Shown: positions 1 through 64,000 of the stretch, piece by piece
How positions within the stretch are numbered: the first letter of the stretch is position 1
Layout of the letters: every line of letters starts with the position of its first letter
Virus record (IMG/VR): IMGVR_UViG_3300020724_000005
Length of the DNA stretch: 64,000 bases
Reading direction: 5' to 3' (one strand)
From: a virus
Program-made: the position numbers and the translations under genes
The notes under the pieces: model-generated
The model's database searches: none
What the model saw: only the letters and a program-made list of their open reading frames with translations
Told to the model about the DNA's origin: nothing

Positions 1-110
1 GTTGAGTCTTTGTGGGAGATGTATTTATCTTTCAAAGACATCAACTGATTTCTTCCAAAAAAGGCTGCTGCAGCTAAAGCTGATATCGCCATCACTATTT
101 TCTGTTTCAT
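1..110 (-). CDS. hypothetical secreted/membrane protein (3' end outside window)
   Basis: ATG at 110 opens MKQKIVMAISALAAAAFFGRNQLMSLKDKYISHKDS..., hydrophobic N-terminus; runs off left edge. Confidence 0.35.
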   Translation of the reverse strand, partial: MKQKIVMAISALAAAAFFGRNQLMSLKDKYISHKDS

Positions 111-112
111 TC

Positions 113-454
113 CTACTTTATTTTACCGAGTTGTTGTAACACCGCTATTTTGGATTCAGCCGCTGCTAAAGTGCTATCAGATCTTCTAAGTTGATTGCTT
201 AAGTTCTCTACTCTGACTTCTAACGCCTGTATCTTTTTGCTTTGGTTTTCTATCTGGCCAGTATAATTCATCTTGCCATCTACGTATAAATATCCGATCG
301 CGATGAGAACTATGAATAACATCCCTTTTACAGGATCTTTACTGAAGTCCTTGAAGCTTATCGGCATCAATGAAGGTGCTTTGACAGCAGTCTCTTTGGG
401 CACAACAGCTTTAGGCTTTGCAGCCTTAGGCTTTACAGTTTTAACAGTAGTCAT
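113..454 (-). CDS. hypothetical membrane-anchored coiled-coil protein
   Basis: 113-aa ORF, Lys/Pro-rich N-term, one hydrophobic helix (MLFIVLIAIGYLYV), heptad-like C-term. Confidence 0.6.
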   Translation of the reverse strand: MTTVKTVKPKAAKPKAVVPKETAVKAPSLMPISFKDFSKDPVKGMLFIVLIAIGYLYVDGKMNYTGQIENQSKKIQALEVRVENLSNQLRRSDSTLAAAESKIAVLQQLGKIK

Positions 455-469
455 TTAGATAGGGTTTGA

Positions 470-477
470 TATAAATA
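470..477 (-). promoter_or_regulatory. TATTTATA upstream box (class II)
   Basis: plus-strand tataaata = sense TATTTATA 15 nt upstream of ATG 454. Confidence 0.35.
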
Positions 478-496
478 TCGAAGTGTTTTCGTAACC

Positions 497-967
497 TTAT
501 GATTTTACAAGCTTAGTCTTATCTACAAAATCTGCTCTTCTTACTGATGGTATCTTTCTGACTCTGTCTTCTATTGTTTTTATAGTACTTGTGTCAAAAG
601 TTTCAAATGGGGCTGGGTCTATCTTGATGCTGATGTCCACAACATACTTTTTTAACCTTGCTGCCGATGGCTGACGGTTATTTGTAACACGTACGATGGT
701 AACTCCAGTTAGAGCCCTGATGTCAGAGAGGATGTCTGCAAGTGATCTCTTTGTAGTATCTGCCATGAGTCTGCCTTCTATCTGATAGATCTTAGGACTG
801 AATGTTTCTTTGACAGTAGAATTTATATCTTTAGCCGCTTTCACAGCTTTTTTATATGCTTTACTGCCTTTACGAGCAGGTTTCTCTCCCCTAGCTCTTT
901 TTGCTCGGATGTTCGCCCAGAGTCCAGGCTTTTCTATTTCCTTCAGTATGTCTATGAGCTTTATCAT
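497..967 (-). CDS. hypothetical protein
   Basis: ORF 497..1021; start moved to ATG 967 (MIKLIDILKEI...) forming ATGA overlap with upstream stop. Confidence 0.55.
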   Translation of the reverse strand: MIKLIDILKEIEKPGLWANIRAKRARGEKPARKGSKAYKKAVKAAKDINSTVKETFSPKIYQIEGRLMADTTKRSLADILSDIRALTGVTIVRVTNNRQPSAARLKKYVVDISIKIDPAPFETFDTSTIKTIEDRVRKIPSVRRADFVDKTKLVKS

Positions 968-1221
968 GTCTTTTTTATCTTTATCTTTACGGATCCGGTT
1001 CCTTTTATAGCACGATGCCAAACCCCTCTTGGTATAAATATCTCTCCTTTCATCTTTACAGGTATCTGGTTGTCCATTTGAAACTTCCAGTCTGTGTCTC
1101 CTACCACCTCTATCAACCTATCTTCCTGATCTCTGTGCCACTTAAGCTCTATAGGATCTATGTTCTCATCGAACTCTCTGATCAGGACTTCATCTTCCAA
1201 AATGTCTTTATATGGCCTCAT
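964..1221 (-). CDS. hypothetical small protein
   Basis: 85-aa ORF, ATG start, tightly packed between neighbours. Confidence 0.55.
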   Translation of the reverse strand: MRPYKDILEDEVLIREFDENIDPIELKWHRDQEDRLIEVVGDTDWKFQMDNQIPVKMKGEIFIPRGVWHRAIKGTGSVKIKIKKT

Positions 1222-1223
1222 GT

Positions 1224-1820
1224 CTACCAGTATCCTGAAAAGTTACTCTTCAATCCCAACAGCTTTGCGTATCGCGGAAGTCTGCACGCCCAGTACCCAG
1301 CATGTGTCTTGTCTTTCTTCTGAGCGCATTTGTGTCTCGCTGCGAAGCTCTTTCTTGCTGCTGGGTTGTTGATCTTTGCGCTAAGTCCTGTCGTGTCTCC
1401 AAAGCTGACCTTCTTTATTCCGCCTGTCTTTGGATTCCTTACGAACACATAGAACTTCTTAGATCCTCCTCTGTGTGGTTTGTTCAAAGCCGGCTGTTTC
1501 TTTTTTGACTTTGCCTTTGCTTCGAGTAAAAAATCTCTCGTCATCGGATAGTCTAGCGGAACTGTAATGCCTTTGTAGTTTCCGGTCAATCCTAGGTCAG
1601 TTTCTGTCAGGTACCATATATCTTCATCGCCCAACGACAAAAGTCCCCTATTTAGCAACTGGCGCGCTTCTGTGAACAGGGCTACGAAGTTTGCTGACTG
1701 AGGACGATATATGTTTTCGTTCAAGTCGATGGAATTGTCCAAATGGTAAGCAAGCCCCTCAGATATAAGGAGCTTATTTGCAGTTTCATGTAAAGTTATC
1801 TTGCCTCTATTGCAACACAT
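1224..1820 (-). CDS. conserved viral hypothetical protein
   Basis: C-terminal block GGSKKFYVFVRNPKTGGIKKVSFGD...ARKSFAARHKC...AGYWACR resembles a domain I recall from marine phages/giant viruses (not searched). Confidence 0.6.
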   Translation of the reverse strand: MCCNRGKITLHETANKLLISEGLAYHLDNSIDLNENIYRPQSANFVALFTEARQLLNRGLLSLGDEDIWYLTETDLGLTGNYKGITVPLDYPMTRDFLLEAKAKSKKKQPALNKPHRGGSKKFYVFVRNPKTGGIKKVSFGDTTGLSAKINNPAARKSFAARHKCAQKKDKTHAGYWACRLPRYAKLLGLKSNFSGYW

Positions 1821-1821
1821 G

Positions 1822-2196
1822 TTAGTGTAAGTATTGTAGTTTGTAAAGTGTTGTCTCTATCAGCTGGTAGATCTCATCTATCAAGTTCTGGAGGTATGTG
1901 TCATCTTGCAGCATCGTTCTAGTCCTCTCTACATACTGGGAAAGCGCCTTGAAGTATATGACTGGGTTGCCGTCCTCTCTGAAAGTTGTAGGACCGTCGT
2001 ATCCTGTGATTATGCCGTATTTGCCTTGGAAAGCTTCTACAAATTCATCGACTGCATCAACTATCTCATCATAGTATTCATTGAGCGCTTTATGCTCAGC
2101 AAAAGAAGATTCGTCCTGTACTTGCCAGTGAAATATATGAGCCTGTGTTCTTGATGCCAGAAGGGTTGATATGAACTTTGCTACTGTTGGATTCAT
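1822..2196 (-). CDS. ferritin/Dps-like four-helix-bundle protein
   Basis: start moved to MNPTVAKF (ATG 2196); AHIFHWQV...FAEHKALNEYYDEIVDAVDEFVE helix pattern. Confidence 0.45.
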   Translation of the reverse strand: MNPTVAKFISTLLASRTQAHIFHWQVQDESSFAEHKALNEYYDEIVDAVDEFVEAFQGKYGIITGYDGPTTFREDGNPVIYFKALSQYVERTRTMLQDDTYLQNLIDEIYQLIETTLYKLQYLH

Positions 2197-2197
2197 G

Positions 2198-2995
2198 CTA
2201 TAATTCCATTTTTTTAATAGTATTTGTAACAAATCTTGCTGCATCTTTAATAGAATATTCAAACTCTTTTGCTATCCTTTTTAAAAATGTTTCAACCATT
2301 TTTTCCTCAAGTGACAGACTTTTAACAGCTTCATTCACTTTTTTCTTCTTTCCGTCTTCTTGCTCTTCTGATTCTTCTTCTTTCTTAGACTTAGAAACTT
2401 TTTCGAGTTTATCCATCAGGTCTTCTATCTTGCCTTGGATCTGGGATATGTGTTGTTTGTGTTCTCCTGCATGGTCCGGATTCTCCTTTGCCATCTTCAT
2501 GTGGTCTTTTCTTTTAGATTCCAGCTTATCGATCATAGAAGTCAGCTTCTTTGCCACTGTGCCTTTCTTCTCTTCGAGCTTTTTCATCTCGTCAAGGTGA
2601 TCTTTATGGAGTCCTTCTGCGCATTTCATCGCCTCGTCTTGGTCTCCGTATACTCCATGGATCGTCTGAGCATCGATGCCTTTGTGGCTTGCACCCAATA
2701 CTGGATCTATCTCGTGAACCATGTCTTTTACATCACACCCTGGGTATGGTTTTAGCACTGCGTGGAGAGAACCTACTTTGTTCTCGTAGTTCTCTTTTAC
2801 GACTTTCTTAGTCTTTTTCACCTTTACTGGCAGCTTCTTTGTCTTTGTAGATGCAAAGGCAGTAGCTCCTTTCTTGCTTATATGTTTTGCAACATCTTGA
2901 GCTTTTTTAGACACTGAAGATGGTTTTACAGTCCCTTTTTGGATACCGTGTACTATTCCAAAGAATTTCTGTTGTTTTTGGGATTTTGCTGGCAT
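2198..2995 (-). CDS. Lys/Glu-rich protein with DUF3008-like N-terminus
   Basis: MPAKSQKQQKFFGIVHGIQKG start resembles DUF3008 signature; charged coiled-coil-like C-half. Confidence 0.5.
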   Translation of the reverse strand: MPAKSQKQQKFFGIVHGIQKGTVKPSSVSKKAQDVAKHISKKGATAFASTKTKKLPVKVKKTKKVVKENYENKVGSLHAVLKPYPGCDVKDMVHEIDPVLGASHKGIDAQTIHGVYGDQDEAMKCAEGLHKDHLDEMKKLEEKKGTVAKKLTSMIDKLESKRKDHMKMAKENPDHAGEHKQHISQIQGKIEDLMDKLEKVSKSKKEEESEEQEDGKKKKVNEAVKSLSLEEKMVETFLKRIAKEFEYSIKDAARFVTNTIKKMEL

Positions 2996-3009
2996 GGATT
3001 TGTATTTTC

Positions 3010-3017
3010 TATAAATA
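3010..3017 (-). promoter_or_regulatory. TATTTATA upstream box (class II)
   Basis: sense TATTTATA 14 nt upstream of ATG 2995. Confidence 0.35.
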
Positions 3018-3019
3018 TA

Positions 3020-3595
3020 CTAGATTTCGATAGCTTTGATCTTCTTCAGGTTCTCCTTGATCTCGTCGTAAACCTTGGTCTTGTCTCCGCCTTTCCAGCT
3101 TTCGACCTCTCCGTTCTCAGATACAAATGACTCGTCTTGCATCTCAAACCAGGAATCTATCGCCTTTTCTATGTCTTCTAGGGTAGCATTCTTGTTTGAG
3201 TTCAGAATTCCTTTTTCGTACTCTTCCCAACGACCTTCTTGCTTTATCTTAGACTCCATGTCTATGACGCAGTCAAAGCACATCTGGTGTATCGAATACA
3301 TCTTCTTATTGAGATCATGGGATTTCATTGGGTTCAAACACTTTGGACAGCACAAAGGCAGACTCAACAGCTTTTTCACGGAATCCAGCTTTGTCACTGT
3401 CTGTTTTATCCCTCGTTTTATAGTCCAAGTCTTACCATCTTCTTCCCAAATATCGCCCTCTAAATGATCTTCAGCCTTCTTTTCGTATCCAGACTGTATT
3501 TGGGTCTTGTCTCCCGTCTTTCCGGTTAGGAGGTTTCTCAGTCTTGTGACGTCCTTTTTAGAGAACTCTTTTTTTAGGTTTGATTCCTTTGCCAT
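3020..3595 (-). CDS. hypothetical zinc-ribbon protein
   Basis: 191 aa; CCPKC...CFDC four-Cys cluster. Confidence 0.55.
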   Translation of the reverse strand: MAKESNLKKEFSKKDVTRLRNLLTGKTGDKTQIQSGYEKKAEDHLEGDIWEEDGKTWTIKRGIKQTVTKLDSVKKLLSLPLCCPKCLNPMKSHDLNKKMYSIHQMCFDCVIDMESKIKQEGRWEEYEKGILNSNKNATLEDIEKAIDSWFEMQDESFVSENGEVESWKGGDKTKVYDEIKENLKKIKAIEI

Positions 3596-4505
3596 ATTTC
3601 GTAACTTTTGATTAATAATATTTTAATTTCACCCCTTTTTGTAAGTCTTTCCACACTTTGGATACACTACATTTATTTTGTCTAGAATATTCTGCTAAAG
3701 AACAGAAAACTAACCCTGATTCAATTTCTATTATTTTTTTACTTTTTTTAGGATGATTTTTAAGTGCATTACTTAATTTAAGTTTTACATCTTTTGAAGT
3801 AGTCTTTCCATACATCGGATTTTTTTCTCCTTTTCTATTATCACTTAATGTTTTTCTACTTTTTTTATCCATGTAATGTTTTCCTTTATTATTAATCGAT
3901 ATTTTAATTTTATGTTCTTCAGATAAAGATTTTGTTTTTATTCCAAAATTCCAAGGAATATTACCTTTTAGAGATTCTCTTATTTTATTTTTAATATCGT
4001 CTGATATTTTTTTATTTTTATGTATTTTAGAGTTGCTTTTACAAAATTCAATTTTTAATCTTTCATAAACCCGACTAGATACTTTATATTCAACTATAGA
4101 TTTTTTTCTTCTTTTATTACTCATTGCCCATGATATGTATTTTATTTTTTTATTTCTGGGGTATATTTCACAGAGTAAAAGATGACATAAAAAATGTTCT
4201 CCTGCTGTTAGCGGTATTATATTTTCATCATTCCAATTTGAACTTTTACCTTTTCCTCCTAAGCATTTTGGAATAATATGATGTCCTTCATAATAACCTC
4301 CATTCTTTTTATGTAATTTTCTTTGTTCTAGTTCAGATTTTGCTCTTTGACAGATTTGATTATATATCTTATAGTAATTCATAAAAAAATAGGCCGAAGA
4401 TAAAAGAGTTCTAGTCCAACTCAAAAATCAAACGGCCAATAAATTCATATTTATAATAGCTAGGACTAGTAGTATTATCTACTATAAATATTAGTCTTTT
4501 GAAAT
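3596..4505 (-). mobile_element. free-standing homing-endonuclease island
   Basis: visibly more AT-rich than both flanks; carries only the HNH gene; flanked by ~80 nt AT-rich non-coding DNA. Confidence 0.45.
3612..4382 (-). CDS. HNH homing endonuclease with NUMOD3-like repeats
   Basis: GHHIIPKCLGGKG...NIIPLTAGEHFLCH HNH motif; repeated GxxxxxxGKxxSEEHKxKIS-type NUMOD3 units; start set to MNYYKIY. Confidence 0.8.
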   Translation of the reverse strand: MNYYKIYNQICQRAKSELEQRKLHKKNGGYYEGHHIIPKCLGGKGKSSNWNDENIIPLTAGEHFLCHLLLCEIYPRNKKIKYISWAMSNKRRKKSIVEYKVSSRVYERLKIEFCKSNSKIHKNKKISDDIKNKIRESLKGNIPWNFGIKTKSLSEEHKIKISINNKGKHYMDKKSRKTLSDNRKGEKNPMYGKTTSKDVKLKLSNALKNHPKKSKKIIEIESGLVFCSLAEYSRQNKCSVSKVWKDLQKGVKLKYY

Positions 4506-4868
4506 TTACTCATATATATCTGGGCATATTTTACCCCACTCTCTTAGACAAATTCCAGCTACATCATGAGCATCGTTCTCTATTGGGCTTCCAGTCTCTC
4601 CAGATTTTGGCCCCAGAGTTCCCATCTCGTTCTGCTTGTGGTGAGTCATTTCATGCGCCAGAGTCCTACATATGTCAGCGAGGTTTCTGTTCTTTATGTA
4701 AACGACTAGAGATCTTGTCTCATTGGTGTACTCTCCCATGGTGCCTTTCTTCTTAGACCAGGCGTTGTCAGATATGAATTTGATCTTTGGAAGAGCCTCA
4801 AGGTCGAGAGCTTCTTTTGTGAAATTTATGAAGTCGGCGATTATTTCAGCCCTTTTTTGTAGTTCCAT
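4506..4868 (-). CDS. putative small Zn metallopeptidase
   Basis: HEMTHH (HExxH) motif in 120-aa protein. Confidence 0.5.
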   Translation of the reverse strand: MELQKRAEIIADFINFTKEALDLEALPKIKFISDNAWSKKKGTMGEYTNETRSLVVYIKNRNLADICRTLAHEMTHHKQNEMGTLGPKSGETGSPIENDAHDVAGICLREWGKICPDIYE

Positions 4869-4872
4869 ATAT

Positions 4873-4880
4873 TATAAATA
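4873..4880 (-). promoter_or_regulatory. TATTTATA upstream box (class II)
   Basis: sense TATTTATA only 4 nt from ATG 4868 (leaderless-type spacing). Confidence 0.3.
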
Positions 4881-4882
4881 TG

Positions 4883-7800
4883 CTACTCGTGGTATACCTT
4901 TGAAAAACCGTCTTTGACTTTGTCTATGGAGATCTGATGATCTACTATGTCTTTTATGGATTCTATGTGAGATATTATGACCACAAATTTGAACTGAGTC
5001 TTTAGGTATTCCATCAATATAGAGACGTTTCTAAGATTTCCTTGGTCTAAAGTTCCCCAGCCCTCATCTATAACCAGGAAGTTAGGTCTTGGCAAAGAAG
5101 TCAAATTTATCAAAGAAGACCTTATTGCTAGAGAAGATATGAATTTTTCCATGCCACTGGACAGCTCTATTGGCCACTTTTTGGTCTCATCATACACTAT
5201 ATAAGCATTTATGTTCTTACCGTCAGACTGTATTGAGATACAGAAATCTACTATCTGAGCCAGTATGTTGTTTATCTCATCCTGTATTTTTGGTATCACC
5301 GAGCTTATCAAATCATATGGAAGTCCGTCTCTTCCTGTTGCAGAAAGATAATACTCGTAGTATTTGAACTTATCTTCTAAAGCCTTCAGGTTGTTTATGT
5401 TTAGGTTTGTTTTTGCTATCTCTTCTTCACACACGTTGATGTTTGTATTACAGCTCATAACGTATCCAGACACCTTAGAAAGATCAGACTTTAAAGAAGA
5501 TATCTCAGCCTGTAAAACATTTAGCCTTGATCTTATGTCTTTGTTCGATTCTATGGCGGCTTCTTTTTCATCATGCAGTTTGATCTTCGACTCTACATCC
5601 TTTATTGATGTCTCATTTTTATGAAGGTCCAGATCTATCTTATTCAGATCAGACTCTGTCTTCATCTTTTCATTCTTCTTCTTTGTTAAATTTACTTGGG
5701 CAGATTCATACGATGCAACTTTTGTATTTAAAATTTGAACTCTTCCTTTTAATTCCTCCAGCTCTAATACTACTTTTTTTGAATTTTCTTTGTCAGATTC
5801 TATAGAACCTTTTGTGGCTATTGCATCTTTCACAAATGCATTTTCCATGCAATACTTGCAGCTTTCATCATATTTTAAATCCTCAAGCTTTTTCATCTTT
5901 TCTAGCTTCTGGGATATATCATACTTTAGATTTTCTGAAAGTATAGACAGCTGAGCTATCTTATCAGTAGAATTTTTGAGATCAAGCTTTGCATCATTAT
6001 AGCTCAATTCATCTGATTTTTGAGCTTCATCTTCTGCTTTTTTTAGCTCTAATTCATTGTCTTTTAGCTTTTTTTCAAGGTCTTTCTTTTTATCATTTAA
6101 AGCAGATCTTACGTCAGTCATTGCTTTCTTTTGTGATTCTAACCTCTCTATGTCAAGTATATCTGAGTCTATCACCGCCAACTTTGAGCTCATTTTGACG
6201 TAATCTTCAGTTGCAATGTCTATTTGCTCTTCCAATATTTTTTTCTTTTCTTCGAGCTCTCTGTATTCTACAGAATACGATTTTAGACTTGAGTCTAGAT
6301 CCTTCAACTTTGAAAAGTAGTCGTATTTTTTGTATTCTTTTATGAGCACTGAATACTCTTTTATATTCTCACTTGCAATGCTGTTTAGGTCTTCAAAAAC
6401 TTTTATGTCCAAAAACTGAGACAGCAGATCCTTTCTTTCAGACTGCCCCATATCAATAAAACCAATGTTGTTATTCTGCATTGACATGCTAGTAAGAACA
6501 AAATCGTCATATGTTCCTATCACCGATCTTATTGATGCATTTGTGTCTGCTCTATCTTTACCGTTAAGGAGGATGATATTTCCTTGATCATCTGCGTAAT
6601 AAAAGCTTACATCTTGCTTTACACTGTCTGAGTTAGATCTGTATGACGCTCTTCTCTCTATGGTATAGATGTTTCCATCAAGTTCAAATTCAAATTTGCA
6701 ATAGAAGTCATTGCTGCGGTTGTTCATAACCATTGCTGCTTTGTTAGTCTTGGATGACTTGTCAAAAAGACAATACACAAGTGCTTCTATTGCAGAGCTT
6801 TTTCCAGATGCATTTCTGGCAAACACTCCATAAGATCCATTCATATCTGTAAAGTCTATTACATTGTCTTTTCCATAGCTGAACATGTTAGAGAACTCAA
6901 ATCTCTTTGGATTCCAGTGTATGTTTCTTATAGAATCTGTCTTTGGCAAGCTTTTATTTATCTCTGTGTTGAGTTCACACACCTTTTCTATATCTTCTTG
7001 AGATAATCCAAATTTAGACTTTAAATGATCTGTCAGCAGAAAGTTTTGATATGACACATCTCTTACATTAGAGTTGTTTACATTAACAAGAGATGCAGAT
7101 GTTTGGTCTTTTACAACCTGTTGAGTAAGCTCTATGACATTTTTTTGATCTTTTATTTCAGCCACTATGCTTTTTATTTCTGCTGGAGAAGTGTTTTTTG
7201 ATCTTATCTTCAAGTATATGTTTACAGGAAGATCTTTTGGGAGGTCTTTGTATATACCATTTTCTACGTCTATAGTATAAAACGCTGTATCATTTTGTAT
7301 CCTTACAAATTCTGAAGTTTTTGACTCTACATCCCACACAAGTATTCCATGGTCTAAAGACTCTCCATGGTCTTGTTGTATCAGGCTTCCTGGATAAGCT
7401 GCTGTCTTCTTGTCATTTACATACTGGCACGCAACATGTATGTCTCCAAGCAGTGCAAGATCAAACCCACCAAAGTCAGATGGGCTTACGCTATTGCCAG
7501 TAAGCTTGAACCCAAGATCAGTGTAAGAATCATTAACTGGTCCGTGGTACAGACATATCTTACATTCAGACTTTATATCAGACGCTTTTATGTAGTTTTT
7601 TACGTCATCAAATACTGACCAATGTACAAAATCTATGTTTGCTATCTTAAATACCCCGCTGTCTTTTAGATAAGTTATATTCTTGTCTGCCATTGCATTT
7701 ATGATAGGACTTAAGCTATCTAGCCTATCATTGTTGTTTAGATTTGCGTCATGATTGCCAGGTATAACTACAACTGGCAACAGCGCACTCATCATCCTTA

Positions 7801-8008
7801 AGAACTCTTGCACTTCTTGCACAAGCTCCGGCGTTATGTCTGTTTTTGAATGCACAACATCTCCAGTTATGCAAATTATGCTTTCATCTGTCTTTGTATT
7901 TTTTATGTAGTCTGAGACTTTTTGAAACACCCTTTTGTATTCAGCGTGTCTTTTAAAATTTCGCAGATGTATGTCTGATATGTGGTAGATCTTTTTTATT
8001 TTTAGCAT
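4883..8008 (-). CDS. fused Mre11/SbcD-like nuclease + Rad50/SbcC-like ATPase
   Basis: N-term phosphoesterase motifs SDIHL, GDVVH, GNHD, GDIH; then Walker A ARNASGKSS, long coiled coils with CKYC hook, LSSGM signature, Walker B FLVIDEG, ISH. Confidence 0.85.
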   Translation of the reverse strand: MLKIKKIYHISDIHLRNFKRHAEYKRVFQKVSDYIKNTKTDESIICITGDVVHSKTDITPELVQEVQEFLRMMSALLPVVVIPGNHDANLNNNDRLDSLSPIINAMADKNITYLKDSGVFKIANIDFVHWSVFDDVKNYIKASDIKSECKICLYHGPVNDSYTDLGFKLTGNSVSPSDFGGFDLALLGDIHVACQYVNDKKTAAYPGSLIQQDHGESLDHGILVWDVESKTSEFVRIQNDTAFYTIDVENGIYKDLPKDLPVNIYLKIRSKNTSPAEIKSIVAEIKDQKNVIELTQQVVKDQTSASLVNVNNSNVRDVSYQNFLLTDHLKSKFGLSQEDIEKVCELNTEINKSLPKTDSIRNIHWNPKRFEFSNMFSYGKDNVIDFTDMNGSYGVFARNASGKSSAIEALVYCLFDKSSKTNKAAMVMNNRSNDFYCKFEFELDGNIYTIERRASYRSNSDSVKQDVSFYYADDQGNIILLNGKDRADTNASIRSVIGTYDDFVLTSMSMQNNNIGFIDMGQSERKDLLSQFLDIKVFEDLNSIASENIKEYSVLIKEYKKYDYFSKLKDLDSSLKSYSVEYRELEEKKKILEEQIDIATEDYVKMSSKLAVIDSDILDIERLESQKKAMTDVRSALNDKKKDLEKKLKDNELELKKAEDEAQKSDELSYNDAKLDLKNSTDKIAQLSILSENLKYDISQKLEKMKKLEDLKYDESCKYCMENAFVKDAIATKGSIESDKENSKKVVLELEELKGRVQILNTKVASYESAQVNLTKKKNEKMKTESDLNKIDLDLHKNETSIKDVESKIKLHDEKEAAIESNKDIRSRLNVLQAEISSLKSDLSKVSGYVMSCNTNINVCEEEIAKTNLNINNLKALEDKFKYYEYYLSATGRDGLPYDLISSVIPKIQDEINNILAQIVDFCISIQSDGKNINAYIVYDETKKWPIELSSGMEKFISSLAIRSSLINLTSLPRPNFLVIDEGWGTLDQGNLRNVSILMEYLKTQFKFVVIISHIESIKDIVDHQISIDKVKDGFSKVYHE

Positions 8009-8940
8009 AATGCTGTTTGCATTTTTAACATTAATAAACTTGATGCTGTCAAAGGTTTTGCCTTATGTAAGTATTCTATCGTTCCTTTAAATCCTATCTC
8101 AGAAGGATCTTTTCCTTCAAGCTTGATCAGGTAAACTTCCTTTCCAAAGTCTAGTAGCTTTTGTGCGTGGTCTATAGATTCCATTAGAGCATCTTCATCC
8201 AAAGCAAGATATATGGTCTTGACTTCATGTTGAAGCAGCTTGATCATTAGTGCCTTTGATATTGTCTTTCCAAATAATGGAACTGCATTTCTTTTTACAG
8301 CCATAGCGTCAAATATGCCTTCGCACAATATGATCGGAACTTCCCAGTTTATATAATATTCAAAGCCGATGATCTCAGATTTTTTGCATTCTGGAGAGTC
8401 TATCTTAAGCTTAGGCTCCTTTTCAAAAGACCTAGCTATAAAATAATTGATCTTGCCATCTTTGTTGTAGGATGGTATGATAACTTTGTTTTTATATCTG
8501 CCTGAAGCACAATACCCTATGTTGTATTTTTTGATATCTAAGTCTGTTAAATTTCTCTTTTTTAGATAGATCATAGCCTGTCTTTTTTCTAAACTCAAAT
8601 CAGAGTTGTCTAACAAGCTAACAAACTCTTTAGGCATAGATACAGATTTCTGTTCTTTATCTACATCAACACTTGTAGTATCATTTAAAAAATAGCTCTT
8701 CATCTCTCTTATGGCTTCAGATGGAGCTTCTATCTTTTTTAACAAAGATACTGGAGTTTTCCCCTTTGTTGCAGGGTGGCACGTAAAGCAGTTGTAGTTT
8801 CCAGAAATAACATTGATTATAAGCTTTGGATTTTTATGCTTACATATAGGACAATAGAATGATACATCTCCTTTTGAAAGATTTTTACCTTTTCCTATAT
8901 AAACTTCAAGTAAACTTTGAACCAATCGGGAATTATCCAT
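8002..8940 (-). CDS. DNA primase (DnaG-type Zn finger + TOPRIM)
   Basis: CPICKHK...CFTCH zinc finger; ILCEGIFDAMAV and LALDEDA TOPRIM motifs; start set to MDNSRLV (ATG 8940). Confidence 0.8.
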   Translation of the reverse strand: MDNSRLVQSLLEVYIGKGKNLSKGDVSFYCPICKHKNPKLIINVISGNYNCFTCHPATKGKTPVSLLKKIEAPSEAIREMKSYFLNDTTSVDVDKEQKSVSMPKEFVSLLDNSDLSLEKRQAMIYLKKRNLTDLDIKKYNIGYCASGRYKNKVIIPSYNKDGKINYFIARSFEKEPKLKIDSPECKKSEIIGFEYYINWEVPIILCEGIFDAMAVKRNAVPLFGKTISKALMIKLLQHEVKTIYLALDEDALMESIDHAQKLLDFGKEVYLIKLEGKDPSEIGFKGTIEYLHKAKPLTASSLLMLKMQTALC

Positions 8941-9153
8941 ATTACAGAATATGATAAAAAACTTATTAATAGATAAATTTAAAAAAAAAGTGAACAAAAA
9001 TAATTCCACTTTAAACGAGAATTTTTTTATTCCACAGAATTTTTTATTTTCTCTAAACGGAACGGGGAGATAGTAGTGGAACAAAGGGGCTGGCGCCCAA
9101 GCTACTTAATAACATAAGAATATAATAATACTATAAGTATACTATATAATACT
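8941..9153. promoter_or_regulatory. divergent AT-rich control region
   Basis: between leftward primase and rightward genes; TTCCAC at 9004 and 9030, inverted GTGGAA at 9076, GC hairpin GGGCTGGCGCCC ~9087. Confidence 0.3.
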
Positions 9154-9312
9154 ATGAATATAGAAGATTATAAAGACAGAAAAGAATTAACTGAAGATGA
9201 ACTGGACGCATTGTATATGTATCTTGCTATAGAATTAGAAGGAATGCAAGATGAACAAAGAGCTATGTGGGCAGATATTCTTGATAAAATTGACCCAGAT
9301 GACCAGATATAA
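9154..9312 (+). CDS. hypothetical acidic 52-aa protein
   Basis: MNIEDYKDRKELTEDELDALYMYLAIELEGMQDEQRAMWADILDKIDPDDQI; below ORF-track cutoff. Confidence 0.35.
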   Translation: MNIEDYKDRKELTEDELDALYMYLAIELEGMQDEQRAMWADILDKIDPDDQI

Positions 9313-9625
9313 AATCGTATTAGCAACTCTTACTGGATGTAAGTCTTGCCAAGGACTTAAAGAACTTTTAAATGCAAATCAAATAAAATTTGTAGAAGTT
9401 CCGTGTGATAAAGATCCTGGAATGTGTGACCAGCTTGAAAAGATAACTGGAAAGTCACACTATCCTATGGCAGTAATAAAGGACTTGACTAAAAACTTAG
9501 ACTACATATATTTCACAAGTTTTGATTATAATGAATTAGGAAAAGAAAGAATTGTTGATGAAAAAGTTAGAGCTGTCCCGTTCTTTTCCCAGGAAGAAAT
9601 ACTAAAAAAGATAAAAAATATATGA
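9299..9625 (+). CDS. glutaredoxin/NrdH-like redoxin
   Basis: start set to MTRYKIVLATLTGCKSCQGLKELL; CxxC after beta1, YPMAV later. Confidence 0.55.
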   Translation: MTRYKIVLATLTGCKSCQGLKELLNANQIKFVEVPCDKDPGMCDQLEKITGKSHYPMAVIKDLTKNLDYIYFTSFDYNELGKERIVDEKVRAVPFFSQEEILKKIKNI

Positions 9626-10269
9626 TGAAACAACTTACAGAGCAGAAGCTAATAGACAATGTCGCAAAGTTCTATGATCTGATAAATAAATATCTTCCAG
9701 ATAATTCAAGAACAAAGAAGCTGATTAAATTCTATGAAGGAATAGAAGTCACTTTGACCACATCGCCAGCATCTACAAAAATACACCACCACAACTGCTT
9801 CATAGGAGGATACGTAGATCATGTTATTAGAGTCACAGAAGCTGCACTGGTAATGGACAAGGTTTGGGATAAATTTGGTGCTGCAAAAAACCATACAACT
9901 GAAGAACTTGTGTTTTCTGCTATAAATCATGATCTTGGGAAGCTTGGTACGAACTCAGATCCATACTATTTACCACAACCGTCAGAGTGGCACCAAAAGA
10001 ACCAAGGGAAGTATTTTACTTACAATCCAAAGGTAACTCACATGAAGATAGCAGATAGAAGCCTGTTTTACCTTCAGCAAGCAGGCATACAAGTATCTGA
10101 AAATGAATACATTGCAATAAAAATACATGACGGACTTTTTGAATCTGGAAATGAATCATATCTAATAACAAGTTCTCCAGACTTACAACTGAAAAGCCAC
10201 CTTCCTTGCATATTGCACCAAGCTGATCTGATGGCATCCAGAGTAGAAAACGACGTAAACAAAGCATAA
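9622..10269 (+). CDS. HD-domain phosphohydrolase
   Basis: HVIRV...INHDLGK...KIHDG...HQADLMAS spacing typical of HD superfamily. Confidence 0.7.
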   Translation: MMKQLTEQKLIDNVAKFYDLINKYLPDNSRTKKLIKFYEGIEVTLTTSPASTKIHHHNCFIGGYVDHVIRVTEAALVMDKVWDKFGAAKNHTTEELVFSAINHDLGKLGTNSDPYYLPQPSEWHQKNQGKYFTYNPKVTHMKIADRSLFYLQQAGIQVSENEYIAIKIHDGLFESGNESYLITSSPDLQLKSHLPCILHQADLMASRVENDVNKA

Positions 10270-10270
10270 T

Positions 10271-10543
10271 ATGATAGAAGTAATTTCAATAGCAATTTGG
10301 CCGCTCACAATCATCGGATATGTGATCTGGAATCTATACAACAAGAACGTTAGACTAGAAAAGATGCTCAAAAAGGAAGACGAATTTGTGAGAAAAGTTT
10401 TATCTTTGGCCGATAACATAGACAAGACAGCCGCAAAGATAGATGCAACTATGTGGGTGTCAGCTGATCAAGAGCTCAAGACGATGTTTGAAGACATCAA
10501 GACTATGCAAGAGAGCATAAAACAATTCACAGGTAAACTATGA
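10271..10543 (+). CDS. hypothetical membrane/coiled-coil protein
   Basis: N-terminal TM helix, 90 aa, ATGA-type coupling to neighbours. Confidence 0.5.
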   Translation: MIEVISIAIWPLTIIGYVIWNLYNKNVRLEKMLKKEDEFVRKVLSLADNIDKTAAKIDATMWVSADQELKTMFEDIKTMQESIKQFTGKL

Positions 10544-11280
10544 GCATGGCAGAAGAAGTTTTACTGACAAAGAAAGGGAATCCTAGAAAGAGAAAGCCAA
10601 AGTCAAAGATAGATTACTTCACTTTAGAGACACAGGATGCGATACTTAGGTACAGAGAGAGTCACAGCCAAGACGAAAGAAACAGGATATACAACGCTGA
10701 GATCCACAATGCTTTATACAAATTAGCCGAGAACATAATCCACACTTTCAAGTTTTATCACACTGAGGTTGAGAATTTGGAAGATCTAAAGTATGAAGTG
10801 ATCTCTTTCATGCTCCAAAAGCTGCATCTGTACGATACTACTAAAGGAAAGGCGTATTCTTATTTTGGCACTATAGCAAAAAGGTATCTCATAGCATACT
10901 GCCAGAGAAACTACAACAAGCTTGTAGAAAAGAAGTCTATAGATAACGTAGACAATGATGAAATGACAATAGACAGCTTGGTAATGACGCCTGGAAACGG
11001 TGAACTTAACAGGCTTGAGGTGATAGACGAGCTCATCCAGCACATAGAACTCAACATGTTCAATATGTTTGAGAAAGAAGATGAGATAAAAGCAGCAGAT
11101 GCTGTAGTTGAGATCTTGAGAAGGTCAGATACGATAGACATCTCAAACAAAAAAGTGCTCTACATCTACGTAAAGGAGATAGCGAACGTAAAATCTACAG
11201 CTATAACCCATGTGATAAACCGAATGAAAGTCATCTATAAAGGAATACTCAACAGAAAAATAGAAAACGAGGATTACTAA
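10540..11280 (+). CDS. gp55-like late sigma factor (putative)
   Basis: region-2-like layout; KAYSYFGTIAKRYLIAY resembles T4 gp55 NPHAYITQACFNAFV block; sits directly upstream of structural module. Confidence 0.5.
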   Translation: MSMAEEVLLTKKGNPRKRKPKSKIDYFTLETQDAILRYRESHSQDERNRIYNAEIHNALYKLAENIIHTFKFYHTEVENLEDLKYEVISFMLQKLHLYDTTKGKAYSYFGTIAKRYLIAYCQRNYNKLVEKKSIDNVDNDEMTIDSLVMTPGNGELNRLEVIDELIQHIELNMFNMFEKEDEIKAADAVVEILRRSDTIDISNKKVLYIYVKEIANVKSTAITHVINRMKVIYKGILNRKIENEDY

Positions 11281-11288
11281 TATTTATA
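11281..11288 (+). promoter_or_regulatory. TATTTATA upstream box (class II)
   Basis: 12 nt upstream of ATG 11301, first gene of structural block. Confidence 0.4.
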
Positions 11289-11300
11289 TAGAAAAGAACT

Positions 11301-11663
11301 ATGGCTTTAGATTTGAGTCAGACAGTGTTTGAGGGCAAAAAGCTTGAAGATCTTGTCAAAGAGGTGTATGATAACCACAAAGATCAAGACCAAAAACTAA
11401 AAACTGAGATCACTAGGCTAGCCGGGATGATATCTAATCCTGGAGACGCAGTAGTGATCATTCCTATGTTGAAAGGTCTCATGGATTCTAGCTTAAAGAA
11501 CGATGAGACTATATTGAAGCTTGTGAATGTGTTCCAGAAAGCTGCAGAAAGCTCCAAAAAAGACGACTCTGAAGATCTTGGGATACTTACAGAGAAAGAC
11601 GTAGAACAGCTTTTTCAAGAGATAAACATTATAAAAGCCCCAAAGGAGAAAGAAAATGTCTGA
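11301..11663 (+). CDS. hypothetical structural-module protein
   Basis: 120-aa ORF, overlaps next gene by 8 nt. Confidence 0.55.
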   Translation: MALDLSQTVFEGKKLEDLVKEVYDNHKDQDQKLKTEITRLAGMISNPGDAVVIIPMLKGLMDSSLKNDETILKLVNVFQKAAESSKKDDSEDLGILTEKDVEQLFQEINIIKAPKEKENV

Positions 11664-12573
11664 TGCTTTAGGTAGGAACCATGGATCTGGCATAATGCCA
11701 AAAGGAAGCACCAGCTTTTTTATGGGACGTGTCAAAAACATAGTCCTTGGTCCGTATTTAGATAATACAAAAACACCAAATCCAGACTACAATTCAGCAG
11801 CAGATGTAGGAAAGATCATATTTGAGCTTCCTTACGGAGACATAACTAGCACCAAGTACAATAAAGAAAACAGACCAGCATACCCAATGTTCGGTTTTCT
11901 CAGACAGTACCCTTTGATAGGAGAGATAGTTTTTATAGTAGCTGGACCATCTGACAAGCTAAACGATCATAAAGATCACCAAAAGTTGTTTTACTTGCCT
12001 GCGTATGCTCTGTGGAATTCTGTGAACCACAACGTGTTCCCAAACATGCAGGAATTCAACCAATTCCAACAGCAGATAGCAATGAAACCTGGGTATACAG
12101 GATACCCATCTAGGTCAGGCAACCCTCCAGAGTTTCCTAAAGGAAGTACATTTACAGAATCTTCTGACATAAGGACTTTAACTCCGTTTGAGGGAGATGC
12201 TGTGATAGAAGGAAGATTCGGTCAATCTATAAGATTTGGATCTACTGTAAGCAAATTCAAAGGATATAACTCTTGGTCTGATGTTGGGACGAATGGATCT
12301 CCTATAACTATAATAAGGAATGGTCAGGGCAAAGTTACTAGCCCAAAAGATCCTTTTGCGAGCACAGTAGAAGACATAAACACAGATGGAGCATCTATAT
12401 ACATGACTTCTGACCAGAGGATAGTTATAGATGATCTTTCAAACTTTCCTATGAATTCTTACGGAAAGTCAATAGTGTCTACTGCAGTGTCTAATGTGGT
12501 GTCAGTGTTTGAAAAGCCTACTTCTAATGACTACTCGGCTGCTTCAGATCAAGACGAAAAAACGTTCAGCTAA
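11656..12573 (+). CDS. baseplate hub/central spike-like protein
   Basis: N-terminal GRVKNIVLG OB-like start and GDAVIEGRFGQSIRFGS block reminiscent of gp5/gpV spikes; position before gp25/J genes. Confidence 0.4.
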   Translation: MSDALGRNHGSGIMPKGSTSFFMGRVKNIVLGPYLDNTKTPNPDYNSAADVGKIIFELPYGDITSTKYNKENRPAYPMFGFLRQYPLIGEIVFIVAGPSDKLNDHKDHQKLFYLPAYALWNSVNHNVFPNMQEFNQFQQQIAMKPGYTGYPSRSGNPPEFPKGSTFTESSDIRTLTPFEGDAVIEGRFGQSIRFGSTVSKFKGYNSWSDVGTNGSPITIIRNGQGKVTSPKDPFASTVEDINTDGASIYMTSDQRIVIDDLSNFPMNSYGKSIVSTAVSNVVSVFEKPTSNDYSAASDQDEKTFS

Positions 12574-13025
12574 TGACAAAACCAGAATTTCCATTCTTAG
12601 GACCACAGACTATAATCAGTTCAGATAGAGTTACTCTCCATTCAAAAAAGGATGGTGTTTTTCTTTTCGGTAAATCGACTGTTGGATTATCTTCAGTTGG
12701 AACTGTAAATCTGGATTCTAATGAGCAAGTGCTAATAGATGCACCAAAAATAACTTTAGGACATCAAGCAGATATTCTGGGAAATCAAGCAGTCTTAGGA
12801 AATCAGCTTCTTGGATCTTTAAACACTCTGCTAGATTCTTTAAATACTTTAGGAGATGCTCTAGCAAAAGTAGATGGAACTACTCCGATTTCTACTAAAA
12901 TAAGCCTTACCATGCTTAAAGTAGTAGGAGATAATCTAAAACAGGTCGTGACTATAATTAAAACAACGATAAATGATACAGATCCAGACGTAGGGATACT
13001 GTCAAACACAACATACACAAGGTAA
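12573..13025 (+). CDS. spike/needle-like beta-rich protein
   Basis: ATGA-coupled; short beta-strand repeats (VTLHSKKDGVFLFGKSTVGLSSVGTVNLDS). Confidence 0.4.
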   Translation: MTKPEFPFLGPQTIISSDRVTLHSKKDGVFLFGKSTVGLSSVGTVNLDSNEQVLIDAPKITLGHQADILGNQAVLGNQLLGSLNTLLDSLNTLGDALAKVDGTTPISTKISLTMLKVVGDNLKQVVTIIKTTINDTDPDVGILSNTTYTR

Positions 13026-14836
13026 TGCCACAAAAAACACCAGGACCCATAGCAGATCTTTCAGCATCTTACATGAGATTGATGGAAGCCTTAAGCACAT
13101 CTACGGCGATCTCAACGTCTTTAGATGCTTCTGTTGGTACTACTGCTGCCACTGGAATGGCCAAAGCATCAAAAAGCATATGGCAGACTATGTGGGATTA
13201 CCTAAAAAAGATACCTGGACAGCTGTTTGGGGGCACTGGAGGATCTGGAAAAAGTGCTAGTGACCCTAGTCAGTTAGGCATAGCTAAGGTTTTAGAAATA
13301 CTAGCTTCTATAGACTTGTGTTCTGTGATAAACACGTTGTCTAATCTTAAAGGAAAAGCGATATTTGATCCAAATAACCCACCAAAAGAATCAGGACTTC
13401 CATATACTAAATGGAAAGTACAAAAGGCGGCATATGACATCCAAAAAAGCCTGGATGCATTTTCTGCAGTATATGAAGCAACATCAGATCCTGCTGCTAC
13501 AATAAACAACTTGCTACTAGAGCTTGTTCCACTGCTAGAAGTAATAGTGGGACCTGCCTATTTAGGAGATCCTCAGATAAAACAATCATTTCCACAGACC
13601 TCGCCCTTCAACAATTTTATATCAGATCTAATACAAAAGCTGCTTAAAACAGAGAGGATAAACAATTCTAATAAGCCAGCAATAAAATCTATACTGACTT
13701 CAGTCGGACTTTTAAGACAGATATGCGTATTAATACAAGGCCTAACATCTCCAGCCAACCTGGCATCATATACAAGTAGCATTATAGATCCAAAGGTCGT
13801 GAAGTCTATAGATAGGCTTGGAGTAAATAACATGAACGTAAAGCAGATCATCGTGACTCTTACCCAGGTTCAAAAGAAACTAACTGCGATAGAAAGAACT
13901 CTTGCTGTAATAACAAACACCCTGTCTAGGGTGCAAGCATTCATAAAGATCTGTCTTTCTATAGTAAAGATATTCAAAATAATAATAAACTTCTTGAAAG
14001 CGCTTCCTATGCCTACCATGTACACTACAGTGGGCATAAATGTAACAATGTCTGAGGCAGAAAGGGAGCTGTCAGACGAATCAGACAGAATGATCGCAAT
14101 ATTAAGCGAGCTGAATATCATGATGGCCATAATAATATCAATGCTCCAAGCAGTAACAGGGGTCATAGATCTATTACTGACAAGCATGGATTCTATAGTA
14201 ACAAATCTTGAGTCTTGCACTAGAGGTGGAACAAATGAACCTCACATGCAAATGCTAAAAGATATCAAGCAGACAGTTCAAAACATAAGATCTAGCAATG
14301 ATGATGTTAAATCGTATATAGACAACTGTAGAAACAAAAAGAATAATAGCGATCTTTCATATTATAACTACACTATAAAAATACTCACCGAAGTAATAAA
14401 TGACAAGGAAGTTCAGAGTATCACTATACCTAGAAGGTATGGAATAGCAGTAAATTCAGCTGGAATAGAAGTAGTATCTACCGACCCTACGTATGCTTCA
14501 GATGATAGTATAATAATATCAGAGGTCAAATTGCTTTTAAACTCAAAACATCTAATAAAATCAAATCCGAACGCGTTGTCTTTAGAAGAACAGGCCATCG
14601 TGGAAGAATCTTCAAATTTTTTGGTAGACGATACAACTCCTATGGATGACATCCCTATAGATAGCCCAACAGACCAGATAGATGCTCCAGACAACGAAGA
14701 CGATAATAAAGGACTCGGAATCAACGCGTTCTTCAATAAACAGAAAGGTGGAAGGAAAATGAGAGAGAAAGTAAGAAAAATAATGAATCAGAGCAAACAA
14801 AAGCTAAATTCTGATCTACAAAACGTAAAAAAATAG
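13025..14836 (+). CDS. large baseplate/tail-associated protein
   Basis: 603 aa, long helical and hydrophobic segments (IKICLSIVKIFKIIINFL, IMMAIIISMLQAV); function unassigned. Confidence 0.6.
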   Translation: MPQKTPGPIADLSASYMRLMEALSTSTAISTSLDASVGTTAATGMAKASKSIWQTMWDYLKKIPGQLFGGTGGSGKSASDPSQLGIAKVLEILASIDLCSVINTLSNLKGKAIFDPNNPPKESGLPYTKWKVQKAAYDIQKSLDAFSAVYEATSDPAATINNLLLELVPLLEVIVGPAYLGDPQIKQSFPQTSPFNNFISDLIQKLLKTERINNSNKPAIKSILTSVGLLRQICVLIQGLTSPANLASYTSSIIDPKVVKSIDRLGVNNMNVKQIIVTLTQVQKKLTAIERTLAVITNTLSRVQAFIKICLSIVKIFKIIINFLKALPMPTMYTTVGINVTMSEAERELSDESDRMIAILSELNIMMAIIISMLQAVTGVIDLLLTSMDSIVTNLESCTRGGTNEPHMQMLKDIKQTVQNIRSSNDDVKSYIDNCRNKKNNSDLSYYNYTIKILTEVINDKEVQSITIPRRYGIAVNSAGIEVVSTDPTYASDDSIIISEVKLLLNSKHLIKSNPNALSLEEQAIVEESSNFLVDDTTPMDDIPIDSPTDQIDAPDNEDDNKGLGINAFFNKQKGGRKMREKVRKIMNQSKQKLNSDLQNVKK

Positions 14837-14844
14837 TATTTATA
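14837..14844 (+). promoter_or_regulatory. TATTTATA upstream box (class II)
   Basis: 4 nt before ATG 14849. Confidence 0.3.
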
Positions 14845-14848
14845 GAAT

Positions 14849-15319
14849 ATGACAAAGTCGCAGTTATTTAGAAAAATGATCCGAGAAGAGGTACAAAAGG
14901 CTCTTCGTGAGGAAATGCCTAAGATACTTAGGGAGATCAAGTCTGTGCCAGAATCAAAGACTTCGTTGAAAGAGACAGTAGCGGACATGTACGGAGTGCC
15001 TTTAACGTTGAATCAACCAAAAAAGACGCCACAAAACAAACAAAACATGCCAGCTTTTGCAAACAACCAAGCTTTGAATAGCCTTTTGCAAGAAACTATG
15101 TTAAGCATGACCAGCGATGATGCTGCTGGATTTGGATACAACACAGAAGAACAGCATCCAGGAGTGGTATTTCAACCGAAAGAAGACAAAGTAGGTAGCG
15201 TAGATGACATGCTGGCAACTGCAAGAGGAGCTGGAAACATAGAGGCTGTACAAGTAAACGTGGTACCTGACTTTAGTGCTTTGATGGACAGATTACTAGA
15301 AAAAGGAGACATAAAGTAA
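14849..15319 (+). CDS. hypothetical structural-module protein
   Basis: 156-aa ORF in co-oriented operon. Confidence 0.55.
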   Translation: MTKSQLFRKMIREEVQKALREEMPKILREIKSVPESKTSLKETVADMYGVPLTLNQPKKTPQNKQNMPAFANNQALNSLLQETMLSMTSDDAAGFGYNTEEQHPGVVFQPKEDKVGSVDDMLATARGAGNIEAVQVNVVPDFSALMDRLLEKGDIK

Positions 15320-15320
15320 C

Positions 15321-15734
15321 ATGGCATACAATCTGACCCAGATCCCTATAGCAGACCTAAAGCCGTCAATGGCGCTTGGTGTGGCGATACCGTTTCAAGC
15401 ACCTGGAGCATTCACATCAGTCTATACGACATTAGAGCAGACAAAGTATAACATAATTAACTTTATGCTTACTGATCAGGGAGAGAGGCCGTTCAATCCA
15501 AACTTTGGAGCAGGGCTTAGATCTAGATTGTTTGAGCAGATAACTCAAGATGGACTTGACAGCCTAAAGCAGACAATATCCAACCAAATAGAGTTATACT
15601 TCTCAAATGTGATGGTAGATCAACTAAGCATCACTGGAAATCCAAACGACAATTCCATATCTATAATATTGACGTACACTCTAAAGAACATACAATCAAG
15701 CGACAGCTTAGTGCTAAAGATACAAAACGGATAA
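15321..15734 (+). CDS. baseplate wedge protein, gp25/GPW-like
   Basis: NIINFMLTDQGERPFNPNFGAGLRSRLFE matches GPW_gp25 core (TxxGERxxxPxFGxxLxxxxFE). Confidence 0.75.
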   Translation: MAYNLTQIPIADLKPSMALGVAIPFQAPGAFTSVYTTLEQTKYNIINFMLTDQGERPFNPNFGAGLRSRLFEQITQDGLDSLKQTISNQIELYFSNVMVDQLSITGNPNDNSISIILTYTLKNIQSSDSLVLKIQNG

Positions 15735-15737
15735 AAG

Positions 15738-17576
15738 ATGGCAAATCAAACCATAGACATAAAATACATAAACAAGAACTTTTCTTCGTTTAAAAATGAC
15801 CTGATAGAGTATGCACAAGCATACTATCCCACAGTCTACACTGATTTCAATCAGGCATCTCCAGGCACAATGTTCATTGAGATGGCATCTTATATAGGAG
15901 ATGTTATGTCATTCTACTTAGACAACCAGATACAAGAAACGTTTGTTCAGTATGCAAAGCAACCAAACAATCTGTACACCCTTGCATACATGTTAGGTTA
16001 CAGACCAAAGGTGACATCTGTAGCTTTAGTAGATCTAGATGTATACCAACAAGTCCCAGCAGTTACTGTAGGTGGTCTGCAGTATCCAGATTTTTCCTAT
16101 GCCTTTACCATAAACGAAGGCATGCAAGTAAAATCTAACGTAAACTCTTCTGTGGTATTCTATGTTCCGGAAAAGGTAGATTTTACAACGTCCTCTTCTT
16201 TGAGTCCTACAGACGTAACAATATATACCGCTACTGGAACTGGAGTTCCGACTTCATATCTCCTAAAGAAAACTGTACAGGCAATATCTGGACAAATGAA
16301 GACTGCAAATTTCAGCTTTGGATCTGCTCAAAGGTTTAGCACAGTGTCAATAAACGACACGAACATAGTATCTATAGTATCTGCAAAAGATACTGCTGGA
16401 AACAACTGGTATGAAGTGCCTTATCTTGCCCAAGACTACATTCTTTTGAGATCTAACAATACGGCGTCTGATAATAACCAGGTACCTTACATGATACAAA
16501 AGACGTATGTTCCTGGAAGATTCACTTCTAGATTCAAATCAGATTCATCTCTCACCATAGAGTTTGGATCTGGAGTAAACAATGTAGCAGACACCGCAGT
16601 AGTGCCTGATCCAAACACAGTGAGTGTGGGCCTTACTCCAGGCGGGCTAAGCCAGATGTACACAGCATTTGATCCAACTAACTTTGTAACTACTCAGACT
16701 TACGGACTTGCTCCTCAAAACACCACTATAACAATATCATATCTAGTGGGCGGTGGTGCATCTGCAAATGTTTTGTCAAATCAACTTACAAGCGTAGGAA
16801 ACTTTACGATCACAGGAAACTCAACCTACCAGAATACTGTAGTTACAAACAACCCAAATCCGGCATCTGGAGGAGGTGACGGAGATACGGTAGATGAGGT
16901 GAGGATGAACTCTATGGTCCAATTTGGAACACAATACAGAGCAGTGACGCAACAAGACTACCTTGCAAGAGCACTCAGCATGCCTGGAGATTTTGGGAAA
17001 GTATCTAAAGCATACATAACTAAAGATGACGTTACGTTTGGAAGCTATTTAGCAAATGATCCAGCTGACAGAGACCCAATACTCGTCAGTCTTTATGTTC
17101 TTGGGCTTGACATCAATGGAAATCTTGCAGCTCCTACTGAAAACCTGATAAGCAATTTACAGACGTATCTTCAAGATTATAGAATGCTGACTGATGCTAT
17201 CAATATAAAACCTGGATACATCATCAACATAGGAGTCAACTTTGATATATCATTGAGACCTAACTACAACTCCCAAGATGTTCTTGCAAGAGCACTATCA
17301 GCAGTACAGGACTTTTTTAATACAGATAACTGGCAGATAAACCAACCAATAATACTAAGCAACCTATACTCAACGCTAGACTCAGTAGAAGGAGTTCAAA
17401 CTGTAAAGAACGTGCAAATAGTGAATTTGACTGGTGTAGCAAACGGATACTCTCAATATAGCTATGACATACAAGCTGGAACATTTGACAATGTGATCTA
17501 TCCATCTTTGGACCCAAGCATTTTTGAAGTAAAATACCTGAACACAGACATAAAAGGACGTGTTGTAACAATGTAA
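15738..17576 (+). CDS. baseplate J / gp6-like wedge protein
   Basis: follows gp25-like gene; N-term FNQASPGTMFIEMASYIGDVMSFYLDNQIQE typical of Baseplate_J. Confidence 0.7.
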   Translation: MANQTIDIKYINKNFSSFKNDLIEYAQAYYPTVYTDFNQASPGTMFIEMASYIGDVMSFYLDNQIQETFVQYAKQPNNLYTLAYMLGYRPKVTSVALVDLDVYQQVPAVTVGGLQYPDFSYAFTINEGMQVKSNVNSSVVFYVPEKVDFTTSSSLSPTDVTIYTATGTGVPTSYLLKKTVQAISGQMKTANFSFGSAQRFSTVSINDTNIVSIVSAKDTAGNNWYEVPYLAQDYILLRSNNTASDNNQVPYMIQKTYVPGRFTSRFKSDSSLTIEFGSGVNNVADTAVVPDPNTVSVGLTPGGLSQMYTAFDPTNFVTTQTYGLAPQNTTITISYLVGGGASANVLSNQLTSVGNFTITGNSTYQNTVVTNNPNPASGGGDGDTVDEVRMNSMVQFGTQYRAVTQQDYLARALSMPGDFGKVSKAYITKDDVTFGSYLANDPADRDPILVSLYVLGLDINGNLAAPTENLISNLQTYLQDYRMLTDAINIKPGYIINIGVNFDISLRPNYNSQDVLARALSAVQDFFNTDNWQINQPIILSNLYSTLDSVEGVQTVKNVQIVNLTGVANGYSQYSYDIQAGTFDNVIYPSLDPSIFEVKYLNTDIKGRVVTM

Positions 17577-17586
17577 AATACCAACA

Positions 17587-18684
17587 ATGGCAGTATATAA
17601 GATATTCGCTTCGGCAGATGCAACGCTATACTCAGCGTATCCTACACAGAACACAGGTCTTGATGAGATCTTAGAAGTCGCATGTAAAAATAGCTCTGTG
17701 CCATCTGCTGTTCTTAGCTCAGGTGGAGGCGATGACATTCGTAGAGCGATGATTAAATTTAGCGGTGCTGATTTAAATACAGCATTTAGATTTTTTAATA
17801 CAAGTGGGTATACTTATGATGCGTATCTAAGATTGTATCTTGCAACAGCAGAGAATCTTTCAAAAAACTATACATTAGAGATCGGAGAAGTATCTCAGTC
17901 TTGGACTATGGGAACGGGTAAATTCTTAGATGACCCTGCTGCCACAAACGGAGTATGTTGGTCTACTTCTGATTCTATTACTCCATGGGTAAATCCTATA
18001 TATTACAACACTCCAGGAGGGGGTAATTGGGTATCAGGAAAAATTTCAGAAGACGTATTTGATTATAAAGATAATAAAGACATAAATGTTCAAGTAAATG
18101 ATATTGTAAATTCGTGGGCTACTACCGGTACAAATAACGGATTCATCGTTAAGTTTCCAATAGAAGTAGAACAGAACTCTGGTAGCTACATAGGGCTTAG
18201 CTTTTTCAGCGTAGATACTCACACCATATATGCACCTACGTTGGAGTTCAGATGGGACGATTCTACCTATGATACTTCTAGTCTCAGCGTGGTAGACAAC
18301 AGCAACATCATAGTGACCATAGCAAACAATCCAGGGACTTTCAAGTATGAGACGTCTGGATATGGTGGACTATACAACTTCAGGATAGCGGCAAGGGATA
18401 AGTTCCCAGCAAGAGCGTTCGTTACTTCTTCTGTGTACACCGTCAATAAAGTCTTGCCTGCTACTTCTTACTGGGCTATACAAGACGTTAAGACAGAAGA
18501 GATGGTGATCGATTATGACGTAAATTATACAAAGATAAGCTGTGATTCTAACGGATCTTTCTTTCCTTTTTTTACCGGAGGATTGGAACCCGAAAGATAT
18601 TATAAAATATTAATAAAAATTGTATTAGATTCTGGAGAGACTATAGAGATCGATAACAACAGCGTATTTAAAATAGTAAGATAG
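17587..18684 (+). CDS. structural protein (carbohydrate-binding-like N-domain)
   Basis: 365 aa; ASADATLYSAYPTQNTGLDEILEV resembles DNRLRE-type domain start (low certainty). Confidence 0.55.
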   Translation: MAVYKIFASADATLYSAYPTQNTGLDEILEVACKNSSVPSAVLSSGGGDDIRRAMIKFSGADLNTAFRFFNTSGYTYDAYLRLYLATAENLSKNYTLEIGEVSQSWTMGTGKFLDDPAATNGVCWSTSDSITPWVNPIYYNTPGGGNWVSGKISEDVFDYKDNKDINVQVNDIVNSWATTGTNNGFIVKFPIEVEQNSGSYIGLSFFSVDTHTIYAPTLEFRWDDSTYDTSSLSVVDNSNIIVTIANNPGTFKYETSGYGGLYNFRIAARDKFPARAFVTSSVYTVNKVLPATSYWAIQDVKTEEMVIDYDVNYTKISCDSNGSFFPFFTGGLEPERYYKILIKIVLDSGETIEIDNNSVFKIVR

Positions 18685-18685
18685 C

Positions 18686-19024
18686 ATGGAAAGCTTTGAT
18701 CTAGTAAAAGAAGTCAGAGGTTTAAATACCTACAAGAAGGCGATAGATACAGGCTTTTCTGAGCTTGTAAGTCCTGCTCCTACGGTTAACGTGAGCGCAG
18801 TTACCGTATCAGACTTTTTCACTTACTACGATCAGCTTTTCTTTGACATACCAGTTTCAGGATCTACAAACTCCCACATGTACTTGGTACAAAGAAGCCA
18901 ACAATACATAGGAGGAAATACAGTAGATATAGAAAAACAAGCTCTCATAGAAGAAATAAACTCTCTGAGACAGCAGCTTGTTAGTTTGAGTGAAACATAC
19001 CTTAACATAAGTGAAATATCATAA
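18686..19024 (+). CDS. hypothetical structural-module protein
   Basis: 112 aa, coiled-coil C-term, ATAATG coupling. Confidence 0.5.
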   Translation: MESFDLVKEVRGLNTYKKAIDTGFSELVSPAPTVNVSAVTVSDFFTYYDQLFFDIPVSGSTNSHMYLVQRSQQYIGGNTVDIEKQALIEEINSLRQQLVSLSETYLNISEIS

Positions 19025-22000
19025 TGGCAGAGATAGTAAATATATCATACATAGGAGCAGGAAATGAAACTCAGACGTACAGTCAAAAAGACGATGCGCT
19101 GATAACCAATAATACTATCTACTCAAAATTTGGTGATCCTAATGACTACATTGAGTACTTCATATACGATCTGAATAATCAACTGATCGACTACAACTAT
19201 GACGCAAACAACTACTATCCTGGACGTGGCGCCAGCAATCCTGTAACTCAGCAGTATGGTACTATAAATCTAGATCCTCAATCAGATCTAAAGTCTAGAG
19301 GATATGACAGAGGTTCTTTGAACATCCAGTATAATTTTCACAGAAACCTGTTCAATTCAAGCTATGGCAGATTCTTTTGGATAAAAGAAATATCTCCTAG
19401 CAGAACTGAAATAAAGCTTGCATCACAAAACATAAGCAACACTGATATTCTAAATGGGTATACTCAGTATCAAGCATATGCCGCAGGTCTAAATTACTAT
19501 AACGACTTTTATCTAAACTTTGGCAATAATGAGCTTTTGATAGCAGTGAATGTTGCCTATACAGAAGATGCTGATGGAAGCTACATTCTGATAAAACTGT
19601 ATGAACCGCTTCCAGCAGACCACGACGTAAAAGACCAGCTCTGGATAGTAGAAAAGCTTGCAGAACCTGCCACATACAACGTTGATGTGCAAGTAGAGGC
19701 TGTAGATGTTGTTCAACAAAACAGGCTAAAAGGACCAAATTTTAACGTAAAAGTAAACCAAACCGTTAATCAGACTACTCCTTACTACTCTCATGATAGT
19801 CTATTCTCTACATCTGTATCAAGCTCTTATCAGAAGATGATAAGCTATTACCAAGATAAGTCAATATCGATCAATGTAGACTACTCCGACTTTTCAAACT
19901 TCATACACTTTTCTAGCGCCACTAGCAGAATAAACAATTTTGTTTACAAGCTAAAAAGCATAGAGACTTACAATACTCAGATCTTAGCAAGCCTTGCACT
20001 CCAGGGTGGAATATCAAACCCTAGCGTGTCTGCGTCTGTTATTCTGCTTCAAAATTCAATAAGTGATCTCATAACAAACTTTGATGGATACGAGTACTAC
20101 TTATACTATTCTTCTGGATCATCTGCTTGGCCAAAATCAAACTCAAAACAGCCATATACGCTGTACTCTGTTACATCTTCTCAAGCGTTGAACTGGCTTG
20201 GATCTAGTACAACAGTGCCTACTCTGTCAACATACTCAATACTGTATTCTGCGTCTTACTATGACGCAACAAACAAAGATCTGCTGACGAATTCAATACC
20301 TCAGTATCTGCAAGATGATTCTACAAATGAGCCATATGTAACTTTTGTAAACATGGTGGCTCAACACTTTGATAACATCTGGATATACTATAAGGACGTC
20401 ACCAATAGATTCAATGCTACCAATAATCCAAACACTGGAGTGTCTCCTGATGTTGTTGCAGATGCAATAATAGGCCTTGGAACTACTCTATATACTAACA
20501 CGAACGTATCAGACAACCTGTATTATAGTCTTTTTGGGATAAACCAAGACGGATCTTTGCTCCCTCCTACAGGATCTGAAAAAATAACTACCTATGTAAC
20601 ATCCAGCATAGCAACTGAATCTGCCAATGATGTTCAAAAAGAGATCTATAAAAGGATCTACCACAACATCCCCTATCTGTATAAGACCAAAGGAACAAGA
20701 GCAAGCATACAAGCGTTGATCAACATATTCGGTATACCAAAGTCAGTGTTGACAATAAACGAGTTTGGGGGGTATAACAGGTATTCAAAGGACGGAGTAT
20801 TTGAGATAAACAACAACAAGATCACAGGATCTCTTTCTGTTCCAATGCTGAGTGGATCTGGAAATCTGCTACACCCCGATGTTACTATACAGTACTATCA
20901 GAACGACAACAGACTAAATTCTAGGAACTTAGAGGTAGGATTTTCTCCTGCAGATGAGATAAACTCTGTGGTGACTTCGTCTCTTGGGCTATTCAACATA
21001 GACCAATACATAGGCGATCCATCATACCAGTACTCAGGATCTTATCCAGCGCTTGATCAAGTGAAGAGGAACTTCTTCTCTGGATACAGCTACTACCACA
21101 ACGTTTACGAGTACATAAGGATTCTGAAATACTACAACAACTCTCTGTTCAAGATGGTGCAAGATTTTGTACCGGCAAGGGCAGATCTGTCTACTGGCTT
21201 GATCGTAAAATCTCACTTGCTTGAAAGAAACAAGTATCAGAGACACGAACCGGCTGTAGACATGAGCATGAACTTCTCTGAGTCTATAGATCTGATAAAA
21301 GTATCAGGCGCAGATCCAGGTGAGATACCGTTCTCAACAGCAAACAACACATACTCTCAGTTTACTCTGATACCTCTATCGAACCCAACAGGATCTGCCC
21401 CAGTATACGGTCCAGTTCCGATCTCAAACACATACTCTTGGGAGAAATATACAGGTGAATTCGGAGGCTCTGAGATACAAGCTGACTATCATAACTTTGA
21501 TCAAACTGAGTACACTTCTATAACAAGTCCTTGGACATCTTCTGTAGCTGGAGGTTGTCAATTAATTAAGATACAAAATAGCAACTTAATTGGACAAAAT
21601 ATAACTGCTAATTTTACTCTGTGTGACGGTACTCCATCTAGCTCCTATATCGCAGGTGGAGCTGACTCATCAACGCCAAATATCTGTATGAGAACTGGAG
21701 CTCCGATAACTATAACTCCAACATACGGATTGACTTATATATTTCGTAATGGAGATTGTACTCCTCCTAAAATGTATGTAGGTCAAGATCAAGGAGCTCT
21801 ATACAACAACGTGACGTCTTCTGTGACTTCAAAACTGGTGACAGAAGCAGAATACAGCTATGGGATCAACACTCCTGTGAATTTTGATAACATAAAGACA
21901 CAGAACTCTTGTCAAAATTGTAATAGGGTATACTGCTCTCAGTACGTAATATCTAATCCAGACTCTATCAACCACGTATTTTCTTATCAGAATTGCGATA

Positions 22001-24531
22001 ATAATACTGTTGTAATAGGTATTCCTGCGAGTGGAAGCACTATAGTATGTGCAAAACCAGGAACTCTTAATTCTTACGATACTCCTGCTTACAGAGGATT
22101 TACTTTTTCTAGCGGAAGCATCTGTGGAACTCAGTTTTCAAACTACTCTTATCCCTCTGATTGTAAAGTGGTAAGCGTTAGCAATCTTGGAACTACTAAT
22201 ATACTAGCCGCCTATCTAGATTGTGCAGGAAACTTTCAATCCAAAACTATATCTTCAGGAACATCGGCAGGTCTAAGCTGTGTACAACTGAGCAGTGTAT
22301 CTTTGCGATCAATATCTCTGGCTCCTTTTACAGCATCTATAATCGACGGCGGATACTGTAGTCCATACTATTCTCCTTATGAATATTGTCAGAATACAAA
22401 CTTTACAGCATCTTCTGCATTTACGTTAGGATATACAACATGCGCTGGATACAGAGTCAGTCAAGCTGTTACTTCAGGCACTAGATTAAACTTAGGGTGC
22501 ATTCAGGTAGGATCAATAATTGGAGGAACGTTTACCACTTCTAGCTTAGGACCTTGTAATAACCTAAGCAGCTATACGAAATATTGTGACTACTTCTTAG
22601 GTGCAAATTCGTCATGGGGTTTAGGTAATGGACCAGTAACTGCATCATTTATAGACTGTGGTGGCACTCCAAGAACTATATCACAGTATTCAGCTGGTAC
22701 GCCGTTCATCTATATTACTCAGTGCATAAGGTCTGGTTCTCTTGTACTTACAAACTTAGACAGTCCTACGATACTAACCGGATCTATAGGCTACTGCGGC
22801 TACTATGAAGATCCAACTCCTTACACAGGAAGCAGACTTTTAGCAGAGGTACAAGACTACAACTACAATAGAACGAGCACAGTAAATTCCAAGTATGCAG
22901 GAGCCAAGAGCACTAGTAATACTTACAATGTATTCACAAAAGGAGACAAATCATATGGAACTTCTCCAGCAATGGACTACTATGTTGACTATACAGGACT
23001 TTTCACTAGTGTAGAATCAAGCTCATACTTCCCTGATCAGATGGTTGCCAAGATGAGCTACATGGCAGATCTTTCAGGAGGTCTTCAGGAATTGAATTTG
23101 CAGAACAACAACTGGGTGTACTTCCAAAACATGTATAAACCAGGAGATACTGTTACCATAAAGCAGTTCAATGCGACACAGTACTCAAACCAGAAATATC
23201 TTGATAGAGGATTGACGGTGGTTGAGAGCGGATATTCTTATCCTCCTTATTGGTATAGACAGTCTGGATCTTTAGAGTGCTACATTGTAGAAGATGGGGC
23301 AGTAGATTCATTTGCTACAACTGCGTCTTTTGCTCAGATCTTCGCATCTACTTTTGGACCAACAACGACGATTATAGATGAAATAAAATACACACCGTCG
23401 TATGATCCAGATTCTACATATCCGTACATGTATCCAACTATTCCGAGTGGATCTTTTTCTGGAGTATCAAATTACAATTGGTATAACGTAAGTCTTGCTT
23501 TTTCTAGCTCTTGGTCTAGTAAAAACGATCCATATTCGATAATAACAAATTTTTCAAGTGGAAGCAGGTATAATTATATATCGGGATCTTATTTTACAAT
23601 TCCTAGAGATGGTGTATATAACATAAGCAGCGTTTTTGGTTTTGCTTACTATATAACACCCCCTGGAACTACTGGAGTAAATAGCATAAAATTAGATATA
23701 ATAAAATGGAACGGTTCATCTACAACATATGGATTTGTAGAAGGTACTTCCATTTATAATTCAGGAATAAACCAATGGAATATACCTTCAGGAACAACTG
23801 TTGGAGGATTAACTATTTCATTAAATTCTCAAGCAAATAATGTATTCCTATCGGCTGGAGATAAAGTATCAGTAAAAATTACAGCGTATTTGAATTTTTC
23901 AGAAATAAGTTTATATGGAAGAGGCCATACTGAAACCTATCAAGCAATACCATCTAATGGATCACTATGTATAGACACAACATCGACAAACCACGCTTTA
24001 TTCAATACGGGAAGTTACATCAGAGGTGGAAACACTTTAACTCTATCTTCTGGAATGAGTCAATATTTCAATTCTCTCACTACATATAATCCTGGGTATG
24101 AGTCAAATCCATCTCCGTTATATCCTAGATTTGGAGATGTAAATTACCCTACAGAAATAGATCCAGGAGATTACGTGATCTTATATTATAGTGGATCTGA
24201 TGTAGGATATTCGTCTGATACTATATACCCTATAAGCAGAAGGATAACTGGAGTAAATTACGACTACTCTGGAAGCGTTACAAGCAGTGTGGCAAGCTTT
24301 ACTGTGTATCCAAACATGCCAGGATTCATAAGCGGATCTAACATAAACAACTATCAAAAGGCCGTATTCGTAAAAAGAGTATCAGACGAAACAGTGCTTA
24401 CTCTCCAAGGTAAAAAAAGACCAGGTCAAACTTCATATGGATTTGTGGTGCCAGAGAACTTGAATCCAAACATAGCAAAGAACATAAACACGCTTCAATC
24501 AACGATACAGTCTCAGATACTAAACTACTAA
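19024..24531 (+). CDS. giant tail-fibre/baseplate-associated protein
   Basis: 1835-aa uninterrupted ORF, Ser/Thr/Asn/Tyr-rich, contains five tandem Cys-containing domains. Confidence 0.8.
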   Translation: MAEIVNISYIGAGNETQTYSQKDDALITNNTIYSKFGDPNDYIEYFIYDLNNQLIDYNYDANNYYPGRGASNPVTQQYGTINLDPQSDLKSRGYDRGSLNIQYNFHRNLFNSSYGRFFWIKEISPSRTEIKLASQNISNTDILNGYTQYQAYAAGLNYYNDFYLNFGNNELLIAVNVAYTEDADGSYILIKLYEPLPADHDVKDQLWIVEKLAEPATYNVDVQVEAVDVVQQNRLKGPNFNVKVNQTVNQTTPYYSHDSLFSTSVSSSYQKMISYYQDKSISINVDYSDFSNFIHFSSATSRINNFVYKLKSIETYNTQILASLALQGGISNPSVSASVILLQNSISDLITNFDGYEYYLYYSSGSSAWPKSNSKQPYTLYSVTSSQALNWLGSSTTVPTLSTYSILYSASYYDATNKDLLTNSIPQYLQDDSTNEPYVTFVNMVAQHFDNIWIYYKDVTNRFNATNNPNTGVSPDVVADAIIGLGTTLYTNTNVSDNLYYSLFGINQDGSLLPPTGSEKITTYVTSSIATESANDVQKEIYKRIYHNIPYLYKTKGTRASIQALINIFGIPKSVLTINEFGGYNRYSKDGVFEINNNKITGSLSVPMLSGSGNLLHPDVTIQYYQNDNRLNSRNLEVGFSPADEINSVVTSSLGLFNIDQYIGDPSYQYSGSYPALDQVKRNFFSGYSYYHNVYEYIRILKYYNNSLFKMVQDFVPARADLSTGLIVKSHLLERNKYQRHEPAVDMSMNFSESIDLIKVSGADPGEIPFSTANNTYSQFTLIPLSNPTGSAPVYGPVPISNTYSWEKYTGEFGGSEIQADYHNFDQTEYTSITSPWTSSVAGGCQLIKIQNSNLIGQNITANFTLCDGTPSSSYIAGGADSSTPNICMRTGAPITITPTYGLTYIFRNGDCTPPKMYVGQDQGALYNNVTSSVTSKLVTEAEYSYGINTPVNFDNIKTQNSCQNCNRVYCSQYVISNPDSINHVFSYQNCDNNTVVIGIPASGSTIVCAKPGTLNSYDTPAYRGFTFSSGSICGTQFSNYSYPSDCKVVSVSNLGTTNILAAYLDCAGNFQSKTISSGTSAGLSCVQLSSVSLRSISLAPFTASIIDGGYCSPYYSPYEYCQNTNFTASSAFTLGYTTCAGYRVSQAVTSGTRLNLGCIQVGSIIGGTFTTSSLGPCNNLSSYTKYCDYFLGANSSWGLGNGPVTASFIDCGGTPRTISQYSAGTPFIYITQCIRSGSLVLTNLDSPTILTGSIGYCGYYEDPTPYTGSRLLAEVQDYNYNRTSTVNSKYAGAKSTSNTYNVFTKGDKSYGTSPAMDYYVDYTGLFTSVESSSYFPDQMVAKMSYMADLSGGLQELNLQNNNWVYFQNMYKPGDTVTIKQFNATQYSNQKYLDRGLTVVESGYSYPPYWYRQSGSLECYIVEDGAVDSFATTASFAQIFASTFGPTTTIIDEIKYTPSYDPDSTYPYMYPTIPSGSFSGVSNYNWYNVSLAFSSSWSSKNDPYSIITNFSSGSRYNYISGSYFTIPRDGVYNISSVFGFAYYITPPGTTGVNSIKLDIIKWNGSSTTYGFVEGTSIYNSGINQWNIPSGTTVGGLTISLNSQANNVFLSAGDKVSVKITAYLNFSEISLYGRGHTETYQAIPSNGSLCIDTTSTNHALFNTGSYIRGGNTLTLSSGMSQYFNSLTTYNPGYESNPSPLYPRFGDVNYPTEIDPGDYVILYYSGSDVGYSSDTIYPISRRITGVNYDYSGSVTSSVASFTVYPNMPGFISGSNINNYQKAVFVKRVSDETVLTLQGKKRPGQTSYGFVVPENLNPNIAKNINTLQSTIQSQILNY
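21550..22805 (+). repeat. five tandem ~70-80-aa Cys-containing domains (protein level)
   Basis: units starting GGCQLIKIQN, CQNCNRVYCSQYV, CKVVSVSNLG, CQNTNFTASS, CDYFLGANSS each with ~4 Cys at similar spacing and motif FxxCxG/YxDCxG. Confidence 0.55.
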
Positions 24532-24537
24532 TCCATA

Positions 24538-24545
24538 TATTTATA
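24538..24545 (+). promoter_or_regulatory. TATTTATA upstream box (class II)
   Basis: 22 nt upstream of ATG 24568. Confidence 0.35.
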
Positions 24546-24567
24546 AACATAAACGAGATACAACAAA

Positions 24568-25227
24568 ATGGCGTACTTAAATAATACATCGGTGGTGATA
24601 GATGCCATCCTGACGAAGAAAGGAAGAGAGCTCCTAGCGAGAAACGATGGCAGCTTTCAAATAACCCAGTTCAGCCTTGCAGATGATGAGGTAGACTACA
24701 GCCTCTATAACCCCTATCACCCGTCAGGTTCTGCTTTCTACGGAGAAGCTATTCAAGCAATGCCGATAATCCAAGCGTATCCAGAAGACCAGGAGATCAT
24801 GAAGTACAAGCTTCTGACGCTGCCTAGAGGAACTGGAGCGATACCTGTGATAAATGCTGGATATCAAAAGATATCTCTTCCTATAGGGTCTTCTCTGAGC
24901 ATCCAGCCACAGACGCTAAACTATATTGGATCTAGCACCACGTATGAAACATCTGGATATCAGTTCACCATAGGAGACGTTAGGACTATGTCTAACTTTA
25001 CAGGAGTCGGCTTGAATACTCCAGAAGCAACATCAATGAATAGCACTCTGACAGTTGGAACAAACGTATCTAAAACTGTGATAGGAACTTCACTGAACAT
25101 GACAGCGACTACGGTAAAAAGCCTATTCGGATCAAGCACTACTTCTTTTCTTACTACACAAATTACTATAGTCGGTAGAGACTCAGGAGCAAGATTAACA
25201 GTATCAGTAACAATAACTCAAAGCTAA
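24568..25227 (+). CDS. hypothetical structural protein
   Basis: 219 aa Ser/Thr-rich. Confidence 0.6.
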   Translation: MAYLNNTSVVIDAILTKKGRELLARNDGSFQITQFSLADDEVDYSLYNPYHPSGSAFYGEAIQAMPIIQAYPEDQEIMKYKLLTLPRGTGAIPVINAGYQKISLPIGSSLSIQPQTLNYIGSSTTYETSGYQFTIGDVRTMSNFTGVGLNTPEATSMNSTLTVGTNVSKTVIGTSLNMTATTVKSLFGSSTTSFLTTQITIVGRDSGARLTVSVTITQS

Positions 25228-25244
25228 AAAACACAAGATAACAT

Positions 25245-26303
25245 ATGTCTTTTTCAACACTAGCACCTACAGACTTTGTAGTAAGCTCAGACTCAGTAGT
25301 AGCGCCAGCTTGGACCTCAGGGCTTCCAACACTGACTGCATTTTATACGTCATCTACAGCAGTATCTCCTGCTCCAAACTTTTATCTTGATGTGTACGAT
25401 ACCCAACTGACTGGATCTACTGCGCAGGTTCAATTCTCAATAGCATACGGAAACGTTTTGGGCTCTGGATCTCAGCTGTATAACGATCTTGTTCCTGGAA
25501 TGAGTCCTTCAAGAACTACATACGGTCAGTATAGAAACCTTGTATATGCAGATGAGACCATGCTGTTTAATTTTGGTACAGGAAACATCGCTTCAGTAGA
25601 TATGTTTGCTATAAACATAGACAGGAACAGATACAAAGAGAGTTTATTTCCAGGCACTTTAAAATTAACTTTGGGAAATGGTACCACTTTCATAAACCTA
25701 ACAGACGATAGCGTTTATACGACCAATAACAATCTCACTATAAACTACGGAGACTGTGGACGCATATTCAACATCATATCAGGATCTTATGGCATGCCTA
25801 CGACTTCTACGATAATATCTGCTCAAGCTGGATACACCCCCTCTGGGTCTTATGGTCTGTTCTTGCCTGACATCGGTACGATCATATTAAACCCTAGAGC
25901 GCTTGCACTACCTGCTGCTTCTGGAGGTATCGCGATGACCATAGATACTGCTACTTATAACTCTACAAGTCCTCTATCTGTATCCAACAATAACAAATAT
26001 CTCTACAATGCGATAAAGACAGGAGTGTGCTTCCAGTTAAACTCTCAGGAGACGATCTCAGCAAACTATGTGTTTGTCAGAGTAGGAAACCAAGACTACA
26101 ACTACAGCAATAACCCGTCTTTCCTTTCAGGCTCTAGCGGACAACTGATATATCCAACTTTGGTAAACAGCCCTCAGACTTTCCCTACGACGGTCGGTTT
26201 ATACAACGACAATGGAGACCTGCTAGCTGTGGCCAAGATGAGTAAACCGCTGCTTAAAGATTTCACGCATGAGGCATTAATTAGAGTGCGTTTAGATTGG
26301 TAA
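25245..26303 (+). CDS. tail-fibre-related structural protein
   Basis: C-term TTVGLYNDNGDLLAVAKMSKPLLK resembles tail-collar-fibre motif (xIGLFDxxGxLIAVAK) and recurs in 27737..28033. Confidence 0.6.
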   Translation: MSFSTLAPTDFVVSSDSVVAPAWTSGLPTLTAFYTSSTAVSPAPNFYLDVYDTQLTGSTAQVQFSIAYGNVLGSGSQLYNDLVPGMSPSRTTYGQYRNLVYADETMLFNFGTGNIASVDMFAINIDRNRYKESLFPGTLKLTLGNGTTFINLTDDSVYTTNNNLTINYGDCGRIFNIISGSYGMPTTSTIISAQAGYTPSGSYGLFLPDIGTIILNPRALALPAASGGIAMTIDTATYNSTSPLSVSNNNKYLYNAIKTGVCFQLNSQETISANYVFVRVGNQDYNYSNNPSFLSGSSGQLIYPTLVNSPQTFPTTVGLYNDNGDLLAVAKMSKPLLKDFTHEALIRVRLDW

Positions 26304-26341
26304 TCAACGAGTTACTATACTTATTTGAATTAAAATAAAAT

Positions 26342-27733
26342 ATGGGAAGAAGTTATAATACTCTCAAGGCTTCTGATGTTACTGTTACTCCTGTGAAGTT
26401 GAAATACTCTGCTTCATACTACAGTAGCACATTTGGTCCTGGGTCGATAAACGTGCTCACCGGCTCTAACGGCGCTACGTCACCTACAGGCAGCTATCCT
26501 GATAGTTTCTTGCTGTATAGATCTATGCGAAATAGGTTTTACATGCAGTACATATCGGGTTCTCTTTTGGGCTCAGCAAGCGCATACGAGTGGTTTCCTC
26601 AGTCAACAGCTGCAACTGGCACCAACGATGACGATAACAGATACTTCCCTACAGATCCTACGTCGACTATAAACGTGATCACTGTGCCAAAAGCGAACTT
26701 TGGAGAGAACATAGCCAAAGGATCGTTCAAGATAAAAGCAAGCAGCAGCATATTCAATACGGTAGACGACGGAAACGGAAACCTTGTGGCAGAGAGCAAC
26801 CATACCATCCACGTAGGAAACATATTCTATCCCCAAGGTCTTGCTGTGATCACAAATCCAGACTACCAAGCTATGTTCACAGTTGCTAGTACGGGTGGTG
26901 GTGGATTTACTTATCCATCAGGTCTTATTGCCGCCTACGATCCTGCTATAAACGTGACTTCTGGTATTGGTGGAGTAGTTACCTCATGGGGAAACTGGGT
27001 ATCTGGAGCTCCTGTTGGAACGAATCTGCTGGTCAGCACTCCCACAGGCGCTAACATACTTCCGCCTGTTTACGTAAGCAACCTAATAAACGGAAAACCT
27101 GGAATAAAGATACAGGACTCACAAACGCCGACTTACTTAACAGGATACGTAACACAGTCTTTGGGATTTTATGCTACATTGCCATTTAACACATATGGCC
27201 CATCATTTCCAACTGCCATAACAGTAATATACGTAGCAAACATACCAAGTAATACCATACCAGCAGCATCGTCTGGAATAATTACACCTTTTTACATGGC
27301 TAGCGGTCCAAAATATTTTGGAACTAAAATAGTGTCGTCTTCAGCGGGTTATATACAAACGAGCTTTTCAGATTCTTCTATATCTCCCGCAGTATATCAA
27401 GAGTTAGACTACTCAACTAACGTGTTGGGGTCTCCGCCGTATGGAGTGTCTCCTTATATAATATCACAGACAGTATCATATGGTCCTACCCCTTTGATTT
27501 CTGGACAGATAAATAATACAAACGAATCAGTAACTATAAATCTTGGAACAAGTCCAGTTGTAGGAAGCTTCAACTCGATCATGACTTTCTTCATGGGTGC
27601 TGGATCATTGAGCGCAGGTTCTACAATAGGAACTAACTTTGGAGAGATACTCATTTGGTCAAGACAGCTTAGCTTAACTGAGATAGCATCAGTGAAAAAT
27701 TACCTTTATACAAAATACAGCATAACACCTTAA
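26342..27733 (+). CDS. structural protein with LamG/concanavalin-like C-domain
   Basis: C-term GEILIWSRQLSLTEIASVKNYLYTKY typical end of LamG-type domains. Confidence 0.55.
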   Translation: MGRSYNTLKASDVTVTPVKLKYSASYYSSTFGPGSINVLTGSNGATSPTGSYPDSFLLYRSMRNRFYMQYISGSLLGSASAYEWFPQSTAATGTNDDDNRYFPTDPTSTINVITVPKANFGENIAKGSFKIKASSSIFNTVDDGNGNLVAESNHTIHVGNIFYPQGLAVITNPDYQAMFTVASTGGGGFTYPSGLIAAYDPAINVTSGIGGVVTSWGNWVSGAPVGTNLLVSTPTGANILPPVYVSNLINGKPGIKIQDSQTPTYLTGYVTQSLGFYATLPFNTYGPSFPTAITVIYVANIPSNTIPAASSGIITPFYMASGPKYFGTKIVSSSAGYIQTSFSDSSISPAVYQELDYSTNVLGSPPYGVSPYIISQTVSYGPTPLISGQINNTNESVTINLGTSPVVGSFNSIMTFFMGAGSLSAGSTIGTNFGEILIWSRQLSLTEIASVKNYLYTKYSITP

Positions 27734-27736
27734 AAT

Positions 27737-28033
27737 ATGCCTCTAGCCGCAACCACAATGTCGTTCCAAGCAGAATCTACAATATATCAAGTAGAGGTGA
27801 GGTGTCATGTCAATGAGAATGAGTTCAATTACACCACAAACCCATCAGCTGTAAAATCAGGATCTTTGGGTCAACTGAACAACAGTGTGACTGGATCGGA
27901 TTTCAATCCTTTTGCCACTACGATAGGTCTGTATAATGCGCAGAACGAGCTGTTGGTAGTAGGCAAGTTCGGCACTCCATATCCCATCCCAAGAAACACA
28001 GACGTAACTTTTGTTGTAAAATACGATACATGA
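27737..28033 (+). CDS. small tail-fibre-related protein
   Basis: ATTIGLYNAQNELLVVGKFGTPYPIP paralogous to C-term of 25245..26303. Confidence 0.55.
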   Translation: MPLAATTMSFQAESTIYQVEVRCHVNENEFNYTTNPSAVKSGSLGQLNNSVTGSDFNPFATTIGLYNAQNELLVVGKFGTPYPIPRNTDVTFVVKYDT

Positions 28034-28470
28034 TGAAATGGTTATTAAAGAATGAAGAGATAACAGGCGTAGAGCAATTCCCAGCAGGCGCAGTGGGATT
28101 TGTGTATAAGATCACAAACAACGCAACTGGCAAGTTTTACATCGGAAAGAAGATCCTCGAGAATAAGACAAAAAAGCTTCTCACTAAAAAGGAACAGTCT
28201 GAATGGACCAAACCAGGACGTATCCCAAAAAAGAAGATAGTGATTAAAGAAAGCAACTGGGCAGATTACTGGGGGAGCTGTAAACCGCTGTTAGAAGACG
28301 TAAAGACCGTAGGAAAAGACGGCTTCAAAAGAGAGATCTTGATCGTGTGTTTCAACAAAAAAAGTTTGAGCTACTGGGAGACTTACCACCAGTTTGAATA
28401 CAAAGTCCTCCATGTAGATAGTTACAACGAAAACGTGCTTGGAAAATACTTCAGAAAAGACACGCAGTAG
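28030..28470 (+). CDS. GIY-YIG family nuclease (seg-like)
   Basis: GFVYKITNNATGKFYIGKK (GIY-x10-YIG), later FKREIL; ATGA overlap; interrupts structural genes. Confidence 0.55.
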   Translation: MMKWLLKNEEITGVEQFPAGAVGFVYKITNNATGKFYIGKKILENKTKKLLTKKEQSEWTKPGRIPKKKIVIKESNWADYWGSCKPLLEDVKTVGKDGFKREILIVCFNKKSLSYWETYHQFEYKVLHVDSYNENVLGKYFRKDTQ

Positions 28471-28488
28471 TCAATATTTATTATAGAA

Positions 28489-28496
28489 TATTTATA
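28489..28496 (+). promoter_or_regulatory. TATTTATA upstream box (class II)
   Basis: 16 nt upstream of ATG 28513; a TATTTATT variant lies 15 nt further up. Confidence 0.35.
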
Positions 28497-28512
28497 CTAA
28501 ACCCAGAACATA

Positions 28513-28914
28513 ATGTCTACGATAAACGCAACGCTGAGTCTACAAACCAGCGATATATTCCCAGATCCAGTGTCATTGAGCACAACTGTATCAAACCAAG
28601 TGAATCTGAATGCTGACTTTGCGTCTGATGTTCTGCCTATGAATAAGAAGGTGGCCATATACGGTCCTTCTCAGAAATCAAACCCATCAGGCACAACATA
28701 CATGTACATAAAATCTCTGCCCACAAACTCAGCGAAGATAAACGTGTACCTTGTGGATAAAAACAGCACTGAGATCTTGGCGATGAATCTGTGGCCTGGA
28801 GACTTTGCTTGGTTCCCTCTGTTAGACGATGCTCAAATAGTTTCCGTAAAAGTTCTGAATCTGTCAACGACCACAACTGCAAAACTAGACTACTTCTTCG
28901 GAGAACGCGGATAA
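28513..28914 (+). CDS. hypothetical structural protein (paralog module)
   Basis: 133 aa; LWPGDFAWFPL...LDYFFGERG matches N-domain of next gene. Confidence 0.6.
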   Translation: MSTINATLSLQTSDIFPDPVSLSTTVSNQVNLNADFASDVLPMNKKVAIYGPSQKSNPSGTTYMYIKSLPTNSAKINVYLVDKNSTEILAMNLWPGDFAWFPLLDDAQIVSVKVLNLSTTTTAKLDYFFGERG

Positions 28915-28933
28915 CATAAAACAAAAACAAAAA

Positions 28934-31330
28934 ATGGGAACTTTTTCTACAAAACTCAATATATTCACCAACAACACGCTTCCTGTGTCTGTCAGTTCCA
29001 TAAGATCGAAAGACTTTGGCATCGATGGAAACTACAGCGAGTATGGCAGATTGGTGTTGACCAGCGGTGTTTATGAGCCTCTGTCTACCCAAGATTGCGG
29101 ACCTCACGGAGCCTTTGTGTTTGCACAATCTCTTCCGTCGAACGATCCTGGTACTGCCATCAAGCTATACGTAAGGCCTGACTTTTACACCTCAGGAAGC
29201 GAATATCTCCCTGTTTCACAATCGATTCAAAGCTTTGCAACCCTATACCCAGGAGACACAGCGATGATCCCGGTCACTCCTCAGCAAAAGGGTCTGATAG
29301 CGTCAGTTACACAAGACAACGCTACTCTTGACTACTACATAGGAGATCGTGGCGGGGAATTCGGACACAGCGTACATGTGCTAACGACTCAAGGTGAGTT
29401 CAGTCCTACATACGAATATTTCGTTATGGACGCTCAGCTTGGAGAAACAACTCCGATCGTGGATACTGGGGTATTAATAGGCGATTGGTCTTTTGCATAC
29501 TCTGGGATAGTCAACAACAAAGGATACGTGCTTGCTTTTGACAGTGGAAGCTTTCAACAGACTGTTTTTGTGAATACAAGAGGAGAGATAGTGAGCTCGT
29601 CTATGCCCGTGATAGATGATGGTACGTTTTTTGGAGTAGAACCTCTTGATTACTATGGATATGCATATTTTTATCCTATCAGTGGAGGCGTAGAGCTGAC
29701 ATACTTTGACGGAGATAGCACGTATACTCACACGTTTACGGGATCTACTAACGTGCATTTGGACAATAACTACGACTCAGTAAACAACGTAGGATGCTTT
29801 GTGGCGTATGTCACAGACTACAATGGGGTTTCAGGAGACTATGCAACCGTGTTGATAAACAAAGATAAAGCGTATGTGTTAAACATATTGAACTCTTCTA
29901 CGAATCAATATGCTCAGAGCTACGTTTACAACTACGCTGGATTTGTTTTCTTATCTACGTATGATAGCGTTGCAATGACATACCAGACAATACAGTTCTG
30001 GGACACCAATGGCAATCTGATGAAGAGCATAGATGTTTCTTCATACCATTTTGATACGATGGATAGATTCTTCTATGGCACAGGAAAGCTACAACTGGTG
30101 CTCCACAACTCTTTGGACACAACTCAGCCTTTCTACATGATCAACTACGATGAAACTGTAGACGTGTATCAAGGAGATGATCTGACTTGGTGGCATGAGC
30201 AAGGAACGAACTTTACAAACTACAATATCTATGCAAGAAACAAGAGCGGATTAAATCCTTATCTTGATTCATCTACGGCAAGCTCCTATTATCCAGAATC
30301 TGTAGCAATACTGTTCTATACAGGATCTCAAGACAGCACGTACTTCTTGAACTGGACTGTAAACTACGCAGATGTAACTTATCTGTTCCCAGGATCAACC
30401 CACAAAAACCACGTATTTGCTTCAAGTAGTATGTCTGGCAGCTTATTGAGAATCCCAAGACAGGAGTCTATGTATCCGACAAGCAATAACATAGTACTGA
30501 ACTACAACTTAGTAAATTCTGCCTCTGGAGATCTAAATGCGCTTGTGATAACAGACGTAGGCGTGAATACTATTCAAGTCATTCCAGATATCAGCGTAGT
30601 AAACAACGGATATTACGATATAGCATTCGAACCTATCGGAGACTATACGATGTACGGATATTACGTTTCAGGAGACGATCAGACATACTACAAGATGATC
30701 ACTCCAAACACAGTGGCAGACACGCTGATACTGAACGGAAACGAACCGAATTACAGATTTAGATACAACTCTCTGTACATAAGAACTTGGTCTTACGCAA
30801 ACTACAACTGGTACTTCAACTCTGCTACGAACGCATTTAAACAGATAGACACGTTCTACAGCAGAAGATACTTTACTTATGGATTTGGAGAATCTGGAAT
30901 AAACAACGGCGCGATGCTGCTGGTTAAACCTGATTACTATGCCCCTACTGGAAGCATCACAGGAAGAGTGTTGACTTCTAACTCCATAACAGACGAGGTG
31001 ACTTTTCCGTATGCTCCCTATGGATCTTGGGAATTTTATATGGGAAGCGAATCGGTGGTTTACATATACACAGATCAACCTGATTACGTGAACTCCGAGC
31101 TGCACATCTTTGTATACGATCTCAATCTCAATCTGAAGAAGACAGTATCAAGCTCACTTGCTCCTATGGGAATGGGCGCAATAGATGTGGTAAACGATAG
31201 AATATTCTTAACTTTTGAAAATGGGATCGGAGAACAGGTGTACTACATGATCACTCAAACCACAGTACAAAGAAAAGTCATCGATTCGAGTACAGTCATA
31301 ACCGTAGACGACGGGGTTTGGGAATCATAA
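28934..31330 (+). CDS. large structural protein (fibre/receptor-binding candidate)
   Basis: 798 aa; N-domain LYPGDTAMIPV...LDYYIGDRGG paralogous to 28513..28914; Tyr/Asn/Ser/Thr-rich. Confidence 0.7.
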   Translation: MGTFSTKLNIFTNNTLPVSVSSIRSKDFGIDGNYSEYGRLVLTSGVYEPLSTQDCGPHGAFVFAQSLPSNDPGTAIKLYVRPDFYTSGSEYLPVSQSIQSFATLYPGDTAMIPVTPQQKGLIASVTQDNATLDYYIGDRGGEFGHSVHVLTTQGEFSPTYEYFVMDAQLGETTPIVDTGVLIGDWSFAYSGIVNNKGYVLAFDSGSFQQTVFVNTRGEIVSSSMPVIDDGTFFGVEPLDYYGYAYFYPISGGVELTYFDGDSTYTHTFTGSTNVHLDNNYDSVNNVGCFVAYVTDYNGVSGDYATVLINKDKAYVLNILNSSTNQYAQSYVYNYAGFVFLSTYDSVAMTYQTIQFWDTNGNLMKSIDVSSYHFDTMDRFFYGTGKLQLVLHNSLDTTQPFYMINYDETVDVYQGDDLTWWHEQGTNFTNYNIYARNKSGLNPYLDSSTASSYYPESVAILFYTGSQDSTYFLNWTVNYADVTYLFPGSTHKNHVFASSSMSGSLLRIPRQESMYPTSNNIVLNYNLVNSASGDLNALVITDVGVNTIQVIPDISVVNNGYYDIAFEPIGDYTMYGYYVSGDDQTYYKMITPNTVADTLILNGNEPNYRFRYNSLYIRTWSYANYNWYFNSATNAFKQIDTFYSRRYFTYGFGESGINNGAMLLVKPDYYAPTGSITGRVLTSNSITDEVTFPYAPYGSWEFYMGSESVVYIYTDQPDYVNSELHIFVYDLNLNLKKTVSSSLAPMGMGAIDVVNDRIFLTFENGIGEQVYYMITQTTVQRKVIDSSTVITVDDGVWES

Positions 31331-31352
31331 TCTAGTTAATAAAACGCAAGAC

Positions 31353-31748
31353 ATGCAATATACAGCAAACATAAACATATTCGACAAGGTACTGGTAAAC
31401 TCAACTACTTCTAGCCTGTCCCCTTCTCAGAGCTACGCGATAACTCCGGTTCTCAAACTGTCAACGGACATCGTATCTTCTGGATATATGACTTTCGATG
31501 CTCTCAAAGCAAAGATGAGAGACCTAGCATACATACCATCAGGTTCTGTATTCGAAGAAGAGATCTTGAAGCTGACAGACGCACCAAAGTCGTTGGTCTA
31601 CTCTGGCTCTATGGTGGTCGAATACACTAATCCATACTACAGCGCAACACTGAGAGCGTACAGTGGATCTGTCTCTGTCGACCCTGAACCAACCAGCTCT
31701 GTTGCTCCTATCACTAAGACCAGATCTAAGAAGTCAGGTTCAGTATAA
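31353..31748 (+). CDS. hypothetical structural protein
   Basis: 131 aa; start ANINIFDKVLVNSTT similar to TKLNIFTNNTL of 28934 gene. Confidence 0.55.
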   Translation: MQYTANINIFDKVLVNSTTSSLSPSQSYAITPVLKLSTDIVSSGYMTFDALKAKMRDLAYIPSGSVFEEEILKLTDAPKSLVYSGSMVVEYTNPYYSATLRAYSGSVSVDPEPTSSVAPITKTRSKKSGSV

Positions 31749-31828
31749 CCTCTAGAACCACCATAGAAGCTTCCCAGATGCTCAAGGTTTGATTTTGACG
31801 TCGTTTTGATATAGAACATAGACCACAC

Positions 31829-31853
31829 AAAAAAAGAGCCCTAAATGAGCTCT
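31829..31853 (-). terminator. intrinsic terminator between convergent blocks
   Basis: AGAGC..GCTCT stem; on minus strand followed by TTTTTTT. Confidence 0.5.
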
Positions 31854-31872
31854 AATTCAATATTGCAGTTTT

Positions 31873-32316
31873 TCATATCTGACTTCGTGCCCACTCGCAA
31901 AAAGGTCTAAGCACCTTGTCTCCTGGTTCAAAATCGTACTCGTATAGCTGGAATATCCTCCAAGAATCTAGAGCGTATTCTCCTACGCCTTTCAGCTTTT
32001 TCAACACGTCTATGGGGACTTTCGTGAGGTCTCTGTGCTGCGACTTTATCTCTGTCCACTGTCTCGAGAACTCTATCCACGACTTTGCCCTTCTGTTGTA
32101 GAATCCCAAGGGCTTTATCAGCTGCGCTATCTCTTGCGGATCTGCCTGAGAAAGAGACTCTGAGTCTGGCCACCTTCTAAAGAACTCGTGCCGGATCTGA
32201 TCCATCTGTTTGTGGCTGGTCTGGTTGAGCATCATGCAAGCCAAGAGCATCTTCCAAGGATCGTCTCTGTACTCTTCTTGTCTCGTGTTTAGCGGGGATG
32301 TGCGTAACCTTTTCAT
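31873..32316 (-). CDS. HhH-GPD DNA glycosylase, MBD4-like
   Basis: DPWKMLLACMMLNQTSHKQ, LIKPLGFYNRRAKSWIEFS, LKGVGEYALDSWRIFQ align by eye with the MBD4 glycosylase domain. Confidence 0.8.
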   Translation of the reverse strand: MKRLRTSPLNTRQEEYRDDPWKMLLACMMLNQTSHKQMDQIRHEFFRRWPDSESLSQADPQEIAQLIKPLGFYNRRAKSWIEFSRQWTEIKSQHRDLTKVPIDVLKKLKGVGEYALDSWRIFQLYEYDFEPGDKVLRPFCEWARSQI

Positions 32317-32393
32317 TTCGTAACCATTTAGATCGAAAAAGGGACGTTGGAAGCGCCCCTTTTCTTTTTATAGTGTGTCAAACTTCAAACTTA

Positions 32394-32942
32394 TCAGTAG
32401 AGATCTTCGTCTTCTTCGTCGTCTCCGTAAAGAAGATCGTGGATGTCTTTGTCAGGGTTCAAGCCTTTTATCGCTTTTGCCCCCTTCTTGGCCTGCTTCA
32501 TCGCCATCGAGGCCATCTTCTCGTCTTCGTCTTCTTCAGGTTCAGTTATCTTGGCTTTCATCACTTTGTCAGTTATCAGCTCTCTAACCTCTTCCGGTAT
32601 CATCTTCCAGCCCATGTATGCATAGTCAGCAAGGCCCTCTTCTGAGAAATCTTCTGAGTCTAAAATTTCTTCTTTTTCTTCTACTGATATCAAGTCCCAC
32701 TTTTTAGAGATTTCCATTTCTGTATTTTCATACATGTCTTCAACTTCATCCATCTCCTCCTCTTCTCTCATGATGCCATTGATAGCCTGAAGATCCATCA
32801 TCCCCATGAGTCCTTCGTTGAGTCCTGTCTTGGATTTTGGTCTTGAAGATTTGAAAGAGACCCTCTCTGCCCCTTTAGCTCCTGTGTAAGGTCCTTGCTT
32901 CTGCTCACGCATCCAGCCCTGTAAATCAAAATTATCTGCCAT
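32394..32942 (-). CDS. hypothetical highly acidic protein
   Basis: start set to MADNFDLQGW (ATG 32942) downstream of TATTTATA box; Glu/Asp-rich. Confidence 0.55.
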   Translation of the reverse strand: MADNFDLQGWMREQKQGPYTGAKGAERVSFKSSRPKSKTGLNEGLMGMMDLQAINGIMREEEEMDEVEDMYENTEMEISKKWDLISVEEKEEILDSEDFSEEGLADYAYMGWKMIPEEVRELITDKVMKAKITEPEEDEDEKMASMAMKQAKKGAKAIKGLNPDKDIHDLLYGDDEEDEDLY

Positions 32943-32957
32943 GTCGTTTGTTTTTGT

Positions 32958-32965
32958 TATAAATA
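32958..32965 (-). promoter_or_regulatory. TATTTATA upstream box (class II)
   Basis: 15 nt upstream of ATG 32942. Confidence 0.35.
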
Positions 32966-32973
32966 TACAAGAA

Positions 32974-33213
32974 TTATGCTTCAATGACTTCTGTGCTGAC
33001 CATTTCGAACTCGATCTCCTCGATCTTTTTACAGAAGAAGAACCTGGAGTCGTTTTTCAAGGCAACATCAGCACCAAGATGCCCTTTCCAACTGCCAAAT
33101 AGTTCCTGTTTCAAAAGCTTTTCGTCATTGTAAAAGTACTCGATCCCGAAAGTCTCTATCACCTCGTACAGATCGTCTTTCTGTCTAAGGAGTTTTCTGT
33201 GCGCTGTGATCAT
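32974..33213 (-). CDS. hypothetical protein
   Basis: 79-aa ORF, ATG start, overlaps next by 4 nt. Confidence 0.5.
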   Translation of the reverse strand: MITAHRKLLRQKDDLYEVIETFGIEYFYNDEKLLKQELFGSWKGHLGADVALKNDSRFFFCKKIEEIEFEMVSTEVIEA

Positions 33214-33401
33214 GCTCCTACCTTGTTTATCATGTGGCTGGAATCGACATAATGGAGCTTGCCAGTTTCTAGCTCTATCGTGTAGACGTCTTCGTACTCG
33301 TCTTGGTGCAGAACGTTTTTCGTATCCTTTACGACGCCTATCTTTACTGTGCCTTTTTGAGTGGAGAACATCACAGTGTCTCCGATGTTGTATGTGATCA
33401 T
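33210..33401 (-). CDS. hypothetical protein
   Basis: 63-aa ORF, beta-rich. Confidence 0.5.
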   Translation of the reverse strand: MITYNIGDTVMFSTQKGTVKIGVVKDTKNVLHQDEYEDVYTIELETGKLHYVDSSHMINKVGA

Positions 33402-33421
33402 GTGTTGTGAATTTTAAAGTT

Positions 33422-33595
33422 TTAGTTCATATAGCCACCCTCATGAAGTCTTATGTATGCTTCACAATCTGCAAGTGAGCCTATTATTAAAGCTGAGCCA
33501 AGTTCTCCATTTACCATGCCAGATTCATCTTCTTCTACTTTAAAAACGGCATAATTACCATCTTGCCAATATTGTACTTTGTATTTCTTTTCCAT
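33422..33595 (-). CDS. hypothetical protein
   Basis: track start 33604 is TTG; first ATG 33595 (MEKKYKVQYW). Confidence 0.5.
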   Translation of the reverse strand: MEKKYKVQYWQDGNYAVFKVEEDESGMVNGELGSALIIGSLADCEAYIRLHEGGYMN

Positions 33596-33596
33596 G

Positions 33597-34127
33597 TTAT
33601 TCAAAGTTTGGGTCGTTTATGATGATGTCGTAATTCTCAAAATCTTCAAAGTCTTTTCTGTCTGCTTCAAGCCTTCTGTCAACCGTATCCGCGTCAGATC
33701 TCAGCGCAAGCCTTTCTCTTCTGACATCCTCTGTAATATCAAAGCATACCACCAAAGATTCTTTCCTGTCCTCCTCTGACATGTGAGCAAGACCAGACGG
33801 TGTCATGATGAATATGCAACCTTTTGTCTTCATCTGGGCATTAGACGTGCCGTATTGCCATCCGTTGAAAGAGACGTGTTCGTAGAAGAAGTTCATCTTG
33901 ACCAGATCTTGAAACTTGTACTCTGGGATGAAATAATAGTCTTTTCCGTGGACTTCACCCGCCCTCATAGGCCTGGTTGTGTAAGAGATCTGGTAGGGAT
34001 ATCCTCTTTCTTCAAGGATCTTTCTCGCATGATCTTTTCCAGAAGCCGCTTTACCTATCAAGACGATCCTCTTCTTGTCTTCGGCATCAAACAGAGAGAT
34101 GAGATGATCTATGTTTTTTATGACCAT
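33597..34127 (-). CDS. guanylate kinase-like nucleotide kinase
   Basis: GKAASGKD P-loop, SYTTRPMRAGEVHGKDYYFI, FFYEHVSFNGWQYGTS match Gmk motifs. Confidence 0.75.
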   Translation of the reverse strand: MVIKNIDHLISLFDAEDKKRIVLIGKAASGKDHARKILEERGYPYQISYTTRPMRAGEVHGKDYYFIPEYKFQDLVKMNFFYEHVSFNGWQYGTSNAQMKTKGCIFIMTPSGLAHMSEEDRKESLVVCFDITEDVRRERLALRSDADTVDRRLEADRKDFEDFENYDIIINDPNFE

Positions 34128-34128
34128 G

Positions 34129-34293
34129 CTATTCTCCGATTATTTCCGTGACGAATTCTGTTCTTTCCATCTCCCTGTCGATGAGTTCTAAGCACACCCG
34201 TCTTACATCCTCGGAAGTAAATGAGCTCTTTTCAAAGCACAGGGAGTGGAATGTCTTTTCTACCAGCTCTTTTGCCGCTTGTTCTCTTGTCAT
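34129..34293 (-). CDS. hypothetical protein
   Basis: start set to MTREQAAKEL (ATG 34293), avoiding overlap with lysin gene. Confidence 0.45.
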   Translation of the reverse strand: MTREQAAKELVEKTFHSLCFEKSSFTSEDVRRVCLELIDREMERTEFVTEIIGE

Positions 34294-34343
34294 AACGTTG
34301 TTTTTATAAAAGTAATTGGAAATGTCTACCTGGAGAAATCTAA

Positions 34344-34844
34344 CTATAGAGTAGAACAGTAATATACGCTGTCTTGTGACCTCATGAACTCGCGATTTTC
34401 TTTTATCACTCGAAGGATCCTCTTTTTGTAAGTCCCGCACTCGGAGTATCTCTTACCGATGAATGCCATATATTGAGATCTTGTAAGTGGCTTCTTTTCA
34501 AGTATGCTTTTTTGGTATAGCAAGTAGTCTTGAATGCAAGCCTCCCATCCAGGATATAGGGCGTATCCATTCAACTGACCGGCGGCGGTGGTAGGTCTCT
34601 TTGTCGGCATCTTCATCCCAAGAAAGTTGTTGTTGGATCTGGTGATGTGACTTTTGAGTTCAGCAGATTCTAGCAAGATCTGAGCAAACACGACGTCTAC
34701 GTATGCTACCCCAGACCTTTTAAGCTCAAGGTACACGTTCTCCTTAGTGCATTGCTTGGATTTTTCGTTGTCTGTGTTAGAGAAGCACAAAAAAGCGCCG
34801 CTGGCGATCGTGATCAGTATCAGTAATAGTACCTTTTTCATCAT
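34344..34844 (-). CDS. secreted glucosaminidase-type endolysin
   Basis: N-term signal/anchor MMKKVLLLILITIASGAFLCFS; FAQILLESAELKS...NNNFLGMK matches mannosyl-glycoprotein endo-beta-N-acetylglucosaminidase. Confidence 0.65.
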   Translation of the reverse strand: MMKKVLLLILITIASGAFLCFSNTDNEKSKQCTKENVYLELKRSGVAYVDVVFAQILLESAELKSHITRSNNNFLGMKMPTKRPTTAAGQLNGYALYPGWEACIQDYLLYQKSILEKKPLTRSQYMAFIGKRYSECGTYKKRILRVIKENREFMRSQDSVYYCSTL

Positions 34845-34868
34845 GTAACGTTTTTGAGTTAATAAATA

Positions 34869-35471
34869 TCAGTCCCACCAAGACCTGAGATGTGTCTCTA
34901 GCATCTTGAACAGGATCCTATTGGCCTTTTTGTCAAGGTAGTATCCCATGTTCATCGCTATCTTCTCCTTGGTATCGTTTTCGAAGATGTATTTGTCAGA
35001 CTTTGTGACCTCTCTGTATGCGTGTGGGTATTTTGCAAAGTAGTCATAGAAGTTCTCTGACAGCTCTGTGACCTCCATCTGGTAAAAAGGGCCGTCATCT
35101 TCTATGTCTCCGTCTTCTCTGAACTTCTCCATGACGTCTTCTGGAACTTCGCATGGCGTCCAATCGAATTTAGACTTGTGATAGTCTGTGTACTCGCTCT
35201 GATAGGTCTCTTCTTTGACTCTATCGATCAGTCTCACGCAGGTCATCATCTTCTGGGCATCTGTTTTGGCATCGACATGATAACCGTTCTTGCCTATGTA
35301 GTCTGCTTGGTGTTCCAGTTTCGTCTTCAGGATCTCAAAGATGTATGAATGATCCCAGTCGCGATCTTTCCAAATCACTTTGAACCAACGTATCAAATTT
35401 TTAATGCCCCTGTAAACGTCTTTGTGGTAATATCTGCCTTCAAACTTCCACCATAGTCTTATCTTTCTCAT
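34869..35471 (-). CDS. hypothetical protein
   Basis: 200-aa ORF, Trp/Tyr/Lys-rich. Confidence 0.6.
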   Translation of the reverse strand: MRKIRLWWKFEGRYYHKDVYRGIKNLIRWFKVIWKDRDWDHSYIFEILKTKLEHQADYIGKNGYHVDAKTDAQKMMTCVRLIDRVKEETYQSEYTDYHKSKFDWTPCEVPEDVMEKFREDGDIEDDGPFYQMEVTELSENFYDYFAKYPHAYREVTKSDKYIFENDTKEKIAMNMGYYLDKKANRILFKMLETHLRSWWD

Positions 35472-36382
35472 ATCGAAAAGTCTTTTATATACTTGAATAC
35501 TGCTAGGTCCTTTGCTTTTGCCTCTATCTCCACGTCAAACTGAATATCAAACGCCTCTATCCTCTCATAAATGTAATCAGCGTGGGCCGTAACCACTGCA
35601 TTTAAGTCCTCAGTACGCCTTGAAGATGACATGTGGGTTATCGGCACTGTCTTCCAAGTCGATACTGCCAACCTAAGAGCCTCCTCCATGGTCTGATCTT
35701 TTGGACCGTAGTTGAAGTGGTGCTGATCGAAGACTATCGATATGCCTATCTTCGTGTAGACCCAATCGTATAGCATCTTTACCGAGTACTGGTTTGGACT
35801 GTCGTCGTTTTCCACAGTCAACCTCTTCTTACAGGATTCAGAAAGCCTCTGGAAGTTATCACAGAAGCGCCTGGATGCGTCCTCTCTGCTAGGTTTTGTG
35901 GTATTGATGTGTATGTTTATGGGATAGTAGGTAGATGCCTCCAGACCCATCATATCGAATATCTGAGCATGCTTGTCCAGATCGACTATGGTCTTATCCA
36001 CCACCGCCTGATTCTCACTTGCCAGCACATCGAAAGGACCTGGATGGAAAGAAACTCGTATGTCGTTATCCACGATGAACTTACCTAATTCGGCCAGCTT
36101 GAACTGTATCACGCTGAATCGAGGAAGATCACTGAACTCGTAAAGACCCATGAACGCAAACATATCGCTCGACATCCTGTATAGCTTGATGCCCTTTGAT
36201 AGGTTGTACTTGAGCAATCGCCGGCAGTCGTCTATGTTGGCTATGGCAAGATCGCTTACGTAAGGCAGACCCTTGAGATCGAAAGTACGTTTTACCATGG
36301 TACGATTCACCGATATGTGATCCTTTTTCTGCTTGCCTTGGTTGATGCCCAAAGAGATGCAGCAGTATCCTAGTCTTCTCAT
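35468..36382 (-). CDS. UV damage endonuclease (UVDE/UvsE)
   Basis: MRRLGYCCISLG, FHPGPF, NIHI, TVENDD, FDQHH, THMSS, HADY, EIEAKAKD follow UvdE family order. Confidence 0.85.
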   Translation of the reverse strand: MRRLGYCCISLGINQGKQKKDHISVNRTMVKRTFDLKGLPYVSDLAIANIDDCRRLLKYNLSKGIKLYRMSSDMFAFMGLYEFSDLPRFSVIQFKLAELGKFIVDNDIRVSFHPGPFDVLASENQAVVDKTIVDLDKHAQIFDMMGLEASTYYPINIHINTTKPSREDASRRFCDNFQRLSESCKKRLTVENDDSPNQYSVKMLYDWVYTKIGISIVFDQHHFNYGPKDQTMEEALRLAVSTWKTVPITHMSSSRRTEDLNAVVTAHADYIYERIEAFDIQFDVEIEAKAKDLAVFKYIKDFSI

Positions 36383-36388
36383 GTCTTT

Positions 36389-36571
36389 TTATTTTACCCA
36401 CTCGTAATACCCATCGGCCATCGCCTGAGACAGTGTTAATCTTGGATCGTTTTTCATCGCCTGTAGAGCCCAACACACCACTTCGGTCTCCAATCCCCAC
36501 TCTTTAGCGCTTTTTAAGAAATCGTGTACAGATTGCATCTGATCTAAAAAATCGTCTTGTTGATTCTCCAT
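36389..36571 (-). CDS. hypothetical protein
   Basis: 60-aa helical ORF. Confidence 0.5.
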   Translation of the reverse strand: MENQQDDFLDQMQSVHDFLKSAKEWGLETEVVCWALQAMKNDPRLTLSQAMADGYYEWVK

Positions 36572-36908
36572 AACTTTGATTTTACTGATTTGATGATGTG
36601 AGCTACTTCATGTATCTGGACGTTTGCAAGACTAGCCAGGCTGAAATGACTTAAAGAATCTGGACATAGGCCAAGCACGTGTAATATAGAATCTACCATC
36701 GTTTATTTTTTGAATCTTTTTGGAGAATATGTCTTTATATTGCTGTTATACTTTTTACCCTTGAATGTGTTACCAAAATGTTTTTTTCTTTTGCCTTTTC
36801 TATCCTCGTTTCGTCTCTGTCTTGCTTTTTCATGAAATCTAAAAGAAAGTCTCTGTGCTTTTCATAGTCTGGATGTCTTGGAGTAGTGCTTGGTATTGAG
36901 AATCTATG

Positions 36909-37343
36909 TTATTCATTCCTGAGTTCTTTTTGTGTTTGTATCTTGATGTCTCTTTCCTTTATCGCCTCCTTCTTGTCGTACAACCGCTTTCCTTTGGCTA
37001 TCGCCACCTTTAGCTTTATCTTGCCGTCCAGATCGAATATCTCCAACGGTACAAGCGTCACTCCACGCTCTGTGAGGTTCTTGGCTATGTTCTGGATCTC
37101 CTTTCGGTTGAGCAATAGTTTCTTATCTCTGAGCTCCTCGTGGTCCCTGGATGAGTTCTTAAGACGTCCTATGTGCATTCCTTTGATGTAGGCTTCACCG
37201 TCTGAAACGTAAGCAAAGCTCTCTGATATGCTCGCATCGTTGTTTCTGATCGACCTGACCTCAGAACCGAAAAGCTGGATGCCGGCTGTGTATTCCCTGA
37301 GGATGTGGTACTCGTATCTCGCTTTTCGGTTCGTGATCTTCAT
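36909..37343 (-). CDS. smpB: SsrA-binding protein SmpB
   Basis: NRKARYEYHI, GSEVRSIR, AYIKGMHI, RDKKLLLNRKEI, RGVTLVPL, KVAIAKGKRLYDKKEAIKERD match SmpB along whole length; start set to MKITNRK. Confidence 0.9.
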   Translation of the reverse strand: MKITNRKARYEYHILREYTAGIQLFGSEVRSIRNNDASISESFAYVSDGEAYIKGMHIGRLKNSSRDHEELRDKKLLLNRKEIQNIAKNLTERGVTLVPLEIFDLDGKIKLKVAIAKGKRLYDKKEAIKERDIKIQTQKELRNE

Positions 37344-37345
37344 GT

Positions 37346-37657
37346 CTAGTATGTTTTTCCTGTGGTATCGACTCCTATGAACTCGTCTAACGTTTTCAGG
37401 TCTGGCTTCATAGAACCTGGCTCTTTTGAATAGTCCCAAACCTTTCCTGTCGAGTCTGCGATGGTTATCTTTCCTCTTGTGAAGTCGAAGATCTGCTTCT
37501 CTGTCAGCAATCCTACCGTCTTATTGAGTCTGTCTTTTATCTTGAATCCTGGTTGGGACTTGATCCCGTTTCCGGTGTGCTCAGTCATAGTTGTCTTGAT
37601 TGCCATCAGTATCATGCCCTCTGAGTTCAGTAGTTCTATCGTGTCTTTGTTCTTCAT
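37346..37657 (-). CDS. hypothetical protein
   Basis: 103-aa ORF, stop 2 nt before smpB ATG. Confidence 0.55.
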   Translation of the reverse strand: MKNKDTIELLNSEGMILMAIKTTMTEHTGNGIKSQPGFKIKDRLNKTVGLLTEKQIFDFTRGKITIADSTGKVWDYSKEPGSMKPDLKTLDEFIGVDTTGKTY

Positions 37658-37667
37658 GTCATTGTTT

Positions 37668-37950
37668 TAGTGTGAATCTCCTACGTCGTGCTTCTCTCCG
37701 TATATCACAAAGTCAGAACCAAAATCAGCAGGAGTTGAGAACCTTTTTGCGTATTCCCACAGCCTCTCCTTGATCTTGTACTTGTCAGCGATCGTATACC
37801 ACACATTCGAGTCATAGAATCCCTGAGAATCCGATCCCTTTTCTACGTCGTGATCCAGTTCTCTACGATGAACTCAAGCTCGTTGTGAGTTATGTTGAAT
37901 TTTGTTTTCGTGTTGAGCTTGTCTACTATGCCCCGTCTTGTCGTGTTCAT
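37668..37950 (-). pseudogene. frame-disrupted small gene (or programmed -1 shift)
   Basis: ATG 37950 frame stops at TAG 37843-37845; -1 frame open from 37873 to TAA 37668 without ATG (…EKGSDSQGFYDSNVWYTIADKYK…). Confidence 0.4.
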
Positions 37951-37954
37951 GTTT

Positions 37955-38158
37955 CTATTTTAAGTCTCTGTAAATCTGTACCCCAAAATCCCACACTAGG
38001 AAGTTCATCGATATAACCCAAAGGTCTGTGAACACTCCTGTCTCTATGAAGTATCCTTTTCTGGAATGGGTAAAGTATATCGCTGGAGTTAAACAAATTT
38101 GCTTGAATCCAGCCCAAGTCCAACACGTGTGAACATACGGCATCATTGTGATCTTCAT
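37955..38158 (-). CDS. hypothetical protein
   Basis: 67-aa ORF, Trp/Phe-rich. Confidence 0.45.
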   Translation of the reverse strand: MKITMMPYVHTCWTWAGFKQICLTPAIYFTHSRKGYFIETGVFTDLWVISMNFLVWDFGVQIYRDLK

Positions 38159-38162
38159 ATAT

Positions 38163-38402
38163 CTATTTCAGTTTTTCTATTTCGCGTTCGATGTTCTCTG
38201 CCATGAGTATGATGCTGCCAAGCTCGTTAGTTGGTGCTCCTACGTACAGATCGTTCGCGTCAGTCAGGAATGCGGATATCTTCTTTTGGAGCGCTCCGGC
38301 ACGCTTTCTTGCTTCTTCTTTTGGGATGCTGGCAGATTGTGTTGCATGGACCTTTGAGATCTCAGAACCAGTCCAGTTGATGTTCTCTTGTAGTAAACTC
38401 AT
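38163..38402 (-). CDS. hypothetical protein
   Basis: 79-aa helical ORF. Confidence 0.5.
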   Translation of the reverse strand: MSLLQENINWTGSEISKVHATQSASIPKEEARKRAGALQKKISAFLTDANDLYVGAPTNELGSIILMAENIEREIEKLK

Positions 38403-38422
38403 GACCTTGATCGTTTTTGGTT

Positions 38423-38695
38423 TTAGATCCCCTTTATAGGATATTTTGGGTTTTTAATGCACTCGATCTGTTTATCAGAAAGTCTCCTTTTTTCAGCATA
38501 AAAGTCTATTAGATTCATCTGGAAAGTAGATCTACTTGGATGCATCTTTACATTGTACTTTTTTTCAATTTCGGCTTGAATTGAGGATAATTCGTTAATA
38601 GATAGCATATTTTTTGTTTTAGTTTGACATTCATTTGTTTTTATAAAAGTAACGAAATTTAAGATAAAAGAGTAGATGATCTTCAAAGTGATCAT
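38423..38695 (-). CDS. hypothetical protein
   Basis: 90-aa ORF; alternative start MLSINEL (38608) lies after an internal TACTTTTATAA box. Confidence 0.45.
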   Translation of the reverse strand: MITLKIIYSFILNFVTFIKTNECQTKTKNMLSINELSSIQAEIEKKYNVKMHPSRSTFQMNLIDFYAEKRRLSDKQIECIKNPKYPIKGI

Positions 38696-38892
38696 ATATT
38701 TCCTATCACAAACTCAATGATCTCCATCTCGGTTTTAGTATCTACGAAGTCTCCATTATCGTCATAGACTTCCCAAGACGTGCAACCGCTGTTCGGATCT
38801 GCGTCTTCCGAGTGTGTGACAGAGTATGTCTCACCATTGAATTCGACCTCGTACATGGTCTCTGTCTGTACCCTTTTTAATGTGTTTTCCAT
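38692..38892 (-). CDS. hypothetical protein
   Basis: start set to MENTLKRV (ATG 38892) immediately after GTACTTTTATATC box. Confidence 0.5.
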   Translation of the reverse strand: MENTLKRVQTETMYEVEFNGETYSVTHSEDADPNSGCTSWEVYDDNGDFVDTKTEMEIIEFVIGNI

Positions 38893-39107
38893 GATATAAA
38901 AGTACGTAAAAACAACGAAAACAAAAAGAAAAAGCGCAAAGTCCTTTCGGAAATTACGCTTTCTGTGGGTATTCAATGATGAATTTAGAATCTTTGACAA
39001 CTGAAGGTCTTCTTGTGGAATCCCTTAGGCTTATGGTACACTCCGTATCTGGAGCATGATGTTACTAATGTCAAGATCAATAATATTGTAACTAGCTTTT
39101 TCATATC

Positions 39108-39380
39108 TTATTCTTGTGGAGCTTCTGATTCTGTAGGTGTCTCTTCTTTTTTGCCTTTGAAAGAGAACTTGTCTAGAGAGTCTGCTCCCATTCCGATAGC
39201 GGTGACTATCATCACAGCGTTTACGAGTTCAGGTGCTGGCTTGAATTGCTCATGCGTGTAGCTGTTCAAAAGCATAGTAATGCAAAGGAACAGAGATCCG
39301 ATAAGCGCGATGACCGGTTTGATAGAGGTAGATCCTCTTTCGTCTTTGAAAAGGTCGATGACCCATTGTTTGAAATTCAT
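39108..39380 (-). CDS. holin-like two-TM protein
   Basis: 90 aa, two hydrophobic helices, charged C-tail. Confidence 0.4.
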   Translation of the reverse strand: MNFKQWVIDLFKDERGSTSIKPVIALIGSLFLCITMLLNSYTHEQFKPAPELVNAVMIVTAIGMGADSLDKFSFKGKKEETPTESEAPQE

Positions 39381-39395
39381 AGTGATAAGGTTTTC

Positions 39396-39403
39396 TATAA
39401 ATA
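39396..39403 (-). promoter_or_regulatory. TATTTATA upstream box (class II)
   Basis: 15 nt upstream of ATG 39380. Confidence 0.35.
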
Positions 39404-39407
39404 TCGA

Positions 39408-40103
39408 CTATGTAAATTCGATCTCGTTCGTCTGACTGTCCCAGATGAAGCTTATAGGTTTGTTACTGTATTTGTAGTCCTCTCCCAAGACAGACGCGTT
39501 GAAGTAGTGAGTGTCCCCATCAAAGCGGTAACCGTGTCCGGAATGTATGTGGCCGCAGACGTGTATCTTGGGCTTAACGCTCTTGATCCTCTGTGCAAGC
39601 ATCTCGCATCCTAAATTATCGTAAAGGCCGATGACCTTATCCAAAACTCCGTGTGCAGGACCATGGGTGATCAATATGTCTGTGTTCTCTGGGATCATCA
39701 GCCACTTCTCCCACATTTCGGGTGAGTTTCTTGGAAGATTAAATGCCCAGTTGTAGAACTCAGGCTGCCAAGGTGAGCCCCATATTTTAAGCATCTGCTG
39801 ATAACCTTCTCCTACGCAAAGAAGATCATCTTGTAAATAGACAATATTCTTGTAAAAGTCTAAGATCTCTTTTGTCTTCTCAACGTTGTCTTGGAATCCC
39901 CAATCATGGTTGCCTGCGATGAATACCTTATGATCATACGTGGCTAGCTTATTGTACCATCCACAGAATTCACGAATCTCATGCTCATATCCCATCGAAG
40001 ATATATCGCCAGCATGGATTAATATATCCCCACCAGGAAGATCTTCAGTGATCTGCTTATGCTTAGTGTGAGTATCAGATATGAGCGTAATCTTGTATTT
40101 CAT
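39408..40103 (-). CDS. calcineurin-like metallophosphoesterase
   Basis: ISDTH, HAGDIS, GNHD, THGP, CGHIH motifs in order. Confidence 0.8.
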   Translation of the reverse strand: MKYKITLISDTHTKHKQITEDLPGGDILIHAGDISSMGYEHEIREFCGWYNKLATYDHKVFIAGNHDWGFQDNVEKTKEILDFYKNIVYLQDDLLCVGEGYQQMLKIWGSPWQPEFYNWAFNLPRNSPEMWEKWLMIPENTDILITHGPAHGVLDKVIGLYDNLGCEMLAQRIKSVKPKIHVCGHIHSGHGYRFDGDTHYFNASVLGEDYKYSNKPISFIWDSQTNEIEFT

Positions 40104-40117
40104 AACCTTTATAATTT

Positions 40118-40531
40118 TTAATGTCTGGTCATTGCATATACAGATCCTGCTACGAATACCCCTATGCCCATGTATAAAAATGTCTTGCTTTTGATCTTTT
40201 CAAGCTTGAGAGAAGTCTGTAGCGTCGAGATCATCTTCTCGTACTCTTCTTCTTTGGCTTCCATCAGAAGGACCTGCCTTTTATATATAACGATCTTGTC
40301 TTCGTCTGCCTTGATCACAGTGTCTTGCATCCTAGATCTGTTCTCGGTCATCTTTAGAACATTCTGGGTAACGTTTAATACGCTTTTGGTGCTGTCGTAC
40401 GATACAAGATCTAGCGCTACATGCTTACCTACTTTGTGAGACAGTGTCAGCTTCGGTGTGTCCGTAACGCTTTGCGAAAAAGCTGTCAAGTTGAGTAGGA
40501 GTGTAGTGAGCAACGTGAGTGCGTATTTCAT
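40118..40531 (-). CDS. secreted coiled-coil protein with C-terminal TM
   Basis: signal-like MKYALTLLTTLLLNLTAFSQ; C-term FLYMGIGVFVAGSVYAM; overlaps upstream gene by 107 nt in another frame. Confidence 0.5.
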   Translation of the reverse strand: MKYALTLLTTLLLNLTAFSQSVTDTPKLTLSHKVGKHVALDLVSYDSTKSVLNVTQNVLKMTENRSRMQDTVIKADEDKIVIYKRQVLLMEAKEEEYEKMISTLQTSLKLEKIKSKTFLYMGIGVFVAGSVYAMTRH

Positions 40532-40793
40532 CGTATTTGTGTTTAATGTGAACGTATTTTGTCTTCTCGGTCTCTATCGCCTTATCGACGTAGACTATGC
40601 TGTCTTTGTATACCGTGATGACGCTGTCTTTTTTTACGTGCTGAGAGTCTAGCTTTGCGATCTCTGTTGTAAGGCTGTCTATAGCGTGCTGTTCTTTGGT
40701 CAGCTTAATAGTATTGCCCTGGAGCAGAGTATACCCCAGGTACAATAATCCTATCAATACAGCGACAGTGATTAACTTTGCTGATATTTTCAT
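40425..40793 (-). CDS. i-spanin-like N-terminal-TM coiled-coil protein
   Basis: MKISAKLITVAVLIGLLYLGYTLL anchor then helical periplasmic part. Confidence 0.45.
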   Translation of the reverse strand: MKISAKLITVAVLIGLLYLGYTLLQGNTIKLTKEQHAIDSLTTEIAKLDSQHVKKDSVITVYKDSIVYVDKAIETEKTKYVHIKHKYDEIRTHVAHYTPTQLDSFFAKRYGHTEADTVSQSR

Positions 40794-40967
40794 CTACTTG
40801 TGTTTTGTGGTGTCAGTTGCTGTGACAGTCGGTGTCATTGTCGCAGCGCTGTCTACGTGAACTGCCGTTTTTGTTGAGTCTACTGTGCTCTTTGGAGCGT
40901 TTGAAGCGTCGCCGCATGACGATAATACAAGTGACACGATCGCGCAAAGCATTGTGAAATTTCTCAT
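40794..40967 (-). CDS. small lipoprotein (o-spanin-like)
   Basis: 57 aa MRNFTMLCAIVSLVLSSCGDAS... lipobox LSSC; stop abuts ATG 40793; below ORF-track cutoff. Confidence 0.45.
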   Translation of the reverse strand: MRNFTMLCAIVSLVLSSCGDASNAPKSTVDSTKTAVHVDSAATMTPTVTATDTTKHK

Positions 40968-41072
40968 TTCGTTTTTCTTTTTGTTTGGTTAGTACTCCCA
41001 AGCGGTGCCGACCCGCCTTCTCCACCGTGAAAGGGTGGCGATCTAGCCAACGTGATCTATAGGAGCAATGTC

Positions 41073-41252
41073 TTATGCTAGGTAATATCCTGTGAAGCTT
41101 GGTTCCAACGCCCTCGCAAGGTTTTTAGCCTCTGACTCGATCACTGCTCCTGCCTTCGTGTATCCTTGCCAAAGAGGTGATGGTGTTATAGACCTCAGAA
41201 CGATCTTGTTTGGATTACCTTCTTCTTTTCTGAAAATTACTATCTTTCTCAT
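41073..41252 (-). CDS. hypothetical protein
   Basis: start set to MRKIVIFRKEEG; track N-extension reads through tRNA-Met. Confidence 0.5.
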   Translation of the reverse strand: MRKIVIFRKEEGNPNKIVLRSITPSPLWQGYTKAGAVIESEAKNLARALEPSFTGYYLA

Positions 41253-41281
41253 TATTTTTTGATTGAAACCTGTTAATTTGG

Positions 41282-41353
41282 TTGCGCCAGTGGGATTCGA
41301 ACCCACGACCCCCGGGTTATGAGCCCGATAAGCTACCGCTGCTCTACAGCGCA
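41282..41353 (-). tRNA. tRNA-Met (CAT)
   Basis: hand-folded cloverleaf, loop CTCATAA, T-arm GTGGG-TTCGAAT-CCCAC; three G:C pairs next to loop (initiator-like). Confidence 0.85.
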
Positions 41354-41516
41354 ATATAATTTTAAAAACGATCGTGGGTTGTCAACATCTTTCTTGTTGT
41401 CATCAGCCCCTTTTTCGCCGATCATTTTTATTTGATTGCTATATTATAAAAGTATTGAAACTTCTTTAACTTTTGCAATCTTTGTTTTGAGTGATCAGAT
41501 ATTTTATTCTCTGATC

Positions 41517-41913
41517 TGGTGTGGAACATGAGGGATTCGAACCCTCGTCCAAACAATGTTATCTAAGTAATTCTTTCACAAGCTTAGTGGATTTTTCTAA
41601 AAACACAAAATATGAAGTTTGATGTATGTGGGAAACCAACTTCTAAACAACCTGGTCTTGGAATTATTTTATAAGGGCTCCAACCTGCGACCCTCTCATT
41701 TGCACTTCTGTTTCTAGGCACGTGTGCACCGGCCCAAGGACTTAGGCGGCCATCTCTAGCTCACCTTCGGCGAACGCCATAGCGTCTTCGAATGTCCATG
41801 TAGAAAGCTCTACGTTTGCATTTGTGTTTTGATAGTCAGATTTAAGTGCGTCCGATCTAGCACTGCTTGCATCATCTCAAAGAGCTCTATCGCTGTCAAA
41901 ACCAGTATGCCCC
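41517..41913 (-). ncRNA. ssrA: tmRNA (SsrA)
   Basis: 5' GGGGCATACTGGTTTTGACAGCG; 3' GGACGAGGGTTCGAATCCCTCATGTTCCA; acceptor GGGGCAT/ATGTTCC with G3-U70; tag frame GCA(41819)...GCCGCCTAA(41742). Confidence 0.8.
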
Positions 41914-41932
41914 AGTCTCGTGCTTTATATAC

Positions 41933-41940
41933 TATAAATA
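41933..41940 (-). promoter_or_regulatory. TATTTATA upstream box (class II)
   Basis: 19 nt upstream of tmRNA 5' G (41913). Confidence 0.4.
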
Positions 41941-41948
41941 TACGTCTT

Positions 41949-42296
41949 TTAGTTTGATATTGGAAGTTTTTCTTTTGAGTTTATCCTTTTCTTCTTTTCT
42001 AGCGCTTCTTTGATCTCCGCACATAACTCATACTCCTCGAATCTGATCATATCATCCATCACAGCCTTAAGAGTTGGGATATAGTCCGCCTTATCTTTTG
42101 TAAATATTAACTCTTTTAAGTCTGCGGAATATTTCACATCAGTAAAGATCACTTCAAAAATACTGACTGTTTGTTTCTTATGCTTGATCGCATACAATAT
42201 TGTCTTGACCATCTTAACCAAAAGGTCGCGGTCTTTTTCTTTTATCTTTTGGAAGAACTCCTCCTTATTTTTAAAAGACAATACGTGTGATGCCAT
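41949..42296 (-). CDS. hypothetical protein
   Basis: 115-aa helical ORF, ATGA-type junction with upstream gene. Confidence 0.55.
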   Translation of the reverse strand: MASHVLSFKNKEEFFQKIKEKDRDLLVKMVKTILYAIKHKKQTVSIFEVIFTDVKYSADLKELIFTKDKADYIPTLKAVMDDMIRFEEYELCAEIKEALEKKKRINSKEKLPISN

Positions 42297-43033
42297 TAGT
42301 CATATGTGGATTTTACTTCAATATCTTTAATTTTTTCCAAAGCGATCGGCGGAATGTTATTCAATGTATAATATCCAGCTTTTAGATAATTTGGATCTTG
42401 ATAAAGTTTAAAATACTCACCAGGTATCATATCTGTATCTATCTTTAAAATAGCATACTTCTTAATCCCAGTCTTACTATACATTTGATAAGCTAATTGT
42501 TTGGCTACATTTTCCGTTTTTGCAAGATAAACTCTTTCTGGATGATATGATGCTTTTGATCTCGATTTGGGAACTAATCCTATGTCTTCAATCTTTTTCC
42601 AATTATCTAATGGGGCAATGTGATAGAGGGTTTTTGGGATCTTATTTACTTTAAAATCAAATTTAGCTTCACATCTTAAAAATATAGAATGTATTTTTTC
42701 ACTTTTTAGAGAACTTAAAAATGTAGTTTTATTGTATCTATCTTCAAACCTATTGGTATTACTATGAAGCTTCATATATGATATAAACCAGCCTAGATTA
42801 TTTAAGAGAACTAGTAGATCTTCTGCATCTTTAAGAGAAAAAGCATCTTTGCTTTTTAATATATCAATCTCAAAAGTATTTTCATCTTTCTCACTATATA
42901 TTTCATAATTAGGAAAGCGTCTATGCAGAATATCTATAGATTGTCCAATAGGAGTGGTCTTTATCTCACCTTCTCTAAGATTGAGATCATATTCTTCTTT
43001 ATAGAATTCTAAAAGTAATGTGAGTAACTTCAT
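42296..43033 (-). CDS. Tpt1/KptA-like (ADP-ribosyltransferase fold) protein, putative
   Basis: C-half LYHIAPLDNWKKIEDIGLVPKSR...RVYLAK...YAILKIDTDMIPGEYF...YYTLNNIPPIAL parallels KptA pattern LYHGT..I...GL.p..R..VHLS. Confidence 0.35.
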   Translation of the reverse strand: MKLLTLLLEFYKEEYDLNLREGEIKTTPIGQSIDILHRRFPNYEIYSEKDENTFEIDILKSKDAFSLKDAEDLLVLLNNLGWFISYMKLHSNTNRFEDRYNKTTFLSSLKSEKIHSIFLRCEAKFDFKVNKIPKTLYHIAPLDNWKKIEDIGLVPKSRSKASYHPERVYLAKTENVAKQLAYQMYSKTGIKKYAILKIDTDMIPGEYFKLYQDPNYLKAGYYTLNNIPPIALEKIKDIEVKSTYD

Positions 43034-43037
43034 CGAG

Positions 43038-43045
43038 TATAAATA
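43038..43045 (-). promoter_or_regulatory. TATTTATA upstream box (class II)
   Basis: 4 nt before ATG 43033. Confidence 0.3.
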
Positions 43046-43504
43046 TCAACCCTTAACAAGTGAGTCAGCCGCGTAGGTCATCATAGGGCTGTCTCCTTTG
43101 TGCCTCACGGTGTACCCAAGGCCCTCTGCCCAACCCACAGCCTCTCTCAAGACTTCGTTGGATTTGTATCTCGGATCAGGATTCAGATCGATGTCGATGT
43201 ACTTCGCTCTTGGCAGCCCGGCTTCCATTATATAATTTGCAAGGTCTATCGAATACCACACCTCGTTGATGAGCCTGGTCGAGATCTCTCTGTCCTTTGG
43301 AGTGGTGAACTTATCGTATATGACATGGGCGCCCTTGCCTGGAGTGTACATTGCCAAAACCAAAGCGTAAACTGTCACCCGGCCTTTTACCTGAGAGTCA
43401 CATCCGATGAGTATCTCTATGTCTTTGTGAGAACTCATGTACTGCTTCATGTAATCCAGAACTTCTACTGGAGTGTTTTCGTTTAACGTTTTGAACTTTC
43501 TCAT
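43046..43504 (-). CDS. YkuK/DUF458-type RNase H-like protein
   Basis: IGCDSQ, TPGKGAHV, DIDLNPDPRYKSN, AADSLVK match remembered DUF458 signature. Confidence 0.55.
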   Translation of the reverse strand: MRKFKTLNENTPVEVLDYMKQYMSSHKDIEILIGCDSQVKGRVTVYALVLAMYTPGKGAHVIYDKFTTPKDREISTRLINEVWYSIDLANYIMEAGLPRAKYIDIDLNPDPRYKSNEVLREAVGWAEGLGYTVRHKGDSPMMTYAADSLVKG

Positions 43505-43929
43505 GACACTGTGTGGTTTATCTGTACTCTAACGCAACTCTGTGGCCGTCTGCTCCTCATCAGATAGTTGTTTATGTACCCCATGATGTTAGCGCTGCCT
43601 ATAGGGTTTGCGCTGTGCGTATATATCTGCGGAAGAGCGATCTGTGTTTCTATGCTATGATCTACCAACCACTTTGCACAATCCATTCCAGTTTTCTCTT
43701 TTATATTATCATAGTCCAGGGTGTAGTTCGGAGACACGTTGGTATAGAACTCTGCCATCGCCGAGTCTCCAAGATCGTGGTCCAAAGATATGACCTCGAT
43801 GTTCTTAAGTCCTATCTCTATAACCTTTGAAACGAACTCATCATAATTTCTTACGACTGTCCACACCTTGTCCATTCCATTTGCTATTGGAGTTCTTACG
43901 TCGTCTAAATAGATCCAAACCTTTTCCAT
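43501..43929 (-). CDS. receiver-like domain protein (cyclic-phosphate-processing REC-like)
   Basis: start set to MEKVWIYLDDVRTP; ISLDHDLGD and THSANPIGSANI match cREC pattern. Confidence 0.5.
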   Translation of the reverse strand: MEKVWIYLDDVRTPIANGMDKVWTVVRNYDEFVSKVIEIGLKNIEVISLDHDLGDSAMAEFYTNVSPNYTLDYDNIKEKTGMDCAKWLVDHSIETQIALPQIYTHSANPIGSANIMGYINNYLMRSRRPQSCVRVQINHTVS

Positions 43930-43948
43930 GTTTTTTTGTTTTATCCTG

Positions 43949-44030
43949 TGCTCCAAGTGGGATTCGAACCCACACGTCTTACGACCACAGATCCTAAGTC
44001 TGTGCTGTCTACCAATTTCATCATCGGAGC
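43949..44030 (-). tRNA. tRNA-Leu (TAG)
   Basis: class II, loop CTTAGGA, long variable arm, T-arm GTGGG-TTCGAAT-CCCAC. Confidence 0.85.
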
Positions 44031-44224
44031 ATTTTACCACGTTTCATATCATCGTAGTTACTTCTGAGGTATCTAGACTGATACGGAATATGATTTAGTC
44101 TTCTTTTATAATTATCCCATTTTGCAATCGTTAGTAACAGTATCATCGCGCTTGTCGATACCACGCAAGCGGCAACGATGATCCATGCAAATACCTTATT
44201 ATCATGGTAGTGTTTGTGTGGCAT
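44021..44224 (-). CDS. hypothetical membrane protein
   Basis: 67 aa, one TM; last 10 nt overlap 5' end of tRNA-Leu. Confidence 0.45.
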   Translation of the reverse strand: MPHKHYHDNKVFAWIIVAACVVSTSAMILLLTIAKWDNYKRRLNHIPYQSRYLRSNYDDMKRGKMLR

Positions 44225-44233
44225 AGTTCATTT

Positions 44234-44353
44234 TTAGTTTTTATGTTCGCATGATTCGCAATATTCAGATCTTCGAGCATCATATTCCAGTCCGCATTTT
44301 TTACATATCATCCAGATCTCGTGGTTGAAAATCTTTATCAGTCTACTTATCAT
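44234..44353 (-). CDS. 39-aa zinc-ribbon peptide
   Basis: MISRLIKIFNHEIWMICKKCGLEYDARRSEYCESCEHKN; ATGA overlap with upstream stop. Confidence 0.35.
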   Translation of the reverse strand: MISRLIKIFNHEIWMICKKCGLEYDARRSEYCESCEHKN

Positions 44354-44520
44354 ATCAGTTTTATTTGAAACCTATCTTTCATCTTCTCCAGACTATCAAA
44401 GTCCCGAGTCCTGTCCAAGTTACCATTCCATGAAGTGACTCCTCGACAGATGTTCTTGTGGTTTATGTGTGTGTCAGAGGTGAAGAACATGTCTTGACCT
44501 TCTTTTAGTGTGATCTTCAT
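44350..44520 (-). pseudogene. N-terminal fragment of a metallophosphoesterase-like gene
   Basis: MKITLKEGQDMFFTSDTHINHKNICRG... has motif I only, ends after 56 aa. Confidence 0.35.
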
Positions 44521-44542
44521 TGCATTGTGTATTTTTATGCTG

Positions 44543-44616
44543 TGACTCGGATTGGATTCGAACCAATGACCCCCAGCTTAGAAGGCTGGTGCTCTATCCA
44601 GCTGAGCTACCGAGCC
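44543..44616 (-). tRNA. tRNA-Arg (TCT)
   Basis: canonical fold, loop CTTCTAA. Confidence 0.9.
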
Positions 44617-44622
44617 AAAATA

Positions 44623-44853
44623 TTAGTCTGTCCACTCTACGACCTCGTACTCTGTCTTTGTGAACGAGAGATATGGTGCCGAGGTGACTGGATCTTTTGA
44701 GTCTTTTATGTACTTTGGATTCGTGATGTATACTATCTTCGAATCATCTCCTTGCTCCCTTTCCTGTATTTTGCAAGGGATCGGGGTATCTGGAAGTTTG
44801 TATAATGTCTTCTCTGATCCTGGTTTGATCTTTATTGTCTTTGGTTGTTTCAT
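44623..44853 (-). CDS. hypothetical protein
   Basis: start set to MKQPKTIKIKPG; track extension overlaps tRNA-Thr. Confidence 0.5.
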   Translation of the reverse strand: MKQPKTIKIKPGSEKTLYKLPDTPIPCKIQEREQGDDSKIVYITNPKYIKDSKDPVTSAPYLSFTKTEYEVVEWTD

Positions 44854-44868
44854 TACTTTGATTTTTAG

Positions 44869-44940
44869 AGGACACACCCGGAACCGACCCAGGGACTCAT
44901 GCTTACAAGGCAAGTGTTTTTCCAGTTAAACTACGCGTCC
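44869..44940 (-). tRNA. tRNA-Thr (TGT)
   Basis: loop CTTGTAA; unusual T-loop GTCGGTT; one U-U in anticodon stem. Confidence 0.75.
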
Positions 44941-45104
44941 AAAATGAAGCTTTTAGATTATCCCCAGAGCTTCTCAACTGTGCTGGCATACGTTTTGGCT
45001 GCTCTGAATGAGCTCTCTTCCTCCAGAGGTTTAGTGGCGGGTAGTGTAGCTATACACCTTAACCAGACTTTCCTATCTTCGATCCCTTGGCCTTCGGGCT
45101 TTCG

Positions 45105-45179
45105 TGTACCATACAGGGTTTGAACCTGTGACCTACGGCTATAGGAGGCCGGCGCTCTAACCAACTGAGCTAATGGTAC
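45105..45179 (-). tRNA. atypical tRNA, 8-nt anticodon loop (Arg-CCT-like)
   Basis: good acceptor, D and T arms (ACAGG-TTCAAAC-CCTGT); anticodon stem CGGC/GCCG encloses CTCCTATA. Confidence 0.55.
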
Positions 45180-45186
45180 AAAAATG

Positions 45187-45258
45187 CGGTCCATGACGGT
45201 TTCGATCCGTCTACTCTGCATCGACAGTGCAGTATGATAGCCACTTCACCAAAAGACC
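45187..45258 (-). tRNA. tRNA-Asp (GTC)
   Basis: loop CTGTCGA; T-loop ATCGAAA (A at position 54). Confidence 0.85.
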
Positions 45259-45263
45259 AATTG

Positions 45264-45349
45264 CACGGGTTAAGGGATTTGCACCACCTTACAGTCATCA
45301 TACTTCTTGGCTGCGCTACCAAGTGTGCTTCTCTATACACCAAACCCGT
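45264..45349 (-). tRNA. tRNA-like element, class-II shape, anticodon undetermined
   Basis: perfect 7-bp acceptor ACGGGTT/AACCCGT, T-loop-like TGCAAAT, extra arm AGT..ACT, but central arm CTTGG-TAGCGCAG-CCAAG has 8-nt loop lacking U33 context. Confidence 0.35.
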
Positions 45350-45360
45350 ATTTTTTACTG

Positions 45361-45405
45361 TATTATAAAAGTACTAAAAGATCTTGACAATTATCAAACT
45401 ATCTT
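45361..45405 (-). promoter_or_regulatory. internal promoter of tRNA array (class I box)
   Basis: minus sense TTTG-N21-TACTTTTATAAT ending ~12 nt before element 45349. Confidence 0.4.
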
Positions 45406-45410
45406 TTTAG

Positions 45411-45486
45411 TGGCGGGTATAGTAGGGATCGAACCTACGACCAACAGATTAACAGCCTGCTGCGCTACCAACTGCGCTATATACCC
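45411..45486 (-). tRNA. tRNA-Asn (GTT)
   Basis: loop CTGTTAA; CCA encoded. Confidence 0.9.
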
Positions 45487-45495
45487 AAATTTATG

Positions 45496-45568
45496 TGGAA
45501 CTATCAAGACTCGAACTTGAATTACCTACGTATCAGGCAGGCGTGCTAAACCATTCTACTATAGTTCC
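45496..45568 (-). tRNA. tRNA-Ile (GAT)
   Basis: loop CTGATAC, perfect T-arm; weak D-stem. Confidence 0.8.
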
Positions 45569-45573
45569 ATGTG

Positions 45574-45658
45574 CGGAAGATGGAGGTAACGATCCCCCTT
45601 GGGTTTTATCCCAGCCATAGCTTAGCAAGCCAGCCGATTACCTTTCTCGCAATCTTCC
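45574..45658 (-). tRNA. tRNA-Ser (GCT)
   Basis: class II, loop TTGCTAA, T-loop ATCGTTA. Confidence 0.8.
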
Positions 45659-45663
45659 TTTTG

Positions 45664-45735
45664 GGGTCTAGCCCGGTATCGAACCGAGTTATCATGCTCC
45701 ACAAACATGCGCTTCACCTTAAAGCTTCAAGACCC
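45664..45735 (-). tRNA. tRNA-His (GTG)
   Basis: loop TTGTGGA; extra 5' G(-1) opposite C73. Confidence 0.85.
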
Positions 45736-45738
45736 ATA

Positions 45739-45828
45739 TGGCGGAAGAGGCAGGACTCGAACCTACACACCGAGCAAACGATACCGGTTTTCAAGACCGG
45801 GGCGATACCAATTACGCTTTACCCTTCC
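45739..45828 (-). tRNA. tRNA-Ser (TGA)
   Basis: class II, stem CCGGT/ACCGG, loop CTTGAAA; CCA encoded. Confidence 0.85.
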
Positions 45829-45830
45829 AA

Positions 45831-45908
45831 AATAACCACTACCTATCGGACGTCATCTTTAACCTTTTGGGATCCTAACCTCTCGGTCTCTAAAGGCTTG
45901 TGGTTATT
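45831..45908 (-). other. unassigned 78-nt element filling a tRNA-sized slot
   Basis: 9-bp terminal inverted repeat AATAACCAC/GTGGTTATT; no cloverleaf found on either strand. Confidence 0.2.
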
Positions 45909-45909
45909 G

Positions 45910-45981
45910 TAGTCGCTGATGGGATCGAACCACCATCTTCGGGACCAAAACCCGACGTGTTAGCCTTTATACTAAGCGACT
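45910..45981 (-). tRNA. tRNA-Gln (TTG)
   Basis: loop TTTTGGT, perfect acceptor AGTCGCT/AGCGACT. Confidence 0.85.
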
Positions 45982-45987
45982 ATGAGG

Positions 45988-46058
45988 AGCAGATACCCGG
46001 AATCGAACCGAGGCCTCCTACTTGGAAGGAAGGAGTACTACCACTATACGATATCTGC
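45988..46058 (-). tRNA. tRNA-Gly (TCC)
   Basis: loop CTTCCAA. Confidence 0.85.
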
Positions 46059-46064
46059 TTAAAG

Positions 46065-46136
46065 TAGTCCCTGTGAATTACGATATCACAACCTCTTGGA
46101 TGTAAGCCAAGTGCTCTCCCGTTGAGCTAAGGGACT
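46065..46136 (-). tRNA. tRNA-Val (TAC)
   Basis: loop CTTACAT, T-loop ATCGTAA. Confidence 0.85.
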
Positions 46137-46243
46137 AAGTATATTATTATTCGACTTTACTCACTTATAAACCTAAAACATTTGCAACTGAATTAGGTAT
46201 TTGTCAATTTATTCTGTTCTTAGCTGTGAGACTAATAATATTG

Positions 46244-46316
46244 TGGACCGTTCCAGATTCGAACCGGAGACTCCTGCGTGCAAGGCAAGTGTGTTAGCCA
46301 ACTATACCAACAGCCC
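46244..46316 (-). tRNA. tRNA-Ala (TGC)
   Basis: loop CTTGCAC; G3-U70 present. Confidence 0.9.
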
Positions 46317-46322
46317 ATTGTG

Positions 46323-46395
46323 TCTAGATGAAAGGTGACGATCCTTCCTAGTCTTGCTCCCAAAGCAAGTGCCTCACCAACTCGGCCACATCTAG
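46323..46395 (-). tRNA. tRNA-Pro (TGG)
   Basis: loop TTTGGGA; C1-G72; T-loop ATCGTCA. Confidence 0.85.
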
Positions 46396-46429
46396 ATATT
46401 TACTTTCCAATATGTCAAAGATCACACTG

Positions 46430-46501
46430 AGGTCGATATAGGACTCAAACCCATGTGGCAGGTTTTGCAGACCTGCGCCTAAATCACTCGGCCAATCGAC
46501 C
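46430..46501 (-). tRNA. tRNA-Cys (GCA)
   Basis: loop CTGCAAA; discriminator U73. Confidence 0.9.
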
Positions 46502-46507
46502 TTACTG

Positions 46508-46580
46508 TACCCTCAAAGAGATTCGAACTCCTATCTCCTGGTCCGTAGCCAGACGTTCTGATCCTTTGAACTACAAGGGC
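46508..46580 (-). tRNA. tRNA-Arg (ACG)
   Basis: loop CTACGGA. Confidence 0.85.
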
Positions 46581-46586
46581 ATTCTG

Positions 46587-46659
46587 CGCGCACGTAGGGA
46601 CTCGAACCCTCATCTTTGGTTTTGGAGACCAATACTCTAGCCAATTGAGCTACGCACGC
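46587..46659 (-). tRNA. tRNA-Trp (CCA)
   Basis: loop CTCCAAA. Confidence 0.85.
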
Positions 46660-46667
46660 ATTTTATA

Positions 46668-47051
46668 TTATAGATCCTTTATGAACTCACTCACAAGCCT
46701 TTTGTTCTCTGACTCGTCTCCGTCGTATCCTCCTGTGCTGAATACTGACCCTTCACGATCTCTGTATTTGAGAGAAGATACTGATGAGGACTCTAACTGC
46801 AACTGACCTTCGAATCCGTAGCAAGAACAGTGTGATCCGTGTATTTCAAATAGCCCCCCTGACGTCTTGTCTCTCAGAAGGAAGAACGATCTCGAATCGC
46901 ATCCCCAAGAACCTATAGACTCATAAGCTATGAGGACTTCTTTATTTTCAAGATCCGATCCGTCACCTTCTCCGTATTCCTGTGTGAGACGCTCTATGAT
47001 CTCGAATTCTGTCTTGCCTTGAAGATCTCCTAAAGTTAGTACGCTTGTCAT
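46668..47051 (-). CDS. hypothetical protein
   Basis: 127 aa; GSWGCDSRSFFLL...HGSHCSCYGFEGQ. Confidence 0.6.
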   Translation of the reverse strand: MTSVLTLGDLQGKTEFEIIERLTQEYGEGDGSDLENKEVLIAYESIGSWGCDSRSFFLLRDKTSGGLFEIHGSHCSCYGFEGQLQLESSSVSSLKYRDREGSVFSTGGYDGDESENKRLVSEFIKDL

Positions 47052-47052
47052 A

Positions 47053-47298
47053 TTATCTGTATTTTCTTATGAGTTTAAAAAGCTCTCGTATGTCTGTGAA
47101 TTTCAATGTTTGTCCTGGCTTTATAGGAATGAACGCTATCGTAAATCCGTGGTTGCCGCAAAAGTAGTCTTCCTTCTTTATCCTGTTACCGTTCACGCTA
47201 TCAACATATATCCAAGGAAAATTGCCTGCGAGTTTTACTTCTATCCCGAGTCGTTTCATCCTGTCTATGAATACCGTCAATATGTCTCTCTGCTTCAT
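47053..47298 (-). CDS. hypothetical protein
   Basis: 81-aa ORF. Confidence 0.55.
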   Translation of the reverse strand: MKQRDILTVFIDRMKRLGIEVKLAGNFPWIYVDSVNGNRIKKEDYFCGNHGFTIAFIPIKPGQTLKFTDIRELFKLIRKYR

Positions 47299-47383
47299 TT
47301 CCTATTGCTGTTTGGTATGTTATAAAAGTAAACAAAATAATCGACATTTTAAAGCTTTTTGACGTACATTTGTTTTTTTACTG
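47299..47383 (-). promoter_or_regulatory. intergenic cassette C1
   Basis: sense box TACTTTTATAAC; opposite strand TCGACA(47341)-N18-TACATTTG(47365-47372). Confidence 0.5.
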
Positions 47384-47457
47384 TGCGCCCGGTAGGGTTC
47401 GAACCTACGACCCCCTGGTTAAAAGCCAGGTGCATCTACCAACTGAGCTACGAGCGC
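47384..47457 (-). tRNA. tRNA-Lys (TTT)
   Basis: stem CCTGG/CCAGG, loop CTTTTAA; imperfect D-stem. Confidence 0.85.
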
Positions 47458-47527
47458 ATTCTTTGAAGTTTGCCACCCGTGTTTCAGAGCAGCGCTATCG
47501 TTTTCGTTTCATTTTCGTGTTTTTGTG

Positions 47528-47599
47528 TGGTAATGAGGAATTCCGAGATCCTGCCTACGGTGCTTCAAACCGCCGCTCTGCCATCTGAGCTACATTACC
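47528..47599 (-). tRNA. tRNA-Phe (GAA)
   Basis: loop TTGAAGC; unusual T-loop CTCGGAA. Confidence 0.8.
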
Positions 47600-47604
47600 G
47601 TAAA

Positions 47605-47645
47605 TTAAAAAAGCCCTGAGAGTTTGTAGTTCCCAGGGCTTTTGA
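47605..47645 (-). terminator. intrinsic terminator
   Basis: AGCCCTG..CAGGGCT stem; minus strand followed by TTTTTT. Confidence 0.6.
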
Positions 47646-47663
47646 AGTATGATGTTTTATGTT

Positions 47664-47807
47664 TTATCTGCTGTCAGCATCATGTTGCCCTGGTTTGGAT
47701 CTAGGTTTGTCCTGCACGTTATTGATCGTACTAAAACAATAGCCTATCGAAGTCGCTTGTGTGCGGCCCGCTTGCCAAAGGTTTGTATGTATGTTACTGA
47801 GTTGCAT
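47664..47807 (-). CDS. hypothetical 47-aa protein
   Basis: MQLSNIHTNLWQAGRTQATSIGYCF...; below ORF-track cutoff. Confidence 0.3.
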   Translation of the reverse strand: MQLSNIHTNLWQAGRTQATSIGYCFSTINNVQDKPRSKPGQHDADSR

Positions 47808-47825
47808 TTTTATATAAAATCTGGA

Positions 47826-48035
47826 TTAGTTAGTTGTAGCTGCTGGAGCAAGGCTTGTTGCAAGTGCCTCAAGTGAAGTCGTTGCTGCTGTGATCGATTG
47901 AACCAAAGTATCTGCCTCTGCTGATGTAATTGCACCTGCTTGAGCTGTTTGGAATGTTTTGATTGCACTTTCAACTGTTTCTGCTGCTGTAGTAAGCGCT
48001 GCTGTTGCGTTCTGAAGATCTGTAAATGTTGCCAT
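47826..48035 (-). CDS. Ala/Thr-rich hypothetical protein
   Basis: start set to MATFTDLQNATAAL; low-complexity helical. Confidence 0.5.
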   Translation of the reverse strand: MATFTDLQNATAALTTAAETVESAIKTFQTAQAGAITSAEADTLVQSITAATTSLEALATSLAPAATTN

Positions 48036-48084
48036 AATTTTTTTTCTTTTTAGGAATTTTTTTAAAAAATACATGATGTATATC

Positions 48085-48092
48085 TATAAATA
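48085..48092 (-). promoter_or_regulatory. TATTTATA upstream box (class II)
   Basis: upstream of 47826 gene (10 nt from ATG 48074, 49 nt from ATG 48035). Confidence 0.3.
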
Positions 48093-48133
48093 TCTTATTA
48101 TTAATGTAAATCGAATTCTTGGGATAAAAAAGT

Positions 48134-48349
48134 TTATTTTTTGAGTGGGTATATCACCTCTGCGATCTTGCTCTCTGAACTTGATTTGACCTCGAAGTCC
48201 CCGATCTTGAGAGACTCAAAGTGTTCATACACCCTAGCTTCACTCTCCGTTACCGATTCGGCATCGACCAGGTATTTCACCGTCTCTTTCTTTGGCTTGT
48301 CTTTGTTAGGATCTATGGTCCTAAATTCTACTTTTACTTCAAAAAACAT
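48134..48349 (-). CDS. DUF4494-like small protein
   Basis: MFFEVKVEF...VKYLVDAESVTESEARVYE...GDFEVKS pattern recalled from Bacteroidota DUF4494. Confidence 0.45.
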   Translation of the reverse strand: MFFEVKVEFRTIDPNKDKPKKETVKYLVDAESVTESEARVYEHFESLKIGDFEVKSSSESKIAEVIYPLKK

Positions 48350-48407
48350 ATGCTTTTGGTTTTGATTATACTATGAATGTACGTCTTTTTGCCGATCTTG
48401 AGAACTT

Positions 48408-48899
48408 TTAGTCCTGAGTGACCGTATATTTTTTTCCTAGCTTTGTTATGGCCTCTACTGCCTCGTGCAGCTCGATCCTGAAGAACTCCCTGTTGTTGGC
48501 CACCCTGTACGAGTCCAAGTACTGGTGGATCTCTTCTTCTAAGAACTGGGCCTCATGACATTTGAAGCTGTACTCGACTTTGAAAGGAGACGCTACACCT
48601 GTCGCGTTCGATATCTGGTAGGCTCTCTCCTCAGGCGTGTTCTTCGTGTACCCTATCTTCAAGAGCCCTGGCATAGTTGGGTTTGAGAGCACGTATATCC
48701 AATACCTGCCTTCTCGACCTGGACCTTGGAACGCCTTCTTCCTGGCTGTGTAGTACTTGACCTCGTCCCACTGCCTGCCGTCTTCTCCTACTGGAAGAGG
48801 GGTCAAAGTATAATACTCCACAGGGTAGCCAAGCAAGTCATCCTCCTTTGAGATGTAGGAATCTGCCTCTTCTGTTGTTATACGTTGTATCTTTATCAT
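48408..48899 (-). CDS. T5orf172/MUG113 (GIY-YIG superfamily) domain protein
   Basis: YWIYVLSNPTMPGLLKIGYTKNTPEERAYQIS...PFKVEYSF...EEEIHQYL...REFF. Confidence 0.65.
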   Translation of the reverse strand: MIKIQRITTEEADSYISKEDDLLGYPVEYYTLTPLPVGEDGRQWDEVKYYTARKKAFQGPGREGRYWIYVLSNPTMPGLLKIGYTKNTPEERAYQISNATGVASPFKVEYSFKCHEAQFLEEEIHQYLDSYRVANNREFFRIELHEAVEAITKLGKKYTVTQD

Positions 48900-49060
48900 A
48901 TGATTTTTACGATTTGAAATCTAAGTTCATTGAATAAAATGTAATGAAAATCCTCTCTAAACATCTCATCAACTTCACTTTCGATATTAAGATCTAGCTC
49001 TACGGTTATCGATCTTCCTATGGCTTTAATTGCCAAATTAGTCATCCCTATCGTTTTCAT
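48896..49060 (-). CDS. hypothetical protein
   Basis: start set to MKTIGMTNLA adjacent to upstream stop. Confidence 0.45.
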   Translation of the reverse strand: MKTIGMTNLAIKAIGRSITVELDLNIESEVDEMFREDFHYILFNELRFQIVKII

Positions 49061-49269
49061 TTCCCATCGTCGATTATGAGGTATATACAAAGCATTATCA
49101 GAGGTATTCCCCACCAAGACAAGCAAACCATTACCAGGCACTCTATCAGCAGGCCGAACTTGAAAGCGCGGAGGGCAGTCGTACCGAAGTCAGAACCCAA
49201 GAACGCACACATCAGAGGAAACCAAAAGAGCAAAAGCAGCACAATCAAAATTCTCAGTAACTGTCTCAT
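49057..49269 (-). CDS. hypothetical multi-TM protein
   Basis: 70 aa, two or three hydrophobic helices. Confidence 0.5.
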   Translation of the reverse strand: MRQLLRILIVLLLLFWFPLMCAFLGSDFGTTALRAFKFGLLIECLVMVCLSWWGIPLIMLCIYLIIDDGK

Positions 49270-49270
49270 A

Positions 49271-49483
49271 CTAGCTCTCTAGTGTTACGAATGAACCAAA
49301 ATGCCTATCGAACACCGAGACAAGATTCTCATAGTCTCCACTTTTCATCTCTTCGATTATCGGTTTAGGATCCACGTCCAGCTGTTTGGCGAAATCAGTA
49401 GCGTACGCCATCAGAACATATGCGTTGCCATCAGGACCAGTAAGGTCAATGATCCTCTCCTTTTGTGTCTTTTTACGTATCAT
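49271..49483 (-). CDS. hypothetical 70-aa protein
   Basis: MIRKKTQKERIIDLTGPDGNAYVLMAYATDF...; ATG 11 nt after stop of xSQL gene. Confidence 0.5.
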   Translation of the reverse strand: MIRKKTQKERIIDLTGPDGNAYVLMAYATDFAKQLDVDPKPIIEEMKSGDYENLVSVFDRHFGSFVTLES

Positions 49484-49494
49484 ATTTTTTAATT

Positions 49495-49740
49495 TTAGAG
49501 CTGTGACCTGAGCTGTGACCTGAGCTGTGACCTGAGCTGTGACCTGATGAGCTGTGAACCGAGCTGTGACCTGAGCTGTGAACCGAGCTGTGAACCGAGC
49601 TGTGACCAGAGCTGTGAATAGAGCTGTAACCTGAGCTGTGACCAGAGCTGTGAACCGAGCTGTGAATAGAGCTGTGAATAGAGCTGTGAATTGAGCTGTG
49701 AATAGAGCTGTGAATTGAGCTGTGAATCGATCTGCTTCAT
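49495..49740 (-). CDS. xSQL tetrapeptide-repeat microprotein, copy 1
   Basis: MKQID then ~19 units xSQL (x = N,Y,G,W,R); ATG 3 nt after TACATTTA box; stop right after array. Confidence 0.5.
   Translation of the reverse strand: MKQIDSQLNSQLYSQLNSQLYSQLYSQLGSQLWSQLRLQLYSQLWSQLGSQLGSQLRSQLGSQLIRSQLRSQLRSQLRSQL
49498..49728 (-). repeat. 12-nt tandem array GAGCTGTGA+NNN
   Basis: about 19 head-to-tail units; 9 nt constant, last 3 nt variable; open in all frames. Confidence 0.95.
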
Positions 49741-49803
49741 ATCTAAATGTACGTCTTTTTTGTGAAAATTTTAAGCCATTCTCTAAAGTCCGGCCCAAAC
49801 AGC

Positions 49804-49977
49804 CTATATAAGTCTCATATCCGGATGTGTATAAGTAATCTCATACAGAGAGTCGATGATCCCATAGAAACCAAACTTCTCTAGCTCGTCGTCTAAAAAA
49901 GTATCGTGCGTGGGAGGGAATACGTGTGATATTGACTTATCGCCAAAGAGTTTCTGTATGCTCGTGTATGTTTTCAT
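49804..49977 (-). CDS. hypothetical 57-aa protein
   Basis: MKTYTSIQKLFGDKSISHVFPPTHDTFLDDELEKFGFYGIIDSLYEITYTHPDMRLI. Confidence 0.4.
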   Translation of the reverse strand: MKTYTSIQKLFGDKSISHVFPPTHDTFLDDELEKFGFYGIIDSLYEITYTHPDMRLI

Positions 49978-49978
49978 G

Positions 49979-50185
49979 TTACATCCATTTTGGTGGTTTT
50001 GGAAACTCGGTGCTATCGTCCAGCATCACTGCGATCAAGACGCCTAGCCAAGATAGTAAAAAGCTCCCTATGCATACCGCTACCCTGCCCCAATCAGGAG
50101 AATCTCCGAATTTTCTTATCCACGTTCTTCTCATCCTGCGGTAGGCCAGCACAGAGCCGGTCAATAAAATCATCAATGTTATCAT
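49979..50185 (-). CDS. hypothetical two-TM protein
   Basis: 68-aa ORF. Confidence 0.5.
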   Translation of the reverse strand: MITLMILLTGSVLAYRRMRRTWIRKFGDSPDWGRVAVCIGSFLLSWLGVLIAVMLDDSTEFPKPPKWM

Positions 50186-50190
50186 ATGTT

Positions 50191-50331
50191 TTAAATTAAT
50201 TGTGAAGTGATCATTTGGGACATATCGTAGTAAGGATCTAGGGCTATTATAATTGGAGATCTTCCTTCGAATATTAAAGACGCTTTGGGAAAAAGATCAG
50301 ATAAGTCCCAAAATAAGTCTGTCTTTTTCAT
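50191..50331 (-). CDS. hypothetical 46-aa protein
   Basis: track start 50376 is TTG; ATG 50331 overlaps upstream stop as ATGA. Confidence 0.4.
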   Translation of the reverse strand: MKKTDLFWDLSDLFPKASLIFEGRSPIIIALDPYYDMSQMITSQLI

Positions 50332-50507
50332 TTTCTTGAGTCTATGTTTAATGCGTTGACTATCTCCCAAAGGCAATCCCCAGTCGAGTTGAAGATGTTA
50401 TCCTCGGTATACCACGCTGCCTCTACTTCGTCTTGCCCATACATGTCTTCGAACGCCGCGTTGATCCTTGGCGGAACTGGGTCTATGAAATATTTTGTCT
50501 GTTTCAT
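50328..50507 (-). CDS. hypothetical 59-aa protein
   Basis: MKQTKYFIDPVPPRINAAFEDMYGQDEVEAAWYTEDNIFNSTGDCLWEIVNALNIDSRK; more protein-like than overlapping track ORF 50398..50625. Confidence 0.45.
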   Translation of the reverse strand: MKQTKYFIDPVPPRINAAFEDMYGQDEVEAAWYTEDNIFNSTGDCLWEIVNALNIDSRK

Positions 50508-50655
50508 ATATACATTTTTCTGGGATACTCAAATTTTCCTGGGGTTTGGAGTCGGCTTTTTTGCTTTTTTGCCCAAAACCCGGCGGCCGGATCTGCCCTT
50601 CGAGTAAGTATGCCCTGTTGTTCATATCTAAATGTACCTCTTTTTTTGGTCATCA

Positions 50656-50847
50656 TCACTCTTCTTCTTCAAAGTAGGGCTTTACCCACGGCGTCTCTCT
50701 AAGCATCCTTACATACTCATGTTGATCTTCTCTTGGAACACAGCCAAGCAGCGCTCTGGTCTGCTCATTGTCGTGCAATATAAACCCTCCGGTCATAAGG
50801 ATCTGGCCGTCTTTTTCTATAACTGCGAAGCTATTCTTCTTATTCAT
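50656..50847 (-). CDS. hypothetical protein
   Basis: 63-aa ORF. Confidence 0.5.
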   Translation of the reverse strand: MNKKNSFAVIEKDGQILMTGGFILHDNEQTRALLGCVPREDQHEYVRMLRETPWVKPYFEEEE

Positions 50848-50973
50848 CCTGTTAGCGAGCAGCGATGCCTCTTCGTATCCATTAGAAGAGGGGGGTGACG
50901 TGTAGTACTTTCATATGTTGTATATATTTTTTTGTCAGACGTTGAAAAATTCCCGTGTGCGTAAGTTTACCTT

Positions 50974-51112
50974 AGGCGGGGCCCCCCCTGCTAGCAGGCC
51001 CCTAGCACCATAAATGTGAGCCTTTGGCAGAATGCCAGCATCATGCTAGTGCGCCGCCTCCAAGCTGCCAGCTCAGAAGATCTCCGATACAAAAAAGGTA
51101 CCGGCCCCGCCT
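50974..51112 (-). ncRNA. GC-rich structured element (candidate ncRNA; strand uncertain)
   Basis: AGGCGGGGCC (50974) pairs with GGCCCCGCCT (51103); competing partner GCGCCGCCTCC (51051); internal palindromes CCTGCTAGCAGG, GGCAGAATGCC; no ORF. Confidence 0.35.
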
Positions 51113-51117
51113 CCTAG

Positions 51118-51381
51118 CTAGACCATCGCGCCCGTGTAGTACAGGTGCTCTTTTTCTATCATGTGTGTCGTCACGTGGCACTCCAGCTCTCTGAGCACTT
51201 GAGAGCTCAAGATCTCCTCTAGGGTGTCTACCAACACGTAGTCATCGAACCGCTGGCCTCCGTGCTCTTTCTTTATGCCTATCGAGTAGGTGATCTTGTC
51301 TTCTGTGGCTATCGCCGCCTGGTAGCTTACGTTCTTGCTCAGCCAATAGAGAACTGAGTCTCTGTCCATTATGCGTGTCAT
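51118..51381 (-). CDS. hypothetical protein
   Basis: start set to MTRIMDRDSVLYW (ATG 51381) just after cassette C2. Confidence 0.5.
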   Translation of the reverse strand: MTRIMDRDSVLYWLSKNVSYQAAIATEDKITYSIGIKKEHGGQRFDDYVLVDTLEEILSSQVLRELECHVTTHMIEKEHLYYTGAMV

Positions 51382-51458
51382 GCTGTTGTTGTTTGGTATG
51401 ATGTAAAAGTACGCAATACTTTTTACATTTTTCATTTTTTGGTCGTATATTTGTTTTT
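51382..51458 (-). promoter_or_regulatory. intergenic cassette C2
   Basis: sense box TACTTTTACATCATACC; opposite strand TTTACA(51422)-N18-TATATTTG(51446-51453). Confidence 0.5.
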
Positions 51459-51602
51459 TTAACGCATCACCTCTGACTCTATCCTCTTGGCGATCTCGTC
51501 TAGGTCGTCTGCTGAGACCTCTAGCCAGTATGTGCCAGTGGCGTACTCGTTGAATATCTTCTTTATCTGGTCCTGTATGGACTCGCTGTTCTGTGCGTTC
51601 AT
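51459..51602 (-). CDS. hypothetical 47-aa protein (paralog of 53782..53940)
   Basis: MNAQNSESIQDQIKKIFNEYATGTYWLEVSADDLDEIAKRIESEVMR. Confidence 0.5.
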   Translation of the reverse strand: MNAQNSESIQDQIKKIFNEYATGTYWLEVSADDLDEIAKRIESEVMR

Positions 51603-51686
51603 GCTGATCTGTGTTTGTGAGAGCCCAGGCCATCATCTGACTAATTCCTTGCCGCGCTCTTGGCCAGGTAGCCTGGGCTCCCATGT

Positions 51687-51932
51687 CTACATATGGCTCA
51701 GCGTACTACTGAGCTGTGAATCGAGCTGTGACCTGAGCTGTGAATTGAGCTGTGACCAGAGCTGTGAATCGAGCTGTGAATCGAGCTGTGACCAGAGCTG
51801 TGAATCGAGCTGTGACCTGAGCTGTAAATTGAGCTGTGAATAGAGCTGTTCCCTGAGCTGTGACCTGAGCTGTGAACCGATCTGTGACCTGAGCTGTGAA
51901 TTGAGCTGTGACCTTACGTCTATCTGTTTCAT
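51687..51932 (-). CDS. xSQL tetrapeptide-repeat microprotein, copy 2
   Basis: MKQIDVR then ~17 xSQL units (x = N,R,G,Y,D,W,E). Confidence 0.5.
   Translation of the reverse strand: MKQIDVRSQLNSQLRSQIGSQLRSQLREQLYSQLNLQLRSQLDSQLWSQLDSQLDSQLWSQLNSQLRSQLDSQLSSTLSHM
51711..51914 (-). repeat. 12-nt tandem array GAGCTGTGA+NNN
   Basis: same unit as 49498..49728. Confidence 0.95.
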
Positions 51933-52012
51933 GGTATTATGTTTTGGTAGTTAAATAAGAAAGTAGCGGACGTATTAGCCAGCTCCTCTCTGTGTATCAA
52001 ACAACAACTCTC

Positions 52013-53119
52013 TTATTTGTATTTTGCTATCAGGATCTCCAGCTCTTCTAGGAACTGCGGTAGTCTGTCTGTAGGGATCTGCTCTGTCTGTGCGAACCTC
52101 CATTTGAACATGTGCACCTCATCTCCTTTCTCATTGATCACGTGATAGTACCCGTCCTCTTCTCCTACGATCTGATACTCTTTGCCGTTAGTCAAATGCC
52201 TGTAAGATCCAGCCTCTTGGCATGTCATCATCCTTTTGCGTGGCTTCTCTGCCTCTTCTGCGTATGGTTCAAAGCAATCGTATGGTGTATGGTAGACGGT
52301 ATTCTCCAGATCAAAGAACCATTCTCCTCCTTCGGCAATTCTATTACTACTGAAGCCTGTTATCGTGTAGATCTCTCCTACTTGCAGGTTCGCTTCTTTG
52401 ATATAATATGCTGCACTCTTATAGATCATTGAGTCTGTCTTGACCAGCTTCACTTTCATTCCAGGTTTGTATCCCAGCCTCTTGATCTCCGCAGTGTGGT
52501 CTGTCTTTGGCTCTTCTGGTTCTATCTTCTTACGATCTCCTCTTTTGCCCCTATATGGTAGGTTCATGAAAGTGTCTTCTCGTGGATCTACTAATGTCCA
52601 AGGGTGACCATATTCGTTGATGATCCTGGTCGCGTATCCATCGCTGTCTGTCTCAAGGACTTCGTACTCGTGGCCTTCTATGTAGTATCTTGAATTGGTC
52701 TTTGTGCACCTGACGTATAGATTCCCTTCTAAGGAATTATTCCCGGCTTTGTACTCTTCGAGTCTCCTTTTCAGATCGTTATTATACGCAGGATCCTTCT
52801 TGACGTACTCTCTTCCGTTGTAATATCCATCTTTATATCCCATTAGCGTTTCTAGCGCAAACAGGGACATAAAGTCTGGTACCCGATGTTCTACTCGCCA
52901 AAGTCCTCTCTTGACATTGGTGATGAACCCAGCACGTCTGAAATACGACTGGTAGGCACGTACGCGGTACCACTGTCCGTACCATACTCTGTGTTGACCT
53001 TTTTCTCGAGTCATATCATAGAGTGCATTCTTAAAGTCCTCGCTCGTGTATGTTTCTCCTGGTTTGTAGGCGTTGATGAAGTTGACAACTGCAAAATAGA
53101 TCGTTCCTTGCTTTATCAT
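52013..53119 (-). CDS. hypothetical protein with internal beta-rich repeats
   Basis: 368 aa; three related segments (YIEGHEYEVLETDSDGY, LQVGEIYTITGF, LTNGKEYQIVGEEDGYY). Confidence 0.65.
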   Translation of the reverse strand: MIKQGTIYFAVVNFINAYKPGETYTSEDFKNALYDMTREKGQHRVWYGQWYRVRAYQSYFRRAGFITNVKRGLWRVEHRVPDFMSLFALETLMGYKDGYYNGREYVKKDPAYNNDLKRRLEEYKAGNNSLEGNLYVRCTKTNSRYYIEGHEYEVLETDSDGYATRIINEYGHPWTLVDPREDTFMNLPYRGKRGDRKKIEPEEPKTDHTAEIKRLGYKPGMKVKLVKTDSMIYKSAAYYIKEANLQVGEIYTITGFSSNRIAEGGEWFFDLENTVYHTPYDCFEPYAEEAEKPRKRMMTCQEAGSYRHLTNGKEYQIVGEEDGYYHVINEKGDEVHMFKWRFAQTEQIPTDRLPQFLEELEILIAKYK

Positions 53120-53202
53120 AATATTTTGATTGTTTGTTACTTAGTAAATGTACGTGAAATAATCGACTTAAAAAAGCTTTTTGTCAGGTATTTGTTTTCA
53201 TA
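53120..53202 (-). promoter_or_regulatory. intergenic cassette C3
   Basis: sense box GTACATTTAC; opposite strand TCGACT(53163)-N18-GGTATTTG(53187-53194). Confidence 0.5.
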
Positions 53203-53703
53203 CTATGACATATATCCCCGACCGTCTTCGTAGAATTCCCACCCGTTATCTATAATATGATCGGATATCGCCTCTTCAGAGCAAAGATATTCGTATTCAT
53301 TCTCTAACATATTAAGGTATTCTCTACTGAGGTCTTCGAGATACGCTTCTTCCAATTCTTCCAGTTCTGCTTCAGTCTTGGCTGTGTCTTCTTGGCGCTC
53401 CAGTTCATCCAGATCGCTCAGAAACTTCTTGGCGATGGAATATGTGGCGCAATGCTCACCGTGCTCAGAAACGACCTTGAGAGCGCTAGATTTGGCTGAC
53501 GTAGTGAAATTTGCCTTAATGTATGGAGGATATAGATCGAATTCTTCTATATCAAGGCCTGCTGTCCCCTTGGCGTCTTCTTTGACTGTATCTGACCACC
53601 AACCGTATCCTGTCAGTAGTTCTGAGTTGTCGGCGAGGACTTTGGCCTGTGCCTTTTCTGATAGCTCTTCAAATTTGCAAATGTTCTGTGTTACTGTACG
53701 CAT
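53203..53703 (-). CDS. hypothetical acidic protein
   Basis: start set to MRTVTQNICKFEELSEKAQAKV; ...GYGWWSD...; ends NGWEFYEDGRGYMS. Confidence 0.55.
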   Translation of the reverse strand: MRTVTQNICKFEELSEKAQAKVLADNSELLTGYGWWSDTVKEDAKGTAGLDIEEFDLYPPYIKANFTTSAKSSALKVVSEHGEHCATYSIAKKFLSDLDELERQEDTAKTEAELEELEEAYLEDLSREYLNMLENEYEYLCSEEAISDHIIDNGWEFYEDGRGYMS

Positions 53704-53781
53704 GTTGTTTGTTGTTTGGTATGTTATAAAAGTACGTGAAATAATTGACACTAGAAAGTTTCTGGACGTATATTTGTTTTC
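53704..53781 (-). promoter_or_regulatory. intergenic cassette C4
   Basis: sense box GTACTTTTATAAC; opposite strand TTGACA(53745)-N18-TATATTTG(53769-53776). Confidence 0.55.
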
Positions 53782-53940
53782 TTACTGTGTGATTATCTCG
53801 TCCACAATTCTTTTAGCAAACTCATCCAAGTCGTCTGCTGATATTTCTAACCAATACCCACCAGTCGCATACTCATTAAAGATTTTCTTTATCTGGTCCT
53901 GTATGTTTGCTTTCTGAGCTTCGTTGTTTGCTGTTGACAT
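53782..53940 (-). CDS. hypothetical 52-aa protein (paralog of 51459..51602)
   Basis: MSTANNEAQKANIQDQIKKIFNEYATGGYWLEISADDLDEFAKRIVDEIITQ. Confidence 0.5.
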   Translation of the reverse strand: MSTANNEAQKANIQDQIKKIFNEYATGGYWLEISADDLDEFAKRIVDEIITQ

Positions 53941-54025
53941 TGTTGTTGTTTTTAGTACTAGATAAAAGTAATGAATTAAATTGACACTTGAAAGTTATTT
54001 CTCAAGTATTTGTTTTTCTACTATG
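53941..54025 (-). promoter_or_regulatory. intergenic cassette C5
   Basis: sense box TTACTTTTATCTAG; opposite strand TTGACA(53981)-N18-AGTATTTG(54005-54012), pointing into ORF-free DNA. Confidence 0.5.
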
Positions 54026-54343
54026 AGACATAACCACTATATCCAGCGAATAGCTGGAGGACCAGATAATCAAAGTTGTGAGCTTTTTTACATATAACAG
54101 ATCAAGCTCACTATCCCATAATACAAACCCATATCCTAAGGGCAGACTGTCTGTTGCTATTTATTTCGCTGTCGATAGTTGTCAGGTTAGGACATTGCTA
54201 CCACTTTTAGACGTCTGATGTTTTCTTGGTGTAAAGTTAAAATCAACCACCAAGCTCTATTGTAACTGAGCGGATATTTCATTAGTGATATCTCTGTAAT
54301 AACACAAGGAATGAACCCGATTAAGACCTTATAGGTAGAGACA

Positions 54344-54374
54344 TAAAAAAAGCACCTCCTTTTGGGAGATGCTT
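54344..54374 (-). terminator. intrinsic terminator
   Basis: AGCA-C-CTCC/GGAG-A-TGCT stem; minus strand followed by TTTTTTT. Confidence 0.5.
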
Positions 54375-54407
54375 CAGTATCTGGTCCGGGTTAATAACCC
54401 CTAATGT

Positions 54408-54492
54408 GGAAAGACCCAGAATATTTTAAAGTAATGTATTATTGCGAAAGAATGAAGTCTTCGTAATGAGTGTGTAATTCTTAGGTCTTTCC
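54408..54492 (-). other. long imperfect hairpin in 3' UTR
   Basis: GGAAAGACC..AGAAT paired with ATTCT..GGTCTTTCC (14 bp) around ~55 nt. Confidence 0.4.
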
Positions 54493-54602
54493 AGGACGGT
54501 ATAATTATGTTCTCTGCTTACTGTAATAAATATACACACTTTCTCTAAGATAGAGCTTTGATGTATAAAAGTTTAGATATTATCCAAGTCTTTCTGCAAT
54601 AA

Positions 54603-54764
54603 TTATATAGACCAAGACCCAGACCCAGACTCAGACCAAGACCCAGACCCAGACCTAGACCCAGACCTAGACCTAGACCAAGACCTAGACCAAGACCCAG
54701 ACCAAGACCAAGACCCAGACCAAGACCTAGACCCAGACTTCTTTTTAAATTTAATACAGCTCAT
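54603..54764 (-). CDS. S-x dipeptide-repeat microprotein
   Basis: MSCIKFKKKSGSRSWSGSWSWSGSWSRSWSRSRSGSRSGSGSWSESGSGSWSI; ATG 2 nt after upstream stop. Confidence 0.45.
   Translation of the reverse strand: MSCIKFKKKSGSRSWSGSWSWSGSWSRSWSRSRSGSRSGSGSWSESGSGSWSI
54610..54739 (-). repeat. 6-nt tandem array GACC(C/A/T)A
   Basis: about 21 units; minus sense TCT-NGG with N = G/A/T. Confidence 0.95.
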
Positions 54765-54766
54765 AA

Positions 54767-55039
54767 TTATAGTTTAGAAGATTTACCAAAAGACTCTATA
54801 GCAGAAAGTTGGACATAATATTCGTCTCCTACTTTTTGAGCATCTTTGTATTTCTTATCTGTAAGTGGGCCTGTTTCGTACACTATATGGGCATTCTCCA
54901 GTTTAATACAAGTGTCGTTAACTCCTACCAGCTTTCCCCCATAGAAGTAGTTAGAACACATTATTAATACTTCTTCTCCGAGTAATGACAAAAGACCTTC
55001 ATTCTCTACTTCTACTACTTTAATTGGTTGCATTTTCAT
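54767..55039 (-). CDS. hypothetical small beta-barrel protein (Sm-like pattern, weak)
   Basis: LLSLLGEEVLIMCSNYFYGGKLVGVNDTCIKLENAHIVYE resembles Sm/LSm motif spacing. Confidence 0.5.
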   Translation of the reverse strand: MKMQPIKVVEVENEGLLSLLGEEVLIMCSNYFYGGKLVGVNDTCIKLENAHIVYETGPLTDKKYKDAQKVGDEYYVQLSAIESFGKSSKL

Positions 55040-55063
55040 ATTCTGTTGTTTTTAGTTATTTAT

Positions 55064-55657
55064 TTATATAGCCTTTAGTTGATACTTCTTTCCATCTATC
55101 TCTACTACTTTACCCTCGCAGCAATCTTCTTTTGGTAATCCGGTCTCAATTAACTCACCGTAACACACTTGACCTAGTACTAATTTGCCTACTTTTATTT
55201 GCATCTCTTCTTTAGTAGGTATTTTCCAAGTAGTTAATCCGGCAAATATTCTTAGTTTACTTGATAGCTCTCCTTTACAAATTATACCCCAACCAGCTTC
55301 AATACCCCAACCAGCTTCAATACCCCAACCAGCTTTAATACCCCAACCAGCTTCAATACCCAAACCAGCTTTAATACCCCAACCAGCTTTAATACCCCAA
55401 CCAGCTTTAATACCACAACCAGCTTTAATACCCCCACCAGCTTTAATACCCCCACTAGCTTCAATACCATCGCCAGCTTCAATACCACTACCAGCTTTAA
55501 AGTATATATTACCGGAAGCAGTTAAGTGGCCTTTGAATTTTACTGTTCCGAGGTCTTCTTCTGCTTCTATATGTCCTTGGTAGTTACTTAGGTCTTCTTT
55601 ACCTACGTAGTAATTGTCTTTGTCTAAATGCTCTTTTTTAATTAGAAATGTGTTCAT
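55064..55657 (-). CDS. hexapeptide-repeat (beta-helix-like) protein
   Basis: 197 aa; eleven GI(K/E)AGx units flanked by non-repetitive N- and C-domains. Confidence 0.65.
   Translation of the reverse strand: MNTFLIKKEHLDKDNYYVGKEDLSNYQGHIEAEEDLGTVKFKGHLTASGNIYFKAGSGIEAGDGIEASGGIKAGGGIKAGCGIKAGWGIKAGWGIKAGLGIEAGWGIKAGWGIEAGWGIEAGWGIICKGELSSKLRIFAGLTTWKIPTKEEMQIKVGKLVLGQVCYGELIETGLPKEDCCEGKVVEIDGKKYQLKAI
55284..55500 (-). repeat. 18-nt tandem array
   Basis: ATACCCCAACCAGCTT(C/T)A units, ~12 copies, encode GI(K/E)AG(W/G/L/C/S/D). Confidence 0.9.
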
Positions 55658-55740
55658 ATTGCTTTGTTTGTTTGGTATGATGTAAAAGTAAGTAAAAAGA
55701 TCGACACTAAAAAGAAATAACTCAGGTATTTGTTTTCTTC
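55658..55740 (-). promoter_or_regulatory. intergenic cassette C6
   Basis: sense box TACTTTTACATCATACC; opposite strand TCGACA(55701)-N18-GGTATTTG(55725-55732). Confidence 0.5.
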
Positions 55741-55760
55741 ATATGATCCTCTTCACATAA

Positions 55761-55790
55761 GAAAAAAGCCGGGGGTGGAAACCCCCGGCT
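55761..55790 (-). terminator. intrinsic terminator
   Basis: 9-bp GC stem AGCCGGGGG/CCCCCGGCT; minus strand followed by TTTTTT. Confidence 0.7.
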
Positions 55791-55807
55791 CATATACCAA
55801 CTAACAA

Positions 55808-56638
55808 CTATGCTGTTTCATACTTCTCTGCCAGAGTCCAGAGCTTCTGGTTGATCTCCAGGTCAGTGATCGGGTTCTTTATAGGACGTGCGACTCTCTC
55901 GTTGAGGCTGAATCCTCCTTTGATGATCCCTTCTTGGCACACGTTGTAGGTGACCCAAAGGCTTTTGCCCCTGTCTTCAGTGCGGCGAGGCTGCAGAAGG
56001 TCTACGATCTCGTACTGCTCAGGCTGTCGGTCTGTGTTCATGCGCAGAGCAAGAGCTTCTGTAGCGAACTGGTAGCGCTGGCGGTCTGTCATCTCTATCA
56101 TGTTCCAGCGGTTGATCTTGGTCACTGCCTTCTCCATGTCCACGACCTTCTGGTCAACGATCATCTTCACCTCTTCTTGGTTGTATTTTATGTGGCGCTC
56201 TTTCATGCTGCCGAAGTCCTGTGTCTTGATGATCAACCCGTTAGAGCACACCAGCCTGAAGATGCCGGCTTCTATCTGAAGTGGGCGGCAGCCGTTGCTG
56301 TTGTTGATCACGACCATTGTAGGACGGCCTTCTATTCCTCCGCGTCCGTCTTTCATGTAGAGCTCTTCGTTCTGGAACTCCATGATGTGCGTACCAAACG
56401 TGGTGTAGATCTCGTTTCCTTTGCGGCTCTTTGACTGCTTGGCGTTGGTGAGCTTCCACCCCTGCCCGTCCAGGTGCTCGATCAGGTCGATAGAGCTTAC
56501 GAACTTGTAGTTGCCGCTCAGGCGAGATGCTGGTCCAGGCGCGAATATGCCTGGAGCTTTCTGCTTTGCTGTCTCTAGAGACATGGGAGCGATCATGTTG
56601 TTCTTGTTGTTGCTTGCGAGCATTACTTCTGTCTGCAT
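55808..56638 (-). CDS. DUF932-family protein
   Basis: 276 aa; FRLVCSNGLI core typical of DUF932 (phage/plasmid-like). Confidence 0.6.
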   Translation of the reverse strand: MQTEVMLASNNKNNMIAPMSLETAKQKAPGIFAPGPASRLSGNYKFVSSIDLIEHLDGQGWKLTNAKQSKSRKGNEIYTTFGTHIMEFQNEELYMKDGRGGIEGRPTMVVINNSNGCRPLQIEAGIFRLVCSNGLIIKTQDFGSMKERHIKYNQEEVKMIVDQKVVDMEKAVTKINRWNMIEMTDRQRYQFATEALALRMNTDRQPEQYEIVDLLQPRRTEDRGKSLWVTYNVCQEGIIKGGFSLNERVARPIKNPITDLEINQKLWTLAEKYETA

Positions 56639-56718
56639 AACGTTTGTTTTTAGTTGTTTAGTGCGATGTAAAAGTACAAAATAAAGTTGAAAGTAGGCAA
56701 CGTTCGATCATATATTTG
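56639..56718 (-). promoter_or_regulatory. intergenic cassette C7
   Basis: sense box GTACTTTTACATCGCAC; opposite strand TTGAAA(56687)-N18-TATATTTG(56711-56718). Confidence 0.5.
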
Positions 56719-57258
56719 TTATCCTAATAGCCAGCTCAGCTTTCTTCTAGACTCAGCAACGTGCCATTTGACTGTGTTCTCTACCGTGTCTAGCATGTCT
56801 CCGATCTCGCTGTACTTGTAGCCGATAGCAGCAAGCCTCATGACCTTCTCAGAAGACCTTGGCAGCAGAGACATTGCGGTCTCAAACTGCTTGGCTGCCT
56901 CTGACCTTCCTGCTTCATTGTAGGCCACAGACCTGTACATGCTCTTGATCTCTGCAAGCACTGACCTGTCGTTGGACACATCTCTTCTTTTGATGGCCTT
57001 GGCTGTAGTTATCGCGTTGTTCTTGATCACTGTCCTCATCCAGCCCTCGAACGATCCTATGCCTTGGTATGACTGTATCTTCTGGAACACCTTCAAGAAC
57101 CCATCGTTGATCACCTCTTCAAGGTCTCTGCTGTCTTTGAAGTACTTATAGAGCATGCGATGCATGCCTGGATAGTAGTGCTTATACACCTCTTCTTGGC
57201 ATTTCCTGTCGTTCTCTCTGCATCCGGCTATGAGCTCGTGTATCTGTGTGTGGTCCAT
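56719..57258 (-). CDS. ECF-type sigma-70 family factor
   Basis: region 2 (DLEEVINDGFLKVFQKIQSY..FEGWMRTVIKNNAI) and region 4 HTH (YKYSEIGDMLDTVENTVKWHVAESRRKL). Confidence 0.75.
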   Translation of the reverse strand: MDHTQIHELIAGCRENDRKCQEEVYKHYYPGMHRMLYKYFKDSRDLEEVINDGFLKVFQKIQSYQGIGSFEGWMRTVIKNNAITTAKAIKRRDVSNDRSVLAEIKSMYRSVAYNEAGRSEAAKQFETAMSLLPRSSEKVMRLAAIGYKYSEIGDMLDTVENTVKWHVAESRRKLSWLLG

Positions 57259-57332
57259 GTCATTGTTTTGTAGAGTGTAAAGATAAGCAAAATACCTGGT
57301 ACTTTAAACTAATTTCCCAGGTATTTGTTTTG
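57259..57332 (-). promoter_or_regulatory. intergenic cassette C8
   Basis: hairpin AATACCTGG/CCAGGTATT; opposite strand CTGGTA(57296)-N18-GGTATTTG(57320-57327). Confidence 0.45.
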
Positions 57333-57575
57333 CTAATGTGTGGCAGGTGAAGCTTCTTCTGTGCCCATGAACCCAGCAATGAGATCAAGCGGGGTCTCTG
57401 GATACAAGATCTCATAGACGCTTGGAGCAAAGGTCTTCAGAGTGGTCTTCTTCCCTTCTTGCCATCCGCCCATGTTGCATGCAGATATGATGTCGTAGAT
57501 CTCGAATATCTCGCTGAGGTTGAGCTTGTCTCCTACCAGAGCGTGAACTTTCTTCATTGCTTCTGTTGTTGTCAT
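57333..57575 (-). CDS. hypothetical protein
   Basis: 80-aa ORF. Confidence 0.5.
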   Translation of the reverse strand: MTTTEAMKKVHALVGDKLNLSEIFEIYDIISACNMGGWQEGKKTTLKTFAPSVYEILYPETPLDLIAGFMGTEEASPATH

Positions 57576-57659
57576 AACCGTTAGTTGTTTAGTGTGATGT
57601 AAAAGTAGGAAAAATACCTGACACTTAAAACAAAAGCATCAGGTATTTGTTTTCATAAT
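57576..57659 (-). promoter_or_regulatory. intergenic cassette C9
   Basis: hairpin AATACCTGA/TCAGGTATT; sense box CTACTTTTACATCACAC; opposite strand CTGACA(57618)-N18-GGTATTTG(57642-57649). Confidence 0.5.
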
Positions 57660-57899
57660 TTATTCTTCTCCCATATACATCGCCATATCGTCCTCATCGG
57701 CATAGAATATCTCGGCCAACATATAACGGAGATCTTCATCTGTGCCTGTAAACTGTACCACCGGATTTCCCCCACCTGGTCCACACCAATTTAAAACGTT
57801 CAGTAATATGTTTCTCTTCTCCAAAAGACCCCAGAACTTTTGATCTTCTTTTTCGTTGCCTGTGAATGGAATGCAATCCATCTCGATCGTTTTTGTCAT
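57660..57899 (-). CDS. hypothetical protein
   Basis: track start 57926 is TTG; first ATG 57899 (MTKTIEMD) 24 nt after GTACATTTG box. Confidence 0.5.
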   Translation of the reverse strand: MTKTIEMDCIPFTGNEKEDQKFWGLLEKRNILLNVLNWCGPGGGNPVVQFTGTDEDLRYMLAEIFYADEDDMAMYMGEE

Positions 57900-57995
57900 A
57901 TCTTTTAGTTGTTTAGTGTAGAGCAAATGTACGACAAAAATCTGAAAGCAGGTAACTTTTTATCACATTTATTTCATCATCACGCATCAGCAAAA

Positions 57996-58068
57996 CAAAT
58001 ATATGAAAAATAAGTTCCAAGTATCAAAACTTTGTCGTACTTTTACATCACACTAAAAAACAAACAAC
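57996..58068. promoter_or_regulatory. divergent cassette C11
   Basis: plus sense TACTTTTACATCACAC before ATG 58069; minus strand TTGATA(58027-58022)-N18-TATATTTG(58003-57996) points at 57660..57899. Confidence 0.5.
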
Positions 58069-58299
58069 ATGGCAACAAAGACACTGACAAACAAACAGGC
58101 GCTTACGAAGATGATCAATTCCTTAGATCCTATCCAGTTGGGAATACTTCGAGAGAGGATACTCGCGATGACAGAGAACATACTCGAGAACGAACAGGAC
58201 ATACGTAAGGTGATGGAGGCCGACGGCAGGAGGTCGATGATACATCCAGATTATTATTTCCAGACCATCGAAGCCATCAGGATCACAATGGAATATTAA
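58069..58299 (+). CDS. hypothetical protein
   Basis: 76-aa ORF, only plus-strand gene of this block. Confidence 0.5.
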   Translation: MATKTLTNKQALTKMINSLDPIQLGILRERILAMTENILENEQDIRKVMEADGRRSMIHPDYYFQTIEAIRITMEY

Positions 58300-58360
58300 G
58301 AAAACAAATACCCGACAAATAAGTTTCAAGTGTCGGGTATTTTTCCTACTTTTACGTCAG
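58300..58360 (+). promoter_or_regulatory. cassette C12 (plus orientation) with terminator-like hairpin
   Basis: ATACCCGACA..TGTCGGGTAT stem + TTTTT, then TACTTTTACGTC; minus strand CCGACA-N18-GGTATTTG (58336-58305). Confidence 0.45.
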
Positions 58361-58361
58361 A

Positions 58362-58447
58362 TCAAGCATCGCACGCCAGCGGCCACTGAAAGGTTCGGAG
58401 TTACTTGCCGAAGATGGGTATACTCCGTCCTACGCGACACTTTTTCT
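58362..58447 (+). ncRNA. candidate small RNA
   Basis: GC-rich ORF-free stretch after C12 box; stem CGGAGT..ACTCCG; ends at CTTTTTCTC. Confidence 0.25.
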
Positions 58448-58502
58448 CTATCGTATTAAAGAGATCCTCATACAAGGATTCTCATATGTATTCTTTTTCA
58501 CA

Positions 58503-58745
58503 TCAGTCCAAGATCTCTATGTCTGCAGTCTCCTGGGCACACCTCCACCCATCTGCCTCTAGATCGTAGAACGTCACGACTCCTTTTTTCGGGATCCCGT
58601 AGTAGTCTCTTTTTCCTTGCGCGGGTAGCATGTCTGGGTTGGTCGTGCCTACAGCCACGCGAACAGTCCCGTCCTTTTTAGTGAACTGGAAGCGCACCTT
58701 TCCTGACTTCAGCCGGTCTACCAGTTTTTTTGTTGTGTTTTCCAT
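58503..58745 (-). CDS. DUF2693-like small protein
   Basis: start set to MENTTKKLV; VRFQFTKKDGTVRVAVGT pattern. Confidence 0.45.
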   Translation of the reverse strand: MENTTKKLVDRLKSGKVRFQFTKKDGTVRVAVGTTNPDMLPAQGKRDYYGIPKKGVVTFYDLEADGWRCAQETADIEILD

Positions 58746-58812
58746 AGAGTAAAAGTACAAAATCTTTTTGAATCTAGGAAACTTTTTGTCAGATATTTGT
58801 TTTCTTAATTTA
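58746..58812 (-). promoter_or_regulatory. intergenic cassette C10
   Basis: sense box GTACTTTTACTC; opposite strand TTGAAT(58768)-N18-GATATTTG(58792-58799). Confidence 0.45.
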
Positions 58813-59003
58813 TCTTGGCTTCCAAAACGATCATGACATTATCGATCAAGTTCTCTATATCTTTCATCTCTCTATCGAAGAGTGATCTTGCATTTGGAGA
58901 TACCTTTAACATTAATTGTTCTTTATGAGATCCTGATAAAGGAAAGAGCCACAAAAATATCTTTTTCAATTTACATACCTTTTTTGTTTTCTGGATACCT
59001 TTT

Positions 59004-59393
59004 TTATTTTTGGGTGCAGTTTATCCATCTTCCGTCAAAATTGAATTTGAAGCTTCCCAGGTAGCTGTATCTGTTACCCCACTCCTGTGGGGAGATCAAG
59101 CTCAAAAAATTCCCGCTCTCAGATCCGTACAGGTGATACACTGATCCTGCCTTTGGTTGAAAGTTATACTTGGAAGAGTACACAAGCTCGTTGTCTCTCA
59201 CCTCGTCTAAAAGCTGCTGCCACTCTCTGGACAGGTGGTCGAACTTGGAAGCGTAGTGAGATCTGACCATACTCGTGTTCTCTTGGTTGAACACCGTTAA
59301 GTCTTCTGGCTTGAAGTTGGGAGATCCCACCTCTGTGGGATAGGTCTTAGAGATCCTGTTTTCGACGTAACTCAGAGGCTTGTTGTCGTCCAT
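59004..59393 (-). CDS. DUF2452-like protein
   Basis: 129 aa; YNFQPKAGSVYHLY...FLSLISPQEW pattern recalled from Bacteroidota. Confidence 0.5.
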   Translation of the reverse strand: MDDNKPLSYVENRISKTYPTEVGSPNFKPEDLTVFNQENTSMVRSHYASKFDHLSREWQQLLDEVRDNELVYSSKYNFQPKAGSVYHLYGSESGNFLSLISPQEWGNRYSYLGSFKFNFDGRWINCTQK

Positions 59394-59411
59394 TTTTCAT
59401 TTTGATGTAAA

Positions 59412-59419
59412 TATAAATA
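59412..59419 (-). promoter_or_regulatory. TATTTATA upstream box (class II)
   Basis: 18 nt upstream of ATG 59393. Confidence 0.35.
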
Positions 59420-59448
59420 CCTTTTTTGATCTAAGTACTTTTTTCGTT

Positions 59449-59613
59449 TCAAGTCCAAAGCTTCTGCCTATCTATGGCTGTATCTACTGCTGTCAAGCTC
59501 TCTGCGCCCAAAGAGATCCAGTATACTATTCTAGCGATGTCTGGGTGGTCAAGCTGTGCTCCTATGCTTGAGTTCATAACTCCCATCCACGTTATGCTGT
59601 GCAAGATATTCAT
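59449..59613 (-). CDS. hypothetical 54-aa protein
   Basis: MNILHSITWMGVMNSSIGAQLDHPDIARIVYWISLGAESLTAVDTAIDRQKLWT; ATG 5 nt after exact TACATTTG. Confidence 0.4.
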   Translation of the reverse strand: MNILHSITWMGVMNSSIGAQLDHPDIARIVYWISLGAESLTAVDTAIDRQKLWT

Positions 59614-60030
59614 ATGGACAAATGTACTACAAGTCTGCTTGCATATGAAGCCATTCTTTTTTGTTGCTTGACATTGCAGATCGTTTTTTGTTGTCAGAAA
59701 TACTTTTTTGATCTAAGGAAATATAAGTCCATGGTGGTATGCATTAGCATAAAATATATATGGTGTACTACGGAGATGGATTTTTCTTCGCAAGAGAATG
59801 CTCCGTATTATACCTTTTTTATTTACTGGGTATCTCTTCCTACTTTTGGTAGCTTTTAATACCTTTTACTGCTTTGAAATACCTTTTTTATTATAAGTAC
59901 CACTTTCTCTTGTTGGTACCACACTTAGAAATATCTTCATAGTCGCAGAGCTCGATCTCTCTCTCATCCTATCGTGTCAGCCTCAGCGTGTCTCCTACCC
60001 TGTACAGATCACACCGTCCGTATACTCCTC

Positions 60031-60180
60031 CTATACTTCCGTGTAGTATAGGCATTCGTAGTCGTTCTTGGTGTTCTCTATCTTTACTACTGTTCTCCCT
60101 GAGTGTGGATAGTCGCATGACATGGTACTTGATATAGTCATTGTTATCAGTCCTAGTATCATTATCTGTGTCTTCTTCAT
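60031..60180 (-). CDS. 49-aa lipoprotein-like peptide
   Basis: MKKTQIMILGLITMTISSTMSCDYPHSG... Confidence 0.35.
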   Translation of the reverse strand: MKKTQIMILGLITMTISSTMSCDYPHSGRTVVKIENTKNDYECLYYTEV

Positions 60181-60221
60181 ATAGTTGATTATTATTCTGG
60201 TTTTTTATTTATGATGTGGTT

Positions 60222-60365
60222 CTATTCTTCTAGTCGTATTATAGGTATGAGTGATAGTACCTGTTGTAGTTCTAGGAAATTATCAATTGTGTTCATGATA
60301 TCCTTTGGTAGTCTTTTGATCACTGTGTCTTGGATCGATGTCATCTCTATAATATTCTGTTTCAT
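60222..60365 (-). CDS. hypothetical 47-aa protein
   Basis: MKQNIIEMTSIQDTVIKRLPKDIMNTIDNFLELQQVLSLIPIIRLEE. Confidence 0.3.
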   Translation of the reverse strand: MKQNIIEMTSIQDTVIKRLPKDIMNTIDNFLELQQVLSLIPIIRLEE

Positions 60366-60593
60366 CGTGTCGTCCTCAGTCGTTCTTCTAGTTCAGTCAA
60401 TAGTTGGGATGCTTTTAGCGGGAGTGTCCATAGGATTAGCTTTGTTGTCCAATCGGTTCTTAGTGATCCATAGTCTATATCATATATCCTTTTGGCATGG
60501 AGTAGTACTTGGACTTTACGCTATGTGGAGTGTCCAGTTGTGATCCTATCTTTCCAGGATTTCTGATTATCATCTGGTATGATATCTGTTTCA

Positions 60594-60752
60594 TTATTCT
60601 ATCCTATCTTTTAATGCTGAGATGATCCTGTACATGTGAGCTCTCGTTAGTTCCATGTCTATTGAGCTCGGTTCCAGTTTTATCCTTAGTGTATCTATCT
60701 GTTCTGACCTTAGAGCGTCACTCCTCTCTATGTAACCTGTTATATTTTTCAT
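60594..60752 (-). CDS. hypothetical 52-aa protein
   Basis: MKNITGYIERSDALRSEQIDTLRIKLEPSSIDMELTRAHMYRIISALKDRIE; ATGA overlap. Confidence 0.35.
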   Translation of the reverse strand: MKNITGYIERSDALRSEQIDTLRIKLEPSSIDMELTRAHMYRIISALKDRIE

Positions 60753-60931
60753 TGAATGTGGAGTTGATCTTCTAATGGTCTACCGACTCCTCTTAATTGA
60801 TCGCCAAACGAAGAGTATATGTTATAAATGTGACGATTTAATTCACGTATAGATGGAAACTCCTTTGGATGTCTTTCTGACAGATCGCAAGAATCGACTA
60901 TCTTAGCGAATATGATCTCTGTGTCTTTCAT
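60749..60931 (-). CDS. hypothetical protein
   Basis: 60-aa ORF. Confidence 0.45.
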   Translation of the reverse strand: MKDTEIIFAKIVDSCDLSERHPKEFPSIRELNRHIYNIYSSFGDQLRGVGRPLEDQLHIQ

Positions 60932-60937
60932 GTTATA

Positions 60938-61093
60938 CTAAAAATAATAAATTCTAAGTTGACGCATCTGTGGATACTTTGGATCTATGAGGTTATCGAA
61001 TATCAGATCATTGAATACTACGTTATCTAACCCTCTGAATAGTACCCAAGGTTGTATTTTGCCTAAGAATTCTATACGATGCAGCTGTCTCAT
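60938..61093 (-). CDS. hypothetical 51-aa protein
   Basis: MRQLHRIEFLGKIQPWVLFRGLDNVVFNDLIFDNLIDPKYPQMRQLRIYYF; ATGA overlap. Confidence 0.35.
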   Translation of the reverse strand: MRQLHRIEFLGKIQPWVLFRGLDNVVFNDLIFDNLIDPKYPQMRQLRIYYF

Positions 61094-61275
61094 CTTGAGA
61101 TTGGTTGTATTGTTAGGTTTATGGCCCTTAGTTGGAGCTCGTTGTTAAAAGTATTAAAAGATTCTACAAAGGTTTTGAGTTTGGTCTTTTGGATTTTTAC
61201 GCCTCCATAAAGTTGATCCTCTACTAATCTTCTCCAAGAAAAGACGCTTTGACTTATCGCTATTACTGATTTCAT
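61090..61275 (-). CDS. hypothetical protein
   Basis: 61-aa ORF. Confidence 0.45.
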   Translation of the reverse strand: MKSVIAISQSVFSWRRLVEDQLYGGVKIQKTKLKTFVESFNTFNNELQLRAINLTIQPISR

Positions 61276-61709
61276 CTGATCTGTATCTTATCTATGTATG
61301 TGTATGTGTGGTCTTGCGGTTCAAATGCGAACACCACCACCTGAGTACTCATGTTCCAAGTTCCAGAAAGTATCTTTCTGACCGTAGTCTCTATTCCTCT
61401 GTTGATGTGATCTTCTGTCCAGGCTTTGACCTCGGTGATGTCTACCCCGTTGGGATCTATCAAGTCATGGTAGTATGTATGCTCACCTTTTGAGTTTACA
61501 GTAGGAGGAGCTGGAGTGTATCCCAAATTCTCTATGAGCCACATCTCTGCCGGCTTTCCTTGCCAGACCATCTTCTCTATCACAGACCAAGCTCTGCCTT
61601 TTCTTGCCCTAGGAGATTCGTATATCCTCTTGGTCTCTTCTTGTACCATCTGGGCCAGCGCATGCTGATCTTTGATGTCTTCTTTTCTGAACTTTATTAT
61701 ATCGGCCAT
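61272..61709 (-). CDS. hypothetical protein (possible PD-(D/E)xK fold)
   Basis: 145 aa; YHDLIDPNGVDITEVKAW fits D-x(n)-E-x-K spacing (weak). Confidence 0.55.
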   Translation of the reverse strand: MADIIKFRKEDIKDQHALAQMVQEETKRIYESPRARKGRAWSVIEKMVWQGKPAEMWLIENLGYTPAPPTVNSKGEHTYYHDLIDPNGVDITEVKAWTEDHINRGIETTVRKILSGTWNMSTQVVVFAFEPQDHTYTYIDKIQIR

Positions 61710-61894
61710 GCTGTTTGTACTTGCTCTTTTATAGGAAATGTTGTTGATAATATCGATCTGCTAAAGACTCCTGTCCACTCAAAATATGGCATTGCGGCCG
61801 CATTCATGTACGATCCTATAAGATTTTTTGAGTCAAAAAATTTATGGATGGCATACACAACTCCTTCGTTGTAACCGAATGTGATCTGCTTCAT
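61697..61894 (-). CDS. hypothetical protein
   Basis: 65-aa ORF. Confidence 0.45.
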   Translation of the reverse strand: MKQITFGYNEGVVYAIHKFFDSKNLIGSYMNAAAMPYFEWTGVFSRSILSTTFPIKEQVQTAWPI

Positions 61895-61938
61895 AGATAT
61901 AAAAGTAACACAAGGTCTAATAGGAAAGAAATCTATCT

Positions 61939-62121
61939 CTAAAGTAAGAACATCGTCAACTTAACTCCAAGACAAAGAGCAAAGATCACGAATATGCTTT
62001 CTACTACCAAGATAGGAGACGCCACCGGATCTGCATTTGATATTTTCTTCTTAGATCTGTGTAGCAGTATTATCAACGCGCAATCTATCAGCGACAGCGC
62101 GCACACTATTAACTGGTCCAT
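61939..62121 (-). CDS. hypothetical two-TM protein
   Basis: track start 62160 is TTG; first ATG 62121 (MDQLIVCALSLID). Confidence 0.4.
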   Translation of the reverse strand: MDQLIVCALSLIDCALIILLHRSKKKISNADPVASPILVVESIFVIFALCLGVKLTMFLL

Positions 62122-62218
62122 ATGCTCATTCGGGATTAAAACAGGACAGTCCAGATCCAAACCTATGCGTTGTATAGTCTGAAAGATCTGGATGCCTAGA
62201 ATTGAAACTATTTGATGT

Positions 62219-62356
62219 TTAGTGATTTTCTGGGAGCACCTCTGTCTCCGGCGCTAGGTCTTCTTGGTTTAGGTCTCTGTTTACTCTCAGAAGCATGTTC
62301 CTAGAGTACGATAAGAACTCAAGACAGAAGAACAGTGTGATGATCAGCGATGTCAT
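62219..62356 (-). CDS. hypothetical 45-aa protein
   Basis: MTSLIITLFFCLEFLSYSRNMLLRVNRDLNQEDLAPETEVLPENH; ATGA overlap. Confidence 0.3.
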   Translation of the reverse strand: MTSLIITLFFCLEFLSYSRNMLLRVNRDLNQEDLAPETEVLPENH

Positions 62357-62529
62357 GGCTTGGATTTGGCCTCCTTTTCCAAGATCCTGTCTACTTTGTA
62401 GTCTCGAACATTATTCTTCCATTCTGATTTTGGAACGTACTTGGCCTTGTTTGAAGATACGACAGAGTGTGCCTCTTGGTCGTTCAGCCTTTTGTACTGG
62501 CCGTCTTTTGTGATCTTTACCGTCTTCAT
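62353..62529 (-). CDS. hypothetical 58-aa basic protein
   Basis: MKTVKITKDGQYKRLNDQEAHSVVSSNKAKYVPKSEWKNNVRDYKVDRILEKEAKSKP. Confidence 0.4.
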   Translation of the reverse strand: MKTVKITKDGQYKRLNDQEAHSVVSSNKAKYVPKSEWKNNVRDYKVDRILEKEAKSKP

Positions 62530-62552
62530 ATACTTTATTGTTTTGGGTGTGA

Positions 62553-62741
62553 TTAATCTTCTGTGTAGTCTTCTATCAACTGTTTTATGTAATGTTTGAT
62601 AGCTTTTTCTGGATCGTCAGATGCTGGTTTACCTTGCATTGTATGACTTAGACATTCGGCATATCCTAATGACTTACCGTATTCCAATGCACTCTCTACC
62701 TCTTCAATGAGGCTTTCTAATGTGACTACTATCTGGTCCAT
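62553..62741 (-). CDS. hypothetical protein
   Basis: 62-aa acidic helical ORF. Confidence 0.45.
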   Translation of the reverse strand: MDQIVVTLESLIEEVESALEYGKSLGYAECLSHTMQGKPASDDPEKAIKHYIKQLIEDYTED

Positions 62742-62752
62742 CTTGTCTGGTT

Positions 62753-62938
62753 TTACTCTTCATCATGCAGCACGAGTCCAGAAGACATGTTGCCTCCCTG
62801 TTCTGTGAGGTTAGCGTTGCCTTTGTGTATCAACTCTAACATCTTCTTCTTGATCTCCTTTATCGAAGTTCCGTACTGTTTGAGTTGGTCTTGATCGTCT
62901 GGACTCAGTCCTTTCATGGCTTCTTTAACGTATGACAT
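62753..62938 (-). CDS. hypothetical protein
   Basis: 61-aa ORF. Confidence 0.45.
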   Translation of the reverse strand: MSYVKEAMKGLSPDDQDQLKQYGTSIKEIKKKMLELIHKGNANLTEQGGNMSSGLVLHDEE

Positions 62939-62950
62939 CTCGTTGTGTTT

Positions 62951-63187
62951 CTAATAAATATCTGACTGGTTCGAAGACTTGAGTCTCTCTATCTCTTGGG
63001 CAAGACTAGGGTCTCGAATGACTTGTATCGATGACACCTCTTCGCTCTCTTTTCCCTCTGTGACTATGAGCCCTACGAACTTTTTGGCTTCAGAGTGGTT
63101 GACACACGTGGTCCTGTATCCCAATTCTACTCTCTTAGGGTGTATGGCAGTGTCGCATACTTTGCAATAATATATTGGTTCTTCCAT
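62951..63187 (-). CDS. zinc-finger protein (TraR/DksA-like, weak)
   Basis: CKVCDTAIHPKRVELGYRTTCVNH. Confidence 0.45.
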   Translation of the reverse strand: MEEPIYYCKVCDTAIHPKRVELGYRTTCVNHSEAKKFVGLIVTEGKESEEVSSIQVIRDPSLAQEIERLKSSNQSDIY

Positions 63188-63244
63188 TGGTCTATAACTG
63201 TTTGTGTGTGGTAAATATAAACTTTATCTGCGATAGGGAGAAGT

Positions 63245-63358
63245 CTATTTTTCTTGTTCTTCTTCTTTGTAGTATCTTGCCATCTTGTTGTTCTTCTTCT
63301 TTAAAGACAGGATTACGATCGTAGAGAAGAACAGTATGTAAACGTAGTAGTTAAGCAT
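63245..63358 (-). CDS. 37-aa TM peptide
   Basis: MLNYYVYILFFSTIVILSLKKKNNKMARYYKEEEQEK. Confidence 0.3.
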   Translation of the reverse strand: MLNYYVYILFFSTIVILSLKKKNNKMARYYKEEEQEK

Positions 63359-63362
63359 GGAC

Positions 63363-63671
63363 CTATTTTCTTTCGGTGATCATGAAGTTTAGTATGGTCT
63401 TTTGCAGATCGTTGAGAGCTTGGGTGTTGTCCTGTATCAGTTTTGACATCCTGTCTCTCTCTTCTACAAGCAGATCGTTCATCTCCTGCTGTACTCGGTC
63501 GATCTTCTCTTCCAGCATCTCGTTCCTTTCTACCAGCTTTTGATACTGTTGGAACGCTACGTAGGCCAAAACGACCGTTATCACTCCCAGGATCCCGTAC
63601 TGAAGGACGTAATTCTGTATCCCCTCTGCGTTGACCGGGTTTGCTGGGACCTCTAACATGGATCTGAACAT
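63363..63671 (-). CDS. hypothetical TM + coiled-coil protein
   Basis: 102-aa ORF. Confidence 0.5.
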   Translation of the reverse strand: MFRSMLEVPANPVNAEGIQNYVLQYGILGVITVVLAYVAFQQYQKLVERNEMLEEKIDRVQQEMNDLLVEERDRMSKLIQDNTQALNDLQKTILNFMITERK

Positions 63672-63702
63672 CTGATGAAATTTACTAACAATAAATATCA
63701 GA

Positions 63703-63852
63703 CTATTTGCCAGATTTGTATCTTTCTATCAGTCCTTTTGCGTAAATTTTCAAGCTGCCTATCTTTATATCTACTCCGTTGAAAGTCAGATAGAAAGTAA
63801 ATAGGACGAATGATATTATCCTGATGACGTTTAACTTATTGATCTTCTTCAT
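63703..63852 (-). CDS. 49-aa TM peptide
   Basis: MKKINKLNVIRIISFVLFTFYLTFNGVDIKIGSLKIYAKGLIERYKSGK; ATGA overlap with stop of xSQL copy 3. Confidence 0.35.
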   Translation of the reverse strand: MKKINKLNVIRIISFVLFTFYLTFNGVDIKIGSLKIYAKGLIERYKSGK

Positions 63853-64000
63853 GCTTTTATGTTTTGGAGCTGTGAATCGAGCTGTGACCAGAGCTGTAAA
63901 TTGAGCTGTGAACCGAGCTGTGAACCGAGCTGTGACCAGAGCTGTGAATTGAGCTGTGACCTGAGCTGTGACCTGAGCTGTGAACCGAGCTGTGAATAGA
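63849..64000 (-). CDS. xSQL tetrapeptide-repeat microprotein, copy 3 (5' end outside window)
   Basis: same frame ...DSQLQNIKA stop at 63849-63851; array runs to window edge. Confidence 0.45.
   Translation of the reverse strand, partial: YSQLGSQLRSQLRSQLNSQLWSQLGSQLGSQLNLQLWSQLDSQLQNIKA
63867..64000 (-). repeat. 12-nt tandem array GAGCTGTGA+NNN (truncated by window)
   Basis: same unit as 49498 and 51711 arrays. Confidence 0.95.

Follow-up and report, generated by a model that had tools for sequence, protein, structure and literature searches.

Does a phage that encodes both the SsrA-binding protein SmpB and a tmRNA carry a trans-translation system of its own, or does its SmpB work mainly with the RNA of the host? 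The question is raised by the window, i.e., the whole 64-kb stretch of viral DNA analysed here. The window is phage DNA, with genes for a baseplate wedge, a primase, an SbcC-like protein and homing endonucleases, and phage-type genes, at least 60 kb of them, surround smpB and ssrA on both flanks. Its gene content is collinear with that of Flavobacterium phage immuto, and the longest related IMG/VR viral contigs reach 136-158 kb; the phage is a large, uncultured one that probably has Flavobacterium-like bacteria as hosts. Megablast with 20 kb of the window and blastn with the tmRNA against 50,697 GenBank phages returned only short matches to tRNAs and tRNA-like domains, thus the window phage and its tmRNA family are absent from that collection. 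The features needed for the argument are as follows:

36909..37343 (including the stop codon), minus strand: smpB, SsrA-binding protein SmpB of 144 aa (ORF and translation, Pfam, NCBIfam, PDB, AF2/Foldseek, dN/dS)
37346..37657, minus strand: ORF of 103 aa with no Pfam match and with a homologue in the related loci L123 and L176
39408..40103, minus strand: metallophosphatase (PF00149), between the tmRNA and smpB (gene tables of relatives L001, L003 and L004; synteny)
40992..41353, minus strand: tRNA-Glu(UUC) and tRNA-Met(CAU), directly downstream of the tmRNA (order tmRNA, Met, Glu conserved in relatives)
41519..41913, minus strand: ssrA, one-piece tmRNA (ARAGORN, 41521-41913; Rfam RF00023)
41742..41819, minus strand: reading frame of the tag, within the tmRNA (gene positions 95-172 as coding part in ARAGORN; codon-level conservation)
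43948..47599, minus strand: array of about 18 tRNAs upstream of the tmRNA, in the same translation-gene island (ARAGORN, Rfam)

The smpB reading frame runs on the minus strand from an ATG at 37343 to a TAA stop at 36909-36911. A longer ORF of 176 aa from TTG 37439 was rejected, as it overlaps the upstream gene and its extension occurs in no homologue; the ATG was kept because all homologues begin at the M-K/N/H-I-T/Q-N-R-K-A position. The preliminary description had named the product SmpB from six motifs, and all of them are present, i.e., NRKARYEY (residues 5-12), GSEVRSIR (26-33), HI (57-58), RDKKLLLNRKEI (72-83), GVTLVPL (94-100) and KGKRLYDKKEAIKERD (117-132). The Pfam profile search that it proposed bears out the name, since PF01668 matches with 159.3 bits against a cut-off of 27 (E = 7e-47, profile positions 2-142 of 143). 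Two NCBIfam equivalogs are also passed (NF003843, 158.6 against 130; TIGR00086, 149 against 119), and 15 SmpB sequences from the PDB match the protein, the best with 2.6e-33. The AF2 model (mean pLDDT 85.7, with 91-95 across most of the core) has the antiparallel β-barrel core and three helices of the SmpB fold, and the top 21 Foldseek matches in the PDB are all SmpB, with TM-scores up to 0.88 and an rmsd of 1.0 Å to T. maritima SmpB.

At its family-invariant positions, the protein is intact. In an alignment of 54 SmpB sequences, the window protein carries the consensus residue at all 12 invariant columns and at 17 of the 18 near-invariant ones, the exception being the conservative change K30R. 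In the alignment with E. coli SmpB, the C-terminal tail, KGKRLYDKKEAIKERDIKIQTQKELRNE, reaches the end of that protein and carries the G-K…D-K-K motif, with G118, K119, D123 and K124 invariant or near-invariant. The basic tail of about 25 residues, which accommodation and tagging require, thus has the expected make-up, G-K-K/R…D-K-R/K and then a helix-forming stretch; residues 124-143 are modelled as a helix with lower pLDDT, which is expected because the tail is disordered off the ribosome. Trp147, shown to be important for accommodation in E. coli, corresponds to Ile133 in the window protein; this is weak counter-evidence, since the column varies among other SmpBs, bacterial as well as phage, where A, M, D, F, V or L is found. 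Purifying selection on SmpB is strong, with dN/dS of 0.04-0.19 within the window clade, where synonymous sites are saturated.

The tmRNA that had been placed at 41.5-41.9 kb is found by both ARAGORN and Rfam. The RF00023 match scores 69.6 bits against a gathering score of 47 and covers model positions 1-374 of 374. The gene lies upstream of smpB on the same strand, 4,175 nt from the SmpB start, in agreement with the distance of about 4 kb given before. Its tRNA-like domain has a T-arm, discriminator A and a 7-bp acceptor stem (GGGGCAU/AUGUUCC) with the alanine identity pair G3:U70; the gene does not encode CCA. Among 60 unique members of this tmRNA family, the acceptor stem is always paired at all seven positions, G1:C, G2:C and G3:U are invariant, and 10 distinct stems occur with compensatory changes at pairs 4-7; discriminator A is present in 59 of the 60. 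A UUUGAC variant of the D-loop also occurs in the family. The Rfam alignment extends over the pseudoknot regions PK1-PK4, where many pairs are non-canonical and posterior probability is low, as in the middle parts of the molecule, PK2-PK4.

The tag reading frame opens with the resume codon GCA, followed by 25 codons and a TAA stop, and encodes ANVELSTWTFEDAMAFAEGELEMAA, which ends in EMAA. Across 40 unique versions of the tag, 39 of which end in A-A, pN/pS is 0.28, or 0.35 when the ascertained codons are left out; the family ends in A-[V/M/L/I]-A-A, like canonical degrons. Both the tag ORF and the acceptor stem are therefore under purifying selection. A search of 185,579 cellular species genomes found no instance of the coding pattern for the conserved tag of about 25 aa, VELST[W/M]TFED.M.F…AA, which is present in 89 viral contigs; a literature search found the tag strings in no paper.

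The two genes stand in an island devoted to translation, where about 20 tRNAs accompany the tmRNA. One of these tRNAs, at 47528-47599, is detected by Rfam and missed by ARAGORN even at a relaxed threshold. The prompt of a tRNA with a CCUA anticodon loop led to a search for stop-codon recoding, for which there is no evidence: reading TAG, TGA or TAA as sense raises ORF coverage about equally, and all three end long ORFs. The TAG stop of the 103-aa ORF lies 2 nt ahead of the smpB ATG, and this spacing suggests that the two genes are probably co-transcribed or translationally coupled. In L123 and L176, the homologue of this ORF occurs with no smpB after it. The metallophosphatase is a conserved neighbour in the relatives. 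In two of them (L003 and L004), a phage RNA ligase adjoins SmpB, 0-1 genes upstream, while no RNA ligase homologue is found at the corresponding place in the window. An AAA_33 kinase lies upstream of the tmRNA in relatives.

The phylogeny against cellular SmpB, also proposed in the preliminary description, places the window protein in a virus-only clade. In the tree, which is neighbour-joining only, for a protein of 144 residues and with the listed matches as the cellular sample, 34 of 35 bootstrap replicates recover the window clade, and the virus-only clade has a median size of 47 members (range 14-63 across bootstraps). Cellular SmpBs are at most 49% identical to the window SmpB among the sampled matches listed. 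Given this identity ceiling and the virus-only clade, the window gene does not appear to be a recent capture from a host, and, on this tree, SmpB has a long independent history inside large phages.

The next matter is whether SmpB travels with the tmRNA. In the relatives closest to the window, it does. L003/L012, whose SmpB is 67% identical to that of the window, and L004, at 83%, carry the tmRNA, tRNA-Met, tRNA-Glu, metallophosphatase and SmpB in the window order. In a sister lineage, SmpB lies at a different locus, with about 27 kb between it and the tmRNA region, which leaves no operon-like coupling of the two; this lineage appears to retain both genes, unlinked. In other phages (L067 and L059/L061), SmpB directly adjoins the tmRNA. 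With phage genes on both flanks, a complete tmRNA and co-retention in diverged relatives, the claim that the phage carries both dedicated components of trans-translation holds.

The pairing is not universal among phages. At least 289 IMG/VR contigs carry an SmpB gene, and of 80 IMG/VR loci with SmpB, only 4 have a tmRNA no more than 10 kb away; among GenBank phages, SmpB occurs in only 68 of 50,697 records. Of 80 IMG/VR loci of the tag family, one (L162) has SmpB, and since the stretches covered are only 1-14 kb each, this single positive gives no usable frequency. Only two contig names are common to the tag-family and SmpB lists. The closest GenBank megaphage, LR756502 (642 kb), has SmpB and 46 tRNAs, but an ARAGORN scan of the whole genome and an Rfam scan of the 140 kb with most tRNAs find no tmRNA, and none lies within ±20 kb of SmpB in Lak-A1, LR756501, LR756504 and LR745206. 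SmpB can evidently help phages even without a phage tmRNA, and carriage of SmpB and carriage of tmRNA are only partly overlapping traits. Neither this partial overlap nor the virus-restricted tag family was met in the literature searched.

We consider it likely that the window SmpB and tmRNA are functional and together form a phage-carried trans-translation module. By analogy with bacteria, the phage tmRNA would be charged by the host AlaRS via its G3:U70 acceptor stem. The phage SmpB would bind the tRNA-like domain of the phage tmRNA, instead of or besides that of the host tmRNA, and supply the missing anticodon-stem mimic, while its C-terminal tail would supply the mRNA mimic. EF-Tu would bring the complex to ribosomes that have stalled on non-stop or broken mRNAs; an infected cell, with mRNA degradation under way, is expected to contain many such mRNAs. 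Translation would then resume on the tmRNA, adding Ala and the 25-residue phage-specific tag ending in -AA, the ribosome would be freed for phage protein synthesis, and the tagged fragment would presumably be passed to host proteases. Such a module could make the phage independent of the host SmpB-tmRNA pair, as the preliminary description had proposed. It would still need AlaRS, EF-Tu, ribosomes, RNA-processing enzymes and proteases of the host, together with the CCA-adding enzyme, because CCA is not encoded in the tmRNA gene.

Three other readings have to be weighed. The phage SmpB may mainly serve the tmRNA of the host, which it would boost, stabilise or capture, and the phage tmRNA in the same genome would then be incidental, the two being independent translation accessories in a tRNA-rich island. 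The SmpB of LR756502, with no detectable tmRNA, and the four other megaphage records with none within ±20 kb are what this reading predicts; phages with a tmRNA only, e.g., the crAss-like ones, are common while SmpB is found in so few GenBank records, and in the sister lineage the SmpB locus shifts independently of the tmRNA. However, the window clade keeps the two genes together even where SmpB identity has fallen to 67%, the sister lineage probably keeps both as well, and in L067 and L059/L061 they are directly adjacent. We therefore regard service to the host tmRNA as the main role of the window SmpB as unlikely, while noting that it overlaps with our preferred reading of a phage-carried module, as no sequence argument speaks against SmpB binding both RNAs. 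That the genes are an artefact, i.e., a host smpB-ssrA pair at a prophage edge or on a mis-binned bacterial contig, is extremely improbable. Several GenBank SmpB matches labelled as phage do look so, e.g., Staphylococcus phage StauST398-5, with smpB at 46-462 of its record, and the 'UNVERIFIED Bacteriophage sp.' MT835488, where a tmRNA with the ordinary tag ANDNKLAYAA follows SmpB after 119 nt. The window arrangement, on the other hand, recurs on many independent metagenome contigs, and the exact protein occurs in 81 collection blocks; phage-type genes on either side, the limited identity to sampled cellular SmpBs and the absence of the tag from the cellular genomes also speak against such an origin.

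The module could also be primarily a device for counter-defence or host takeover, beyond extra housekeeping capacity. It might clear ribosomes stalled by RNA-cleaving immunity of the host, e.g., anticodon nucleases, toxin RNases or CRISPR-associated RNases, or its phage-specific tag might redirect tagged proteins to the benefit of the phage. The setting in an island of translation and RNA repair, with the tRNAs and the metallophosphatase and, in relatives, the RNA ligase and the AAA_33 kinase, fits this role, and the length of the tag, its peptide-level conservation and its absence from cellular genomes suggest a specific binding partner. Nevertheless, the argument is one from context, with no defence or anti-defence gene identified. 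The tag still ends like canonical degrons, and bacterial tags also have conserved adaptor-binding parts, so that its conservation does not require a non-canonical fate. For these reasons, we consider a primary role in counter-defence or takeover to be quite improbable.

A stronger form of the preferred reading can be put forward tentatively, although we think it rather doubtful. The window clade may have a trans-translation system private to the phage, in which a phage-only tmRNA acts with a co-evolving SmpB of an old virus-only lineage and the tag engages a specific partner. If this were true, the partner could be an adaptor, a protease or a phage factor, and the host degron would not simply have been copied; ribosome rescue after host mRNA decay or RNA-cleaving defences would be coupled to a fate of the tagged proteins that the phage controls. 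The roles proposed for phage tmRNAs are all speculative. Here, the RNA and its protein partner in one lineage make a self-contained, transplantable two-gene system; a ΔssrA ΔsmpB host would be enough to test it, with no need for the uncultured phage, and the distinctive phage tag would be easily detected by mass spectrometry.

The idea of phages carrying SmpB and tmRNA is not new; the window adds one more case, and its basic mechanism is expected to be the ordinary bacterial one. Both genes were already reported in huge phages by Al-Shayeb et al. (2020, PMC7162821), in one sentence and with no analysis of pairing or tags. At least eight phage GenBank files of that study carry the annotation 'SsrA-binding protein'; in a ninth, the string 'SSRA' is a chance match within a protein translation. 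The SmpBs of huge and Lak phages resemble that of the window in lying near tRNA arrays and in belonging to the same virus-only clade, with 35-53% identity to the window protein. Unlike megaphages of more than 500 kb, the window lineage has contigs of up to about 158 kb and is related to the 160-kb immuto phages, and unlike the megaphages checked, it co-retains a phage tmRNA a few kb from SmpB. Immuto itself (vB_FspM_immuto, Immutovirus, 160 kb) is the closest cultured phage backbone; its baseplate wedge is 47% and its primase 38% identical to those of the window, and the two share the gene order from phosphohydrolase to baseplate as well as DUF932 and T5orf172 genes. It is only distantly related to the window, and is absent from the 40 best of the 68 phage SmpB matches.

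The bacterial SmpB-tmRNA systems of E. coli, Thermus thermophilus and Mycobacterium (PDB 7ac7, 4v8q, 5zey, 2czj) have an SmpB of the same protein family. The β-barrel fold and the basic C-terminal tail are common to the bacterial and window proteins, and the tmRNAs share the one-piece form, G3:U70, GCA as resume codon and the final -AA of the tag. Unlike in the bacterial system, the window pair is phage-encoded, its tmRNA gene does not include CCA, and its 25-residue tag is without a cellular counterpart; the tag encoded in E. coli, ANDENYALAA, is 10 residues long.

Among viruses, a census of RefSeq in 2012 found smpB in none, and a tmRNA is reported in about 2% (2.3%) of phage genomes (PMC9004378). 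The mycobacteriophage Bxz1 group, Bacillus phage G, crAss-like phages and the OM43 phage Melnitz, the last with a two-piece tmRNA, have a tmRNA without SmpB. Like the window, these phages encode ssrA, often beside tRNAs; they must use the SmpB of the host, whereas the window phage has an SmpB gene of its own. Over its 3' 39 nt, the window tmRNA is 97% identical to that of a crAss-like phage. Mycobacteriophage DS6A carries a TLD-only tmRNA fragment proposed to be an inhibitor that titrates SmpB (Hudson et al. 2014, PMC4131195). The window likewise holds phage-borne parts of the trans-translation system; in place of a lone tRNA-like domain, it encodes a full tmRNA, with a tag ORF under peptide-level selection, and a full SmpB.

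The pair that the preliminary description proposed, a phage-encoded SmpB and a phage tmRNA about 4 kb away, is borne out by sequence profiles, protein fold, the Rfam model RF00023 and the phage gene context, which all agree. The two genes lie in the window as follows:

37343 (ATG) to 36909-36911 (TAA), minus strand: smpB, an ORF of 144 aa
41521-41913 (ARAGORN) or 41519-41913 (Rfam RF00023), minus strand, as smpB: one-piece tmRNA, on which the two tools agree

Each SmpB motif quoted initially is found in the translation, and the Pfam SmpB profile, proposed there as a check, covers the protein end to end (PF01668, 159.3 bits against a cut-off of 27, E = 7e-47). Both NCBIfam equivalogs are passed (NF003843, 158.6 against 130; TIGR00086, 149 against 119), and 15 distinct PDB SmpB sequences match the protein, the best at 2.6e-33. 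Its PHROGs family, phrog_6791, is labelled 'unknown function', thus this phage protein-family resource has given it no name. The AlphaFold2 model, built from a 54-sequence alignment, has a mean pLDDT of 85.7, with a β-barrel core and a C-terminal helix (residues 124-143). The best 21 Foldseek matches in the PDB are SmpB without exception, and T. maritima SmpB fits the model with an rmsd of 1.0 Å (Foldseek TM-score up to 0.88). The consensus residue is kept at 12 of 12 invariant and 17 of 18 near-invariant columns of the 54-sequence alignment, and the conserved C-terminal tail, whose loss would have counted against the original assignment, is retained, KGKRLYDKKEAIKERDIKIQTQKELRN aligning with E. 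coli SmpB right up to its C-terminus. The sole notable substitution is Ile133, which takes the place of E. coli Trp147, a residue that matters for accommodation in that species. The equivalent column reads A, M, D, F, V or L in other bacterial and phage SmpBs, and since it is so variable, Ile133 touches no family-defining feature.

The tmRNA begins 4,175 nt upstream of smpB and matches RF00023 over the full model length (69.6 bits, gathering score 47). Its acceptor stem, GGGGCAU/AUGUUCC, contains G3:U70, the discriminator is A, GCA serves as resume codon, and the tag, ANVELSTWTFEDAMAFAEGELEMAA, has 25 encoded residues. The CCA is not encoded; the 3' end (41480-41535, minus strand) reads …AUGUUCC-A-CAC-CAG and is followed by the hairpin AGAUCAGA…UCUGAUC. 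ARAGORN and Rfam place tRNA-Met and tRNA-Glu directly downstream of the tmRNA and an array of about 18 further tRNAs, all on the minus strand, upstream of it. In the tRNA at 45104-45179 (minus strand, 61 bits in Rfam) the anticodon loop has 8 nt, CUCCUAUA, read by ARAGORN as the 4-base anticodon CCUA. This tRNA could act as a suppressor that reads UAG(G) or be one of frameshift type; its gene is also present in L001, a contig of a relative, and the ORF statistics of the window give no indication of stop-codon recoding. Another tRNA, at 47528-47599 (minus strand), is detected by Rfam at 49.5 bits and has no ARAGORN call even at a relaxed threshold.

The smpB-tmRNA pairing is conserved within the window lineage. 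The relatives L003/L012 (contigs of 136-158 kb, SmpB 67% identical) and L004 (SmpB 83% identical) have in common the gene order cREC/RNaseH-like genes, tmRNA, tRNA-Met, tRNA-Glu, metallophosphatase, SmpB and UvdE, and their tags, AKVELSTWTVEDALAFVDGEYAVAA and ANVELSTWTFDDAMAFAEGEFAMAA, are closely related to that of the window. Purifying selection on SmpB is strong in this clade, with pN at 0.05-0.20, pS saturated at 0.6-0.9, and dN/dS at 0.04-0.19 where computable. The L003 tmRNA carries an insertion of ~80 nt in its 5' part (~4235-4320, with equivalents in L012 and L145; 475 against ~390 nt), despite which the tRNA-like domain and the tag are retained. The neighbourhood in L003 and L004 looks like one of RNA-repair type; on its upstream side smpB has an RNA ligase (PF09414) at a distance of 0-1 genes (L003 8853-9980; L004 8171-9307), and a helicase, a metallophosphatase and an AAA_33 P-loop kinase are found upstream of the tmRNA in relatives (L004 185-601). 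The ligase has no homologue at the equivalent place in the window.

In a sister lineage, on three contigs collinear with window 0.5-17.7 kb, SmpB is 57-59% identical and its gene occupies a locus different from that in the window, inserted at the equivalent of ~10243-10289 and flanked by homologues of window 9643-10242 and 10289-10543 (in terms of genes, 9622-10269, phosphohydrolase-like, and 10540-11280):

L021, 10001-10423: sister smpB
L022, 189-611: sister smpB
L023, 4453-4872: sister smpB

Window 37.4-47.8 kb has its collinear counterpart on three other contigs (L097, L123 and L176). These carry the tmRNA with the tRNA array and also the ORF of 103 aa found ahead of the window smpB, and no smpB follows the homologue of this ORF. 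A sister SmpB contig and a tmRNA contig share a sample in two cases (3300021142 and 3300020733). Judged by the collinearity and shared samples, both genes are probably present in the sister phage, at a distance of about 27 kb. SmpB has persisted through a change of locus and is not bound to the tmRNA by operon structure. Homing-endonuclease-type genes, three of which are present in the window, could contribute to gene relocation:

3612-4424, minus strand: phrog_655 homing endonuclease
~28030-28470, plus strand: SegE-like GIY-YIG protein
48408-48899, minus strand: T5orf172 protein

Homology over the whole length links the window tmRNA to those of L003, L004 and, at a greater distance, L067, a contig in which SmpB is 53% identical and the tmRNA begins 10 nt past the SmpB stop codon. 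A degenerate DNA pattern for VELST[W/M]T[F/V][E/D]D had matches on 89 IMG/VR contigs, which reach 271 kb, and the match often adjoins an array of 12-25 tRNAs; one viral match was a false positive inside a protein-coding gene. The pattern was absent from all 185,579 species genomes of bacteria and archaea searched (596 Gb), and no mention of the tag strings was found in the literature searched. The consensus of this family (L088-L176; window 41742-41819) is [A/D](N)VELST[W/M]TF[E/D]D[A/V]M[A/S]F…A[V/I/L/M]AA. All 60 unique tmRNA sequences have every pair of the 7-bp acceptor stem intact; G1:C, G2:C and G3:U never vary, and pairs 4-7 show compensatory changes. In contrast to the window, 26 of the 60, L004 among them, encode CCA. 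The tag frame, in 40 unique versions of 23 codons, has a pN/pS of 0.28, or 0.35 when computed on the 12 codons that the search pattern does not cover. Residues V, E, L, S, T, T, D, F and the last A never change, and many codon positions differ by synonymous substitutions only, thus the tag is selected as a peptide and not as RNA alone. Its C-terminal end stays canonical, A-[V/M/L/I]-A-A. The apparent resume codon of some members is GAC (Asp), not GCA.

The best cellular SmpBs among the matches listed, which include Blattabacterium, Chloroherpetonaceae, Crocinitomicaceae and Brumimicrobium, are 40-49% identical to the window protein. In neighbour-joining trees of 165 sequences the window clade was supported in 34 of 35 bootstrap replicates. 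The window SmpB also lies in a larger clade that is free of cellular members, with 47-50 sequences in full trees (bootstrap median 47, minimum 14), taking in the megaphages LR756502 and LR745206 as well as L067. The virus-only clade and the low cellular identity argue that smpB has long resided in large phages and been exchanged among them, and not for recent host capture; the protein being short and the tree method simple, we name no donor.

SmpB by itself is not rare in phages. It was matched by 68 of 50,697 GenBank phage records, among them five 'uncultured phage' genomes of 630-735 kb and 15 Lak megaphage records, the rest including likely host-derived ones, and at least 289 IMG/VR contigs, many of 300-600 kb, code for a relative. 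A 2012 RefSeq census found smpB in no virus, Al-Shayeb et al. 2020 (PMC7162821) reported huge phages encoding tmRNAs and SmpB, with SsrA-binding protein annotated in 8 phage genomes of their supplementary GenBank files, and tmRNA is carried by ~2.3% of phage genomes (PMC9004378). Phage-encoded SmpB and phage tmRNA have each been reported before. Nevertheless, pairing is the exception: among 80 SmpB-bearing IMG/VR loci, a tmRNA lies within ±10 kb of SmpB only in L012, L059/L061 and L067, and none lies within ±20 kb in LR745206, Lak-A1, LR756501 and LR756504. The closest GenBank SmpB (52.6% identity) belongs to LR756502, a complete 642-kb genome with 46 tRNAs, in which ARAGORN detected no tmRNA and Rfam none on the 140 kb richest in tRNAs. 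This survey indicates SmpB alone in some phages, tmRNA alone in many and both in few lineages including that of the window. The SmpB-only phages presumably use the host tmRNA; megaphage SmpB is often a few kb from large tRNA arrays.

The interpretation first given, that the phage carries both dedicated components of trans-translation, is supported. The two genes probably constitute an active module in which phage SmpB would serve phage tmRNA by the ordinary bacterial mechanism, and the likely benefit would be to set free ribosomes stalled on truncated mRNAs that accumulate during infection. The analysis shows what the two genes are, that they are intact and under selection, and that they are retained together; binding specificity, module activity and the fate of the tag we infer. 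The SmpB-only megaphages lend credibility to the main rival, that phage SmpB chiefly serves the host tmRNA and co-occurs with the phage tmRNA incidentally, which we consider unlikely; the two readings are not mutually exclusive. An emphasis on counter-defence or takeover would draw on the context, i.e., the tRNA array and, in relatives, the nearby RNA ligase, AAA_33 kinase and metallophosphatases, and appears improbable to us. The conservation of both partners in a ~150-kb phage, the virus-only SmpB clade and the virus-only, peptide-conserved long tag together offer an experimentally tractable handle on the role of phage tmRNAs.

Contamination as the source of the pair is essentially excluded. 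Judged by its genes, the window is phage DNA, coding for a baseplate wedge protein, DNA primase, SbcC-like nuclease, UvdE, glucosaminidase, guanylate kinase, SegE-type GIY-YIG protein, homing endonucleases, a sigma-like factor, a DUF932 protein and a T5orf172 protein. The closest comparison is by baseplate wedge (47% identical) and primase (38% identical) with Flavobacterium phage vB_FspM_immuto (160 kb), whose annotated region is alike in the phosphohydrolase-to-baseplate-to-tail-fibre layout and in the DUF932 and T5orf172 genes. Relatives come from IMG/VR as viral contigs that reach 158 kb, and the exact SmpB protein is present in 81 metagenome-collection blocks, where its contigs reach 50-200 kb. 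Three features point to a Bacteroidota host without proving it: the relationship to immuto, the prominent place of Flavobacteriales in the best cellular SmpB matches listed, and the absence of a Shine-Dalgarno sequence upstream of smpB.

A prophage-edge artefact, which several GenBank 'phage' SmpB records represent, does not fit the window, which has phage-type genes on both sides of the pair. Such an artefact accounts for StauST398-5 (smpB at record positions 46-462), and several Staphylococcus, Listeria, Klebsiella and E. coli 'phage' matches resemble host genes at record edges. MT835488.1 ('UNVERIFIED: Bacteriophage sp.', L274 19600-20488), with SmpB, a tmRNA 119 nt on and the ordinary tag ANDNKLAYAA, is probably cellular DNA.

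An independent phage lineage (L059 10001-11300; L061 3545-4844) has an SmpB 50% identical and, ~0.5 kb off on the opposite strand, a tmRNA encoding another unusually long tag, GNILDKMSAIGLIRAEEVVVA. The megaphage LR756502.1, with SmpB and no detectable tmRNA, carries a GOLLD RNA immediately before a tRNA (L264 47185-47591, ~434.7 kb; RF02032, 275 bits, gathering score 150), and L006 has a marginal tRNA-Sec-like match at 28302-28388 (48.2 against 47). The sigma-like gene of the window sits among small genes:

56719-57258, minus strand: sigma-70-like protein, region 2 at E = 3e-13 and a weak GerE/LuxR-type helix-turn-helix

Follow-up and report, generated by a model that had tools for sequence, protein, structure and literature searches.

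A one-piece tmRNA with a long acidic tag, and a probable SmpB partner, encoded by an uncultured freshwater phage lineage

Phage-encoded tmRNAs are known from mycobacteriophage Bxz1, Bacillus phage G, phage Melnitz and the huge phages. A tmRNA is present in 402 of 18,146 phage genomes (2.3%) (PMC9004378), so phage tmRNA is an established kind of gene. The OM43 phage Melnitz and the pelagimyophages contain complete phage-encoded ssrA of bacterial-lineage type (Buchholz et al. 2022, PMC9004378), and for the huge phages and Lak megaphages, genomes with tmRNA as well as SmpB have been reported (Al-Shayeb et al. 2020, PMC7162821). In mycobacteriophage DS6A, an RNA consisting of the tRNA-like domain only is proposed to act as a decoy, and such a molecule inhibits tmRNA (Hudson et al. 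2014, PMC4131195). The roles suggested for phage tmRNAs include maintaining the hijacked translation machinery, amino-acid recycling and host-state sensing (PMC7162821, PMC9004378). Here we describe a tmRNA gene and an SmpB gene in a 64-kb stretch of viral DNA (the whole stretch that was analysed, called the window below). The coordinates are summarized in Table 1.

Table 1. Features of the tmRNA locus in the window.
Feature	Coordinates	Strand	Details
One-piece tmRNA (ssrA) gene	41522..41913	-	392 nt to discriminator A; ARAGORN, Rfam, ~22 homologues
Acceptor stem 5' strand GGGGCAU (P1)	41907..41913	-	pairs with 41523-41529 (AUGUUCC); 7 bp canonical in 22/22
T-arm GAGGG UUCGAAU CCCUC (41530-41546), then acceptor 3' strand (41523-41529)	41523..41546	-	compensatory T-stem changes
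P2 3' strand GCUUGU	41578..41583	-	pairs with GCAAGC 41865-41870; closes pseudoknot/tag domain; invariant in 14/14 sequences, this strand being included in the 20-mer used to find the family
PK1 (nt 50-78)	41836..41864	-	S1 AGUGC/GCACU, S2 UAGAU/AUCUG
Tag frame	41742..41819	-	resume codon GCA 41817-41819, 25 codons, stop UAA 41742-41744; encodes ANVELSTWTFEDAMAFAEGELEMAA
PK2 (nt 177-213)	41701..41737	-	S1 UUGGGC/GCCUAG, S2 UGCAC/GUGCA
Candidate PK3 (nt 219-256) and PK4 (nt 256-300)	41614..41695	-	H-type, drawable in the window sequence alone; poorly aligning region
Promoter-like motif GTATATTTATAG	41932..41943	-	19 nt upstream of mature 5' end
Hairpin GATCAGA ... TCTGATC	41493..41516	-	just 3' of tmRNA; read from sequence
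Phage-encoded SmpB, 144 aa	36909..37343	-	Pfam PF01668 159.3 bits; NF003843 158.6 bits; TIGR00086 149 bits
tRNA gene array around tmRNA	40992..47599	-	20 ARAGORN calls and one Rfam-only call (47528-47599)

The RNA shows all the hallmarks of a tmRNA in sequence and structure, with PK3 and PK4 as candidates. ARAGORN, independently of Rfam, calls a one-piece tmRNA at 41521-41913 on the minus strand, with the same tag as the first-pass annotation had read by hand. The Rfam model RF00023 matches the same strand with 69.6 bits (E=4.9e-25) over model positions 1-374 of 374, the full length, and this score is far beyond chance (gathering score 47). The 5' end GGGGCAUACUGGUUUUGACAGCG, running down from 41913, is present as described, and the earlier estimate of about 392 nt holds when counted up to the discriminator. 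The 3' boundary has to be corrected from 41517 to the discriminator at 41522. Together with the covariation across the family and the selection on the tag frame described below, these matches identify a real tmRNA, very probably a functional trans-translation RNA.

The description of the gene as phage-encoded is also borne out. Baseplate J/wedge, primase and SbcCD-like genes lie in the window, and its large ORFs mostly lack a family match. Among cultured phages, the Flavobacterium myophage immuto (160 kb) is the nearest relative; the baseplate protein of the window shares 47% identity with that of immuto along its whole length. The lineage is uncultured, freshwater and ~157 kb in size, with relatives of 136-170 kb in IMG/VR. 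About 22 distinct tmRNA homologues are found on viral and metagenome contigs, and the relatives score 59-99 bits with RF00023. The family 20-mer is confined to viral and metagenome contigs, with 0 matches in 185,579 species genomes, which argues against a recent bacterial origin. Among GenBank phages, megablast and blastn give no close relatives, the sole matches being 35-39 nt of the T-arm in crAss-like phages, and IMG/VR probed with a 245-aa neighbour protein and the exact 5'-end 23-mer returns none. The 'tmRNA' annotated in the crAss-like phage cr114_1 was discarded as a comparator; it is a permuted ARAGORN call overlapping tRNA-His.

The tRNA-like domain contains a 7-bp acceptor stem and a T-arm with a GUUCGAAU-type loop, and both helices are found exactly as first drawn, as is the discriminator A. 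The alanine identity pair G3:U70 is present in 22/22 family members, and A73 in every member except L006, which has U. Acceptor positions 5-7 show three to four pair types each across the family, and compensatory changes occur at all five T-stem pairs. Over the acceptor stem and T-arm, 144/144 cells are paired and 8/12 pairs have changed on both sides (0/500 shuffles); in slid registers of the domain, 44-66% are paired. Relatives have G-C at the fourth acceptor pair, and the window tmRNA a G4:U69 wobble. Its acceptor stem is followed by A-CAC-CAG, so CCA is not encoded, as had been noted; relatives L004, L007, L014 and L018 encode it. Post-transcriptional addition of CCA is plausible, and both the missing CCA and the wobble should be tolerable. 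A 25-nt block of this domain, GTTTGGACGAGGGTTCGAATCCCTC, is common to at least 120 genome contigs, nearly all of them Bacteroidota, and by this measure the domain is of Bacteroidota type. Since this block is nearly confined to Bacteroidota and the nearest cultured phage infects Flavobacterium, the host of the phage is probably a member of that phylum.

Full-length MAFFT alignments (A1, A2) misregister the 5' ends by 1-2 nt and leave the PK2-PK4 region unalignable, and RNAalifold on mini-constructs (A3) recovers only part of the structure. For the pairing counts they were replaced by anchor-based annotation of each sequence and a gap-free, fixed-length construct. The stems of PK1 and PK2 were located in each sequence under constraint to homologous positions, a search that favours finding pairs; in an unconstrained search, single sequences score no better than shuffles, so the evidence for the pseudoknots is their kept position with altered sequence. 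The first-pass annotation had named covariance as a check on the pseudoknots, and for PK1 and PK2 compensatory changes are indeed seen, in S1 of the former and both stems of the latter. S1 of PK1 changes among AGUGC/GCACU, AGGGUU/AACCCU, AGUGUU/AACACU and AGAGUU/AACUCU; S2 of PK1 varies between sub-families and is less certain. Both stems of PK2 are kept at the homologous position with changed sequences (for example UCACU/AGUGA, CACAU/AUGUG, GUACC/GGUAC, UGAGU/ACUCA).

The tag frame, from its GCA resume codon to UAA, stands as it was first read. It has no start codon, follows PK1 and ends in a hydrophobic ...AA C-terminus. In 17 unique sequences, the entropy at the three codon positions is 0.42/0.39/1.10, and pN/pS is 0.37 in the tag frame, while the two alternative frames give 1.55 and 1.29. 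Four nucleotide variants of the GELEMAA ending occur, and all differences between them are synonymous. Judged from these substitution patterns, purifying selection at the protein level acts on the tag frame across the diverged clade of phage contigs, and the paired changes show that the helices are likewise kept by selection. The likeness first noted to the E. coli resume context holds in part: agreement with the E. coli sequence is confined to the first two codons, GCA AAC, and the upstream ACAAAU fits instead an A-Y-A-A-A-Y motif that is conserved directly 5' of the resume codon in the family and in Bacteroidota.

The tag had been called long and non-canonical. It is long, with 25 residues compared with 8-10 in the likely host lineage (GENNYALAA, GENNYAMAA, GNSYSYAMAA). 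The second term needs a qualification: the MAA ending is normal for Bacteroidota, because GENNYAMAA is among the tags of that phylum, and long phage tags have precedent, so that the departure lies in Glu at -4 and in the N-terminal extension. This extension of 16 residues is acidic, conserved and absent from host tags; the net tag charge is -4 to -6 in the family (-6 in the window) and 0 to -1 for host tags. The family C-terminus is [Y/F/L]-A-[L/V/I/M]-A-A, and on this comparison the last five residues copy the Bacteroidota degron. Glu at -4 is found in the window sub-lineage, where the rest of the family has Ala, and some proteases might recognise it less well. The extension probably binds a specific partner, for example an adaptor or a protease site.

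On the same strand, 4.2 kb downstream of the tmRNA, lies an SmpB gene that the first-pass annotation missed. The protein passes the NCBIfam equivalog cut-offs of both NF003843 (130) and TIGR00086 (119). Residues 3-141 align with the solved SmpB 5zey_C (E=2.6e-33) and residues 4-143 with E. coli ribosome-bound chains. It is full length, with an OB-fold body and a basic C-terminal tail, GKRLYDKKEAIKERDIKIQTQKEL. The tail of SmpB probes the empty mRNA channel, and the G-K and D-K at its start do not vary among the phage clade, the bacterial sequences and E. coli. The family is already in PHROGs as phrog_6791, labelled 'unknown function'. In the window, L004, L006, L007 and L028, SmpB follows the tmRNA at a distance of 4-7 kb downstream. 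It was not found within 7-10 kb downstream in L016/L036, L018/L033, L037 and L012, and the pairing is therefore shown for the window sub-family only.

The gene order tmRNA, tRNA-Met, tRNA-Glu is conserved in L004, L006, L007, L016, L028 and L036. Genes with cREC_REC, RNaseH-like and metallophosphoesterase domains are found in the window, and an RNA ligase and an AAA_33 kinase adjoin SmpB in relatives. The 245-aa neighbour was considered as an RNA 2'-phosphotransferase and rejected (NCBIfam E=0.008, 15.7 bits where the cut-off is 231; no PDB support). Upstream of the tmRNA, the box TATTTATA reported at first is real and forms part of a longer motif conserved upstream of the homologues; TATATTTAT is kept upstream of nearly all family tmRNAs despite differing flanks. 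This promoter-like motif is enriched in the window, with 5 sites (≤1 mismatch) compared with 0.5 expected (0/100 shuffles), and its copies sit upstream of ORFs. A scan for a sigma-70-type promoter upstream of the tmRNA gene found none. The hairpin 3' of the gene is a compensatory variant, GATTAGA/TCTAATC, in L004. It has no U-tract, and the terminator scan of the tmRNA gene calls no intrinsic terminator; in relatives, intrinsic terminators follow the tmRNA gene immediately. The hairpin is possibly a processing or termination element.

We consider it likely that the tmRNA and SmpB, both on the minus strand, form a functional phage-encoded trans-translation system. Following established tmRNA biology, the RNA would be transcribed from the phage promoter motif and trimmed by host tRNA-processing enzymes, and the host CCA-adding enzyme would complete its 3' end. 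Host AlaRS would recognise G3:U70 and A73 and attach alanine. Accompanied by phage SmpB and host EF-Tu, the charged tmRNA would enter ribosomes that have run to the 3' end of a broken mRNA and stalled, the nascent chain would move onto the alanine, and translation would restart at GCA. In this way (A)ANVELSTWTFEDAMAFAEGELEMAA would be added to the chain and the ribosome freed at UAA, and the host-like C-terminus would mark the tagged chain for host proteases of the ClpXP type. For the phage, the likely advantage is that ribosomes are kept free and amino acids recycled while mRNA is being cut, either through phage-induced decay of host mRNA or by RNA-targeting host defences. Such a benefit fits the position of the tmRNA in a tRNA array near genes with domains suggesting RNA repair.

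Rescue may also operate with a tag that is not mainly a degron for host proteases. The extension would then lead to a phage factor, sequestration or a phage-specific protease or adaptor, and phage-tagged chains would be handled apart from host-tagged ones. The purifying selection on an extension without counterpart in host tags points this way, as do the acidity of the tags, Glu at -4 in the window sub-lineage and the recurrence of unrelated long tags among other phage tmRNAs. However, the C-terminus copies the host degron throughout the family, and no protease or adaptor gene is recognised among the scanned ORFs near the tmRNA and SmpB, which makes this variant rather unlikely. A decoy that titrates host SmpB, EF-Tu or AlaRS and blocks host trans-translation, instead of a rescue RNA, would agree with the host-type tRNA-like domain and with the inhibition of tmRNA by a molecule of this domain only (PMC4131195). 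But a decoy needs no tag frame, and here the frame is intact and selected at the protein level, the pseudoknots PK1 and PK2 are maintained, and the phage brings its own full-length SmpB with a conserved tail; we regard it as very improbable. A host ssrA copy or attachment-site remnant without a role in infection has still less in its favour. Temperate phages do often integrate into ssrA and carry its fragments (PMC9004378), and some IMG/VR contigs with the same tRNA-like domain have host-like 9-residue tags, resembling integration flanks. The gene in the window, however, is full length, its family 20-mer is absent from every species genome searched, and what it shares with any bacterial tmRNA found is limited to ~67 nt of the 3' end (BLAST) plus a short 5' block. 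It has been preserved, with covariation, on phage contigs that have no more than 58-97% identity between their SmpB proteins, and no integrase is seen among the called genes within 10 kb. Hardest of all to credit is that the window is bacterial or plasmid DNA with a simply cellular tmRNA, which the combination of tmRNA, SmpB and ~21 tRNAs might recall, against the phage structural and replication genes, the many ORFs without a family, the match to immuto, the size of the lineage and its relatives, and the absence of any rRNA family from the Rfam matches in the window.

We tentatively put forward a wider idea that is open to considerable doubt. Long (~24-29 residues), acidic and lineage-specific tags could be a general hallmark of phage tmRNAs. 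Examples are the present family, Bxz1 and, in IMG/VR, at least three further families whose tRNA-like domain is of Bacteroidota type; outside the present family, long tags in IMG/VR have 24-28 residues. The extension would act here as a recognition module placed before the copied host degron, steering or speeding the fate of rescued chains through an adaptor or protease, and together with SmpB and the RNA-repair-type genes it could form a counter-measure to RNA-cutting host defences. The family provides a comparative handle on the role of phage tmRNA, as an RNA and protein pair in a mid-sized phage and not in megaphages only. It has many diverged homologues, and its tag combines a host-like degron with a phage-specific module, each of them under selection. 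Should a host or a culturable relative be found, mutations could be made directly in the tag extension and the phage SmpB.

Compared with Bacteroidota ssrA, the phage gene has the same acceptor stem with G3:U70 and A73, T-arm, P2, PK1, tag ORF and PK2-PK4 (PK3 and PK4 being candidates here), the same 5' GGGG...GGUUUUGACAGC and 3' GUUUGGACGAGGGUUCGAAUCCCUC blocks, and the same tag ending ([Y/F/L]A[L/V/I/M]AA in phage, YALAA/YAMAA in host). It differs in being phage-encoded and alike only in the tRNA-like domain, with BLAST similarity to bacterial tmRNAs over just the ~67 nt of the 3' end. P2 is mostly GCAUGC/GCAUGU in the aligned Bacteroidota tmRNAs and GCAAGC/GCUUGU in the phage, the resume codon is GGC (Gly) in the former and GCA (Ala) in the latter, and the phage tag is longer and more acidic. 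The phage SmpB is full length with its tail, as in bacteria, and its identity to the bacterial SmpB proteins found does not exceed 53%.

Mycobacteriophage Bxz1 (cluster C1), a ~156-kb myovirus, also has a one-piece tmRNA, which ends a large tRNA array. Its tag, ATDTDATVTDAEIEAFFAEEAAALV, likewise has 25 codons and is acidic (-7), and lies at nt 96-173, compared with 95-172 here. Its host is actinobacterial, its tag ends in ALV, and the phage records with an SmpB match do not include it. Positional similarity between the Bxz1 tag and the family tags is marginal (z 1.6-1.9, p ~0.03-0.06), so that homology of the tags cannot be claimed. The closest SmpB proteins among GenBank phages, with 50-53% identity, are in metagenomic phage records of 635-642 kb. 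Huge and Lak megaphage genomes measure 540-735 kb, compared with ~157 kb for the present lineage; no tmRNA was found within 20 kb of SmpB in megaphage records LR756502 and LR745206, and among the cultured phages below 200 kb in the collection, none has an SmpB that is convincing. The tmRNAs of Melnitz and the pelagimyophages are two-piece RNAs with circular permutation, in some cases controlled by a glutamine riboswitch, and a phage SmpB is not reported for them, whereas the present tmRNA is one-piece, without an Rfam riboswitch match, and accompanied by SmpB. Since phage tmRNAs are already known, it is a well-supported new example and not a new kind of thing.

The minus strand of the window encodes a real phage tmRNA. 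The 5′ end, T-arm, acceptor strand, discriminator A and missing CCA that the first-pass annotation had folded by hand are all present when the minus strand of 41400-42050 is read, and so is its internal frame of 25 codons from GCA to UAA. ARAGORN calls a tmRNA with the tag ANVELSTWTFEDAMAFAEGELEMAA. Rfam RF00023 gives 69.6 bits against a gathering score of 47 (E=4.9e-25, model positions 1-374 of 374), a full-model match far beyond chance, and the proposed tmRNA is supported. The window itself is phage DNA, as had been claimed, with genes for baseplate wedge/J, SbcD/SbcC-like, primase and sigma factor proteins; most of the remaining large ORFs have no family match. Across its full length, the baseplate wedge protein shares 47% identity with its counterpart in Flavobacterium phage vB_FspM_immuto (160-kb myovirus). 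No close relatives were found in GenBank phages, and the region also lies on a 157,443-bp JGI metagenome contig (exact-protein match). In the assembly collection, 82 blocks list the protein adjoining the tmRNA; it has a faint RNA 2'-phosphotransferase match (E=0.008, far under cut-off), with no PDB or PHROG match. In the SbcD/SbcC-like protein, an N-terminal calcineurin-like phosphoesterase (SbcD/Mre11-like) and an SbcC/SMC-like part share a single chain, a fusion of nuclease and ATPase subunits that is matched most closely in Microcystis phage Mel-JY01 and in a 484-kb metagenomic phage.

Features of the tmRNA region and of comparison loci (window positions unless a locus or accession is named)
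Feature	Position	Strand	Remarks
tmRNA (ARAGORN)	41521-41913	-	
tmRNA 5′ end	from 41913	-	GGGGCAUACUGGUUUUGACAGCG
T-arm		-	GAGGG-UUCGAAU-CCCUC
Acceptor 3′ strand AUGUUCC, then discriminator A	A at 41522	-	followed by CAC instead of CCA
Tag frame	GCA 41819-41817 to UAA 41744-41742	-	25 codons
Hairpin	41493-41516		3′ of tmRNA; compensatory variant in relative L004
Motif GTATATTTATAG	41932-41943	-	19 nt upstream of tmRNA
All GTATATTTATAG sites	3009-3020, 9131-9142, 14373-14384, 32957-32968, 41932-41943	-	mostly just upstream of ORFs
SmpB	36909-37343	-	144 aa; 4.2 kb downstream of tmRNA, same strand
Metallophosphoesterase	39408-40103	-	
245-aa protein	42296-43033	-	directly upstream of tmRNA; window lineage only
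RNaseH-like PF04308	43046-43504	-	
cREC_REC	43501-43932	-	
tRNA, 8-nt anticodon loop CUCCUAUA	45104-45179	-	ARAGORN anticodon 'ccta'; Rfam tRNA 61 bits
Its positional orthologue	L036:771-845		normal CAU anticodon
Additional tRNA	47528-47599	-	Rfam 49.5 bits; not reported by ARAGORN
Sigma factor	56719-57258	-	phage-encoded, ECF-like, sigma-70 family
Fused SbcD/SbcC-like nuclease	4883-8008	-	1041 aa
RNA ligase (PF09414) of relatives	L004:8171-9307; L006:8853-9980		directly upstream of SmpB
Variant tmRNA	L006:4185-4659		PK1 insertion
Variant tmRNA (L018/L033)	L018:7845-8223		altered T-arm
Bxz1 gp200	NC_004687.1 118906-119247 (L161:18907-19248)		
cr114_1 'tmRNA, SsrA'	NC_055897.1 19180-19622 (L159:2946-3388)		probably a false annotation
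GNTNFWSLVNESVNAPVTEELLAA tmRNAs (IMG/VR)	L174, L177, L182, L185, L189, L192, L206, L217, L220		several contigs ~270 kb

The phage also encodes SmpB. This gene, absent from the first-pass annotation, was first met as a Pfam SmpB call among the genes of matching contigs. The window protein scores 159 bits on PF01668 in a profile search, and its two NCBIfam equivalog scores, 158.6 and 149, exceed their cut-offs of 130 and 119. Its alignment with solved SmpBs runs from end to end (5zey_C residues 3-141, E=2.6e-33), and its residues 4-143 align with E. coli ribosome-bound chains. The C-terminal tail GKRLYDKKEAIKERDIKIQTQKEL is retained and almost invariant in the phage clade, and the G-K and D-K residues at the tail start are invariant in the phage clade, bacteria and E. 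coli. Among 5.8 billion proteins searched, a graded phage-type clade (140-148 aa) runs from 97% down to 58% identity, and bacterial SmpBs fall to 53% or less. The protein matches phrog_6791 (E=1.7e-41), labeled 'unknown function' in PHROGs, which could be annotated as SmpB. Judged from sequence, the phage tmRNA and SmpB make up a complete trans-translation pair. The tmRNA is very probably functional, and by analogy its rescue mechanism would be taken over from the canonical system.

About 22 distinct homologous sequences, defined jointly by ARAGORN and Rfam, form the family of this tmRNA. On contigs with diverged SmpBs the tmRNA lies upstream of tRNA-Met and tRNA-Glu, as in the window. The 20-mer TCTTTGAGATGATGCAAGCA, invariant in those RNAs, finds 7 IMG/VR and 19 metagenome loci and has no match in 185,579 bacterial and archaeal species (one genome each). 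In a gap-free construct of 12 distinct sequences, all 144 of 144 cells of the acceptor stem and T-arm are standard pairs, with changes on both sides in 8 of the 12 pairs. Covariation in this construct scores 0.495; shuffles give 0.131 ± 0.029, with 0 of 500 reaching the observed value, and pairing falls to 44-66% when the register is slid. The alanine identity pair G3:U70 is present in 22/22 sequences, while G4:U69 is seen in the window copy alone. CCA is encoded in four relatives (L004, L007, L014, L018) and absent from the window copy. The covariance expected of the pseudoknots holds in part. In a constrained per-sequence search, PK1 stem 1 changes compensatorily (AGUGC/GCACU, AGGGUU/AACCCU, AGUGUU/AACACU, AGAGUU/AACUCU), and both PK2 stems keep their position with different sequences (UGCAC/GUGCA, UCACU/AGUGA, CACAU/AUGUG, GUACC/GGUAC, UGAGU/ACUCA); single-sequence pseudoknot scores do not exceed shuffles. 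Candidate PK3 and PK4 can be drawn from the window sequence alone, in a region unalignable across the family. The L006 copy carries a ~60-nt insertion around PK1 and has U as its discriminator; ARAGORN calls it, but it lies below the Rfam gathering score. The L018/L033 copies have a T-loop of 8 nt (UAUCGUAU) and an altered T-stem.

The tRNA-like domain is of host type. At least 120 genome contigs contain its 25-nt block GTTTGGACGAGGGTTCGAATCCCTC, and almost all of them are Bacteroidota (Flavobacteriales, Sphingobacteriales, Bacteroidales, Cytophagales); the 5′ block GGGGUCGACYGGUUUUGACAGC is likewise common to the window RNA and Bacteroidota tmRNAs. BLAST similarity to bacterial RNAs is limited to nt 327-393, and the RNA belongs to an old, diverged phage lineage. 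Family tags are variations on one theme: ANVELSTWTFEDAMAFAEGELEMAA, ...AEGEFAMAA, ...AEGELAIAA, ...CEGELAVAA, ...VGGDLALAA, AKVELSTWTVEDALAFVDGEYAVAA, AVELSTMTFEDVMSFVSADYAVAA, AEELSSTTYDDIMAFMDADYALAA, ..NEISDFTFEDAMSFVSGEVAIAA and ..DEKSTFSFEDAMSFVNADFALAA. Bacteroidota tags have 8-10 residues, mostly GENNYALAA, also GENNYAMAA, GEDNYAMAA, GNTQYAMAA and GNSYSYAMAA. The 25-codon tag is indeed long beside these; the '...MAA' ending, which had been taken as a departure from the norm, is ordinary in Bacteroidota, since host tags include ...AMAA endings. The host degron is copied by the family C-terminus, [Y/F/L]-A-[L/V/I/M]-A-A, whereas the 16-residue N-terminal extension and the strongly negative charge of -4 to -6 (host tags 0 to -1) are phage-specific. 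Among 17 unique 23-codon cores, entropy at codon positions 1/2/3 is 0.42/0.39/1.10, and summed Nei-Gojobori pN/pS, 0.37 for the tag frame, rises to 1.55 and 1.29 in the two alternative frames. These values point to a tag that is translated and whose sequence matters; it demonstrably joins a host-type degron to a selected phage-specific extension. The window's GELEMAA ending recurs in three other nucleotide variants with synonymous differences only; Glu at -4 is thus maintained and no recent defect. Tags of 24 and 25 residues differ by exactly one deleted codon, and A-Y-A-A-A-Y lies immediately 5′ of the resume codon in all members. The tag stop is TAA in the window and TAG in several relatives.

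A promoter scan found no sigma-70-type promoter upstream of the tmRNA gene, and a terminator scan called no intrinsic terminator for it; some relatives have clear terminators right after the gene. Nearly all family tmRNAs have a conserved TATATTTAT upstream amid differing flanks, and the window contains more GTATATTTATAG sites than chance predicts (5, with 0.5 expected, 0/100 shuffles). Together with the phage sigma factor, this motif suggests a phage-specific promoter class. The tmRNA gene closes an array of ~21 tRNAs (ARAGORN and Rfam). One has an 8-nt anticodon loop and differs from its L036 orthologue by CTCATAA -> CTCCTATA; this tRNA may have degenerated, or it may act as a quadruplet or amber-type suppressor. 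Around tmRNA and SmpB lie the metallophosphoesterase, RNaseH-like and cREC_REC (cyclic-phosphate-processing receiver domain) genes, and in relatives an AAA_33 kinase lies further upstream of SmpB than the RNA ligase. Among the repair targets of RtcB in bacteria, tmRNA is reported to be the commonest (PMC11090510). Because of the tRNA array, the repair-type neighbors and this report, the gene context suggests a module for translation maintenance and RNA repair.

Phage tmRNAs are known from Bacillus phage G and Bxz1-like mycobacteriophages (Hudson et al. 2014, PMC4131195) and from 2.3% of 18,146 phage genomes (Buchholz et al. 2022, PMC9004378), and huge phages carry tmRNAs and SmpB (Al-Shayeb et al. 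2020, PMC7162821). The 'tmRNA, SsrA' annotated in crAss-like phage cr114_1 is probably false: ARAGORN calls it in permuted form, and it overlaps a tRNA-His. Convincing SmpB occurs in GenBank phages only in 540-735 kb records; the other matches, at record ends or in short fragments, have the appearance of host DNA or prophage flanks. Immuto, the nearest cultured relative, is absent from the SmpB and tmRNA matches in GenBank phages. Bxz1 has a similarly long tag, ATDTDATVTDAEIEAFFAEEAAALV (25 codons at nt 96-173, charge -7), with marginal positional similarity to the window family (p ~0.03-0.06). Bxz1 has a tmRNA without an SmpB match. Its gp200 bears the annotation 'RF-1 domain peptide chain release factor' and might serve as an alternative, ArfB-like rescue factor. 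By ARAGORN alone, long tags (GNTNFWSLVNESVNAPVTEELLAA, ANAQIEANMNKVFSLLREEVAVAA, AKALYVIENMHNISTSAKVEAVEYAYAA) are predicted on IMG/VR contigs whose tRNA-like domain is of the same Bacteroidota type; the 24-residue GNTNFWSLVNESVNAPVTEELLAA marks a second, unrelated phage family with three sequence variants. Long tags other than GNTNFWSLVNESVNAPVTEELLAA are predicted on L165, L234 and L178, and IMG/VR contigs whose tags are host-like, with 9 residues, probably represent flanks of prophages or of host origin. With phage tmRNAs and SmpB in huge phages already published, the window is a further example. Its novelty is modest: a complete tmRNA-SmpB pair in a ~157 kb lineage, a tag that divides into a host-type degron and an extension under selection, and the recurrence of long tags among phage tmRNAs.

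Follow-up and report, generated by a model that had tools for sequence, protein, structure and literature searches.

Cassette copies and neighbouring genes

A cassette of about 90 nt is repeated in the intergenic spacers between 47.3 and 58.8 kb of the window, which is the whole 64,000-nt stretch of viral DNA analysed here (IMG/VR record IMGVR_UViG_3300020724_000005). Twelve full copies and one degenerate copy are present, making 13. The source is an uncultured freshwater phage with a Flavobacterium-type host, and its nearest cultured relative is a Flavobacterium myophage. Each copy runs from the stop codon of the upstream gene, in AT-rich DNA, to an A-rich leader and an ATG, and the stops are fixed at alignment columns 6-11. 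The genes of the window have no Shine-Dalgarno sequences. All 13 copies face the ATG of the downstream gene, including the two on the plus strand (C11 and C12; the others are on the minus strand); C12 is followed not by an ORF but by about 85 nt of conserved, ORF-free sequence.

The leftmost copy, C1 (47298-47385), lies between tRNA-Lys (47383-47457) and the gene at 47053-47298, and it carries the antisense 8-mer TACATTTG. C2 (51381-51465) separates a 47-aa ORF (51459-51602) from a gene starting at about 51400; like C1, it has no hairpin. A 188-aa ORF enclosing C2 was rejected as spurious in favour of the 47-aa ORF, ending at 51459, as the true upstream gene. C3 (53124-53207; proximal box TACATTTAC) is upstream of a 368-aa gene (52013-53119), C4 (53704-53789) is upstream of the gene at 53203-53703, and C5 (53945-54025) is upstream of a 52-aa gene (53782-53940), with about 580 nt of ORF-free DNA before it. 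C6 (55660-55745), which precedes a 197-aa gene (55064-55657), is directly 3' of a predicted canonical intrinsic terminator (55766-55791, minus strand) with an 11-bp stem, eight GC pairs and a T-run, which would end the DUF932 gene. Since this strong, GC-rich terminator stands right before C6, the gene at 55064-55657 would need its own promoter.

C7 (56646-56729) is upstream of the DUF932 gene (55808-56638). C8 (57258-57340; stem at about 57292-57324, proximal box TATCTTTAC) and C9 (57575-57661; stem-loop at 57612-57648) belong to the hairpin class and precede an ECF-like sigma gene (56719-57258) and an 80-aa gene (57333-57575), respectively. The degenerate thirteenth copy (57898-57973), upstream of the gene at 57660-57899, has a canonical TACATTTG box at 57924-57931 and stands first in the leftward run of genes at a divergent junction. 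Back to back with it is C11 (57983-58069), which precedes the plus-strand gene at 58069-58299. C12 (58293-58375; stem-loop at 58306-58342), also of the hairpin class, lies in the convergent gap after that gene. C10 (58734-58810) is upstream of a WYL_2 gene (58503-58745), and its ATG is 4 nt past the proximal box, which predicts a leaderless mRNA.

The 12 full copies align without gaps over about 90 nt, with nhmmer E-values of 1e-13 to 1e-20. When two mismatches at most were allowed, the sense pattern AAAACAAATA-N36-TAYHTTTAC matched 12 times, compared to 0.00 expected from shuffled sequence. The original prediction had placed 12 copies in these spacers, and all of them are there. It had also described an antisense 8-mer held exactly 18 nt from a hexamer, a spacing chosen beforehand as a possible point of refutation, and the 18 nt are exact in 12 of 12 copies. 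The 8-mers start at 47365, 51446, 53187, 53769, 54005, 55725, 56711, 57320, 57642 and 58792 on the plus strand and occupy 58305-58312 and 57996-58003 on the minus strand. However, the spacing does not reflect two boxes held apart, as had been thought; it is fixed because the entire cassette is homologous, one gap-free conserved repeat. The spacer from the hexamer to the proximal box measures exactly 10 nt rather than 10-15 nt, and the distance from that box to the ATG is 4-30 nt rather than 3-25 nt.

Conservation of the sense box

Conservation was assessed with 58 unique copies from the window and G003, G001, G005, G006 and G007 (five or six related IMG/VR phages). G003 has 21 copies, G001 about 12 and G005 about 15. 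The best-conserved element of the cassette is the gene-proximal sense box, TAnnTTT(A/G)C, which 57/58 copies contain, in keeping with the earlier proposal that the TAC(T/A)TTT(A/G) box is the likely sense promoter. T59, A60 and T63-65 do not vary; the two "nn" positions vary freely and are almost never G, and A66 and C67 are each kept in about 90% of the copies. The ATG follows the box at a distance of 3-30 nt, and where this is only 3-5 nt, it is compatible with leaderless starts. The leader ACACTAAACAAC is conserved beyond plain A-richness.

Promoters of the Bacteroidota sigma-A (sigma-ABfr) have a -33 TTTG and a -7 TAnnTTTG, with TAHHTTTG in F. johnsoniae (PMC6847099). The sense box matches this profile at T-12, A-11, T-8, T-7 and T-6 in 57/58 copies, and G is almost absent at -10 and -9 in both. 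The cassette also shares with these promoters T-richness at -35 to -33 and near -28, A-richness at -24 to -22, AT-rich sequence near -18 and leaders that are short or absent; its column consensus has T-rich sequence around -33 and is rich in A and T around -28 and -18. A position weight matrix trained on the upstream context of 59 Flavobacteriaceae promoters, from a genome that is not that of the actual host, scored the sequence upstream of the sense box at +2.84, compared to a training-set mean of 2.83 and -3.0 at random positions.

The conservation of the sense box is thus that of the flavobacterial TAHHTTTG profile except at -5. Here, the cassette has A in 53 copies, followed by a conserved C, and the host-type G in only four. 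The host G-5 is nearly invariant, and recognition of the box by unmodified host sigma-A is therefore not assured. Across the whole window, TAHHTTTA was found upstream of ORFs in the sense orientation 23 times compared to 3.2 expected, about 7-fold. In the window, in G003 and in the cultured Flavobacterium phage immuto, the sequences upstream of genes are enriched in this form but not in TAHHTTTG, whereas the Flavobacteriaceae genome used for comparison, which is not the actual host, shows the opposite enrichment. The phage box is TAnnTTTA, differing from the host-type TAnnTTTG. In the window, G003 and G001, the few G-type sense boxes are located where the main operon begins, at the divergent junction.

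Hairpin copies and breakpoints between relatives

The original prediction described a hairpin in three copies, which are C8 (minimum free energy -15.6 kcal/mol, z-score -2.4), C9 (-17.9 kcal/mol, z-score -4.1) and C12 (-17.3 kcal/mol, z-score -3.0). Over the full set, 11/58 copies (3/13 in the window) have such a hairpin, with an AT-rich stem of 10-12 bp, a loop of 13-17 nt and flanking A and T runs (GAAAAC and TTTTYC). Among the 11 hairpin copies, pairing is kept in 99% of cells and both partners have changed in 7 of the 12 pairs, a result matched by 0 of 500 shuffles. The other 35 copies tested paired no better than shuffles, and the non-hairpin copies showed neither covariation nor a stable fold on either strand. 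A consensus terminator scan missed the hairpin copies because of their 13-17-nt loops. These copies look like bidirectional terminators. The idea of a combined terminator-promoter module is supported, as a prediction, for the subset with a hairpin; the remaining copies lack the structure.

A few events seen in comparisons of relatives show gene loss, inversion and reordering at the cassettes. A two-gene module that includes C3 (51975-53764, minus strand) is absent from the near-identical contig G004, and one breakpoint of this 1.8-kb segment lies in the 8-nt repeat ATACGTCC, in the distal box of C4. Relative to the window, G003 has the sigma gene and the 80-aa gene in swapped order; the DUF932 gene is relocated and the module at 58069 is inverted. 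The window, G003 and G001 differ in the order and orientation of their genes, and the blocks of homology stop at cassettes.

Possible roles of the cassette

The original prediction proposed that the distal pair may be part of a bidirectional promoter. If the cassette were designed in this way, TTGACA-N18-TATATTTG would fire on the opposite strand, and every early gene upstream of a cassette would have an antisense RNA directed at its 3' end. A perfect antisense TAnnTTTG, with a TTGACA-like hexamer at N18, occurs in five of the 13 window copies. Such a box is of the host type, whereas the sense box deviates at -5. However, the TA of TAnnTTTG is found in only 5/12 of the antisense 8-mers, the rest reading GG, AG or GA. 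Over the 58 copies the full antisense box is present in only 12, compared to 57 for the sense box, and T-12/A-11 are present in 14 and G-5 in 32. Its invariant bases sit on the "nn" positions, and it varies where the consensus demands invariance. In related phages, the orthologues of C1, C4, C7 and C11 do not keep the box, and the context upstream of the antisense box scores -1.3, near random. TTGACA is the -35 hexamer of E. coli; flavobacterial promoters have no sharp TTG at -33 (PMC6847099), and none was seen in the Flavobacteriaceae promoters examined here. The looser antisense pattern of the original prediction gave 19 matches compared to 10.65 expected, 11 of the 19 inside cassettes. Downstream of the antisense boxes there are no plus-strand terminators or conserved units. 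An antisense promoter for every early gene is, on these data, very improbable, and incidental antisense starts are possible at the five window copies with the perfect box.

Another explanation keeps the cassette as a sense promoter, though not one of plain host type: the polymerase would read TAnnTTTAC, TnTCAA (at about -26) and the distal AAAA-n-AAATA only once redirected by a phage factor, be it an activator, a phage sigma or a sigma-appropriation factor. The canonical TAnnTTTG copy at the head of the operon would then be the true immediate-early promoter, and the position of the few G-type copies fits this, as do the retention of A-5 and C-4 and the enrichment of TAHHTTTA in the phages but not in the bacterial genome, which is not the host's own. 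T4 middle promoters, which combine a MotA box at -30 with a host -10 and depend on MotA/AsiA sigma appropriation (PMC2988021), offer a similar geometry: TnTCAA stands 10 nt from the box, within the 10-12 bp upstream of a host-like element seen there, and neither has a canonical -35/-33 element. In contrast to the T4 case, dependence of the cassette on a phage factor is speculative. The upstream context scores as in ordinary host promoters and no candidate activator was identified. The ECF-like sigma gene itself follows a cassette, and G005 and immuto, two phages with the same box, lack a clear homologue of it. We regard a redirected polymerase as unlikely. Less credible still is a role in RNA or as an operator, with the cassette serving as a processing or translational-control site in a polycistronic early mRNA or offering the half-sites AAATAnnTGA ... 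TCAnnTATTT to a dimeric repressor. The consensus does have dyad symmetry (columns 18-27 against 45-54, with 54% pairing in register compared to about 40% when slid), and the conserved leader could be read in the same way. But the variable distance from box to ATG is unlike a ribosome-binding signal, the non-hairpin copies have no covariation or stable fold, and the terminator before C6 demands re-initiation; such a role is hardly to be expected.

The portable unit precedes small genes and most likely drives those genes rather than antisense RNAs. Its closest counterparts are the promoter-early stem-loop (PeSL) cassettes of T4-type phages (Arbiol et al. 2010, PMC2839356; Comeau et al. 2014, PMC4122927). 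Those too are conserved intergenic units, about 100 bp long and present in many copies among small ORFan genes, that start at the upstream stop codon in an AT-rich stretch, enclose a promoter and a stem-loop (here predicted from sequence) and end with the translation-start signals of the next gene; breakpoints of indels and rearrangements between relatives fall in them as well. PeSL cassettes are further marked by a strong early promoter of host type demonstrated with reporters, by a stem-loop that stops or attenuates transcription and by mini-circles excised through recombination between copies. The two kinds of cassette are unrelated in sequence, and the present host phylum is Bacteroidota. 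The PeSL promoter is a sigma-70 -35/-10 promoter, in contrast to the predicted -7 box TAnnTTTAC here, and in the present cassette the leader is A-rich without a Shine-Dalgarno sequence and the stem-loop is AT-rich, symmetric and found in only about 20% of copies. Repeated intergenic sequences are also reported to act as promoters before many genes of the halovirus HF2 (PMC8707807), an archaeal virus whose promoters are of the TATA/BRE type and which is not known to have a terminator hairpin class.

We consider it probable that each cassette is a self-contained, portable and PeSL-like unit made up of a stop codon, in some copies a terminator, a sense promoter and a leader. The unit would begin with the stop codon or codons of the upstream ORF (TAGTAAG or ATTAAG), followed at about -58 to -49 by the invariant AAAA-n-AAATA, whose position and A-richness suggest a UP-like element. 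The T-rich stretch at -35 to -33, TnTCAA at -28 to -23 and an AT-rich spacer would then lead to the -7 box TAnnTTTAC. The Bacteroidota host RNA polymerase, perhaps carrying a phage modification, would initiate 4-5 nt past this box, and an A/C-rich leader of about 22 nt without a Shine-Dalgarno sequence would lead to the ATG. In about one in five copies, the distal element and the hexamer region appear to have evolved into the 10-12-bp hairpin between A and T runs, which may stop transcription from both sides as well. With a common flank of about 90 nt on every gene, the cassettes would provide homology for gene deletion, inversion and reordering, as with the PeSL cassettes of T4-type phages.

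Cassette copies in the window and in related phages

All twelve copies of the intergenic cassette proposed at 47.3-58.8 kb (C1-C12) were found in the window, and a motif search showed that the predicted 18-nt spacing between hexamer and distal box is exact in each of the 12. Oriented with their downstream genes, the 12 copies aligned without gaps across ~90 nt, with the consensus ..TA(A/G)GAAAA-CAAATAnn-tgAnAAAnAAGTTTCnAG-TGTCAA-ttatttcnng-TACTTTTAC-AYCAyACyAAACAAC...ATG. The TACTTTTAC end faces the ATG in every copy without exception, including the two on the other strand. The sense pattern AAAACAAATA-N36-TAYHTTTAC, with up to two mismatches, gave 12 matches in the window versus 0.00 in shuffles, whereas the originally proposed antisense pattern (hexamer-N18-box, read on the opposite strand) was far less distinctive alone, with 19 matches versus 10.65 expected. 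A profile search added a more degenerate 13th copy at 57898-57973, which stands back to back with C11. The cassette repeat is real and non-random. An Rfam search returned no family for any cassette.

The window is part of the genome of an uncultured myophage. Baseplate wedge, SbcC-like, and primase genes are present, along with 21 tRNA/tmRNA genes detected by ARAGORN and one further tRNA detected by Rfam, and the minus strand holds almost all genes from 31.9 kb to the window end. The additional tRNA, at 47528-47599 (-), was missed by ARAGORN; a different tRNA, at 45104-45179 (-), received an odd 4-base anticodon call from that program, 'ccta', and is a possible CTA suppressor. Shine-Dalgarno motifs are rare (9/79 genes), the 25 nt preceding gene starts are A-rich and G-poor, and among cultured phages the closest relative is Flavobacterium phage vB_FspM_immuto (immuto), whose primase shows 39% identity. 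Together with the other features of the setting, these make a Bacteroidota host a reasonable frame. No near-identical DNA was found among cultured phages.

Pattern and protein searches located the same cassette in a small clade of IMG/VR contigs. Contig G003 (75.6 kb, with G002 and G006 near-identical to it) contains 21 copies, G001 (20 kb) contains about 12, and G007 (4.5 kb) contains 2; G004 (7.1 kb), which matches the window at 99.4% identity along most of its length, contains 3. The complete genome G005 (IMGVR_UViG_3300035703_000016; 158,434 bp, terminal repeats) has about 15 copies near both ends. The copies lie no more than about 7 kb from one genome end and about 18 kb from the other, and would form one continuous array across the terminal repeat. 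Fifty-eight unique copies were aligned to the cassette profile. Pairwise identity averages about 0.64 for copies from different genomes and 0.66-0.70 for copies from the same genome, and these similar values indicate that the copies are old and that the shared positions mostly reflect constraint; recent duplication or gene conversion was rejected as the cause of the likeness on the same figures. With the loose pattern AAAACAAATA-N34-39-TAYHTTTAC in a collection scan, the matches listed were mostly single chance ones, and tighter patterns were required. The tight pattern produced 16 scattered single matches in bacterial genomes, with no host or prophage among them, and the immuto genome lacks the cassette (3 matches versus 1 control match).

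Direction of the predicted promoter

The gene-proximal box had been proposed as the likely sense promoter, and the larger alignment supported this. Across the 58 copies, its first two bases, T and A, and its TTT do not vary; the two bases between them do, but are almost never G. The box ends in A in 53 copies and in G in 4, with a conserved C after it. Flavobacterium johnsoniae promoters have the form TAHHTTTG, in which T-12, A-11, T-8, T-7, T-6, and G-5 hardly vary and transcription starts 4-5 nt further on (PMC6847099); the cassette box agrees with this profile in all but the last base. Upstream, 59 putative promoters from one Flavobacteriaceae genome showed no preferred TTG spacing; what they shared was limited to T-rich stretches at -35 to -33 and -28 to -26 and A-rich ones near -31/-30 and at -24 to -22. 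The sense cassette has the same features at the same positions. A PWM trained on the 48 nt that precede these 59 boxes scored the sense reading at +2.84 (training mean 2.83), the antisense reading at -1.32, and random window positions at -3.0 (sd 3.2). Throughout the window, including outside the cassettes, the 45 nt preceding ORFs also hold about 7 times more TAHHTTTA than expected. Box-to-ATG distances are not fixed but range over 3-30 nt, and the cases with 3-5 nt would yield leaderless mRNAs. A strong GC-rich terminator is predicted at 55766-55791, directly before C6, and the gene after C6 therefore needs a new start.

The original prediction also envisaged an antisense promoter for every early gene, formed by TTGACA-like hexamers and the distal box. 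TTGACA is the -35 hexamer of E. coli. In F. johnsoniae, the -33 element stands out far less than the AT-rich motifs near -18 and -28 (PMC6847099). The invariant bases of the antisense 8-mer coincide with the 'nn' positions of the consensus; of the 58 copies, 14 have T-12/A-11, 32 have G-5, and 12 have the box in full. The window's perfect antisense boxes are mostly absent at orthologues, namely those of C1 (in G003), C4 (G005), C7 (G003, G005), and C11 (G003, G001), the exception being the C7 orthologue in G001. What stands is that five window copies have a perfect antisense box, where incidental antisense starts could occur. With a variable box that is mostly absent at orthologues and an upstream context near random, the antisense-RNA idea, the source of the finding's striking look, is not supported, and the antisense-promoter reading probably arises from an A-rich upstream element read in reverse.

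This element, AAAA-n-AAATA, is nearly invariant in all copies, hairpin or not. If the start is set 4-5 nt past the sense box, the element occupies roughly -58 to -49, with a second A-run at -41 to -37. The subsites of the E. coli UP element occupy these positions, and on this analogy we call it UP-like, with low confidence; alternatively, it may be a binding site for a regulator.

Phage and host forms of the -7 box

Sense-oriented TAHHTTTA boxes, unlike TAHHTTTG boxes, are overrepresented ahead of ORFs in the window, G003, and immuto (MW353175), and thus A-5 is not peculiar to the cassettes. The pattern is reversed in the Flavobacteriaceae MAG RFPP01, which is not the actual host: the G-type was observed 42 times versus 7.5 expected, and the A-type was no better than the antisense control. 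By the same crude box-enrichment measure, G005 was ambiguous. The few cassette copies with a G-type TAnnTTTG box lie at the divergent junction heading the main operon in the window (box at 57924-57931, -), in G003 (copy at about 30110-30187, -), and in G001 (copy at 16469-16548, +). These are possible immediate-early promoters, and the A-type promoters may need a phage factor.

An ECF-like sigma gene at 56719-57258 (-) is located among the cassette-flanked genes (Sigma70_r2 E 3e-13, r4 weak). It has homologues in G003 and G001, G005 has only a weak r2 match elsewhere in its genome, and immuto has none. We rejected this sigma factor as the general reader of TAnnTTTAC since a cassette precedes its own gene and since the same box is used in G005 and immuto, which have no clear homologue. 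A broader scheme, which we consider unlikely, is that Flavobacterium-type myophages run most genes on a TAnnTTTAC dialect of their own that substitutes the host's near-invariant G-5 and adds TnTCAA and AAAA-n-AAATA as fixed upstream boxes, keep TAnnTTTG only at the head of the early operon, and use a phage factor to switch the host polymerase from G-type to A-type over time, a route undescribed in Bacteroidota. If this were true, the sporadic perfect antisense G-type boxes could be the only array sites seen by unmodified host polymerase. Literature searches found no such cassettes and no TAnnTTTA promoters described in Bacteroidota phages.

Other promoter-like motifs were seen in the window. 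Three predicted promoters at 63246, 61934, and 34341 (-) have TAGAyTTCT about 17 nt before a TAnnTTTA box and may represent a second promoter class. The motif AAAAAAGGTAT occurs at least six times in intergenic DNA at 58950-59900 (read on the minus strand), to the right of the array, and one copy forms the predicted promoter TCAA-N10-TATATTTAC of the gene at 59004-59393.

Hairpins, gene shuffling, and likeness to PeSLs

Pairing of cassette columns 18-29 with 43-54 is bimodal across the 58 copies: 11 form a stem of 10-12 bp (AAATACCTGAGA/TCTCAGGTATTT or a variant), while the rest have pair runs of 5 or fewer. In the window, the hairpin copies are C8, C9, and C12. Within the hairpin class, 99% of cells pair and both-side changes occur in 7/12 pairs (e.g. 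GAATATGCGGGA/TCTCGCATATTC), a level reached by 0/500 shuffles; because these copies were chosen for their pairing, the non-circular evidence is the bimodality and the pair-type diversity. A hidden hairpin in 35 non-hairpin copies was rejected, with no covariation and 54.3% paired versus 54.9% in shuffles, and the folds of non-hairpin copies did not exceed the shuffled level on either strand. In the hairpin class, GAAAAC precedes the stem and TTTTYC follows it, which is the shape of a bidirectional terminator. The stem and flanking A/T runs agree with the terminator role first proposed, but the loops are long (13-17 nt) and a consensus terminator scan made no call, and for these reasons terminator activity is something we infer. 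C12 is in a convergent gap, where a bidirectional terminator would be useful. Directly after the C12 -7 box is an ORF-free segment of ~85 nt (58356-58445, +) that has a T-run at its end and a predicted two-hairpin fold, is kept in G003 and G006, and has no Rfam match. It may be a small RNA; the three sequences are too few for covariation.

Cassettes form the ends of homology blocks between the window and its relatives. G004 follows the window from 54195 to 53764 at 87% identity and then jumps to 51975 at 99.4%. The junction falls within ATACGTCC, an 8-nt repeat in the distal box of C4, and two genes and C3 are absent. The gene-strand order is 80-aa gene, sigma, DUF932, 197-aa gene in the window and sigma, 80-aa gene, 197-aa gene in G003, where the DUF932 gene is 5 kb further on. 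Compared with G003 and G001, the window carries the 58069 gene in the opposite orientation. The same gene-shuffling behavior has been described for promoter-early stem-loop cassettes (PeSLs) of T4-type phages (PMC2839356, PMC4122927), which the cassette resembles in its cassette-bounded rearrangement. It is best read as a PeSL-like unit that combines a stop codon, an optional terminator, a sense promoter, and a leader, with activities predicted from sequence. The kind of element is known, but its sequence family and host phylum are new.

This reading extends to Bacteroidota phages, whose hosts have transcription and translation signals that differ from the E. coli model, the PeSL idea that accessory genes travel with their own stop, terminator, promoter, and leader. 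The compact conserved 55-nt element, available in 58 natural variants, is a candidate portable promoter for Flavobacterium, and the contrast between phage TAnnTTTA and host TAnnTTTG is a lead on how these phages direct their hosts' unusual sigma-A polymerase.
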